From positions 22,230 to 54,229 of the forward strand of contig JAOUMJ010000020.1 of assembly GCA_029881495.1 (NCBI GenBank): DNA of 32,000 nt, given 5' to 3'. The position numbers and the translations under genes were made by a program. The notes beneath the pieces are model-generated. The model saw only the letters and a program-made list of their open reading frames with translations, did no database searches and was not told the origin of the DNA. Origin of the DNA: Nitrospinota bacterium. Lineage in GTDB: Bacteria > Nitrospinota_A > UBA7883 > JACRGQ01. This document shows positions 1 to 32,000 of this stretch, one piece after another (the stretch's first letter is position 1; each line of letters starts with the position of its first letter).

Positions 1-1
1 A

Positions 2-529
2 TACGACTATGGCGACAGGGTTTACGGGTTAAGCAGTTTCCAGGAAAACACGTTCAGGATATCCCGGCGCGATTTCGACAAGCTGGTAAAGAGGCCCGAT
101 GATTTTATTGATCGGAAAATATTCAAGGTGCTCCAGGCGGAGATATCAAAACTCTCCATCCATTACGAGGGGGAGAATTATCTGCTTGAAAAAAGCGGAA
201 GCAAGTGGAAGATGAACTCGCCACAGAAGGGCGAAGTATCCATAAGGAGAGTTGGACAGCTGATTTCATCGGTATTAAGCAGTGAATACGTGAAAATGGA
301 AGAAGGAAAAGCAAATACCGGTAGCAGCGGCTCCCCCAGCGTTCCTCTCGCTGTAATCTCCATGACGGATGCGTCCGGCAAAAGCGCGCATGAAATAACA
401 GTCATGGGCTTTACAAGGGATAAGACGATGCTTAAGGCAAGAGTAAAAGGGAGGGATATTTTGTATTACCTCCCGGAAAGTTTCCTCAAGAATATTTCAA
501 TGGATAAGCTTGAAGGATTGATCATATGA
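2..529 (+). CDS. C-terminal part of a DUF4340-like hypothetical protein (5' end outside window)
   Basis: The frame is open from base 2 (YDYGDRVYGLSSFQENTFRISRRDFDKLVKRPDDF...) and continues through the 128..529 ORF; 'F.I.....L..RPDDFIDRKIF' resembles DUF4340 proteins. Stop overlaps the start of the grpE-like ORF. Confidence 0.5.
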   Translation, partial: YDYGDRVYGLSSFQENTFRISRRDFDKLVKRPDDFIDRKIFKVLQAEISKLSIHYEGENYLLEKSGSKWKMNSPQKGEVSIRRVGQLISSVLSSEYVKMEEGKANTGSSGSPSVPLAVISMTDASGKSAHEITVMGFTRDKTMLKARVKGRDILYYLPESFLKNISMDKLEGLII

Positions 530-1125
530 GCGAAGCGAAAGAAGAGCTGATAATAAAAGATAGACGGCACTGGGTTCTTGAGGAAGCGAACGAAAAGAGC
601 CGGAATGATTCAGTCGTCGAGGCCGATATTGAACGTCTCCCTACATATGTGCAACAGCTACAACTTCAGGCCGAGGAGCACGACAAAAAACTCAAGGAGT
701 ATATTGCCGCGTACAAAGAGAAAATGGTCGAGAACGATCAGTTCAGGGCAAGGCTTGAGAAAGATGTCAATAGAAGGGTTGAGCAGGGGATAGGGAGCCT
801 GATGAAACAGATAGTGCCGGTGCTGGACAATCTTGATCTTGCCGTTGCCTCTGCGGATGGCGCGAAAGACGCGGAAAAGATGAGGGAGGGGCTAGTACTT
901 ATCAGGAATTCCATGGTAAATATTCTTAAGAATTCAGGTGTTATGGAAGTAGAGTGCATGGGAAAAACGTTTAATCCCGCCGTCGCGGAAGCTGTAGCCA
1001 GCGTTGCCGTTGAGAATGAGGATGAAGACAATATTGTAATCGAAGTGCTGCAATCTGGTTATATGCTGAACGAACTGCTGATCAGGCCTGCGCGCGTGAA
1101 AGTAGGAAAGTACGAAAAGCGATGA
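526..1125 (+). CDS. grpE: GrpE-like nucleotide exchange factor
   Basis: Long N-terminal coiled coil, '[12 protein letters not shown]', '[20 protein letters not shown]' and C-terminal '[18 protein letters not shown]', typical of GrpE; directly upstream of dnaJ with a 4-nt overlap. Confidence 0.9.
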
Positions 1126-2228
1126 TTAAAAGGGATTATTATGAAGTTCTTGGGGTAGAGAGAAACTCGGATAAATCGGAGATCAAAAAGGCCTACAGGA
1201 AGGCCGCGATGAAATATCACCCCGATAAAAATCCCGGCGACAAGGAAGCTGAAGAGAAATTCAAGGAATCATCGGAGGCATATGAAGTTCTTCATGACGA
1301 TGAAAAACGGAGGCTCTACGACCAGTTCGGCCATGACGGTTTAAAAAGGACGGGATTCAGCGGATTTCGCGGCGCGGAAGATATCTTTTCCGCCTTTGGC
1401 GACATTTTCGGCGACATTTTCGGCGGAGGCTTCTCCGGCGGATTCGGAAGAAGAAAACAGCAGGGGCAGGGGGGAGACCTTCGATACGATCTGGAGATAT
1501 CCCTTGAGGATGCGGCCCGCGGGATGGACAAGGAGATAACTGTTGTCAAGAATATCCTCTGTCCCGTTTGCGAAGGGTCCTGTTCCGCAGAAGGGTACGG
1601 GCCTACAACATGCTCGACGTGCAACGGGCAGGGGCAGGTTGCACGGAGGCAGGGATTTTTCTCGTTTGCCGTAACATGCCCGAAATGCAACGGACAGGGG
1701 CAGGTGATTAAAAATCCGTGTAAAAAGTGCGGCGGCACCGGCGTTGAAATGAAAGAGAGAAAACTTCGGGTAAAGGTTCCGGCAGGGATCGAAAGCGGGC
1801 AAAACCTCCGACTCACAGGCGAAGGGGAACCGGGCAAATACGGCGCGCGTAACGGCGATCTCTTTGCCGTAGTCCATATACGCCAGCATGACAACTTCGA
1901 GCGTCACGGCGACGATCTCGTATGCCAGTTGCCGATCTCGTTTGCGCAGGCGGCTCTTGGCGCGGACATGGAAATAAAAACGCTTCTTGATGAAGCTACT
2001 ATAAAGATCCCGCCGGGCACGCAGTCTCAGTCATTGTTGAGGGTAAAGGGCGAGGGGATGCCGATGCTCCAAAGAAAAGGGAGAGGCGATCTTATCGTTC
2101 AGGTGATAGTTAAAACACCCGAAAACCTCACGGGCGAACAGGAAGAGATATTAAGAAAGTTTGCGGAAATATCGGGCGATAGCGTGAAAGGGAAGAACAA
2201 GGGGGTCTTCGAAAAACTTTTCCGTTAA
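1122..2228 (+). CDS. dnaJ: Chaperone protein DnaJ
   Basis: J-domain 'DYYEVLGV...[17 protein letters not shown]' with HPD, Gly/Phe region, zinc motifs CPVCEGSC / CSTCNGQG / CPKCNGQG / CKKCGGTG, C-terminal substrate-binding domain. Confidence 0.97.
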
Positions 2229-2261
2229 GCTCCCATCAGAGCCGTGGCGAAGAGGCCACAG

Positions 2262-3248
2262 TTATATCAGAATTTCAACTGCCAGAAGAATGAGCGCTAT
2301 TCCCAGAAACCACTGAAACCTGTCAACGTATGTTGTAAATTTCGTAGAAGAGATATCGCTTTTCTCAAGGGCGCGGATAGATTCTATTATCGGATTGATG
2401 TTGAATACGCCGCCGGATGACGATATGAAAAGCGCATCGGTGATGTTGGCCACTTCATTCAGGGCGTCGCTGTTTTGCCGCGTAAAGACAGTGTTCCCGG
2501 AACTGTCCTTTTTATATCCAGCTAGATCGCCGTTATTATCCTTTATCGGTATAGGCGCTCCTGTTTCGCTTCCAAGCCCGACCGTATAGATCCTTATTTT
2601 CTTTTTTGCCGCTTCCCTCGCCGTTTCAGCGGGATTCCCTTCATTGTCTTCCCCGTCCGTAATAAGCACGATCACCTTTGATTTGGATTGGCTCTGCTCA
2701 AGGAGTGTTATCCCTTTTTTCATAGCTCCTGAAATATCGGTTCCGGAAAGAGGGGCGGAGCTGAAGCTGATGGAGTTGAGAAACATTTTAAATGTGGAAA
2801 TGTCGAGCGTGAGCGGACATTCCACGCCGCTGGAGCCCGCAAACACAAGAAGGCCCACCCTGTTTCCGGCGAAGGTATCGGCAAGCCGCTCGATCTCTTT
2901 TTTGGCCTTGGCAAGGCGGCTTGGAGCAACATCCTCCGCGGCCATGCTCAGCGAGATATCGAGCATCACGAGGATATCTATCCCGACACGCTTCACTTCC
3001 TTTGGCTCAACACCGAACTGGGGCCGCGCAAGAGCGACAATAAGAACTGTAAGCGATGTCATGAGCAGGGCAAATTTCAAGAACCTTTTCCACCTGTCGG
3101 CGCCGGAGAGGAGCTTTGGGAGGAGTGAAGAGTCGGCGAATTTCTCAAGACGCTTTGCGAACTCCTTGTTGAAAAGCCAGAATAGAAGAACGAGCAAAGG
3201 CACAATTGCCAAAAGATATAGCCATTCATGACTGCCGAATTTTATCAT
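2262..3248 (-). CDS. VWA-domain membrane protein, BatA/BatB-like
   Basis: N-terminal TM segments, MIDAS motif 'VMLDISLSM', 'VIVLITDGEDNEG', C-terminal TM; overlaps the next VWA gene. Confidence 0.8.
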   Translation of the reverse strand: MIKFGSHEWLYLLAIVPLLVLLFWLFNKEFAKRLEKFADSSLLPKLLSGADRWKRFLKFALLMTSLTVLIVALARPQFGVEPKEVKRVGIDILVMLDISLSMAAEDVAPSRLAKAKKEIERLADTFAGNRVGLLVFAGSSGVECPLTLDISTFKMFLNSISFSSAPLSGTDISGAMKKGITLLEQSQSKSKVIVLITDGEDNEGNPAETAREAAKKKIRIYTVGLGSETGAPIPIKDNNGDLAGYKKDSSGNTVFTRQNSDALNEVANITDALFISSSGGVFNINPIIESIRALEKSDISSTKFTTYVDRFQWFLGIALILLAVEILI

Positions 3249-4234
3249 TCGTGAAGACTCCTCAGGAACCTGTTACGCAAGATCCATTCGAAAAGAAGAG
3301 GGAAGAGCGCAAGCCCGGCGAGCCAAGTGAACTGTTCCGTATATTCATAATAGATATTGCTTTTCACTTCGGATTTTTCCAGGTGGTCGATCTCGTCATA
3401 TATCCCTGTAAGTTCCTTTTCGTTGCGAGCGGCATAATACCTGGCCCCTGTTTTAGACGCTATTTCGCGTAACAGCGCTTCGTCTATTTCACTTTTTACC
3501 GAAACTTTCCTTTTTCCGTATCGCGGATCGTCGATGGTTTGCTGAAAGATCCCTTCTCTGCCAACCCCGATCGTGTAGACTTTTATCTTCTCGGCAATCG
3601 CAAGCTCGGTCGCCGACCGCGGATCTATAAGCCCCCGGTTGTTCACGCCGTCCGTCAGGAGGATTATGATTTTGCTTGTCGCCTTTGAATCCCTCAGGCG
3701 GTTGATGCCGTTGGCGATCGCCATTCCGATCGCAGTGCCGTCCTCCAGAAGTCCGCTGTGAACCGGCGCGATGAAGGATCTGAGGACGTCGTAATCGAGG
3801 GTAAGCGGACATCTGGTGAAGCTGGTGCCGGCAAAGAGTATAAGCCCTATTCTGTCATTCACCCGGTTGCCGATGAATCTCGAAATTGCGTTTTTTGCGG
3901 CTTCCAGCCGAGAGGGCTGCATATCCATTATGTCCATGCTGGTCGACGTATCAAGGGCAAGATAGATATCGATACCCTCGCGGGTAATTTCCCGGTACCC
4001 CTGCCCGGTCTGCGGGCGCGCTATGGCGAAGATAAGGAGCAGTATCGCAAAGATTCTCAGCGTAAAAGGGAGAGGGCGCAGGCGCGTAATCCCGGATGGA
4101 GCTATCGCTTTTATCCTCCCGATGGAGGAGTACCGAATCCCGCTCTTCTTTGCTCTGAATCTCCTCCGGTACAGGATCGCCAGAAACGGGACCAATGCCA
4201 ATAAAAGCAGGAAGTAAGGGTGTGCAAATCTCAT
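3245..4234 (-). CDS. VWA-domain membrane protein, BatA-like
   Basis: N-terminal TMs ('LLALVPFLAILYRRRF'), MIDAS 'LALDTSTSMDIMD', 'IIILLTDGVNNRG', C-terminal TM; 4-nt overlap with downstream VWA gene. Confidence 0.82.
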   Translation of the reverse strand: MRFAHPYFLLLLALVPFLAILYRRRFRAKKSGIRYSSIGRIKAIAPSGITRLRPLPFTLRIFAILLLIFAIARPQTGQGYREITREGIDIYLALDTSTSMDIMDMQPSRLEAAKNAISRFIGNRVNDRIGLILFAGTSFTRCPLTLDYDVLRSFIAPVHSGLLEDGTAIGMAIANGINRLRDSKATSKIIILLTDGVNNRGLIDPRSATELAIAEKIKVYTIGVGREGIFQQTIDDPRYGKRKVSVKSEIDEALLREIASKTGARYYAARNEKELTGIYDEIDHLEKSEVKSNIYYEYTEQFTWLAGLALFPLLFEWILRNRFLRSLHE

Positions 4235-4339
4235 AAATTATAAATCCATTTCCGATTAATTGGCTATTCTAAAGCTCTTTTGCTATAATAAGAACACAAG
4301 ATGTTCAGCAGAGCGCTTTTTTTTGGCGCCTAATAACCG

Positions 4340-4369
4340 TTGACAAGCGGTTTTTTAATCTGCTACCTT
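4340..4369 (+). promoter_or_regulatory. Possible sigma70-type promoter upstream of the 4454..4897 ORF
   Basis: TTGACA at 4340-4345, 18-nt spacer, TACCTT at 4364-4369. Confidence 0.3.
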
Positions 4370-4453
4370 GTCGCTGTATCTGGGGACGGGCTATTTCCAG
4401 CAGATGGAAAATGTTCCGCAATATTTTCGCAGTTAATCTACGGATCAAAAATA

Positions 4454-4897
4454 ATGAATAATTCTAATTCAGGAAACAGAAGCCAGCGCCCAGGCGGCCC
4501 TCCGCACGGCAAACCGAGAGGCTCACAGGGGCCGCAGGGAAGAAGCAGACCCGTATCTTCAAACTATCAGGTAGATCTTTTTCATCACCAGATAGGCGCC
4601 AAGGCGGGACAGCAGCCGAGCGGCCACACGAGACCCTCTTCGGGCGGTGGTCCTCGATATGGACAGTCCAAGGGGATTAATGCGCGCCCCGCACAAGGGA
4701 GGCATCAGGCACCAAGACCTAAGGGTCCGGTTGGTCCATCGAAATCACAGAGAAAAGGGTACACGGTACACAATTTCGAATTGAAGGACGAACTCTACAA
4801 GAACTTCGAGGAAAAGCTGAAGGAGACTTCCAAAACTCCGAAGGAAGTCATTAACCAGCTGATAAGCTTTTTCAACATGGGTAAAATCAAGATTTAG
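4454..4897 (+). CDS. Hypothetical basic, Gly/Pro/Arg/Gln-rich (likely disordered) protein with a short structured C-terminus
   Basis: ORF 4340..4897; ATG at 4454 gives 'MNNSNSGNRSQRPGGPPHGKPRGSQGPQGRSRP...' followed by 'YTVHNFELKDELYKNFEEKLKETSKTPKEVINQLISFFNMGKIKI'. Confidence 0.6.
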   Translation: MNNSNSGNRSQRPGGPPHGKPRGSQGPQGRSRPVSSNYQVDLFHHQIGAKAGQQPSGHTRPSSGGGPRYGQSKGINARPAQGRHQAPRPKGPVGPSKSQRKGYTVHNFELKDELYKNFEEKLKETSKTPKEVINQLISFFNMGKIKI

Positions 4898-4955
4898 CAT
4901 CTTGGTGCAAAAAACACTCCAACCGGCACTTCTCAACTTGCATTTACGCTGATCT

Positions 4956-7900
4956 ATGGATGAGCGTCTTCACGTCTATCCCACACGCTTAAAGGTCGAG
5001 GAGGTCGAGGCCGAAAGGTATCGCTCAGCCGGGGCTGTTTTCAGCAAACACCTGATAAGCATTTTCGAATTGGAAGGTCGGCTCGCCCGCGACCTCGTGC
5101 CATATAATCCGATAAGCGAAGTCGAGAGATGGCTTCTCATCAATCAGTCGATAATTTCCGAAAAATCGCTCGGAAGGGATAGAGCGATGGCCCCCCTCAT
5201 ATCAAGTGACGGATTCGTAAGATCCGTTGGGGAATTGATCCAGCAGATAAAACTCGGTCTTGTCGATTCAGCCGATCTTGAAAAAATAAACGGGTTTGCC
5301 CCCGGCAAGGAGGGGTGGATAAAAAAGGTATTTGCCGCCTATCAAAAATTGCTTCGAACCGAGGGGCTTTACGATTCCGCGGATATCAGCATGGAGCTTG
5401 TCAAAAAACTCCATGACGGAGTGGCTCCTCCTGCATGGTTGAGGAGTTTCAGCGGAATTGATTTTTTCGATATCTATCACTACACACCTTTCCGTTTCGA
5501 AATGATTACCCGGCTTGCTGAAGTGGTAAATATAGTTGTTCATTTCCCGTTGCCGGATGAGAGGCGGAAGGCGTTTGATTTTGTGGAACGGGACATTCAG
5601 AAATTCCAGAGCCTGGCCGGTATGGAAGGGAAGCTTGAGCTTGCGTTTGATTCTCTCCCAGGAGACGATCCCGGGAATAAGAAAAAAACCGCGCTTGATA
5701 TCCTTGCAGGGCAGATATTCTCAGAAGAGGCGGGGGATGCCGAAGAGGAAATATCCGATAGCGTAGAGGTGGTAAAAAATTCCGGCAGATACCGGGAGAT
5801 AGAGGAAGTCGCCTCAAGGATAATGGATCTCAAGGAGAGCCGGAGGAGTTGGTCTGATTTCTGTCTTGTATTCCGCCAGACAGGGAGCTACGCGAATATA
5901 GTGGAAGATGTTTTCCGCCGCGCCGGGATACCTGTCTATATAAGACGCGGATTGCCCGTAAAGAACAATCTTCTTGTAAAGACGATTCTTGGAATTTTCA
6001 GGATAATCGAAACCGGGTATGACCGGGATGAAATAGTAAAACTTATGACTTCCGATTACTTCGATATCGGCCTCTCCCGTGAATTTGCGAGATATCTTGA
6101 AAAAATATTCATGGATGCCGGAATCATCAGCGGTCCTCCCTCCTTGCTGGAAAAGAAATGCGCCGCTTATTTGAAACGGGGCATTGAAATGGATGGTGTG
6201 CCGGTAGCGGCAGAAACAGTCGACGATATTTCCGCGGGACTAAAAAAGGTATTTTCCATACTGAAGGAAGTTGAAAAACTCTCCCGCGCATCGAAAGCGG
6301 GGGAGACCATAGCGATATTCAGGAAGCTGCTAAAAATATTTTCTCCCAGGGCGATCCAGTTCGGCTTCCCGTTCTTCACAAGAGACCTCTTCTGCAAGGG
6401 GAGGTTCTATGAAGTAGTGGAGGAAGCTGAAAATGCGGTCAAGGAGCATAAGCTGGGGGAGTCCCGCTTCGGATGGGGGGATCTAAGGAGGTTGCTTTTC
6501 AACTCGCTTGGAAACGCGGAGCTTCCCGAATGGTCTGAGAAGAATCATGTCTACGCGCTCAATATCCATGAGCTGGCAGGGAGGAGGTTCCCTTACATTT
6601 TTGTTTGCGGTCTGCACGACGGGGAGTTCCCGCTTAAATCGGAGCATGGGGCTGTGCTTTCAGAATCTGAAAAAAAGCTTTTCAATGAAAAACACTCTGA
6701 AACCGTCCTCGCCCGAATGGCCGAGAGGAAAATGGGGAGGCAGGTTTTCAGCAGGCTCGGAGAGACGTGGGACGAAGAATCTTTCCTCTTCTTTCTTGCC
6801 GTACGTTCCGCGAGGGAGAAAATATATTTTTCATACTCCACGCACGACCTGAACGGAAAGGAACTCGGCAAGTCGACCTTTCTTTACGATATAAAAACGG
6901 TCTTACCTGCGCTTGCCGAAACAGCGACGAGGTCTGTCGCGCTTGAGAAGGGATATTTCGAGCAGATAGACCACCCGGCGCGTGAGGCAAAGCTGTTGCG
7001 CGACATTTTCAATACGCCAGAGGAAAACGCCGGAGCGTTGGCTGATTACTACAGAAGCGTGGTTGGCCATCCGGTCACGGGAAAGAGTTTCATAAACTCG
7101 TGCGAAAGGAGCATGATAGAAAGGGAGCGGGACAAATTTTATTCGTCTGCCGAGCCTGACGTCCGGGCAAACGCGTCAAGCGTATATACCGGCAAGGTTG
7201 GGGAGATGCCATTGCTCTCGGGATACGTTGAGAAGGAAGCGCGGAAAGGATTTTCCGCAACCGCGATCGAGAGGTTTGCAAATTGCGCGTTTCGCTATTT
7301 CATGGACAGGCCGCTCCAGGTAAAGCCGCAGGAGCTGCCAAGGGCCGATATTGAAAGGACCGTGAAGGGGAGCATCGCGCATGAGATCCTAGAGATATAT
7401 TATGCGCCAAAGGGGAAATTCAAGGTTCGCTCATCTCTTGAGCCTCGAAATGCGAGGGAGAAAAGGTTGAACACCGTTGCCGAAAAGGTATTTGCAAAGT
7501 GGGAGAAGTCCGAACTGAAAGGGGAGCCTGCCATCTGGGAGATAACCAAGGAGCAGATAAGGAGGGCGCTCTCGCTTTATCTCCGCTCCGAAGAGACAGC
7601 GTTCGAAAAGGAGCCCTTCACTGTGGTGGCTACCGAATTGAAGTTCGGCCCGGATGAACCCTTCTCCGTATCATTAAAACTGCCGGGCGGGGAGATGTCT
7701 TTCAACGGCCTTATCGACAGGATTGATCTTCTGGACGCGAAAGGGATGCTGAGGGTAGTTGATTACAAATATTCGAGCAACACATCGAAGTTCTCAAAAT
7801 TGGTGAAGAGTGAAAAATATGGCGAAGAGAGTTTTCAGGTTCCTGTATATCTTCTCGCCGCGCTGAATTTGGCAGAAAGAAAGGAAGAGTTCTCCGAAAT

Positions 7901-8153
7901 CAAAACGGCGGTGGCAAGCTACATCACCTTGAAGAAGGAGCCGAAGGAATCGGCTGTATCGCCAACGGCCTCGCTGTCGTCGGGTGACGGCGATTTCTCC
8001 TTCGATAACGCGGAATTCCTCTCGAGGTTTGAGAATATCAGAACGAAGATGAATTCGGGCGATTTTTCCGTTACGCCGAAGGATTGTGTTTTTTGCAAAT
8101 ACCGAAGGGCATGCAGGTACAGAGAGGTTATGAGCGTTGAACTTGGAGAGTAG
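4956..8153 (+). CDS. AddB-like / PD-(D/E)XK-family nuclease of a RecBCD/AddAB-type complex
   Basis: C-terminal nuclease region 'SATAIERFANCAFRYF', 'GSIAHEILE', 'GLIDRIDLL...LRVVDYKYSSN' and cysteine cluster 'CVFCKYRRACRY' consistent with an AddB-type Fe-S cluster; immediately followed by an AddA-like gene. Confidence 0.8.
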   Translation: MDERLHVYPTRLKVEEVEAERYRSAGAVFSKHLISIFELEGRLARDLVPYNPISEVERWLLINQSIISEKSLGRDRAMAPLISSDGFVRSVGELIQQIKLGLVDSADLEKINGFAPGKEGWIKKVFAAYQKLLRTEGLYDSADISMELVKKLHDGVAPPAWLRSFSGIDFFDIYHYTPFRFEMITRLAEVVNIVVHFPLPDERRKAFDFVERDIQKFQSLAGMEGKLELAFDSLPGDDPGNKKKTALDILAGQIFSEEAGDAEEEISDSVEVVKNSGRYREIEEVASRIMDLKESRRSWSDFCLVFRQTGSYANIVEDVFRRAGIPVYIRRGLPVKNNLLVKTILGIFRIIETGYDRDEIVKLMTSDYFDIGLSREFARYLEKIFMDAGIISGPPSLLEKKCAAYLKRGIEMDGVPVAAETVDDISAGLKKVFSILKEVEKLSRASKAGETIAIFRKLLKIFSPRAIQFGFPFFTRDLFCKGRFYEVVEEAENAVKEHKLGESRFGWGDLRRLLFNSLGNAELPEWSEKNHVYALNIHELAGRRFPYIFVCGLHDGEFPLKSEHGAVLSESEKKLFNEKHSETVLARMAERKMGRQVFSRLGETWDEESFLFFLAVRSAREKIYFSYSTHDLNGKELGKSTFLYDIKTVLPALAETATRSVALEKGYFEQIDHPAREAKLLRDIFNTPEENAGALADYYRSVVGHPVTGKSFINSCERSMIERERDKFYSSAEPDVRANASSVYTGKVGEMPLLSGYVEKEARKGFSATAIERFANCAFRYFMDRPLQVKPQELPRADIERTVKGSIAHEILEIYYAPKGKFKVRSSLEPRNAREKRLNTVAEKVFAKWEKSELKGEPAIWEITKEQIRRALSLYLRSEETAFEKEPFTVVATELKFGPDEPFSVSLKLPGGEMSFNGLIDRIDLLDAKGMLRVVDYKYSSNTSKFSKLVKSEKYGEESFQVPVYLLAALNLAERKEEFSEIKTAVASYITLKKEPKESAVSPTASLSSGDGDFSFDNAEFLSRFENIRTKMNSGDFSVTPKDCVFCKYRRACRYREVMSVELGE

Positions 8154-11100
8154 CAGGGCAGAGGAGATAGTAGGGTTCGAAGGGGACACCTGCGTTCGCG
8201 CCTCGGCGGGGACGGGGAAGACCTTTATTCTCGTCGAGAAATTCATGCACATCCTGAAAGAGAAAACCGACGACAGTTATACGAAGATAGAAAATATCCT
8301 CGCGATAACCTTTACCGACAAAGCAGCGGAGGATATGCGGAAGAGGATAGGGGACAAAATATATGAAGAGGTGCGCGAGCTTGAAAAGCGGGAGAGAACA
8401 AAGGAAGAGGAAAAACTGCTAAGGCATCTTCGCACGGCAAGGAGGCTGTTGACGAAGGCGTACATCTCAACGATTCACTCCTTCTGCGCGAGGATATTAA
8501 GGGAGAATCCGCTGGAGGCAGGGATAGACCCGCAGTTTGAGATACTTGACGCGCAGAGGACTGGCGCGTTGCAGTCCAGATCGCTTGAACGTTTCCTTCT
8601 GGATAAACTGAGGAGAGGCGACAAGCCGGTTGCCGAACTTGCATACAGGTTCGGATTCGATTCGGATTTCGCGTTTGAGAGTTCGCTTTTCAGCCTCGTA
8701 TTGAGCCTCCTCCCTTTGATGAGAGCGGCGGGAGTAGATATTTTCTCCGAAAGGGCCTTGCTGTCCGAGTATTCGGAAAAGCTGGATGATGCTGAGAAAA
8801 TGCTTTCAGAACAAAAGAAGCAGTGTGCGTCCATTCTAAACGGGATGTCGGCTGAAATTTCAACCGAGAAACAGAAGGTGATAATGGAAATGCTTGTGAG
8901 TGGGATTTCCGCTCTTTCACCCTCAAGCGATATTGGGAATGAGGACACGCGGAAAAGCGTAAGCGGTATGAAATCTGCCATCAACCTGAATACCTTTAAA
9001 GGTAAAAAAGATGGCAATCTAAAGGCGCTGGCAACCGAGCTAAAAGAGACGCTGGAATTATATGAAATGACGGTTGTCTCTTCTCTCGCGCGTGAATCAG
9101 CCAGGCAGATAGCCGAGCTTGTCGGAGAGTTTTATCAGTACATGGAATCGTCCGTGAAGAACAGGGGCTTGCTTGATTTTGACGACTTGCAGGAGATGAC
9201 CCTCTGGCTTTTCAGGCGAAATGAAAGGATACTCGCGTATTACAGAAAAATGTTCCGCAATGTGCTGGTAGACGAGTTTCAGGATGTGAACGGTCTGCAG
9301 AAAATGATAGTGGAACAACTTGCCCCTCCCGGCGAAGGGAAACTTTTCGTGGTGGGGGACGTAAAGCAGGCGATATACGGATTTCGCGGGGGAGACCTTG
9401 AGGTGTTCGACGAAACCGAAAGAGCGATTGTAGAGAATGGCGGCGGGCTTTTCCGCCTGAATGTAAACAGGCGTTCAAATCCCGGTCTTGTGAAATTCGT
9501 GAACAGCTACTTCGGAAGATATGAGAAGAGCGTTTTCGACGCTGGTGATGAATGCGTATCTATGATGGATGAAACCGAAGTTTCGCCGGTGGAGTACTAT
9601 ACCTTCTCTGATGAAGAGAGCGCCGACAAGAGGCGGTTCAGCGAAGCAAATTTTATCGCGTCGCGAATAAACCGGCTGGTAGGTGAAAACAAGGCAAAGT
9701 TTTCCGACATGGCGATCCTTCTGCGAAAGTTTACCCCCCTCCCTATATACGAGGCCGCGCTTTCCCGGAATGGAGTGAGATACGCGGTACACAGGGGAAC
9801 AGGATTCTACAAGAGCCAGGAGGTGGCGGATCTTATTTCGATTCTCTCCTTCATTGATAATCCCGGCGACATAGTATCCTGGGTCGGCGCGGTGCGCTCC
9901 CCATACTGCGGATGTTCGGACAGGACCCTTTTCACGCTGAGGAGGGATGGTGAAGGAAAAACGGTCGAGCCGTACCGCCTCTTTTCAAGGGATGCCTATC
10001 TCCCCCCGCTTGATGAAGGGGAGGGGGAGAAATTCTCCGCCTTTGCGGAATGGGTCACTTTATTGATAAATCTGAAGGACAGGATGGCGGTATCGGAAAT
10101 AATCGAAACTGTTCTGGAAAAGAGCAGGATAACCGGCCTTCTTGGAGCGCAGAACGACGGTCTGCAAAAAGTTGCCAACGTGCTGAAGCTTATCGAAACC
10201 GCGAGGATGATGGAGCAGGAGCCGGGATTTACGCTGAAAAATTTCGTAAGGCACATCACGCGACTCTATGAACAGGAGGAGAGGGAATCCGAGGCAGTTG
10301 TCGTATCGGAAGAGGAGAATGCTGTAAAGATAATGACCGTGCATCAGAGCAAAGGGCTGGAATTCGGCATTGTATTCCTGCCGGACATTGGATCAAGCGG
10401 GAAGCGCGGAGGAGGATCGGCGATATTCCATAAGCGTAAAGGCTTGGCGGTAAAATATGTCGAGAAGGAAACCTTGTCATCCCATTCAGGGATCGTCTTT
10501 GAATCCACTAAGGAAGAGATAGAAGAAAAAGAGAAGAGCGACGCGAAGAGGCTTTTCTACGTCGGCTGTACCAGGGCGAAGGATATGCTGGTGCTTAGCG
10601 GATGCCCGGACCCGAAAAAGAAGAGGAGTGAAGCTTTGTCGGGCCTGGATGAATTGATGGAGCGCGAACCCTCCCTGTTCAATATCGTTTCCATACCCGT
10701 TGCAACTATGGAGGAGATAAGGGAACAGCGAACCCCATATGATGTATTGTCCGCCGGAGAAGAGCCGAAGAATACTGAATTGGGCAAAGGGGGCGAAGGG
10801 GTTGCGCCAATGGAACCCGCAGATGAAAGGAAAGAGGTCTTTGTCGATACAAGGAGCCTCGCCTCGTTCGCGAAATGTAAAAGGGAGTACATGCTTGGGA
10901 GATTGTACAGCGTGCCGGCAGAGAGGAGTTATCATGGCGGGCGCGGAGGGCGCAAGGGTGTTTACGAAGCGATGGAGATCGGCAACGCGATACACGCGAT
11001 TCTTGAAAAGCTCGATCTTGAGGTCCCGCAAGATGAAATGAGGACAGAAATTATCAAAATGGCGAAAAGGGAATTGCCTCTAGCATCAGAGGCGGAACTC

Positions 11101-11649
11101 CTGAAAGTTTCGCAAAAGCTGGAACGACTTTTTAAAACTCCGCTCTTTGAAAAAATTCGAAGCGGTGAAATGGAAGAAAAAGGGAGAGAGGTGCCGTTTA
11201 CTGCAAGATTCGGCAGGGATGGAGATGCATTTTTCCTCAAAGGGCAGGTCGATCTCCTGCTAAGGAGGGGCGAAACGGGGGTGATGATCGTCGATTACAA
11301 ATACGCTGTGAGGGGCGAAAGCGAGACGACTTATCGCTTTCAGGTGGAGGCGTACGCGGTTGCCGCGGAGCGCGTTCTCGGTGTCGAGGAGATCGTGTGC
11401 GCGATAGTCTATCTTGGCGGCGAAGAGCCGGAGTGTGTGGAATGGAAAATGGATACAGTGAAACTTCAAAAAGCTGAGGAGGCGATAACCGGTTCCATGA
11501 AAATGATTTCGGAGATGGAGAGGAGCCTTAGGGGAACTGAAGGGATACCCGACGCCGACTTTTCAAATATCCTTGGCGAGAGCGGAGCGGAAATAAAGTG
11601 TCCCGACGGAAACTGCGGCTATCATGCTGTCTGCTTCAGCGGTGAATAG
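8137..11649 (+). CDS. addA: UvrD/Rep-superfamily helicase with C-terminal nuclease, AddA-like
   Basis: Walker A 'ASAGTGKTFIL', 'AISTIHSFCARIL', Walker B 'LVDEFQDVNGLQ', 'FVVGDVKQAIYGFRGGD', 'KIMTVHQSKGLEF', 'RLFYVGCTRAKDMLVLS', nuclease motif 'GQVDLLLRR...MIVDYKYA'. TTG start overlaps the upstream gene. Confidence 0.87.
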   Translation: MNLESSRAEEIVGFEGDTCVRASAGTGKTFILVEKFMHILKEKTDDSYTKIENILAITFTDKAAEDMRKRIGDKIYEEVRELEKRERTKEEEKLLRHLRTARRLLTKAYISTIHSFCARILRENPLEAGIDPQFEILDAQRTGALQSRSLERFLLDKLRRGDKPVAELAYRFGFDSDFAFESSLFSLVLSLLPLMRAAGVDIFSERALLSEYSEKLDDAEKMLSEQKKQCASILNGMSAEISTEKQKVIMEMLVSGISALSPSSDIGNEDTRKSVSGMKSAINLNTFKGKKDGNLKALATELKETLELYEMTVVSSLARESARQIAELVGEFYQYMESSVKNRGLLDFDDLQEMTLWLFRRNERILAYYRKMFRNVLVDEFQDVNGLQKMIVEQLAPPGEGKLFVVGDVKQAIYGFRGGDLEVFDETERAIVENGGGLFRLNVNRRSNPGLVKFVNSYFGRYEKSVFDAGDECVSMMDETEVSPVEYYTFSDEESADKRRFSEANFIASRINRLVGENKAKFSDMAILLRKFTPLPIYEAALSRNGVRYAVHRGTGFYKSQEVADLISILSFIDNPGDIVSWVGAVRSPYCGCSDRTLFTLRRDGEGKTVEPYRLFSRDAYLPPLDEGEGEKFSAFAEWVTLLINLKDRMAVSEIIETVLEKSRITGLLGAQNDGLQKVANVLKLIETARMMEQEPGFTLKNFVRHITRLYEQEERESEAVVVSEEENAVKIMTVHQSKGLEFGIVFLPDIGSSGKRGGGSAIFHKRKGLAVKYVEKETLSSHSGIVFESTKEEIEEKEKSDAKRLFYVGCTRAKDMLVLSGCPDPKKKRSEALSGLDELMEREPSLFNIVSIPVATMEEIREQRTPYDVLSAGEEPKNTELGKGGEGVAPMEPADERKEVFVDTRSLASFAKCKREYMLGRLYSVPAERSYHGGRGGRKGVYEAMEIGNAIHAILEKLDLEVPQDEMRTEIIKMAKRELPLASEAELLKVSQKLERLFKTPLFEKIRSGEMEEKGREVPFTARFGRDGDAFFLKGQVDLLLRRGETGVMIVDYKYAVRGESETTYRFQVEAYAVAAERVLGVEEIVCAIVYLGGEEPECVEWKMDTVKLQKAEEAITGSMKMISEMERSLRGTEGIPDADFSNILGESGAEIKCPDGNCGYHAVCFSGE

Positions 11650-11694
11650 GGAAGAGCGTGTTTCATTCCTGCCGCGCAATGCGATAGGGTTAAG

Positions 11695-13614
11695 CTACTG
11701 GATATTGTGATGCTTTCCTTCGTGTTCGATGATGGAGATGCTCTTTGGGCTTTTCAGAAGCTCAATTGATCTCTTGCAGATCCCTTCGGGATGGAGGGCG
11801 TATTTTTTTCTGGCGCTTTCCTGCGTGGAGTGAGGAACAAAAAGATCGGGAATCCCGATAGAGGCGCCGGCGATCGAGCCGAGCCCTTTGGCGCGCAGCT
11901 CTTCAAAAACGCCGGATCCAAACCCGCCGATGAGTGAGTTCTCTTCTACCGTTATGATATTGCCGCAGTGCTTGGCCCATTTTGAGATCATCTCCATGTC
12001 GAGAGGTTTTGCGAACCTGGCGTTTATTACCGCCGCGGAAATATTTTCCTTTTCAAGAAGCGCGGCAGCTTTTACGGCATTCACGACGGCATTTCCTATG
12101 GCGCAGATCACGATATCGTCTCCCTCATGGATCAGCTCGGCCTTTCCAATATCGATTAACCTGTATTCCTGCTCCAGCGGGATCCCTTCCACATTGCCGC
12201 GTGGATACCTTATAGAAGCCGGGCCGTTATGGTTAGCGGCGGTGTACATCATGTGGCGAAGCTCGTTTTCATCTTTGGGCGCCATCAAGGTCATGTTCGG
12301 TGTTTCGCGAAGAAAGCTGATATCGAAAATGCCCTGATGCGTGGAGCCGTCGTCACCTACGATTCCCGCCCTGTCGATGGCAAAGGTCACGGGCAAATTC
12401 ATGTTACAGACGTCGTGGATCACCTGGTCAAAAGCGCGCTGAAGGAAAGTCGAGTATATGGCGACGACCGGTTTGAAACCGTCGGCGGCCAGCGCGGCGG
12501 CAAACGTGACCGCGTGCTGTTCGGAAATGCCGACGTCGAAAAACCTGTTGGGGAATTTTTCGGAAAATTCCACAAGGCCGGTTCCGTCTCGCATCGCGGC
12601 GGTGATGGCAACTATTTTTTCATCATGCTCGGCAAGATCCACAATAGTTTTTCCGAAAATTGAAGTGTATGTAGGCCTGCTTTTGGATTTTTTCTTTCCT
12701 GTGGCGATATCGAACGGCGAGGTTCCGTGGAACGGTCCGGGGTCGGCCTGCGCGGGTGCATAGCCAAGCCCCTTCCTGGTAATGACATGTATGATGCGCG
12801 GGCCTGAAAGTTTCCTTATTGCCCTAAAGGAATCTATGAGGGTTTCAAGATTGTGCCCCTCTATGGGGCCGAAATACTTGAAGCCGAAATCTTCAAATAT
12901 CCTTCCGGGAACAATAATACCTTTTACTGCCTCCTCCACTCTGTGCGCGAAGGTGGCCACCTGTTTACCGATACCGGGTATGAGAGAGAGTATGTGATCC
13001 ACCTCTTTTTTCATTTTGTTGTATGTCTCGCCGCTTATGATCTTGTTCAGATGTGCAGAAAGGGCGCCGACATTCTCGGAGATAGACATCTCATTGTCGT
13101 TGAGTATCACCATCAGGTTCTTTCCAAGCGCGCCTGCGTTGTTAAGCCCTTCAAAGGATAGTCCCGATGTCATCGAACCATCCCCTATGACGGCGAGTAC
13201 GTCATGCTTTTCCCCTCTCATGTCGCGCGCCGCGGCGAACCCGAGAGCGGCGGAGATGGATGTCCCCGCGTGACCGGTATCGAAGTGGTCGGACGGGCTC
13301 TCTTCCCTTCTTGGAAACCCGGAGAGACCACCTTCTTTTCGAAGTGTGTCGAACCTGTCGAGGCGCCCTGTCAGCAGTTTATGGCTGTAGCACTGGTGCC
13401 CCACGTCCCAAATGAGCTTGTCTTTTGTAAAGTCGAAAACGGCATGCAAGGCGACAGTAAGCTCCACAACGCCGAGGTTTGGCGAAAGGTGTCCCCCGTT
13501 TTCCGAGACGGTTTGAATGATCTTTTCACGAAGTTCCTGCGAGAGCTCTTTCAGTTCGCTCAGGGATAGACCCGCAATGTCGTCGTGTGTTTTGATATTA
13601 GGGAGGTGTTTCAT
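11695..13614 (-). CDS. dxs: 1-deoxy-D-xylulose-5-phosphate synthase
   Basis: 'LIWDVGHQCYSHKLLTGR', 'GDGSMTSGLSFEGLNNAG', 'RDGTGLVEFSEKFPNRFFDVGISEQHAVTFAAALA', 'GDDGSTHQGIFDISFLR'. Confidence 0.97.
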   Translation of the reverse strand: MKHLPNIKTHDDIAGLSLSELKELSQELREKIIQTVSENGGHLSPNLGVVELTVALHAVFDFTKDKLIWDVGHQCYSHKLLTGRLDRFDTLRKEGGLSGFPRREESPSDHFDTGHAGTSISAALGFAAARDMRGEKHDVLAVIGDGSMTSGLSFEGLNNAGALGKNLMVILNDNEMSISENVGALSAHLNKIISGETYNKMKKEVDHILSLIPGIGKQVATFAHRVEEAVKGIIVPGRIFEDFGFKYFGPIEGHNLETLIDSFRAIRKLSGPRIIHVITRKGLGYAPAQADPGPFHGTSPFDIATGKKKSKSRPTYTSIFGKTIVDLAEHDEKIVAITAAMRDGTGLVEFSEKFPNRFFDVGISEQHAVTFAAALAADGFKPVVAIYSTFLQRAFDQVIHDVCNMNLPVTFAIDRAGIVGDDGSTHQGIFDISFLRETPNMTLMAPKDENELRHMMYTAANHNGPASIRYPRGNVEGIPLEQEYRLIDIGKAELIHEGDDIVICAIGNAVVNAVKAAALLEKENISAAVINARFAKPLDMEMISKWAKHCGNIITVEENSLIGGFGSGVFEELRAKGLGSIAGASIGIPDLFVPHSTQESARKKYALHPEGICKRSIELLKSPKSISIIEHEGKHHNIQ

Positions 13615-14501
13615 CAGTGCGTCCTGCTCCCGATGAAGAGCGCAAGCTCTTCAAGCGGTTTTATGTTCCCCTTGAGATCCTTTAGAGCCGCTATCGCGTT
13701 AATGATCTTTTCCGAAGCAAGCTCGCGGGACCTGTCGAGTCCAAGAAGGGAAGGATATGTCATCTTGCTCCTTGCGTCGTCGCTTCCGGCGGATTTTCCG
13801 AGTTCTTCCGTATTCCCTGTTACGTCGAGTATATCGTCGACTATCTGGAAGGCGTGGCCGATATTCTCGCCGTACTTCGCGAGCGAAGCCAATTCGCGGT
13901 CGTTCGCGTTTCCTATCAGTCCGCCCGCCTTTACCGCGGCAATTATCATCGCCCCGGTTTTACGGGTATGGATGTATTCGAGCGTCTCCATATCACCCTT
14001 TTTCCCTTCCGATTCGATGTCTACCTCCTGGCCGCCGACGGTACCCTGCGCGCCGACTGCTTGGCCGACTATCCCTATTATTCTAATCATTATATCCGAA
14101 GGGATTCCAGAGCCGTTGGGAGGGGATTCGGACAGTATTTCAAACGCGAGCGTTAGGAGGGCGTCCCCCGCCAGGATAGCAGTGGCCTCGCCGAATTTTA
14201 TGTGATTTGTTGGGAGCCCCCGCCTGAGATCGTCGTTGTCCATCGCGGGGAGGTCGTCATGGATAAGTGTGTATGTGTGGATCAGCTCTAAGGCAGCCGC
14301 TGTCGGCAAGGCGTTCTTCCTGTTTCCGCCGACAGCTTCTGTCCCGGCGACCACCAGGCATGGGCGCAGCCTTTTCCCCCCGGCAAAAACGGAGTAGGAC
14401 ATCGACTCAAAAAGCTTTTTCGGGATGTCTTGACGGACATTGAAAATGCGCTTTAGTTCCGATTCTATCTCTTTTCGGATTTCTTTAAAATGGGAGTTCA
14501 T
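13614..14501 (-). CDS. ispA: Polyprenyl (farnesyl/geranylgeranyl) diphosphate synthase
   Basis: '[10 protein letters not shown]', first Asp-rich motif '[17 protein letters not shown]', second '[11 protein letters not shown]', downstream '[11 protein letters not shown]'; start overlaps dxs/xseB neighbours. Confidence 0.93.
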
Positions 14502-14745
14502 CCTGCTCCGATGTGGAGTCCGTTTCCATCTGTTGCGTGGAAAGATTTCCTTTCTGATCCTTTATGAGTTTTTCGATCTTTTTTTCGGCGCCGGAAAGCT
14601 GGCTCTGGCAAACCTGCGCCATCTGGATACCTTCCTCGAACATTTTCAGGGATTTCTCAAGTTCCAGTTCTCCCCCCTCAAGCTGAGAAACAATCTCTTC
14701 CAGCTTTTGAAGGGCTTTTTCGAATTTTACCGTTTCCCCTGCCAT
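14485..14745 (-). CDS. xseB: Exodeoxyribonuclease VII small subunit
   Basis: '[55 protein letters not shown]'. Start taken at MAGETVKF (14745) rather than the longer track ORF. Confidence 0.92.
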
Positions 14746-14851
14746 GCGCGTATTATATCCCTTTCGCCGGGAATTGGAAATGTCGTAAAGGGGCAAATAG
14801 ATGTATTTTCAGCCGCTTTTCAGGGTATGTTCCGTTAATCGGTGACTGCGA

Positions 14852-16987
14852 TCAGTAGCGGATCTCGGTCGGGTCGGAAGGGGCGGCCTTCTGCTGAGGG
14901 GTCTTGTCGAGGTCTTCCATGGAGAAGGCCCCGCTCTTGAGGAATCCGCGCACCCTTGTAACAACCGCGATCTTTGCCTGATCGACTTCCGCGACCGTAG
15001 CGTCCTTGGCAACGATCTTGTATTCGTCGCGCACTATCCTTCTTGCGTCCTCGTTGAGTGCCGAAAGTATCGCCGTCTGCACGTTCTTGTCGGACTGTAC
15101 AAGGGATTTGGCGATGGTGCTTCTCTCGAGATCCCTGATGGAATCCTTCAGCACGTTTCTCGGCACCTTCGGAATGTCGGTGAACGTGAAGTAGACCTTC
15201 TTTATCAGGTGGTATGTCTCCGGGTCCTCGGACTTGAGATGTTCGAGGAGCGTTGTCTGCGACGACATATCCATGAAGTCCATCATGCTGACCATGATGC
15301 CGACGCCATCGGCGGTAATGTTTTCAAGGCTTGGCACATCAATCGCCCGTCTGGCGATCCTCTGCGCAACCGGCTGGAAGGCGTTTATAGGTATGCTCTC
15401 GAATTTCGCCAGCTCGTACGCAATTGACGCCTGCTCTTCTATCGGAAGGTTTTTCAAAACCCCGGCCATCCTTTCCGGTGAAAGTTGCGAGAGAATGAGA
15501 GCCTTGACCTTTATCTCCTCCTCCTTGACGAGATAGGTTATTTGCGCTTCATCCAGATCGTTTAGGAAGCTGAACGGTTTTACTTTCTGCTTTTTGGCTC
15601 CGTGATCTTCCATCAGTATCTTTCTCATGGTGTCGTCGTGGAACCTCTCAAGGTACTGAACGGTTTCTTCCTCGCCGATCTCCTCTTCCTTCATGACGGT
15701 TTCTATCTCTATCAGCCTATCTACCGACAGCTCGCTGAAGATGCTCTTGCCGAGGTTGAAGCCGAGCACAGAGAAGAGGATGGCGGCCTTTTTCACGCCC
15801 TCACTGCTCTCAAGCTCTTCCTTTATCCTGCTGTTAAGGAGCCTCGGTTTGCCTACACCGAGGCTGACGATCTCCTGCTTGTACTGCTCTTTTTTCATCT
15901 GGAGCTTCAGGAGTTTTTTCTCCTCATCGATGAGCCCTCTCCTTTTCTCGGCTTCGCTTAGGGATTCTGATTTCTCCCTGGCTATTCTCTGCGCTTCGGC
16001 CATCTTTTCCTTTCTGAGTTTTCGCGCGGCGGACCAATTACGAAAAAAAATTCCGAATATGGTTACAAGCATCAGCAGAAGCATTATGCCAAGGAGCGCT
16101 ATGGCAAGATTTTCCCATTTCCTGTCGTCCATTGGAACTTTCTCTGCCGGGAAATCTATCTTTATGACTTCAAAGCCGTCCCCTCTGGTGACGTCCATGT
16201 CGAGCTTTTTGTAAACGAGGTTCTTAATGAATGATTCCTGCTCGCTCGTAATATTCCTGTCGACCATGAAGGTAACGAATATCTTCCTGATTATTTTTTC
16301 AATCTCCTGCTTCGTCTCCCGGACTGGAGGCGACTGAACCGGCATCGGCAAAACAGGCTGCTGTTGCTGAACAATCGTCGCGGCAGGCGGGATGAATGTC
16401 TCATCGGTAGTTACCGTCCTTTTCTGTCCCGGCGCTCTTCCTGTATCGTCTTCCATATCTTCATCGCCGAAGTCCGATCCGAGATCCGAAAAGGGGAGGC
16501 CCGGAAGTGTTTCGCCAAAATCGTCGCCTGACGCAAAGTCTCCTGAATCCTCCCTTGTCACTCTCCGTTTGATGAACCTGTTTTGCTGGAACTGCTGTTC
16601 CGGTGTGAGAACAGGCTGGAACTGGGTGACTGAAGTCTGCGGAGCCAAAGGCTGTTGCTGTATCTGCGATTGTTCCTGCGCAAGCGGCTGGGCTACCGGC
16701 TCCGGAGCCTTAGGAGCGATCGTCTCGGTTTTTGAGTCGAATATTTCAGCGTCGACCCTCAGGATGAAACGGGAATGACCAAGGTATGACGATATATCCC
16801 GGCTTAATCTCTCCTCGACCCGTTTTTCAAAAACAATTCCGCCGAGTTTGTCTTCTTCGAGTGTGGTTTTTACTTCATCCTGGGCCAGGGTGATTCCGGT
16901 CGAGGTGAGAAAGAATACAAGCGCACTGAAGAGGAAGAGCCCCCTTCCGTTCACCCATCTATTTTTCATAATCGTCATATTTTCCAT
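14852..16987 (-). CDS. FliF(C-terminal half)-FliG-like chimeric membrane rotor protein
   Basis: 711 aa. Signal/TM near the N-terminus; FliF-like split segments 'YLGHSRFILRVDAEIFDSKTE' (aa ~68-88) and 'IFVTFMVDRNITSEQESFIKNLVYKKLDMDVTRGDGFEVIKIDFP' (aa ~236-280); TM 'NLAIALLGIMLLLMLVTIFGIFF' (aa ~293-315); FliG-like N/M/C region aa ~393-690 ('GVKKAAILFSVLGFNLGKSIFSELS', 'KALILSQLSPERMAGVLKNLP', 'DPETYHLIKKVYFTFTDI', 'RDEYKIV...EVDQAKIAVVTRVRGFLKSGAF'). Confidence 0.8.
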   Translation of the reverse strand: MENMTIMKNRWVNGRGLFLFSALVFFLTSTGITLAQDEVKTTLEEDKLGGIVFEKRVEERLSRDISSYLGHSRFILRVDAEIFDSKTETIAPKAPEPVAQPLAQEQSQIQQQPLAPQTSVTQFQPVLTPEQQFQQNRFIKRRVTREDSGDFASGDDFGETLPGLPFSDLGSDFGDEDMEDDTGRAPGQKRTVTTDETFIPPAATIVQQQQPVLPMPVQSPPVRETKQEIEKIIRKIFVTFMVDRNITSEQESFIKNLVYKKLDMDVTRGDGFEVIKIDFPAEKVPMDDRKWENLAIALLGIMLLLMLVTIFGIFFRNWSAARKLRKEKMAEAQRIAREKSESLSEAEKRRGLIDEEKKLLKLQMKKEQYKQEIVSLGVGKPRLLNSRIKEELESSEGVKKAAILFSVLGFNLGKSIFSELSVDRLIEIETVMKEEEIGEEETVQYLERFHDDTMRKILMEDHGAKKQKVKPFSFLNDLDEAQITYLVKEEEIKVKALILSQLSPERMAGVLKNLPIEEQASIAYELAKFESIPINAFQPVAQRIARRAIDVPSLENITADGVGIMVSMMDFMDMSSQTTLLEHLKSEDPETYHLIKKVYFTFTDIPKVPRNVLKDSIRDLERSTIAKSLVQSDKNVQTAILSALNEDARRIVRDEYKIVAKDATVAEVDQAKIAVVTRVRGFLKSGAFSMEDLDKTPQQKAAPSDPTEIRY

Positions 16988-16994
16988 TTTACCA

Positions 16995-17669
16995 TTACCG
17001 GTGTATTTTAATTACCACTCTGCGGTTCTGCATTTGATTTTCCGCAATAGCGTTTCCAAGTTCATCCCTGTTTGGAGCCTTGGGCGCGATGTCGGCAAAC
17101 CCGGAAGCCTGCAGTCTCTTTTTTTCAATACCGAATTCGATAAGCATGCGGAGCACGTTTGTAGCCCTCGCGGTCGAGAGCTCCCAGTTGGAGGGGTATT
17201 TCACAGTATTGATAGGAACGTCGTCCGTATGCCCCTCCACCGAGACCTTGTGGTCGTCGTATGAGATCACTTTCAGCGATTTGGCTACCTTGTCGATGAT
17301 CGGTCTCGCGGTATCCATTATCTCCGCGTCGCCGGACAAAAAGAGGGCGGCGCTGGAGAATTCCAGCTTTATACCCTGTGCGGAGAGGTCGACCATTATT
17401 TCCTTTTCCAGGTTTTCCTGTTTAATCATCTTGTCCAGCTCGTTTTTCAGTTCATGGAACGGTTTTGTAACCTTCTTTTTGCTAACCGATTCAATAAGTC
17501 CGGCTTTGACCTCTTCATACTTTGAAGCATCTACTACCGATATCGCGGCAAGGAGAATGAAGAAGGCGAGGAGCAGGGTGACCATGTCCGAATAGGTGGT
17601 CATCCATGTTCCTTCCTCCGATTCTTCGGATCTCCTTCTTCCGGGAGAGCCGCTCTTGTTGAAAGCCAT
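16995..17669 (-). CDS. motB: MotB-type stator protein with OmpA-like peptidoglycan-binding domain
   Basis: 'TWMTTYSDMVTLLLAFFILLAA' (Asp in the plug/TM motif YxDMxTLLLxFF), C-terminal 'VSVEGHTDDVPI...NWELSTARATNVLRMLIEFGIEKKRLQASGFAD...QNRRVVI'. MotB-like; the symbol reflects family, not proven flagellar role. Confidence 0.9.
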   Translation of the reverse strand: MAFNKSGSPGRRRSEESEEGTWMTTYSDMVTLLLAFFILLAAISVVDASKYEEVKAGLIESVSKKKVTKPFHELKNELDKMIKQENLEKEIMVDLSAQGIKLEFSSAALFLSGDAEIMDTARPIIDKVAKSLKVISYDDHKVSVEGHTDDVPINTVKYPSNWELSTARATNVLRMLIEFGIEKKRLQASGFADIAPKAPNRDELGNAIAENQMQNRRVVIKIHR

Positions 17670-17694
17670 TACCTGTTCCTTTTAATGTTTTTCA

Positions 17695-18474
17695 TTACCT
17701 GCCGCTTTTCTTTCTGCTGAACCGCTTTTTTGGCTCAATGAAAGAGTTGAGTTTGTTTTCAACGAATATGGGGTGCTGTTTTTCCGCCAGTAGGAGTATC
17801 CCGTTCATCTGTATTACTCTCACCAGCACCTCGTAATCGGTTCTTCGCCTTATTTTTTCCGCTATCGGCATGAACAGCAGGTTCGACAGGAGGGTTCCGT
17901 ACAACGTCGTAGTAAGGGCTATCGCAAGTGCGGGCCCTATTGTAGAAGGGTCTTCCCCCATCTGCTGAAGCATGATTATAAGGCCTACGAGGGTACCGAT
18001 CATCCCAAAGGCAGGCGCGTACGATGCCATAACCTTGAACATGCTGTACTGCCCCTGCTGGGCGTCCACCATCCCTTCTATCATGTTTTCCAGGTTGGCC
18101 TTGATCTCATCTCTCTTGTACCCGTTGATAAGGAGCATGAGACCGTCCTTTTCAAATGAATTTTTAAGCTTGAGAGCTTCGTCCTCTATCGCGGAGAGCC
18201 CCTTGCTCTTTATGATCTCCGCCCACCGCGCAAACCTCGGAACAAGGTTTGTGTATGTGGTGTCATGCGACATGAATATCTTGTATACCGACAGGAACGA
18301 GCGTTTGACGTCCTCGTAGGGGAACGCGATGAATGTCGAGGCAACCGTTCCCCCAAGGACAATCGCGAAGCCCGGCATATTTACAAATACCAGGTACTCT
18401 TTCGTACTGCTTACGATAGCGGCGACGAATATCGCGATACCGGCAATAAGTCCGATCAAGGTTGATATTGACAT
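17695..18474 (-). CDS. motA: MotA-type stator/proton channel protein
   Basis: Four TM segments, 'PGFAIVLGGTVASTFIAFP', 'YAPAFGMIGTLVGLIIMLQQMGEDPSTIGPALAIALTTTLYGTLLSNLLFMPIAEKI'. MotA/PomA family. Confidence 0.93.
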   Translation of the reverse strand: MSISTLIGLIAGIAIFVAAIVSSTKEYLVFVNMPGFAIVLGGTVASTFIAFPYEDVKRSFLSVYKIFMSHDTTYTNLVPRFARWAEIIKSKGLSAIEDEALKLKNSFEKDGLMLLINGYKRDEIKANLENMIEGMVDAQQGQYSMFKVMASYAPAFGMIGTLVGLIIMLQQMGEDPSTIGPALAIALTTTLYGTLLSNLLFMPIAEKIRRRTDYEVLVRVIQMNGILLLAEKQHPIFVENKLNSFIEPKKRFSRKKSGR

Positions 18475-18475
18475 A

Positions 18476-19153
18476 TCAGTACCCCATTTCCTCTAGTTTG
18501 CGTCTTACGTCATTCATGGAAGGGTCGTGCTGAAGCGCCGCTTGCCACGATTGAACCGCCAGATCGAGCTTCTTCATCCTGTAAAAGATGGAGCCTTTCA
18601 GCGCGTGCGCGTAGGCATAGTCGGGGGCTATCAGCAGGGCCTTGTTCACTTCCTTCAAGGCGAGCGTGTACCGCTTCTTATAGAACTGTCTCTGCGCCTT
18701 GTTCAGATGGTTACTTGCCCTGTTGAAAGGGGATTGCGCCTCCGACGGCTCGCCGGGGGAAATCGCTACATCCTCCTCCGGAATGTCCATCTGCACAAAT
18801 ACGTTCTCATCGCCGGGGTCGATGTTCATCACGATGTCGTAACTTCTCCCCTTTCGCCTTATCTGCACGGTTTGGGGCGAGCGCGTGGCAAGAGTATCAT
18901 CTGCCGCCGCCCCTTGTTCGTTTGCTCCGTTCCTCTGCGGCTCGAGATTTATCGGCAGGTCGCCGGTATCCTCTCCCTTGCGGGCGGCCTCTTCCCTGGC
19001 CGCCTGTTTCACCATATCCTTTGTAGAGGAGCAGGCTGTAAGGGGGGAGAATGCAAATAGCAATATGGAGGCGGGGAGGATAACATGGGCCATAACCGCC
19101 CTTGCCAAGTTTGACCGCCATACAGTTTTCATCATTTCAATCACCTTGTTCAT
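18476..19153 (-). CDS. Lipoprotein with TPR-like repeats
   Basis: Signal sequence ending in a lipobox 'SPLTAC|SSTK'; helical repeats 'RASNHLNKAQRQFYKKRYTLALKEVNKALLIAPDYAYAHALKGSIFYRMKKLDLAVQSWQAALQHDPSM'-type pattern. Confidence 0.8.
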   Translation of the reverse strand: MNKVIEMMKTVWRSNLARAVMAHVILPASILLFAFSPLTACSSTKDMVKQAAREEAARKGEDTGDLPINLEPQRNGANEQGAAADDTLATRSPQTVQIRRKGRSYDIVMNIDPGDENVFVQMDIPEEDVAISPGEPSEAQSPFNRASNHLNKAQRQFYKKRYTLALKEVNKALLIAPDYAYAHALKGSIFYRMKKLDLAVQSWQAALQHDPSMNDVRRKLEEMGY

Positions 19154-20470
19154 TTAAAAAACAAATCCGATACCGACTTCATACGTCGTTCCGCCAAAAT
19201 TGATATGCGATTCGAAATCGCCGATAGGCACCAGTTCGATCCTCTTTTCAGGGATATTCACAAATCCCAGAGAGAAGGAAAAGCGCTCGCTGAATCTAAG
19301 GGTCAGGCCGCTCTTATAGATTTCGGTGTGGTGTTTCATGAACAGCGCCTCGCCAAGGGAGACGTAGTAGTTCCATGTGGAGAAATATTCCTTCCGCAGA
19401 TTTTTTTCATCTACCGGCTCGTATCCCTCACCGGAGAAGAATATCTTGTCGAGCTTTAGGATAAGGTGCCCGTAAAATGCCCCTCCCGCAATGTCGAAGA
19501 ACTCGGGCCTTACGATATTGGCGAAATAATCGAGCCCAACGCCGTATATGATATGTTTGGAGTTCTTCGATTCTCTCAATACCTTGAGGCTAAGAGTAGC
19601 CACCTTGTCGAGATGCTCTGCTGGGAGAGTGGCGGACTTTCTCTCATATTTGTAGCCCCATATGCCGGTCTCCAGAGCAACTTCGTACGGGCGGAGTTCC
19701 TTTTCCTCTTCGATCTCCTCAAAGATGTCCTGGAACTTTCTCGCCCATACGACCTCCCCTGTCTTTGCGTCTACGACCTTGAAATTGAGAAACAGCTTGT
19801 CGTTTTCAACATATACGTTCCAGAGGAAAAAGCCGTCGACCTTTATGTTCTTTGCAATTTCCGCGAGCCGCTGGTTCGATTCCACGGCCCTCAGGATGGT
19901 GAACGTGTTCTCCTTGAGGATGAGCTGGGTCGATTTGCACTCCATGCATTCGAATATCTGGAACCTGCCGGTTTCAAGAAGTTTGCGTGTTAGCCCGTTC
20001 TCGATAAGCTCGTATATCTTCGCTGGCAGCATTTTGTTCTGCTTGTCGGCGTTCCGGTAAAGGGCGATCTTGTTCACGCGCGGACTGATAGATAAAAGTT
20101 CCTCTTTCGAGAAATTCATCGCCATGATAAGCGTCTGAACACGTTCGTAGAGATTCGGGTTTCGCGTCTGCTCAAAGGCCTCACCTGTGAGGAGGCTTTT
20201 TACCGGCTGTCTGTTCCCAGGCTGCGGTGTTGTCCCGGGGAGAGGCGCGGTATCGTCGAATACGGTTTCATCCTGCGGAAGCTCAAGTGGCTCACCATCC
20301 GGTGGAAGCTCGTCTTCAGGCGGCAGTTCTATACTCTTCACCGGTTGAAAGTCGGGTGATGCACCCGCCGGAGGCTCCTGCGCGTATGACAGATTGGCCA
20401 CTAAAAGCGCAAACAATATCGCTGACAACCAGGTATATCTACCCAGATGCAAAACTTTGACGTATTTCAT
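19154..20470 (-). CDS. Secreted outer-membrane-associated protein with CsgG/FlgO-like middle domain and probable beta-rich C-terminus
   Basis: Signal peptide 'YTWLSAILFALLVANLSYAQ'; Pro/Glu-rich linker; 'ELIENGLTRKLLETGRFQIFECMECKST...LAEIAKNIKVDGFFLWNVYVENDKLFLNFKVVDAKTGEVVWARKF'; C-terminal alternating strands 'SGLTLRFSERFSFSLGFVNIPEKRIELVPIGDFESHINFGGTTYEVGIGFVF' ending in Phe. 1-nt gap to the next gene. Confidence 0.6.
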   Translation of the reverse strand: MKYVKVLHLGRYTWLSAILFALLVANLSYAQEPPAGASPDFQPVKSIELPPEDELPPDGEPLELPQDETVFDDTAPLPGTTPQPGNRQPVKSLLTGEAFEQTRNPNLYERVQTLIMAMNFSKEELLSISPRVNKIALYRNADKQNKMLPAKIYELIENGLTRKLLETGRFQIFECMECKSTQLILKENTFTILRAVESNQRLAEIAKNIKVDGFFLWNVYVENDKLFLNFKVVDAKTGEVVWARKFQDIFEEIEEEKELRPYEVALETGIWGYKYERKSATLPAEHLDKVATLSLKVLRESKNSKHIIYGVGLDYFANIVRPEFFDIAGGAFYGHLILKLDKIFFSGEGYEPVDEKNLRKEYFSTWNYYVSLGEALFMKHHTEIYKSGLTLRFSERFSFSLGFVNIPEKRIELVPIGDFESHINFGGTTYEVGIGFVF

Positions 20471-20762
20471 TCATTTATCCCTTCTTGCGTCAAAAAGTAT
20501 GCAGTAATCATTCCAATATTTGAAAATCCCGGAAAAATAACCACATAGAGAGAGGGGAGCGTTAAAAAATTGACGTAAATTCCCTTTTTTACGTAGGAAA
20601 CTTGCTCCAGTTTTATCTCCTTAAAAGAAGCGAGGAGGTGGTGACAATCTCTACAAAAGCGAATTTTCCAAAATTGTGAGGCCAACCTACAAAAAATGTA
20701 GGATATATTTCTCCCTAAACTGAGCATCTTTCTCCCTTTGGTTTGAATGAAACGTAACATAT

Positions 20763-20768
20763 TATAGC
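20763..20768 (-). promoter_or_regulatory. Possible extended -10 element upstream of the motor operon
   Basis: Minus strand reads TTGCTATAATATG (TGnTATAAT). No good -35; about 300 nt upstream of the 20470 start. Confidence 0.35.
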
Positions 20769-21052
20769 AACAAAAGAGCCTTCTCCGCACCCGGCTTCTG
20801 GAAGCCGTTTTCACCCGGTTTGTCGCGATCTTTTCCGAATTTGCCATAGCTGAATAAAGTCTCCCTATAAGCGAGCCCTCGCTGTTCTTTCAAGTCGATG
20901 AGCGAAAATTGCTCTCAACAGCTAGTATACTATTACTGGTAAACAGCGCATTCATGGCAATGAAAATTTGCCCGGGATCTGGAGAAACCGAGTAAATAGA
21001 TCTTTCGTTCTGGAAAATTGAAATTTAACAATTCGAAGAGGGGGGTGGCAAA

Positions 21053-21868
21053 TTGGGATCATCGTCAGTCACGGAAAATTCGTTCCGCGAAACAACGCTT
21101 GGCAAGACAGGGAGGGTAGTTGGAAGGATTGCCGTCTCCGGCGGCTACGGTGTGCCGGCTGGCGCGGTCGAGATGGCGTTCGAGCGGGGGTGCAACTATT
21201 TCTATCACGGTTCATTCCGCAAAAAAGGGATGAATGAAGCGATTAAAAATCTTTGCGCCGCCGGGAAGAGGGATGAGCTTTTCATAGTCGCCCAGGTCTA
21301 TACGAGATGGGGCTGGCAGTTCCGCAGAAGTTTTTACAGCTTCCTAAAGAAAACCGGCCTTGATTATGCCGATGCGCTCTTACTCGGCTGGTACAACTCT
21401 ACCCCCTCCCCGAAGATACTCGACATCTGCGCGGAACTAAGGGAGAAGGGGCTTGTTCGCCATATCGCCATCTCGGGGCACAACAGGCCGGCGTTCCCGG
21501 TGTTCGCCGAGAAGGGTGTCGGAGATATATTTCATATACGGTACAACGCCGCCCACAGGGGGGCGGACTCGGACGTATTCCCGATGCTGAAAGGGGATCG
21601 TCCCGGCACGGTTGCCTATACGGCCACTTCGTGGGGACAGCTGTTAAAGAAGGGGAAAATGCCCGCCGGAGAAATGGTGCCGCGGGCTTCGGACTGTTAC
21701 AGGTTCGTATTGTCGAATCCAAATTTCGACCTCTGCATGACAGGCCCCGCCGACACTGCACAGATGGGGGAGGCTCTCGCCGCTCTTGACCGCGGGGCGA
21801 TGAGCGAGGAGGAGCTTGCCTGGATGCGCCGTGTCGGCGACCATGTGAGTCGTAAGAGTTTCAGATAG
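21053..21868 (+). CDS. Aldo/keto reductase-fold protein (catalytic residues apparently not conserved)
   Basis: 'LGKTGRVVGRIAVSGGYG', 'AFERGCNYFYHGSFRKKGMNEAI', 'KTGLDYADALLLGW', 'LREKGLVRHIAISGHNR'. TTG start with a purine-rich upstream region (GAAGAGGGGGGT). Confidence 0.7.
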   Translation: MGSSSVTENSFRETTLGKTGRVVGRIAVSGGYGVPAGAVEMAFERGCNYFYHGSFRKKGMNEAIKNLCAAGKRDELFIVAQVYTRWGWQFRRSFYSFLKKTGLDYADALLLGWYNSTPSPKILDICAELREKGLVRHIAISGHNRPAFPVFAEKGVGDIFHIRYNAAHRGADSDVFPMLKGDRPGTVAYTATSWGQLLKKGKMPAGEMVPRASDCYRFVLSNPNFDLCMTGPADTAQMGEALAALDRGAMSEEELAWMRRVGDHVSRKSFR

Positions 21869-21876
21869 GTATAGAG

Positions 21877-21916
21877 AACCGGCAGAGGAGCGTATGCTCT
21901 CGCCCCTCTGCCGGTT
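21877..21916. terminator. Strong hairpin between convergent genes, possible bidirectional terminator without a T-tract
   Basis: AACCGGCAGAGG (21877-21888) pairs perfectly with CCTCTGCCGGTT (21905-21916); an alternative inner hairpin is GAGC-GTAT-GCTC. Confidence 0.5.
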
Positions 21917-21922
21917 GATGGA

Positions 21923-22996
21923 TCAGTTTCTGTCCGGTATCGGCGTCGAATCGGTCGACGGCGGGAGTATCGGGAGGACTATATCGGGCATCTTGCCTGT
22001 CAGCGATTTAAGGAACGCCACTATCGCGTCGACGTCGTCCCTTGAGACAGGCTCACCTAGCTGGTAGAGTGCCATATCCTTTACCGCGTCCTCGAGTTTC
22101 CAGTGCCGCCCGTCATGGAAGTAGGGGTATGTCAGCTCAATGTTTCGGAGCGAGGGGATCTTGAAAACATTTTTATCCTCTTCCGCCTTGGTCACGCCGA
22201 ATCGCCCCAGGTCTTCCATGTTTTTCGGTTTTTTTACCACGCCGAATTTCTGGTATCCGTTTCCTCCTACCGCTGGTCCGTTATGGCAACCGGCGCAATT
22301 GATGTTCATGAAGATGCGCAGGCCCTCTTTCTCTTTCTCTGTGAGCGCCTTGTTGTCCCCTTTCAGAAAGCTGTCGAATCTTGAAGGGGTGAGGAGTGTC
22401 CTTTCGAAGGCGCCGATGGCGTTAGCGATGTTTTCATACCTGAGAGGTTCCTTTTCGTTTGGGAACGCCTTTCCGAATCGATAGACATATTCCGGTATCG
22501 AGCCGAGCCTTTTAAGCACGAGTTTTTGAGTTGCCCCCATTTCAACATCGGCTAGTATCGGCCCTTGTGCCTGCGCCTCCACGTCCGCGGCCCGTCCATC
22601 CCAGAACTGGGCGATGTGTAGCGAAGCGTTCAGCACCGTTGGAGCGTTCCTTCCGCCGACCATCCATTTATGCCCGGTGGAGAAAGGGTTGTTATCCACG
22701 CCGCCTGTTGAGAGATTGTGGCACGACGCGCAGGAAAATACATTCGATTTTGAAAGACGCGTTTCGAAGTAGAGCATCTTGCCAAGTTCCAGCTTCTCCT
22801 TGTTGGCCGGGTTTTCGTTTTTAAATACCGGTTTGTCGGGGAGCGGCTCGAAGTATCCGAGAGCCTCATCGCGGAGAGCGGCATCATCCGCGGCATGCGC
22901 GGAATGTATTGGCAATCCGATAAGGAAAACGGTGAAGAGCGCGAAAGACAACAATCTGAGAGGTGTTGGCATGGTGTGTGGAAGCGGCATAATCAT
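21923..22996 (-). CDS. Periplasmic di-heme cytochrome c peroxidase (CcpA/MauG family)
   Basis: Signal peptide ending '...SAHAAD'; heme motifs 'CASCHN' and 'CAGCHN'; 'GGRNAPTVLNAS', 'FWDGRAADVEAQAQGPI'. Confidence 0.93.
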   Translation of the reverse strand: MIMPLPHTMPTPLRLLSFALFTVFLIGLPIHSAHAADDAALRDEALGYFEPLPDKPVFKNENPANKEKLELGKMLYFETRLSKSNVFSCASCHNLSTGGVDNNPFSTGHKWMVGGRNAPTVLNASLHIAQFWDGRAADVEAQAQGPILADVEMGATQKLVLKRLGSIPEYVYRFGKAFPNEKEPLRYENIANAIGAFERTLLTPSRFDSFLKGDNKALTEKEKEGLRIFMNINCAGCHNGPAVGGNGYQKFGVVKKPKNMEDLGRFGVTKAEEDKNVFKIPSLRNIELTYPYFHDGRHWKLEDAVKDMALYQLGEPVSRDDVDAIVAFLKSLTGKMPDIVLPILPPSTDSTPIPDRN

Positions 22997-23138
22997 CTCC
23001 TCAATTTCAATTAATAGCGTGTAAAAGGATCAAATCTCTGGTAAATCTGTCTTTTGATTATACCCGATTTTTACCGGTTTCCCCCCACGTGAGCGGTTTT
23101 CTGACTGTACCCACGCTCCAAAGAGAGGTGAAAATGGA

Positions 23139-24149
23139 TCATTTGATACGCAAAACAGCAGCGCCGTTTATCCGGCTATGTTTCAGGTCGATAAGCGCTT
23201 CGGGCGCTCTTTCGAAAGGGTAAGGTTTTATATCGGTCTTTACGGGGATCTCGGCAGATGCCCTTAACAGCTCGATGCCGTCGCTCCTCGTCGAGGCTGT
23301 TACGGAGAGTATCCTCTTTTCGTTGAAGAGATGTTTCTCATAATCCATGCGCGGAACATCGTCGACATATACCCCGGCTAGCGCGAGAGTTCCCCCCTTG
23401 TCTAGCTTCTCCATCGCTTTTGGAATGAGCGAGCCGGCGGGGGCGAAAGATATCGCGGCGGAAAGAAGAGCGGGGGATGGATCATCGGCAGAGCCTGCCC
23501 AGACGGCTCCAAGTTTCATGGCATGTTCCCTGTGCTCCTTTGAACGGGTGAAAACATAAACGTTCGCGCCGCGGTGTATCGCTATCTGGATAGCAATGTG
23601 CGCCGATGCGCCGAAACCGAAAATGCCGAGCGTCTCTCCGCTCTTAATTTCCGAGAGTCTAAGCGCGCGATAGCCTATTATCCCAGCGCAGAGAAGGGGG
23701 GCGGCATGTAGGTCGTCAAAGTGGTCAGGAAGGGGGTATACGAAATCTTCCGGCGCGGTGATGTATTCGGCGTAACCGCCGTTGGAGTGGAAGCCGGTGA
23801 AGCTGATAGAATCGCACAGGTTCTCAAGGCCACTGCGGCAGTATCCGCACTTCCCGCACGCGGAACGGAGCCATGCGATGCCGACCCTTTCCCCCGGCTT
23901 GAATCTTTTTGCGCTTTCACCGTTCCCTGAAACCTTGCCTACTACCTGGTGGCCGGGGATGATCGGGAGCGTCGGGAGAGGAAGCTCCCCCTCCACGGCG
24001 TGAAGGTCGGTATGGCAGACTCCGCAGGCGGAGATTTTAATCTGCACCTCCCCCTTTCCAGGCTCCGGTTTTTCGACCTCGCGCAGTGCAAGTTTTTTTT
24101 CTTCCGCGGGTGCGGTCTCTTCGATAAGCCACGCCTTCATTTTTCCCAT
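23139..24149 (-). CDS. Zinc-dependent alcohol dehydrogenase (MDR family)
   Basis: 'CGVCHTDLHAVEGELPLP', 'PIIPGHQVVGKV', structural-zinc Cys cluster 'CGKCGYCRSGLENLC', 'GIFGFGASAH'. Confidence 0.93.
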   Translation of the reverse strand: MGKMKAWLIEETAPAEEKKLALREVEKPEPGKGEVQIKISACGVCHTDLHAVEGELPLPTLPIIPGHQVVGKVSGNGESAKRFKPGERVGIAWLRSACGKCGYCRSGLENLCDSISFTGFHSNGGYAEYITAPEDFVYPLPDHFDDLHAAPLLCAGIIGYRALRLSEIKSGETLGIFGFGASAHIAIQIAIHRGANVYVFTRSKEHREHAMKLGAVWAGSADDPSPALLSAAISFAPAGSLIPKAMEKLDKGGTLALAGVYVDDVPRMDYEKHLFNEKRILSVTASTRSDGIELLRASAEIPVKTDIKPYPFERAPEALIDLKHSRINGAAVLRIK

Positions 24150-24325
24150 GAATGCTATTTTATCAGGCGGAGGCGCCGAATGGTCAGGAGCATGCGGACG
24201 GATTTGGAAATTGAAACACCCCTTCCGCTTTCATTCCAGAAAGGAGTGAGGGAGCAGGGGGCAGAGAGATATTCGCTTCTTATCTATTATCTTTGTCCGG
24301 CGGCGCGATTTGGGGGAGCGACGAA

Positions 24326-25150
24326 TTACAAAATTGACGCCAGGTCCCTCTTTAGCGATTTGGCGAATTTCCCTTCGCCGAGCTCTTTTCCTTCAAACTC
24401 GGCGCAGTAGCGCACCAGCGACAGGGAGTTCGTGAAAAAGATTTCATCGGCATCGAGAATATCAGATTTTCGAAACGCCCCTTCGCTTACTTCGATCTGC
24501 ATCCGCCGGGCGAGGTCGATAATCTTTTCTCTCGTTATTCCTGGGAGTATTCCGCATTCAAGCGACGGTGTGCAGAGGGTTTTCCCTTTCGCGAAAAAGA
24601 TGTTGGAGAATACCCCTTCGGCGAGCTCATCTCTTGTGTTCACGAAGAGTAGTTCATCCATCCCTTGCTCCTTGCCTTTCATCCAGGCGTGGACATTTGA
24701 AAACCTCGATGTTGTTTTGTGTTTCACCGCCGGGTCGTCGGCGTTTGACGGCCAGGGGGCGAATTTTGCTTTCAGCGGGTCTGCGGGGGTTTCACTCTCG
24801 GAGCCGATTATTGCGAAAGTGCAATCCAGGGGGATATCGCCGAAGCTCCCCTTTTCGGATGTTCCGCGTGAAAGCGTTATCCGAAGAAATCCGTTTTTGA
24901 TGCCGTTGCTTTCGATAAGCGTATCGATATGTTTTATCATCCTGTTCTTGCCGGGATATCCTATGCGGGCGAAGTGGGCGGAGTTCTCCATCCTTTTCAG
25001 ATGTTCGGATATCCATACCGGCATGTAGTTTTTCACCTTCACGGTTTCGAAAAGGCCGTCCCCGAGCGAAAAGCTTCTGTCTTTGACGTTCACCGAATGA
25101 TCGTCCACCAGTCTCAGTTCGCCGTTTACTATCGAGTAGGTTCCAGACAT
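24326..25150 (-). CDS. pabC: Class IV aminotransferase, probable aminodeoxychorismate lyase
   Basis: 'SLGDGLFETVKV', 'TTSRFSNVHAW', 'DELLFVNTRDELAEGVFSNIFF', 'CGILPGITREKII'; overlaps the pabB-like gene. Confidence 0.8.
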   Translation of the reverse strand: MSGTYSIVNGELRLVDDHSVNVKDRSFSLGDGLFETVKVKNYMPVWISEHLKRMENSAHFARIGYPGKNRMIKHIDTLIESNGIKNGFLRITLSRGTSEKGSFGDIPLDCTFAIIGSESETPADPLKAKFAPWPSNADDPAVKHKTTSRFSNVHAWMKGKEQGMDELLFVNTRDELAEGVFSNIFFAKGKTLCTPSLECGILPGITREKIIDLARRMQIEVSEGAFRKSDILDADEIFFTNSLSLVRYCAEFEGKELGEGKFAKSLKRDLASIL

Positions 25151-26541
25151 TTTTGCGTGTCGCCTTTCTTTTGAAGTTCAAGGAGCACCTTCGCCTTGTA
25201 TCCTGTTTCGGCGAATTCCTGTTCAGGGTCGGAATAGGCTGTGATTCCTCCGCCTGTTCTGTATTCGGCCTTGCCGTTGGCGATGGTCAGAGTGCGTATA
25301 AGTATCGACGCGGTAATGTTTCCATTGATACCGCAGCAGGTCAAGGCTCCGCAGTAGAAACCTCGCGGGGTAGTTTCGAGTTCCTGAATGATCTCCATCG
25401 ATTTTATTTTTGGCGCGCCGGTTACGGAGCCTCCGGGGAAGAGCGCTCTGATGATCCGGGGGAAAGATATCTCATTTTTCAATTCCCCTTCCACGGTTGA
25501 TACAAGGTGGTGAACTGTCGGAAGCGATTCGCAGTTGAAAAGGGAGGAGACCTTTACCGATCCGGGGGAGCAGATCCTTGAAAGGTCGTTTCGCATAAGG
25601 TCGACTATCATCACGTTCTCCGCCTTGTCCTTTTCGGAGAGCTTTAGAATATTTTTATTTTGCGCGTCGATGTCTGGATCTTCGGACCGGGGAGATGTCC
25701 CCTTTATCGGTTTTGTCGTGATGTGATTTCCTTCCGTCCTGAAAAAAAGTTCTGGGGACATTGAAATGAAGTGGAAATCGCCTCCATTTATATACGCGCC
25801 GAAAGATGACGGGTTTATAATTGCCAGATCCCTGAAAAGGGAAAGCGGGGAGCCTTCAAACAAGGCTGTGAGCCTGCGGGAGAGGTTTACCTGGTATGCG
25901 TCCCCCTCGGCTATTCTACTTTGTATATCTTTTATCTTGCGGATGTAGTCTGCCTTGCTTTCATCGCATTCAAACGGGGAGATGAAATACTGTTGCTCCT
26001 GTTCGGCGGAGTTGTTGTCTTTTGAAACCGGATATTCACCGGTGAACGAGACGTCGTGCGCCTTTGATAAAAGGGAATCAAAAATGCGGACGGTGGCGTA
26101 CATTCCGCACCAGAGCGGAGCTTCGCCTGCTCTGTTTTTTCGCGCGGGGAGCTTTTCGAAACGGCGATTTAGCTCGTACGGCAGAAGGAAGACAAGGCCG
26201 CCGTCGAAGCAGGGGATGGATGATTCCTCTTTCGGCAGATGCCGGTGCAGGATATCGATGACTTCTTCCGGCGATGTTCTGAAAGTAAAGGTCTCGCCGC
26301 CATATTTCAGGAGCGTTTCCCCTTTCTCTGCCGATATGGTGAAGAGAGGTTTTACCGCCGCGATGGAGAATCTCCCGTTTCCGGAAACGGAATCGCCGCC
26401 AAGGAGCAGGATATCCCCTTCGGCTCCGGTCTCAATAGAGTTGAAGTACTCCATTGGGTCGTTGTAGGGGACTTCGGTCACGATCCGTCTCCCTAAAAGC
26501 GGGAAAATATCCGCGACCTTTTTTTCGAAAGCGTCAGTCAT
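25129..26541 (-). CDS. pabB: Aminodeoxychorismate synthase component I (chorismate-utilising enzyme)
   Basis: 'GDAYQVNLSRR', 'PELFFRTEGNHITTKPIKGTSPR', 'ENVMIVDLMRNDLSRIC', 'FPGGSVTGAPKIKSMEIIQELE', 'YCGALTCCG'. Confidence 0.9.
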   Translation of the reverse strand: MTDAFEKKVADIFPLLGRRIVTEVPYNDPMEYFNSIETGAEGDILLLGGDSVSGNGRFSIAAVKPLFTISAEKGETLLKYGGETFTFRTSPEEVIDILHRHLPKEESSIPCFDGGLVFLLPYELNRRFEKLPARKNRAGEAPLWCGMYATVRIFDSLLSKAHDVSFTGEYPVSKDNNSAEQEQQYFISPFECDESKADYIRKIKDIQSRIAEGDAYQVNLSRRLTALFEGSPLSLFRDLAIINPSSFGAYINGGDFHFISMSPELFFRTEGNHITTKPIKGTSPRSEDPDIDAQNKNILKLSEKDKAENVMIVDLMRNDLSRICSPGSVKVSSLFNCESLPTVHHLVSTVEGELKNEISFPRIIRALFPGGSVTGAPKIKSMEIIQELETTPRGFYCGALTCCGINGNITASILIRTLTIANGKAEYRTGGGITAYSDPEQEFAETGYKAKVLLELQKKGDTQKCLEPTR

Positions 26542-26616
26542 TAGAAATATTTGCCCTTTCCTATCAGTGGCTGTGATATTAACATAACGGGTAATAGATT
26601 ATGTAATGGAGATGAT

Positions 26617-27129
26617 ATGGGGAAAATCGCCTGGGGTATAACCGGCGCGGGGCATATGCTGAGGGAGAGCGCCGACGTTATCGGTAGAGCAGGAGAGGCC
26701 GATGTATTCGTCTCTCCGGCAGGGATAGAGGTAGTTTCCATCTACAAGGTGCCGCTCCCCTCAAAGCCGCTTTCCGACAGGTCGGCATCCACCGTAGCAG
26801 TGAAAGGTTTCTTCACAGGGAAATACGATCTGCTGGTAATTTCGCCTGCTACGTCCAATTCGGTCGCCAAGTTTGTCTGCGGGATATCCGATTCTCTTAT
26901 CACGAACCTCTTCGCGCAGGCCGGGAAGGCGAGAGTACCGATAGTAGTGTTCCCCACCGATCTGGAAGAGGTCGTTGAATCGACCGGCGCGACGAAGCCG
27001 GTCAAGGTATTTCCGCGTCCGGTGGATCTTGAGAACACGGCGAGATTGAAAAGTTTTCCCGGCGTTACCGTAGTAGAGAATATAGCGGAGCTGGAAGGGG
27101 CGATAAAACGGGCAAGGGGGCTGACATAG
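26617..27129 (+). CDS. HFCD-type flavoprotein, resembling archaeoflavoprotein / dihydromethanopterin reductase (acceptor)-like proteins
   Basis: 'IAWGITGAGHMLRES...VFVSPAGIEVVSIY', 'YDLLVISPATSNSVAKFVCGISDSLITNLFAQAGKARVPIVVFPTD'. ATG at 26617 follows TAATGGAGATGAT (RBS-like), so the track start at 26551 is probably too early. Confidence 0.75.
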   Translation: MGKIAWGITGAGHMLRESADVIGRAGEADVFVSPAGIEVVSIYKVPLPSKPLSDRSASTVAVKGFFTGKYDLLVISPATSNSVAKFVCGISDSLITNLFAQAGKARVPIVVFPTDLEEVVESTGATKPVKVFPRPVDLENTARLKSFPGVTVVENIAELEGAIKRARGLT

Positions 27130-27140
27130 TAATCTCCCTG

Positions 27141-28289
27141 ATGGATTACCGTCATAAACTCCTGGCGGATACGCTGGCAGGGCTTGAGAAGAGCGGTGTT
27201 CCTCTCGTCGCGGTTGATGGTAGCGGGTTCAAGGCGGCAGGATTTGCCGACGACCCCGCGATCTATTATTTTGTTCCGAAAATTGCCCGCCTTTTTGGAG
27301 TTTCAATAGAAGCCGGCATCGACACGTTTTTTATCGGGATACTCTCCATCTCTCTTTTTGTAGCGGTTGTGTCTGCCGTCAAGTTGTGTAAAACGAAGCA
27401 GGGGAGGGTATGGGCTGTTTTGAATCTCTTGCTGACAGGATTCATCTCATTCAGGGTCGGCGATCTTTACAGCATCGCCCCGGCGGTTGTTATGTTCACG
27501 GTGCTTCCGTTCCTCCTCCTGTATGGAAAGGGGGAGGCGAAAAGGGATTTTATCCTTCTCGCGATAGCCGGTCTTGCATGCGGTCTTGCCAACGAAACAA
27601 GGGCGCACGCCGGGAGCGGAGCGCTCATCTTTCTGGTGTTTTACCTTTTCTTTTCCAGGGGAGTTTCCCGCAGTGGCGCAGCTCTTAATACAGCCATTCT
27701 TCTGGTCTCGTTTGTTATTCCATCTCTATTCTTTGGTCATCTTGCGGGGGAGAGGGACAGGTATCTTCTGGAAAACCGCCCCGGATACACAAGCGAGGAG
27801 ACCGGGAACACGATATGGCATTCGGTTTATATAGGCCTTGGCTATCTGAAAAATCCTTTTGTCGCGGAGTACAGGGACGACGTTGGATTCAGCAGGGCGA
27901 ACGAGATAAAGCCTGGGGTTGCCCCTTTTACGTCCGGATATGAAAAGATACTGAAAGGAGAGGTAATAAGGATTTTGTCTGAACACCCCTATTTCGCTTT
28001 TCAGAATATTTCGGCGAAGGGCGGCGTGTTGCTGATGTTCTTTCTTCTATTCGCGAATGTCGGGATAGCCGCCGCGTGGTTTTACGGAGCGAGGGGGGAT
28101 GCGGCACTCCCTTTGGCGGCAGCGATAGTTTTCTCGGCGCTTCCCGGCATATTGGTAGTTCCGTACCATGAATATCTCCTCGGCTTTTTCGCCTTTTCGG
28201 CGCTCTTTAATCTTCTGCATGCCGACAACGCGCTATCAAAAGGGGGAGTTGCGGATATGCTGAAGTTTGTTGGAAGGTATAAAAGCTGA
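27141..28289 (+). CDS. Polytopic membrane protein of unknown function
   Basis: 382 aa with several hydrophobic helices ('TFFIGILSISLFVAVVSAV', 'ALIFLVFYLFF', 'GGVLLMFFLLFANVGIAAAWFYG'); no family motif recognised. Confidence 0.75.
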   Translation: MDYRHKLLADTLAGLEKSGVPLVAVDGSGFKAAGFADDPAIYYFVPKIARLFGVSIEAGIDTFFIGILSISLFVAVVSAVKLCKTKQGRVWAVLNLLLTGFISFRVGDLYSIAPAVVMFTVLPFLLLYGKGEAKRDFILLAIAGLACGLANETRAHAGSGALIFLVFYLFFSRGVSRSGAALNTAILLVSFVIPSLFFGHLAGERDRYLLENRPGYTSEETGNTIWHSVYIGLGYLKNPFVAEYRDDVGFSRANEIKPGVAPFTSGYEKILKGEVIRILSEHPYFAFQNISAKGGVLLMFFLLFANVGIAAAWFYGARGDAALPLAAAIVFSALPGILVVPYHEYLLGFFAFSALFNLLHADNALSKGGVADMLKFVGRYKS

Positions 28290-28315
28290 TATGCGGTTTG
28301 TTAAGCCGCCTGGTA

Positions 28316-28352
28316 TATAAAAAGCCGGGGGAGAAAGAGTTCCCGCCCCGGC
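28316..28352 (-). terminator. Intrinsic terminator of dnaK
   Basis: Minus strand: GCCGGGG - 15-nt loop (CGGGAACTCTTTCTC) - CCCCGGC followed by TTTTTATATA. Confidence 0.75.
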
Positions 28353-28365
28353 ATAGACTGTTCGA

Positions 28366-30270
28366 TTATTTCTTTTCGGCGTCTTCGAATTCGGCGTCGA
28401 CGACGTTATCCTTGTTGCCTCCAGCGGCTCCGCCAGAAGCGGAGTCCCCATCGGTTGGCGCTCCCGCGGCGGCGGTCTTGTAGATCTCTTCCGCCATCTT
28501 GTGCGCCTTCTCCTTGAGGCTCTCCATTACCGATTTCATCTTCTCGATGTCGTCCGACTCCATCGCGGATTTCAGTTCGGCAATGCCGTCCTCCACCGGC
28601 TTCTTAACCGCATCCGGCAGTTTGTCGCCGTTTTCCTTGAGGGTCTTTTCGGTCTGGAAAATTAGCGAATCGGCCGTGTTGCGCACGTCGACCTTTTCCC
28701 GTTTTTTCTTGTCCTCCTCCGCGTGGGATTCGGCGTCCTTAACCATCTGGCTCACTTCGTCATCGGAAAGGCCGGTGCTCGATGTGATGGTGATCTTCTG
28801 CTCCTTGCCTGTACCCTTATCCTTGGCGGAGACATGGGCTATTCCGTTAGCGTCGATATCGAAAGTCACTTCGATCTGCGGAATTCCGCGAGGCGCCGCC
28901 GGTATCCCTTCCAGGTGGAACCTTCCAAGCGTCCTGTTATCGGAGGCCATTTCGCGTTCACCCTGGAGAACATGTATCTCCACAGATGTCTGGCTGTCTG
29001 CCGCGGTTGAAAATACCTCGCTTTTCCTGGTCGGGATAGTCGAGTTTCTCTCTATCAGTTTCGTCATGACGCCGCCGAGGGTTTCGATGCCGAGCGATAG
29101 CGGGGTAACGTCCAAAAGAAGGATGTCCTTCACGTCTCCCGCGAGTACGCCCGCCTGAACAGCCGCGCCGAGGGCAACGACTTCATCCGGGTTCACACCT
29201 TTGTGTGGCTCCTTGCCGAAGTATTCCTTCACGAGGTTGGAGATTTTCGGAACTCTTGTGGAACCACCCACAAGAACGGCTTCCTTGATGTCGCTGGGTG
29301 AAAGGGATGCGTCAGCCAGGGCCTTTTTGAGCGGCCCGAGTGTTCTGGTTATCAGGCTGTCTACCATCCTCTCGAACTGCGCCCTTGAAAGTTTCATGTT
29401 CATATGCTTCGGGCCCGACTGGTCAGCAGTGATAAAAGGGAGATTGATGTCGGTTTCGGTCACGGTGGAGAGTTCCATCTTCGCCTTTTCAGCCGCCTCG
29501 CGCAGTCTCTGCAGGGCCATGGCATCCTTGGAGAGGTCGATACCCTGGTCCTTTTTAAACTCCGCTATCAGCCAGTCGATGATCTTCTGATCCAGGTTGT
29601 CACCCCCCAGGTGGGTGTCGCCATTGGTCGATTTAACCTCGACGACGTTATCTCCTACCTCAAGGACGGAGATATCGAACGTACCACCGCCGAAGTCGTA
29701 TACGGCGATCATTTCATCAGATTTTTTATCAAGGCCGTAGGCGAGCGCCGCGGCTGTCGGTTCGTTGATTATTCTTTTTACTTCGAGACCAGCTATCTTT
29801 CCCGCGTCTTTGGTCGCCTGTCTCTGCGCGTCGTTGAAGTAGGCCGGCACGGTGATAACCGCTTCGGTTACTTTTTCGCCGAGGTACGCTTCCGCCGACT
29901 GTTTCAGCTTGCGAAGGATCATTGCCGATATCTCCTCCGGCGTATGTTCCTTCTTGCCGACTTTTATGACAACCCCAGTTCCGCCCGAAGCTTCCTTCAC
30001 TTCATAAGGAACCATTTTCGCCTCTTCGGTTACTTCGCTGTAATGGCGACCCATAAACCTTTTTATCGAATAAATGGTGTTATGCGGATTCGTAACCGCC
30101 TGGCGTTTGGCCACCTGCCCGACGAGTGTTTCTCCATCTTTTGTAAAGGCCACAACTGATGGAGTAGTCCTGGAACCCTCCTCGTTCACTATGACCCTTG
30201 GCTCTCCACCTTCCATAACGGCTACGACGGAGTTGGTCGTACCGAGGTCGATTCCTACAATTTTACCCAT
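28366..30270 (-). CDS. dnaK: Chaperone protein DnaK (Hsp70)
   Basis: '[22 protein letters not shown]', '[12 protein letters not shown]', '[14 protein letters not shown]', '[17 protein letters not shown]'; RBS GGAGG upstream. Confidence 0.99.
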
Positions 30271-30311
30271 ATTTCCTCCAAATTTCGGTTTGTTTGCTAT
30301 TTTCTTGTAGT

Positions 30312-30340
30312 TGAATAAGACCTTATAACGGCCTAGTCAA
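30312..30340 (-). promoter_or_regulatory. Possible dnaK promoter
   Basis: Minus strand TTGACT, 17-nt spacer, TATTCA, about 40 nt upstream of the dnaK start. Confidence 0.4.
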
Positions 30341-30419
30341 GCTGTGGCCTGATTTTTATGGAATTTCAGGGGAAAGAGGGGATTATTTTCGAAGATCCGA
30401 GGTTCGTTGCCTGATTTGT

Positions 30420-30845
30420 TCAGCGTTTGCCGGTACTGCCGAAACCGTTTTCGGCGCGGACGGTATCGGAGAGCTCCATAGCCTCCACTATCCGCCAATT
30501 TTGGGCCTGCAGAGGGACTATCTGCGCGATCTTGTCCCCCCTCCCTATGGTGTAGTCGCTATCGTTGTCGTTCCTCATGAGGATCATCACTTCGCCTCGG
30601 TACCCTGCGTCAATTACCCCCGCGGAGGTGTATAGCCGTGCGGACGCGAGCGAGGACCTGTCTTTTACTATTCCCCCCCACCCATCGGGGAACTCAAGCG
30701 CGATGCCGGTCTTTATCTTCACCTGTCCCTTTGCCGGGATGACGGTCTCTTCAAGCGCGAAGAGGTCGCACGCCAGGTCGCCCGGGTGCGCCGAATTCGG
30801 GAGTTTCGCTTTAGGGTCGAGTTTCTTGGCTTTAAGTACAAACAT
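30420..30845 (-). CDS. dut: Deoxyuridine 5'-triphosphate nucleotidohydrolase
   Basis: 'HPGDLACDLFA', 'DRSSLASARLYTSAGVIDAGYRGEV', 'RGDKIAQIVP', C-terminal 'RAENGFGSTGKR'. Confidence 0.95.
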   Translation of the reverse strand: MFVLKAKKLDPKAKLPNSAHPGDLACDLFALEETVIPAKGQVKIKTGIALEFPDGWGGIVKDRSSLASARLYTSAGVIDAGYRGEVMILMRNDNDSDYTIGRGDKIAQIVPLQAQNWRIVEAMELSDTVRAENGFGSTGKR

Positions 30846-31403
30846 CCCGTCATTCTATCCGCTTTATAAATTGGCAACAAGGAAACAGATTAGATGAATG
30901 AATGTGTCATCGCTGACTGGTGATGTTTTTATGCAAGTTTGTGTAAAAACTCTTCAAGTTAAAAATGAGGATAGCGGAAAAGATGCCCCTGCCAATAAAG
31001 TAGAAGTGTGATTACAGCAATTAAAATTACAGGCAAATATCGATCGACAACCATTGGTCGATAGCATAAAAAAATAAACGTGTAATTTATGGTTCCTGAG
31101 ACTTATAGACAGACGAAAATATCAGACTTGAATCGTCATAGTTATTTTGTAAATTCACTCCCTTTTAGAAATTATTTTAAAAAATACGCAATATTATAAC
31201 GTTACATTTGATGGCAATTATAAACATTGTACAGTTTCAAGAGGTTGGCTATTTAATCATGTCCTTTTCGTGACAGATTGGCAGGTAAAATTATATTTAT
31301 TATTTCGTTGACACTGGGGAAAGGCTAAAAAAGGTGGAAAATTTAGCAAGTTCTTATTGTATTCTTATAGCATTAAATTCAAATTAATATAGGGAGATTG
31401 TTT

Positions 31404-32000
31404 ATGGCAGGAATTCGTTACATTGTCTTTCTGGTATTGCTTTTGTTTTTTCCTTTTAAACATGCTGAAGCCGGCAATCATTTTTTAGGGATTGCAGGCC
31501 TCGCCGGAAAGACAGATGGAGTGCCTATGATTATTGGCCCAAAGATATTTTATTATACCAATGCGATTCCATTTGGTTTTTATGCTGGTAAACAATATAC
31601 CGTCGATAATGATATGGGATTTCCCAAGACTGAAAGCGAGCTGTTAAGCACGGATAAATTTGAAAGCCGATGGAATAGTGAAGTTATCACTGTAGGGGTT
31701 ACCAAAACTCTAGGCATTGGAGAGGCAGGTGGAGTGGGAGCTTTTGCGGGGATCGGGTATGGCAATGCGACAGGTTATGATGTTTTTGAAAGGCAGAAGG
31801 AATTCCCTGGAATGCCGGCAGGTTATCCTGCTCAAACAGAAATTTATAATATCGAACGACCATCAAGAACGAAGAGCGGGATAAACCTGAATGCTGGGTT
31901 GCAGTTTTGGATTGAATTGGGAACCCTTTCGGTTGAAGTAAACACATTTACAAAATCCGTGGCGTTTGGAATAGGTATTGGGGCTCCCTGGTCTGATTGA
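31404..32000 (+). CDS. Secreted, Gly-rich probable outer-membrane beta-barrel protein of unknown function
   Basis: Signal peptide 'IRYIVFLVLLLFFPFKHAEAG'; alternating Gly/aromatic strand-like pattern. RBS AGGGAG 7 nt upstream of ATG 31404 (track start TTG 31398). Confidence 0.6.
   Translation: MAGIRYIVFLVLLLFFPFKHAEAGNHFLGIAGLAGKTDGVPMIIGPKIFYYTNAIPFGFYAGKQYTVDNDMGFPKTESELLSTDKFESRWNSEVITVGVTKTLGIGEAGGVGAFAGIGYGNATGYDVFERQKEFPGMPAGYPAQTEIYNIERPSRTKSGINLNAGLQFWIELGTLSVEVNTFTKSVAFGIGIGAPWSD

Follow-up and report, generated by a model that had tools for sequence, protein, structure and literature searches.

A natural FliF-FliG fusion encoded beside a MotAB-type stator, the probable rotor subunit of a motor outside the flagellum

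A 711-residue ORF of a Nitrospinota bacterium encodes a natural fusion of two flagellar rotor proteins, FliF, from its RBM3 domain to its C-terminus, and FliG with its N-terminal, middle and C-terminal domains. The ORF closes a five-gene module that also encodes a MotA/MotB-type stator, a TPR lipoprotein and a secreted protein, here called X. We established the identity and order of the fused domains, the breadth of the family, the conservation of the operon and that of key residues of stator and rotor. The module probably specifies a free-standing ion-driven rotor-stator machine, a relative of the flagellar motor whose coupled partners would lie in the periplasm or outer membrane.

Results

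The fusion gene and its operon

The window, by which we mean the whole 32,000-nt stretch of DNA that was analyzed, carries the five genes on its minus strand in the order X, TPR lipoprotein, MotA, MotB and fusion, separated by gaps of 0 to 25 nt:

19154..20470, minus strand: X, secreted, 438 aa, with an LpoB/PelC/CsgG-like alpha/beta domain; homologues lie beside the fusion
18476..19153, minus strand: TPR lipoprotein, 225 aa, lipobox LTAC; Pfam TPR_1/TPR_2
17695..18474, minus strand: MotA/PomA-like stator A subunit, 259 aa; PomA 8brd 3.7e-41, Pfam MotA_ExbB 7e-24
16995..17669, minus strand: MotB-like stator B subunit, 224 aa; Pfam MotB_plug 1.1e-17, OmpA 1.6e-15
14852..16987, minus strand: whole fusion ORF, 711 aa from ATG, a natural FliF(RBM3 to C-terminus)::FliG fusion

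The promoter/terminator scan of the window stayed at chance level and gave no minus-strand terminator, and no Rfam element was found there. Genes of the export apparatus, rod and hook and FliM/FliN genes were absent from the 32-kb window, and no other flagellar gene was present in the flanks of the loci L001-L003, L007, L030 and L033-L037. PADLOC returned only generic MotB~ZorB matches. By this search the module is no known defence system; for Zorya in particular, ZorA, ZorC and ZorD went unmatched.

The reading frame of the fusion is unbroken in the window. In the NCBI record of the same MAG the start is called at Met7, giving a protein of 705 aa (MDH5543169.1, 'hypothetical protein OEY64_09420'). 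Near-identical fused proteins are encoded on three independent contigs of 7 kb, 54 kb and 362 kb, and closed genomes of cultured strains also encode the fusion, for example HD100 (CAE80783.1, 577 aa).

Domain layout of the fusion protein

From the N- to the C-terminus the protein comprises a signal-like segment, a FliF RBM3 interrupted by a disordered insert, a single TM helix, a FliG-binding helix and FliG N-M-C:

16883..16945, minus strand: N-terminal hydrophobic segment, aa 15-35, from the sequence; helix 15-29 in the model
16715..16861, minus strand: RBM3 first half (alpha1-beta1), aa 43-91, pLDDT 84-97
16319..16714, minus strand: disordered insert rich in Q, P and acidic residues, aa 92-223, pLDDT <50
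16493..16507, minus strand: LPGLP motif, aa 161-165, nearly invariant in the family
16148..16318, minus strand: RBM3 second half (beta2-alpha2-beta3) with the RGD motif, aa 224-280, pLDDT ~96; 6scn_A alignment
16043..16108, minus strand: transmembrane helix equivalent to FliF TM2, aa 294-315, from the sequence; within helix 292-379 of the model and aligned with FliF TM2
15800..15892, minus strand: counterpart of the FliF C-terminal FliG-binding helix, aa 366-396, pLDDT 93-97
15593..15799, minus strand: FliG N-terminal domain, aa 397-465; 3hjl profile alignment from residue 12, Foldseek 324-330 columns
15323..15580, minus strand: FliG middle domain, aa 470-555; Pfam FliG_M 1.1e-11 (aa 481-552)
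14906..15310, minus strand: FliG C-terminal domain, aa 560-694; Pfam FliG_C 5.6e-17 (aa 582-688), 1lkv alignment
15002..15058, minus strand: torque helix, aa 644-662, from charge conservation

An AlphaFold2 model was built from a 79-sequence alignment, with a mean pLDDT of 78.5 and values of 90-98 in the folded parts. Its N-terminal part consists of alpha 47-69, beta 74-91, disorder 92-223, beta 224-243, alpha 248-261 and beta 271-277, and is followed by the TM/long helix 292-379 and by helical FliG domains as far as residue 694. In Foldseek, full-length FliG structures ranked first (3hjl, 1e-9; 8umx_B, 330 aligned columns) and FliF RBM3/S-ring structures second (7bk0_B, 6.7e-3; 6sd3_Q; 8z4d_1; probability 1.0). 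The preliminary description of this DNA had read the ORF as a FliF-FliG chimera in which an RBM3-like segment, a TM helix and a FliG N/M/C region follow one another; profile searches, the confident model and Foldseek all agree with that reading in each of its parts.

The FliF-like part

Searched as a single sequence, the protein matched Pfam YscJ_FliF_C weakly and below threshold (E=0.022; 15.6 bits, cut-off 23.8). Its homologues P0015 and P0122 have a significant precomputed PF08345 match. A profile confined to the family's N-terminal ~330 positions found Salmonella FliF (6scn_A) at 5.6e-8 over FliF residues 358-558, comprising RBM3b, TM2 and the C-terminus, and also canonical FliFs of 508-549 aa, the C-terminal half being matched with E-values of about 1e-11 to 1e-14. 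Among PDB sequences it did not match SctJ, PrgK or SpoIIIAG chains. As in FliF, RBM3 is split by a collar insertion and followed by TM2, and in the alignment canonical FliFs are collinear with the fusion protein as far as the junction. Residues 43-91, 'FEKRVEERLSRDISSYLGHSRFILRVDAEI', align with canonical FliF 'YEKDLERKVNQMLAKVLG..ASVNAELNF'. The peptide VTFMVDRNIT...RGDGFEVIKIDFP aligned with FliF '..LSVAVVVN...DKRGDTLNVVNSPF', matching canonical FliF as had been proposed for it at the outset.

The insert at residues 92-223 occupies the position of the FliF beta-collar loop and differs in length among homologues. Within it, LPGLP is the positional counterpart of GG[VI]PG in canonical FliFs; P162 is kept in 79/79 family members, G163 in 78/79 and L161 in 73/79. 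In the RGD motif, G269 and D270 are kept in 77/79. The N-terminal hydrophobic segment either is a signal peptide, with a possible cleavage between TLA and QDE, or corresponds to FliF TM1; the signal peptide of Bdellovibrio homologues is of the classical kind, with AQA before the cleavage site and Q after it. RBM1 and RBM2 are absent, only ~10-20 residues lying between the signal-like segment and RBM3 alpha1. In FliF these two domains form the inner M-ring and hold the export gate.

The junction is head-to-tail. Residues 366-396, 'EIVSLGVGKPRLLNSRIKEELESSE', correspond to the helix at the very C-terminus of canonical FliF: the final ~25 residues there ('VFELANKNPENVAKIIKKWLSEE') align with them, as does Salmonella FliF 530-558. 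FliG_N begins at about residue 397. By sequence, residues 366-396 appear to match the FliF helix that co-folds with FliG_N.

The FliG-like part

Searched against PDB sequences, the family profile matched the middle and C-terminal domains of T. maritima FliG at 3e-33 and full-length Aquifex FliG (3hjl), from FliG_N onwards, at 1.6e-29. The N-M-C order is that of FliG, the profile spanning 3hjl residues 12-327 and Foldseek aligning 324-330 columns to full-length FliG structures. In the torque helix, the position of E. coli R281 is K/R in 72/79 members and that of D289 is E/D in 58/79; when nine loci were compared together, the charges were found in 8/9 and 9/9, respectively. The torque helix of the window protein carries D647/R649/R650 and D654/E655, its R281-equivalent being Asp with Arg 2-3 residues later. 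The EHPQ motif by which FliG_M binds FliM is absent: the window protein has EEEI, where only the Glu (E490) is kept, a residue conserved in 73/79 members. Against the NCBIfam FliG equivalog TIGR00207 the fusion scored 78.8 bits and its HD100 homologue 44.1 bits, with a cut-off of 226.7.

Stator genes

MotA aligned with PomA (8brd) over its full length, residues 1-251, with K88, E96 and D97 at the positions of PomA R88, E96 and E97. MotB consists of a plug, a TM helix with a conserved Asp ('TYSDMVTLL'), which is kept in 9/9 loci, and an OmpA-like peptidoglycan-binding domain. The pair thus has the features of MotAB and PomAB, namely a four-TM MotA with a large charged cytoplasmic interface and a MotB with plug, Asp and OmpA-like domain. 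Neither stator protein reached an NCBIfam equivalog cut-off, and the MotD, MotS and MotB matches of the MotB-like protein all lay below theirs.

MotA and MotB adjoin the fusion in the window and at L001, L002, L003, L007/L030, L033, L034, L035 and L036. They do so in 7/10 Bdellovibrionota loci, the other three of which run off the contig there or have a short flank. At L008 and L037 there was no MotAB within 6-10 kb of the fusion.

The TPR lipoprotein and X

Homologues of the TPR lipoprotein were found at L001, L003, L007/L030, L033, L034 and L037, and its C-terminal TPR pair is kept in all cluster types. The N-terminal region of X is rich in Pro and Glu. X further contains an LpoB/PelC/CsgG-like domain in which a CxxC is conserved, and its C-terminal half, rich in beta structure and ending in Phe, is possibly an outer-membrane barrel. 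The model of X is of low confidence (pLDDT 46); the N-domain of the model matches LpoB at 7.5e-4 and PelC at 0.028, and Pfam gave only sub-threshold CsgG/FlgO hints. Homologues of X adjoin the fusion at L001, L034 and L033, and weakly at L003.

Breadth of the family

The N-part profile recovered 1067 representatives at E<=1e-3. FliF-like and FliG parts were both present in 122/158 sequences examined. A search for the same domain order in other genomes, which the preliminary description had called for, found the fused architecture in >100 protein clusters (50% identity), including those from complete genomes of cultured Bdellovibrio bacteriovorus. Members occur in Nitrospinota, Bdellovibrionota and many uncultured lineages, share the invariant motifs LPG[LM]P, RGD and PFxFL and are labelled 'FliG C-terminal domain-containing protein' or 'hypothetical' in databases. 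The family is widespread and not confined to the source genome. A scan of GTDB species genomes with the close subfamily found no relative. L035 holds a split form in the same kind of cluster, with a short FliF and a separate FliG after motA-motB. Full-text searches of the literature yielded no published description of the family, only engineered FliF-FliG fusions.

The cluster of B. bacteriovorus HD100

By coordinates, the stator of the HD100 cluster is MotAB2 (Bd3021/Bd3020). The fusion gene of HD100 (CAE80783.1, WP_011165387.1) lies at about 2.9135-2.9152 Mb, and its cluster also includes a TPR gene and a gene for a 325-aa product. In our alignment, MotA2 of HD100 has no acidic pair at the positions of PomA E96/E97. 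Predation-defective Tn mutants of Bdellovibrio have been mapped to Bd0148-Bd0150 (PMC6561027). These genes, which lie by motAB1, were considered as the fusion cluster and rejected, since the coordinates place the cluster at motAB2; primer sequences of Bd0145 did not map either. No gene of the range Bd3014-Bd302x was found in the supplementary text of that predation screen (PMC6561027).

Discussion

To our knowledge, FliG and FliF have been described solely as components of the flagellum. The fusion shares RBM3, TM2, the FliG-binding helix and FliG N/M/C with a charged torque helix with the flagellar rotor, in which FliF forms the MS-ring and FliG sits atop the C-ring, and its neighbours resemble flagellar MotAB/PomAB in the PomA-like A subunit and in a MotB with plug, Asp and OmpA-like domain. 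Unlike the flagellar rotor, it unites FliF and FliG in one polypeptide and lacks RBM1/RBM2 and EHPQ; unlike the collar loop of FliF, its variable disordered insert keeps only LPG[LM]P; and unlike flagellar loci, its surroundings lack genes for export apparatus, rod, hook, FliM and FliN and contain those of a TPR lipoprotein and an LpoB/PelC-like protein instead. Because it has its own MotA/MotB operon and lacks RBM1/RBM2 and EHPQ, we regard it as more likely part of a separate machine than of an odd flagellum. The earlier suggestion of an uncharacterised rotor architecture thus stands as far as the fusion itself is concerned, which is real, while its setting is not a flagellar locus and a separate machine is the likelier explanation.

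FliF and FliG are joined head-to-tail in the same way in fusions, engineered or spontaneous, from Salmonella and Vibrio alginolyticus (PDB 8z4d/8z4g; PMC10941966, PMC11481574), and the family profile matched 8z4d across the junction at E=1.2e-27. Those are laboratory constructs with a full-length FliF of about 580 aa and a complete flagellum, whereas the gene described here occurs naturally, is conserved, encodes a truncated FliF part and stands in no flagellar context. Salmonella cells with such fusions are flagellated and motile, and a Vibrio FliFG fusion is efficient at MS-ring formation (PMC10941966), which shows that a fused FliF-FliG rotor can work.

Inner-membrane ion-driven stators coupled to periplasmic or outer-membrane partners are also found in ExbBD-TonB, TolQR-TolA, AglRQS-Glt, GldLM and ZorAB. 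None of these is known to drive FliG or FliF, and unlike those 5:2 motors the present MotA is of the flagellar (PomA-like) type with a large cytoplasmic interface. Periplasmic scaffolds of elaborate flagellar motors include the TPR proteins PflA/PflB of Campylobacter and Helicobacter and the FlgO/FlgP/FlgT H-ring of Vibrio. Like these, the module combines a PomAB-type stator with a TPR protein and a protein of the CsgG/FlgO/LpoB fold. No sequence similarity to PflA/B, FlgO or FlgT reached significance, the Pfam hints to FlgO (0.041) and FlgT_M (0.17) being sub-threshold, and unlike the motors that bear these scaffolds the present rotor has no axle.

We consider the fusion a likely rotor subunit of a compact flagellar-type motor outside any flagellum. 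In such a motor the N-terminal part of the fusion would be exported and one TM helix would anchor the protein. In the periplasm the RBM3 domain would oligomerize like its FliF counterpart and form an S-ring-like ring, and the covalently attached FliG would form a cytoplasmic ring of equal stoichiometry with the torque helix exposed. The two genes upstream would provide PomA/MotB-type stator units held to the peptidoglycan by the OmpA-like domain of MotB. Ions would pass via the conserved Asp of MotB, and the stator would push on the torque helix of FliG_C and turn the ring. Work may be passed on via the invariant LPG[LM]P loop, which is positioned like the GG[VI]PG collar loop by which FliF contacts the rod, and likely partners of the loop would be the co-conserved TPR lipoprotein and the secreted, beta-rich LpoB/PelC-like protein at the outer membrane. 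The result would be a trans-envelope ion-powered device, with surface movement, envelope remodelling or export as possible outputs. Since RBM1/RBM2, a type III export gate, a rod and FliM/FliN are lacking, the ring would be unable to build or turn a filament, and it is probably not switchable by CheY. We infer ring formation and rotation solely by homology; the loop partners and the output are likewise proposals. Observations that count against this motor are the Asp at the R281-equivalent position of the window protein, the acidic pair missing from HD100 MotA2 and the two members, at L008 and L037, that have no MotAB close by. To the full picture, that of a widespread, autonomous and filament-free rotary engine of FliF(RBM3)-FliG and MotAB turning a periplasmic/outer-membrane assembly of the TPR lipoprotein and the LpoB/PelC-like protein, we give slightly less than an even chance.

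An unlikely but coherent alternative is that the FliF-FliG ring does not rotate and serves as a static membrane platform on which MotAB-type ion channels dock and become active, in a signalling or envelope-stress device whose signal would be a controlled flow of ions or a mechanical load. Activation on docking is established for MotAB, the flagellar rotor unplugging its stators, and the MotB described here retains its plug. The interface charge pattern differs among lineages, and fliL and motA3 mutations switch the lifestyle of Bdellovibrio, suggesting a signalling role of stators (PMC11323537). Against this, most members keep the torque-helix signature and a PomA-like cytoplasmic interface, which are hard to explain without force transmission. 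Moreover, 5:2 stators rotate during ion flow, so that a bound ring would be driven unless held fixed.

We think it quite improbable that the module is an alternative or additional rotor-stator set which joins the canonical basal body, or exchanges with it, under some conditions. Every part is of flagellar type (FliF, FliG and a PomA-like MotA), and in B. bacteriovorus the cluster coexists with a canonical flagellum: MotAB2 is listed with the flagellar stator genes and taken for one of the three stators that this single flagellum has (PMC11323537). The fusion, however, lacks the domains that house the export gate in FliF and the FliM-binding motif, no flagellar gene adjoins it at any locus examined, and the module carries its own TPR lipoprotein and outer-membrane-type proteins. 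In addition, motAB2 transcripts were about 290-640x higher in fliL mutants during axenic growth, when they do not swim, than in attack-phase cells, which do (Table S6, PMC11323537); a stator dedicated to swimming would be expected to behave otherwise. In bacterial two-hybrid assays FliL Bd1076 did not interact with MotA2 or MotB2 while MotB3 was positive (PMC11323537).

The truncation of the FliF part, without RBM1/RBM2, and NCBIfam scores far under all equivalog cut-offs could be taken as signs of a functionless remnant of a lost flagellum. This is very improbable given an intact ORF, domains that fold with high confidence in the model, an architecture kept with LPG[LM]P, RGD and PFxFL across >100 divergent clusters, and specific non-flagellar partner genes conserved alongside. 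Finally, since L035 has a short fliF-like gene next to and overlapping its fliG gene, one might suspect that assembly or gene calling merged two neighbouring genes in the window, a notion with practically no chance of being right, because the uninterrupted frame and the same fusion in independent assemblies and in closed genomes such as HD100 exclude a chimera.

If the module is indeed a separate rotor-stator machine, the FliG/FliF rotor would for the first time be seen in use outside the flagellum. Such a machine would either have arisen by exaptation of the flagellar motor or be related to the rotor-stator core as it was before its union with a type III secretion system. The rotor-stator core would then be a separable module, and the evolutionary assembly of the flagellar motor would become directly testable. 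For structural studies and single-molecule torque measurements, the family provides a simplified natural rotor made of a single polypeptide. In B. bacteriovorus, which is genetically tractable, 'MotAB2' would need to be re-read, and the cluster would point to a new envelope-spanning, ion-driven cellular function.

Domain identity and predicted structure of the fusion protein

The FliF-FliG fusion is encoded by an uninterrupted ORF of 711 codons (14852..16987, minus strand). Pfam detected FliG_M (aa 481-552, 1.1e-11) and FliG_C (aa 582-688, 5.6e-17), and a sub-threshold YscJ_FliF_C match (aa 223-279, E=0.022) covering only the last 60 positions of the model. The NCBIfam fliG equivalog gave 78.8 bits, far under its cut-off of 226.7. 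Judged from this single sequence, the FliG assignment is beyond doubt and that of FliF only a hint, which homologue profiles and a collinear alignment turned into a result.

Using a word-indexed search, 11 proteins of 596-711 aa were found to share the same layout. Their alignment opens with a signal-like segment at the N-terminus. A conserved alpha-beta element comes next, then a variable insert in which LPGLP is invariant, then a second conserved element, beta-alpha-beta, terminating with RGD...F-P; a TM helix, a charged linker and FliG complete the order. The whole-alignment profile matched FliG structures (1lkv, 3e-33; full-length 3hjl, 1.6e-29), Salmonella FliF and, across the junction, the engineered Vibrio FliF-FliG fusion 8z4d (1.2e-27). 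The profile of the N-terminal ~330 positions matched Salmonella FliF 6scn_A (5.6e-8) over FliF 358-558, a stretch made up of the latter half of RBM3, TM2 and the FliG-binding region at the C-terminus; in this search of PDB sequences it matched no RBM protein of injectisomes or of sporulation. In a direct MAFFT alignment, four canonical FliFs and the family members were collinear throughout. The first conserved element lies opposite RBM3 alpha1-beta1, LPG[LM]P lies opposite GG[VI]PG of FliF, beta2-alpha2-beta3 with RGD and TM2 are aligned, and the extreme C-terminal helix of FliF ends up exactly where FliG_N starts in the fusion.

An AlphaFold2 model built from the 79-sequence family alignment had a mean pLDDT of 78.5, with 90-98 in every folded part. 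The predicted elements are as follows.

Predicted architecture of the fusion protein (AlphaFold2)
aa 47-69 alpha, 74-91 beta, 92-223 disordered, 224-243 beta, 248-261 alpha, 271-277 beta: split RBM topology, periplasmic part
aa 292-379: long single helix including the TM segment
after aa 379, up to residue 694: helical domains

RBM1 and RBM2 cannot be accommodated. On either side of the insert the model places a beta strand of 18-20 residues, which could leave a short hairpin resembling the collar. In Foldseek against the PDB, full-length FliG ranked first (3hjl, 1e-9; Salmonella 8umx_B, 330 aligned columns), followed by FliF RBM3/S-ring structures (7bk0_B, 6.7e-3; 6sd3_Q; 8z4d_1) at probability 1.0. 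The preliminary description had proposed the C-terminal half of FliF joined to FliG in one ORF, and family profiles, MAFFT alignment, structure model and Foldseek all bear this out.

Breadth and authenticity of the family

An exhaustive search of 1.8 billion representatives with the N-terminal profile retrieved 1067 proteins at E<=1e-3, 157 of them at <=1e-10. FliF-like and FliG parts occurred together in 122 of the 158 sequences examined. The matches also included canonical FliFs (508-549 aa), aligned over their C-terminal halves, and a few unfused short FliF-like proteins. When species-representative genomes were scanned with the Bdellovibrio-type subfamily, 21 loci were found, all in Bdellovibrionota and including closed genomes of cultured B. 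bacteriovorus strains. The HD100 protein (CAE80783.1 / WP_011165387.1, 577 aa) is named 'FliG protein' or 'FliG C-terminal domain-containing protein' in databases; the NCBI copy of the window protein is MDH5543169.1, 'hypothetical protein OEY64_09420 [Nitrospinota bacterium]'. Two neighbours of the gene, the 438-aa protein and Dxs, likewise trace to a Nitrospinota MAG. Near-identical fused proteins are carried by three independent contigs (7, 54 and 362 kb). Together with the closed Bdellovibrio genomes, these contigs indicate a real gene; an assembly fusion of two genes is excluded, and an artefact has a negligible chance of being the explanation.

The operon and the conserved module

The fusion is the last of five minus-strand genes separated by gaps of 0-25 nt.

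Operon genes in the window
19154..20470 (-): X, 438 aa, secreted, no Pfam family
18476..19153 (-): TPR lipoprotein, 225 aa, lipobox LTAC
17695..18474 (-): MotA, 259 aa, full-length alignment with PomA 8brd at 3.7e-41
16995..17669 (-): MotB, 224 aa, plug, TM Asp and OmpA-like domain
14852..16987 (-): fusion

Downstream lie xseB-ispA-dxs. No minus-strand terminator was found for the operon and no Rfam element in the window. A 126-aa ORF (20467..20847, minus strand) with odd composition and no family looks spurious, and therefore the ~580 nt upstream of the operon (20467..21050), which had no Rfam match, are probably a non-coding leader or promoter.

X of the window has homologues at L001, L033 and L034 and a marginal one at L003 (loci listed below). 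It gave weak CsgG/FlgO hints and a poor structure model (pLDDT 46). The better predicted N-domain matched LpoB at 7.5e-4 and PelC, a ring former, at 0.028. An all-beta fold is predicted for the C-terminal half, whose last residue is Phe, a frequent ending of outer-membrane barrels. We tentatively assign X an LpoB/PelC-like N-domain and an outer-membrane-barrel-like C-terminal half.

The module recurs in very divergent family members.

Gene order at other family loci
L001: MotB, MotA / TPR, X, TPR-like protein, fusion
L003: fusion, X-like, TPR, MotA, MotB
L033 and L034: X, TPR, fusion, MotA, MotB
L036: fusion, MotA, MotB
L002 and Bdellovibrio (L007, L030, others): MotA, MotB, small beta-barrel, TPR/PEGA lipoprotein, small beta-barrel, helical 325-aa protein, fusion
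L035, split version (FliF-like and FliG pair at 8001-10503): TPR proteins, MotA, MotB, short FliF-like (525 aa, PF08345), separate FliG (324 aa)

The adjacent FliF-like and FliG genes of L035 overlap by 50 nt and lie directly 3' of motA-motB and three TPR genes. MotAB was absent within the flank of L008 and L037. At L037 (6725-10334), the 422-aa gene directly upstream of the fused gene encodes an unfused short FliF-like RBM3+TM protein, which makes them a pair of tandem paralogues. In a Bdellovibrionales MAG (L007, 1-8746), the opposite strand directly beside the cluster encodes giant proteins of 1179 and 1550 aa with FG-GAP/fibronectin-III domains, possibly surface proteins.

Elsewhere in the window, two large overlapping genes (4956..11649, plus strand; 1065 and 1170 aa) with PD-(D/E)XK nuclease and UvrD helicase domains form an AddB/AddA-type helicase-nuclease pair. 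BatA-N/von Willebrand factor A proteins (328 and 329 aa) lie in tandem at 2262..4234 (-). The adjacent grpE-dnaJ (526..2228, +) are 26 kb from dnaK on the other strand (28366..30270, -). G+C falls to 0.375 at the window end (31001..32000), against about 0.50 elsewhere.

Functional residues of stator and rotor

The ion-binding Asp of MotB is kept in 9/9 loci. In MotA, the PomA R88 position is basic in about 6/9 loci and the E96 position acidic in about 7/9; the window protein has K88/E96/D97. In the FliG torque helix, K/R occupies the E. coli R281 position in 72 of the 79 family members and E/D the D289 position in 58 of 79. The window helix has D647 (nt 15047..15049) at the R281 position, R649/R650 2-3 positions on, and D654/E655; in this subfamily the register may have shifted, or the charges facing the stator may be arranged differently. 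Of the FliM-binding EHPQ motif, Glu alone is left in the family. PADLOC made no defence-system assignment apart from a generic MotB~ZorB similarity.

Correspondence to MotAB2 of Bdellovibrio bacteriovorus

In the HD100-identical genome CP160490.1 the family locus (L030) lies at 2,903,451-2,925,184. A seven-gene cluster (5036-11734 of this locus) opens with a stator pair and closes with the fusion. MotA and MotB map to 2,920,149-2,918,378, matching by coordinates Bd3021/Bd3020 ('motAB2'; 2920190-2918347, Table S5 of PMC11323537). MotAB2 has been counted among three flagellar stators; in two-hybrid assays FliL Bd1076 did not interact with MotA2 or MotB2, whereas MotB3 interacts, and by qRT-PCR bd3021/bd3020 transcripts in fliL mutants growing axenically exceeded those of attack-phase cells 289-639-fold (PMC11323537). 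Epibiotic predators retain motAB3 without motAB1 and motAB2 (PMC11870529). These data fit, without proving, a stator that serves something other than swimming. The predation genes Bd0148-Bd0150 were ruled out by coordinates as part of the cluster.

Proposed mechanism

The system is made of FliG, FliF (RBM3 only) and MotAB superfamily members. It differs from canonical FliG, FliF and flagella in the equivalog cut-offs, EHPQ, RBM1/RBM2 and flagellar gene context. Beyond the observed domain identities, gene order and residue conservation, we infer ring formation, rotation, coupling and output. By homology, RBM3 would oligomerise into an S-ring-like ring, and the FliG joined to it would assemble a ring in the cytoplasm with matching subunit number. 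When FliF and FliG were fused in the laboratory, the products formed rings and supported motility (PMC10941966). Peptidoglycan-anchored PomAB-type stators would then turn the ring. As export gate, rod and FliM/FliN are all missing, a filament could be neither built nor switched. The LPG[LM]P loop is the sole strictly conserved periplasmic feature beyond the RBM core and occupies the place of the collar loop that holds the rod in flagellar FliF; we therefore propose that it connects the ring with the TPR lipoprotein and the outer-membrane-type proteins conserved alongside.

A non-rotating docking or signalling platform, to be weighed against the stator and torque-helix residues kept at most loci, is unlikely. 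A flagellar accessory, the role closest to the published listing of MotAB2, is slightly less likely still: no other flagellar genes were found at any locus examined. That the fusion is a decaying remnant is highly improbable given its recurrence with the module in divergent members. The rotating FliF-FliG ring is the favoured reading, held with moderate confidence. A full-text literature search found engineered FliF-FliG fusions only and no account of this family. If this reading is true, a FliG/FliF rotor working outside a flagellum would be without precedent, and Bdellovibrio offers an immediate test.

Follow-up and report, generated by a model that had tools for sequence, protein, structure and literature searches.

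A five-gene cluster encoding a stator, a FliF::FliG fusion and two envelope proteins

The window analyzed here is a stretch of 32,000 nucleotides from a Nitrospinota bacterium. Between positions 14852 and 20470, it carries five intact ORFs that lie back to back on the minus strand, exactly where a first-pass annotation of the sequence had placed them:

19154..20470, minus strand: 438-aa envelope protein (ORF call)
18476..19153, minus strand: 225-aa TPR lipoprotein (ORF call)
17695..18474, minus strand: 259-aa MotA/PomA-type stator A subunit (ORF call)
16995..17669, minus strand: 224-aa MotB-type stator B subunit (ORF call)
14852..16987, minus strand: 711-aa FliF(RBM3 to C-tail)::FliG(N-M-C) fusion, putative rotor subunit (ORF call)

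The intergenic gaps, from the 438-aa gene to the fusion gene, are 0, 1, 25 and 7 nt. The first-pass annotation had described a stator and a rotor unaccompanied by the rest of a flagellum; indeed, no FliM, FliN, rod, hook, filament or type III export gene was found across the 32-kb window, where the cluster is flanked by xseB-ispA-dxs, addAB-like, grpE/dnaJ/dnaK, BatA/VWA and similar housekeeping genes. In the NCBI annotation, the fusion (OEY64_09420), the 438-aa protein (OEY64_09440) and the TPR lipoprotein are hypothetical proteins, and a literature search found no description of the five-gene system.

MotA and MotB are of the flagellar type

The A subunit matches PF01618 (MotA_ExbB; Pfam, E = 7e-24), and its residues 1–251 align full-length to Vibrio PomA in a PDB search (E = 4e-41). 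All ten PDB matches are flagellar stator A subunits, PomA first, and no ExbB or TolQ structure was matched at E ≤ 1e-3. The NCBIfam MotP, PomA and MotA models span the protein end to end, yet score under their equivalog cut-offs; the TolQ model reached 0.04 only. The B subunit is recognized by the MotB_plug (E = 1.1e-17) and OmpA (E = 1.6e-15) models of Pfam and by the MotD, MotS and MotB models of NCBIfam, and its PDB matches are MotB and PomB (1.5e-30; YSDMVTLLLAFFILL aligned with FSDTITLLLTFFILL). The residues of interest are the following:

18178..18216, minus strand: charged cytoplasmic patch of MotA, aa 87–99 (PomA alignment)
MotA aa 153–161 (APAFGMIGT) and aa 201–205 (FMPIA), minus strand: both catalytic-cycle prolines kept
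17586..17588, minus strand: Asp28 in the transmembrane helix of MotB, within YSDMVTLLL (alignment to MotB/PomB)

Compared with PomA, MotA of the window has Lys in place of R88 and Glu/Asp in place of E96/E97, and retains the prolines of APAFG and FMPIA. Across the related loci, whose MotAs are 21–36% identical among themselves and to PomA, the E96 equivalent is acidic in nearly all, R88 is Lys or Arg in five of nine loci, and P151 and P199 are retained. By these alignments, the A subunit has four transmembrane segments, a charged torque-generating cytoplasmic domain and the two prolines, while the B subunit has the transmembrane aspartate, the plug helix and an OmpA-like peptidoglycan-binding domain. 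As judged from sequence, MotA and MotB, correctly named at first pass, are a flagellar-type (PomA/MotP-like, PomAB-like) ion-conducting stator, anchored to peptidoglycan via the OmpA-like domain of MotB and gated by a plug.

MotAB-type motors also drive the Zorya anti-phage systems, and MotB does match the ZorB models (7e-22), as expected of any MotB. A Zorya-like system is nevertheless very improbable: Zorya combines a long-tailed ZorA with ZorC/ZorD or ZorE/F/G, but the PADLOC ZorB-model matches fell on MotB only, MotA has no ZorA match, neither ZorC/ZorD nor any other PADLOC match was obtained with the five proteins, and the surroundings are housekeeping genes rather than a defence island.

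The 711-aa protein is a natural fusion of a shortened FliF and a complete FliG

The chimera proposed in the first-pass annotation is a true fusion by both sequence profile and fold. Its parts are arranged as follows:

16718..16840, minus strand: first half of RBM3, aa 50–90, a helix then a long beta strand (AF2, FliF alignment)
16316..16717, minus strand: Gln/Pro-rich low-complexity insert, aa 91–224, at the position of the FliF beta-collar (composition, AF2)
16493..16507, minus strand: LPGLP motif in this insert, aa 161–165 (family conservation)
16148..16315, minus strand: second half of RBM3, aa 225–280, with a FliF-like RGDGFEVIKIDFP ending (FliF alignment, AF2)
15803..16108, minus strand: TM2 (aa 294–316), charged helix and FliF C-tail-like segment (aa 377–395, GVGKPRLLNSRIKEELESS) (hydropathy, AF2, FliF alignment)
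14906..15802, minus strand: FliG N-like (aa 396–465), M (aa 469–552) and C (aa 560–694) domains (Pfam, Foldseek)
15497..15526, minus strand: EEEIK in place of EHPQ, FliG M domain
15182..15193, minus strand: YFTF in place of the MFxF hinge, FliG domains
15017..15055, minus strand: torque helix NEDARRIVRDEYK, aa 645–657, FliG C domain

A profile of the fusion family matches residues 221–558 of Salmonella FliF (E = 5.4e-15). With a profile of the N-terminal half (7e-9 against FliF), the residue-level alignment spans RBM3, its RGD…F ending and the FliG-binding tail, and Foldseek retrieves FliF RBM3 rings at probability 1.0 with the AF2 model, which is that of a monomer (pTM 0.27). In this model, the first half of RBM3 (helix 51–69 and strand 74–90, pLDDT about 80) aligns to FliF 229–270 and contains a glutamate, E58, that is invariant in the family. 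The second half (strand 225–242, helix 248–261, strand 271–276) aligns to FliF 'IERLSVAVVVNY…KRGDTLNVVNSPF'; the Pfam YscJ_FliF_C match is weak here (0.022), and the L011 homologue has the same domain on record. The Gln/Pro-rich insert between the two halves is disordered in the model. Its LPGLP motif is conserved: among 52 sequences, L161 and P162 never vary and G163 hardly does, and LPGxP followed by a transmembrane segment occurs in 108 of 156 family members. Downstream, a long helix (288–379) leads to the C-tail-like segment, which aligns with 'DNDPRVVALVIRQWMSN' at the C-terminus of FliF, where flagellar FliF binds FliG_N. RBM1 and RBM2, which are SctJ-like and in FliF encircle the export gate as the inner M-ring, are missing: the FliF match begins at residue 221, and only about 15 residues separate the N-terminal hydrophobic segment from RBM3. 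A ring-building RBM3-type fold with an insertion is also found in the sporulation ring protein SpoIIIAG, weakly matched by the fusion profile (E = 0.021); SpoIIIAG, however, has neither FliG nor stator and belongs to another cellular context.

The FliG half is complete. The family profile matches FliG with an E-value of 3e-44, Pfam recognizes FliG_C (6e-17) and FliG_M (1e-11), and Foldseek aligns the AF2 model with full-length FliG (3hjl) over 318 columns (9.5e-11); all three armadillo-type domains and the charged C-terminal torque helix are present. On this sequence evidence, the 711-aa protein unites in one chain the part of FliF that runs from RBM3 to the FliG-binding tail, TM2 included, and an entire FliG.

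The torque helix and the FliM-binding site have fared differently. The equivalent of E. coli FliG R281 is Arg or Lys in 139 of 146 family members, most of which also have an acidic residue at the D288/D289 positions. Together with the acidic and proline residues retained in MotA, this suggests that the rotor–stator contact is under selection. In the window's own clade, Asp stands at the R281 position and Arg-Arg follows two to three residues downstream, and therefore the interface may be rewired there. As to the EHPQR motif of the M domain, to which FliM binds, E125 is retained in 133 of the 146 members, the other four positions (H, P, Q, R) vary, and the window has EEIK…E, so that the motif as such is lost. 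At the hinge, the last Phe is retained in 124 of the 146, and GG has become DG.

The two remaining proteins are predicted to act in the outer envelope

The features of the 438-aa protein and of the TPR lipoprotein are listed below:

within 19154..20470, minus strand: signal peptide …LSYA/QE of the 438-aa protein, then a Pro/Glu-rich linker
19730..20155, minus strand: periplasmic alpha/beta domain of the 438-aa protein, about aa 106–247, with CMECK at aa 175 (AF2/Foldseek)
19157..19687, minus strand: C-terminal region of the 438-aa protein, aa 262–438, with eight predicted beta strands and a …GIGFVF ending (AF2)
19031..19042, minus strand: LTAC lipobox of the TPR lipoprotein, aa 38–41 (hydrophobic segment then Cys)
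18500..18715, minus strand: TPR repeats of the 225-aa lipoprotein, about aa 147–218 (Pfam)

The lipoprotein is as first described: it matches TPR_2 (1.2e-7) and TPR_1 (2.8e-7) in Pfam and shows a below-threshold likeness to PilW/Tgl/NlpI-type TPR lipoproteins in NCBIfam. Orthologues were found at eleven related loci (L001, L003, L006, L007, L010, L011, L012, L013, L014, L018 and L023).

The 438-aa protein has no match in Pfam or NCBIfam, and AF2 modelled it with low confidence (pLDDT 50). With this model, Foldseek relates the N-terminal domain to TolB (2e-4), to the LpoB C-domain (3e-4, probability 1.0), to PelC (8e-3, probability 1.0) and to GNA1162, and the barrel, weakly, to Ail, OmpX, OmpA and NspA. 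The label of outer-membrane protein is the weakest of the first-pass assignments: the signal peptide, the GIGFVF ending and the eight modelled strands agree with it, and the outer-membrane placement is a prediction from these features and from that low-confidence model. Orthologues are present at L001 (2e-49), L006, L011, L013, L018, L022 and L023 and, by profile comparison, at L012 (probability 99.9) and L009 (probability 89). The TolB-N/LpoB-like fold match, obtained from the low-confidence model, is the sole link to Tol-Pal.

The PelC match, along with the TPR and barrel parts, brings to mind the PelB/PelC pair, and the cluster could energize or scaffold an outer-membrane export route. We regard this as quite improbable, because a polymer would not fit through a barrel of only eight strands, the neighbourhoods examined have no conserved glycosyltransferase, polymerase or secretin in common, and the PelC match comes from the same pLDDT 50 model.

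The five genes recur as a set in distant lineages

Clustered at 50% identity, the fusion family falls into at least 150 groups (399 matches at E < 1e-30). The five-gene set was found in at least three phyla: in Nitrospinota (the window), in a MAG of the flagellated genus Thalassolituus (L013) and on Bacteroidota contigs, recognized as such by a SusC/RagA protein (781 bits) encoded beside a SusD-like gene and by a nearby T9SS sorting-domain protein. The orthologous genes recur in these distant lineages in varied order and orientation; at L010 and L019, no motAB adjoins the fusion relative. One relative's locus has an additional TPR protein with a SPOR domain, a domain that binds septal peptidoglycan.

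The dN/dS ratio is 0.04–0.05 for both the fusion and the 438-aa barrel protein, and the aldo-keto reductase next door has the same value (about 0.04); for MotA, MotB and the TPR lipoprotein, dN is low but dS is saturated. The recurrence of the set in shuffled order and these values point to a functional unit. Non-motile lineages are known to keep leftover flagellar genes (PMC12199754), and the cluster could likewise be the decaying, functionless remnant of a lost flagellum. This is scarcely credible and, as far as sequence evidence allows, refuted: all five ORFs are intact, the dN/dS of about 0.04 matches that of the aldo-keto reductase, and the same set, with its specific non-flagellar partners, is retained across phyla.

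The first-pass annotation had proposed a use other than in a canonical flagellum, and the family-wide loss of the FliM-binding motif and the lack of flagellar genes nearby support it. The related loci annotated with Pfam have no further flagellar gene on record; FliM/FliN, export-gate, rod, hook and filament genes are absent from these records and from the window alike. At the phylum level, the set also occurs in hosts devoid of flagella, as Bacteroidota have no filament, C-ring or MS/P/L-ring genes (PMC12199754). Since Nitrospinota usually encode flagella, 'non-flagellar' is inferred from the family and not from this genome.

A link to the flagellum may exist in the Nitrospinota and Thalassolituus hosts, both lineages being normally flagellated. 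The cluster could then serve the ordinary flagellum of its host as an accessory or alternative rotor–stator set, such as a second type of motor. The flagellar type of the stator, the flagella of the genus Thalassolituus and those encoded in the Nitrospinota core genome (PMC5029188) fit this reading, which we nevertheless judge improbable: flagellar genes never adjoin the cluster in annotated loci, the cluster occurs on Bacteroidota contigs and has conserved non-flagellar partners of its own, and a fusion devoid of RBM1/RBM2 and of the FliM motif offers no seat for an export gate and could not join a C-ring.

Comparison with known ion-driven motors and FliF–FliG fusions

With the flagellar motor core, the system shares a homologous stator (including the plug, Asp and OmpA domain of MotB), the RBM3, TM2 and FliG-binding tail of FliF, the three FliG domains, and the conserved torque-helix Arg and MotA acidic and proline residues. 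By contrast, FliF and FliG are here one polypeptide, RBM1/RBM2 and EHPQR are lost, a low-complexity LPGLP loop replaces the beta-collar, FliM/N, export gate, rod, hook, filament and L/P rings are not nearby, and two unrelated envelope partners are conserved instead.

A natural fusion of a shortened FliF with a FliG-like cytoplasmic part, in bacteria without flagella, has been described in Chlamydiaceae (Bergeron 2016, PMC4768692). That protein, of about 330 aa, has an RBM2-like region and a FliG-M-like region only; MotAB has not been described with it, and it is thought to work with the injectisome. The protein reported here, unlike it, combines RBM3 with all of FliG and comes with a MotAB of its own. 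The fusions engineered from FliF and FliG of Salmonella and Vibrio are likewise end-to-end chains and, according to PMC6079021 and PMC11481574, still assemble rings, which makes a fused ring feasible; they are, however, laboratory constructs with full-length FliF within a complete flagellum.

TolQR-TolA-TolB-Pal-CpoB, ExbBD-TonB, GldLM/T9SS, AglRQS-Glt and ZorAB all couple an ion-driven inner-membrane motor of the MotA/MotB family to partners in the periplasm or outer membrane. Neither FliG nor FliF takes part in any of these systems, and no equivalent of TolA, TonB, GldM, ZorC or ZorD was found here with Pfam, NCBIfam or PADLOC. The non-flagellar 5:2 motors belong to a generic (Exb/Tol-like) branch, which has neither the torque interface of flagellar motors nor their plug/OmpA architecture (PMC12505986).

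The cluster might nonetheless be a Tol-Pal/Ton-like force transducer, in which MotAB pulls on the FliG domain of a membrane-anchored protein whose long Pro/Gln-rich periplasmic arm reaches the outer-membrane partner, for envelope maintenance or cell division, rather than a spinning ring. The partners resemble a Tol set, the small TPR protein and the modelled TolB-N/LpoB-like domain recalling CpoB/YbgF and Tol-Pal; the Pro/Gln-rich periplasmic stretch has counterparts in TolA and TonB; one relative adds the SPOR-domain protein; and, according to PMC9389320, every known non-flagellar 5:2 motor acts in this way. We consider such a transducer unlikely all the same. TolA and TonB contact their motors through a transmembrane helix rather than a FliG torque helix in the cytoplasm; in the periplasm, the fusion has a ring-building, FliF-homologous RBM3, not a TolA/TonB C-domain; no TolA, TolB beta-propeller or Pal domain was found; and MotB retains the flagellar plug and OmpA domain, both of which generic transporters lack (PMC12505986).

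A putative rotor–stator machine spanning the envelope

The five-gene system appears to be a hitherto undescribed machine of the cell envelope, put together from components of the flagellar motor. We think it probable that the five genes form a self-contained, flagellum-independent, ion-driven rotor–stator machine that spans the envelope and is coupled to an outer-membrane module. Copies of the fusion would assemble, like RBM3 of FliF together with FliG, into an inner-membrane ring whose FliG C-domain torque helices face MotA, and the flow of H+, or possibly Na+, through MotAB would turn this ring or push on it. Without RBM1/RBM2, the ring could not seat an export gate, and without a FliM-binding site, it would have no switch. 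On its periplasmic side, a beta-hairpin stalk would end in the flexible Gln/Pro-rich loop with the invariant LPGLP. More speculatively, this loop could couple the ring to the outer-membrane module that the TPR lipoprotein and the barrel protein would form, so that inner-membrane ion-motive energy would be delivered to the outer envelope as torque or force rather than to a filament. Candidate tasks downstream are surface movement, outer-membrane or cell-wall remodelling, and transport. If the ring is really tethered to the outer membrane, free rotation may be impossible.

It is conceivable, though we hold it with distinctly less confidence than the machine itself, that the system represents a separate class of rotary envelope organelle, in which a stator-spun FliF::FliG ring is geared to an outer-membrane complex and not to an axial filament. 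This class would occur widely among marine and sediment bacteria, some of them in phyla that were never flagellated, and would be either an ancient exaptation or a surviving cousin of a pre-flagellar rotor–stator module. Were it such a cousin, 'half a motor' would have a use of its own.

Organization of the five-gene set

The five ORFs (438, 225, 259, 224 and 711 aa), all on the minus strand, fill positions 14852-20470 of the window:

19154-20470 (-), barrel protein, 438 aa
18476-19153 (-), TPR lipoprotein, 225 aa
17695-18474 (-), MotA, 259 aa
16995-17669 (-), MotB, 224 aa
14852-16987 (-), FliF::FliG fusion, 711 aa

The genes are thus back to back, as the first-pass annotation had it, and the tight gaps between them (0, 1, 25 and 7 nt) suggest a single operon. 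The claim that it stands without other flagellar genes was also borne out, since none was found in the rest of the 32-kb window. The remainder is housekeeping (grpE-dnaJ, cytochrome c peroxidase, pabB-like genes, dnaK and dut), along with two ordinary features unrelated to the five-gene set:

2262-4234 (-), two adjoining BatA-N/VWA-domain proteins of the aerotolerance-operon type
4956-11649 (+), AddB/AddA-like helicase-nuclease pair, 1065 and 1170 aa

Rfam gave zero matches across the window. The barrel protein has a 100% identical counterpart in 'hypothetical protein OEY64_09440 [Nitrospinota bacterium]' from a 362-kb MAG contig. The NCBI product names of the five are, in order, hypothetical, hypothetical, 'MotA/TolQ/ExbB proton channel family', 'OmpA family' and hypothetical. 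Relatives of the fusion are labeled 'FliG' at JGI, which could mislead the prediction of motility from genomes.

MotA and MotB are of the flagellar stator type

MotA matched PF01618 at 7e-24 and covers the NCBIfam MotP, PomA and MotA models end to end, with scores under their equivalog cut-offs. In a search against solved structures, it hit flagellar stator A subunits exclusively (best, Vibrio PomA, 4e-41, residues 1-251), with no match to ExbB or TolQ. Both prolines essential in MotA are kept (APAFG, FMPIA), and so are the torque-interface residues of PomA, with K for R88 and E/D for E96/E97. MotB comprises a plug (1e-17) and an OmpA-like domain (2e-15), carries the channel aspartate (Asp28, in YSDMVTLLL) and has MotB and PomB as its nearest structural relatives. 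Homology therefore establishes the pair as a predicted gated, peptidoglycan-anchored, flagellar-type ion motor. Threonines are present in MotA at the positions of PomA T158 and T185/T186 (…MIGTLVGL…, …LTTTLYG…; MotA aa 153-193, window 17896-18018), the first of them also in most MotAs of the related loci. These PomA residues help bind Na+ in Vibrio, and their presence hints that the motor may be sodium-driven.

The serious alternative is a Tol/Ton-style, non-rotary force transducer, a reading that would likewise make the five-gene set non-flagellar and that we consider rather improbable. The flagellar stator type is told from the Exb/Tol type by its extended torque-generating domain and plug/OmpA architecture (PMC12505986), and by these features the MotA and MotB of the window are of the flagellar type.

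The 711-aa protein is a FliF::FliG fusion

Pfam and NCBIfam recognize FliG_M and FliG_C in the fusion (residues 481-688) and, weakly, YscJ_FliF_C. A profile of 52 family members matched FliG structures at 3e-44 and Salmonella FliF at 5.4e-15 (FliF residues 221-558), and a profile built from the N-terminal halves alone still matched FliF at 7e-9. In the alignment given by the latter, fusion aa 50-85 correspond to the first helix and strand of RBM3 (RBM1, RBM2 and RBM3 are the ring-building domains of FliF), aa 232-280 (…VTFMVDRNITSEQESFIKNLVYKKLDMDVTRGDGFEVIKIDFP) pair with FliF '…SVAVVVNY…LTADQMKQIEDLTREAMGFSDKRGDTLNVVNSPF', and aa 377-395 correspond to the C-terminal helix of FliF that binds FliG-N. 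The AF2 model of the fusion (mean pLDDT 65, with 80-90 in the folded parts) contains the following elements (fusion aa):

51-69, helix
74-90, long strand
91-224, disordered
225-242, long strand
248-261, helix
271-276, strand
288-379, TM-plus-long-helix, followed by three helical domains

The N-terminal half is thus modeled as an RBM fold from which a long beta-hairpin extends as a stalk. Foldseek matched the model to full-length FliG (3hjl, 9.5e-11, 318 columns, N domain covered) and to FliF RBM3 ring structures (probability 1.0). The 711-aa protein is therefore a real FliF::FliG fusion: judged by homology, a membrane protein that unites those parts of the flagellar rotor that build the ring, span the membrane and receive the torque. 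RBM1 and RBM2 are missing from it, and the position of the FliF beta-collar is taken by a Gln/Pro-rich loop of variable length whose sole fixed feature is the motif LPGLP (among 52 sequences, L161 and P162 are invariant and G163 nearly so).

The stator contact is conserved and the switch contact is lost

Alignment of 146 family members to T. maritima FliG revealed which interfaces are kept. The equivalent of E. coli R281, in the torque helix, is R/K in 139 of the 146 proteins, acidic residues or Ser prevail at D288/D289, and 124 retain the final Phe of the MFxF hinge. Only the Glu of EHPQR, the FliM-binding motif, survives (133/146). The family has therefore conserved the contact with the stator and lost that with the switch complex. 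In the clade of the window (the window protein and its relatives P0001-P0004), the R281 equivalent is Asp/Glu and an Arg-Arg pair lies two to three residues later (fusion aa 645-657, window 15017-15055), which may reflect a local charge rearrangement of the rotor–stator interface.

The outer-envelope partners

In the TPR lipoprotein, a hydrophobic leader runs up to LTAC, the next residue is Ser, and the TPR repeats are C-terminal. The barrel protein comprises a signal peptide, an acidic/Pro-rich linker, a CMECK-containing domain and a beta-rich C-terminus ending in …GIGFVF, and is probably located in the outer membrane. Its AF2 model, built from five sequences and with a pLDDT of 50, gives a consistent picture: an alpha/beta domain followed by eight strands. 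With this low-confidence model, Foldseek related the alpha/beta domain to TolB, the C-domain of LpoB, PelC and GNA1162, and the strands weakly to Ail/OmpX/OmpA/NspA. Despite PelC being among these matches, a Pel-like exporter is an unlikely reading of the set.

The gene set is conserved in distant loci

An exhaustive profile search with the fusion family returned 399 proteins at E<1e-30. The best 150 matches all have full length (about 570-780 aa), and each stands for one 50%-identity cluster. For the fusion, a word-indexed protein search, which understates the family by comparison, gave only 12 relatives, and for the barrel protein 4-5. Single-protein and five-sequence-alignment scans of a species-representative genome collection gave no relative, an absence of little weight since the back-translated patterns are very specific. 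The comparison took in 17 loci beyond the window.

Gene order in the window and in related loci
barrel-TPR-MotA-MotB-fusion: window, L023 (79% identical relative)
barrel-TPR-fusion-MotA-MotB: L006, L009 (on a circular 1.92-Mb genome), L011, L013, L018
fusion-barrel-TPR-MotA-MotB-DUF5723: L003, L012
MotA-MotB divergent from TPR(SPOR)-barrel-TPR-fusion: L001
MotA-MotB-barrel…fusion: L022
more divergent set with different partners: L002
no motAB adjacent to the fusion: L010, L019

The partners found across loci are, by sequence comparison, orthologues and not just alike in type. Indeed, the barrel protein of the window matched its orthologues in L001 (2e-49) and L006 (1e-23) and, in profile comparisons, those of L012 (probability 99.9) and L009 (N-domain, probability 89), and the TPR proteins match at 1e-9 to 1e-23. 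The synteny check proposed at first pass thus came out with the five-gene set present in distant loci, in several orders, and with no further flagellar family on record in any Pfam-annotated locus. A comparison of the window with L023 gave dN/dS values of 0.045 (barrel gene) and 0.041 (fusion gene), close to that of the flanking aldo-keto reductase gene (0.048); for the TPR, MotA and MotB genes dN is 0.04-0.14 and dS is saturated. On these dN/dS values, a flagellar relic is unlikely.

Several loci carry additional genes. In the Bacteroidota versions, the gene right after motB encodes a DUF5723 protein (4e-29; L003 5709-6713, L012 5712-7223), a possible sixth, lineage-specific component. In L001, a protein encoded just upstream of the barrel gene (4419-5507) combines a SPOR domain (septal peptidoglycan binding, 4e-5) with TPR repeats, which hints at a tie to the division site or cell wall. 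L010 (8048-13746) has the order TPR-unknown-fusion, then a Sel1-repeat protein with a weak, sub-threshold resemblance to Vibrio MotX (1e-12, 48 bits where the cut-off is 330); the 17.9-kb locus is devoid of motAB, and dxs is near the set, as in the window. In L002 (NCBI GCA_013558375.1, JACCDG011542058.1), MotB reaches 479 aa through a long C-terminal extension, the two partner genes are unrelated and one neighbor is a serpin gene; the assembly has >1.5 million contigs by its numbering, and the locus is possibly a bacterial contig inside a eukaryote or metagenome assembly.

Hosts with and without flagella

The window comes from a Nitrospinota MAG. The PpnN of L013 is identical to that of Thalassolituus sp. 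MAGs, and L011 is syntenic with L013; Thalassolituus is flagellated. Marker genes identify L003, L004 and L012 as Bacteroidota contigs: in L012, a SusC/RagA gene (781 bits, cut-off 368) with a SusD-like gene after it; in the L004 neighbor gene, a T9SS type-A sorting domain; and in L003 and L012, DUF5723. Filament, C-ring and MS/P/L-ring genes are missing from Bacteroidota (PMC12199754), whereas Nitrospinota genomes generally encode flagella (PMC5029188). The idea that the set occurs in organisms lacking flagella therefore holds for the Bacteroidota contigs: with host flagella judged at the phylum or genus level, the set coexists with flagella in some hosts and is found without them in others, as expected of an independent machine. 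A role inside an ordinary flagellum conflicts with these Bacteroidota occurrences, with the gene contexts and with the lost interfaces, and is very improbable.

A candidate envelope machine with a flagellar-type core

We interpret the five-gene set as an ion-driven 5:2-motor envelope machine with a flagellar-type rotor–stator core. Its individual parts are members of known protein families; as a whole, it falls outside the flagellum, Tol-Pal and Zorya in membership tests. Zorya-like defence is unlikely, PADLOC giving just the expected ZorB/MotB cross-match.

In the proposed mechanism, copies of the fusion would form a ring, like FliF RBM3, SpoIIIAG and engineered FliF–FliG fusions (PMC6079021, PMC11481574), and MotA pentamers would drive it via the conserved Arg/acidic interface. 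As FliM/FliN are absent, this ring should run without a switch and, as RBM1 and RBM2 are absent, it would hold no export gate. More speculatively, the beta-hairpin stalks might build a collar and the LPGLP-tipped loops might reach the TPR lipoprotein and the LpoB/PelC-like domain beneath the outer membrane, torque or force being handed to the outer envelope through collar and loops.

No description of a system made of MotAB and a membrane-anchored FliG was found in the full-text literature, a coverage outside which most subscription journals fall. The nearest published item is the FliF–FliG fusion of Chlamydiaceae, which, unlike the fusion described here, keeps an RBM2-like region, has a FliG-M-like part only and has no link to MotAB (PMC4768692). 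FliG and a flagellar-type MotAB stator are commonly held to be hallmarks of the flagellum; a conserved operon under selection in which the torque-generating pair alone is retained, FliF and FliG are one chain, the interfaces for export and switching are gone and partners from the outer envelope have been added would matter in three ways. The few known rotary or force-generating machines driven by ions (flagellum, Ton, Tol, Gld/T9SS, Agl, Zorya) would be joined by one with a new output, structural and biophysical work would gain a natural minimal rotor, and the long-debated idea of a useful rotor–stator module without a type III export apparatus would become testable. That the set deserves the rank of a new class of rotary organelle is possible, although we lean against it.

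Boundaries of the operon

The xseB-ispA-dxs genes begin 55 nt downstream of the five-gene set. A promoter and terminator scan of the region gave promoter-like sites not above the background count. The best sigma-70-like site is:

14752-14780 (-), TTTCCA-17-TATAAT, 10/12

It is located 72 nt downstream of the fusion stop (14852), in the opening codons of xseB as listed (14485-14796); xseB may therefore actually start further downstream, and a separate promoter may serve xseB-ispA-dxs despite their closeness to the operon. At the other end, an additional ORF overlaps the start of the barrel gene by 4 nt:

20467-20847 (-), 126-aa ORF

By position, its counterpart in L023 is a 133-aa ORF called as a gene (1342-1743). 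The two are only 37% identical, with a dN/dS of 0.49 vs ~0.04 for the operon genes, and the last ~35 residues are hydrophobic and fairly conserved (…VNFLTL…IFPGFSNIGMITAYFLTQEGI). The ORF may encode a small membrane peptide that starts later than listed, or may mark a conserved leader region.
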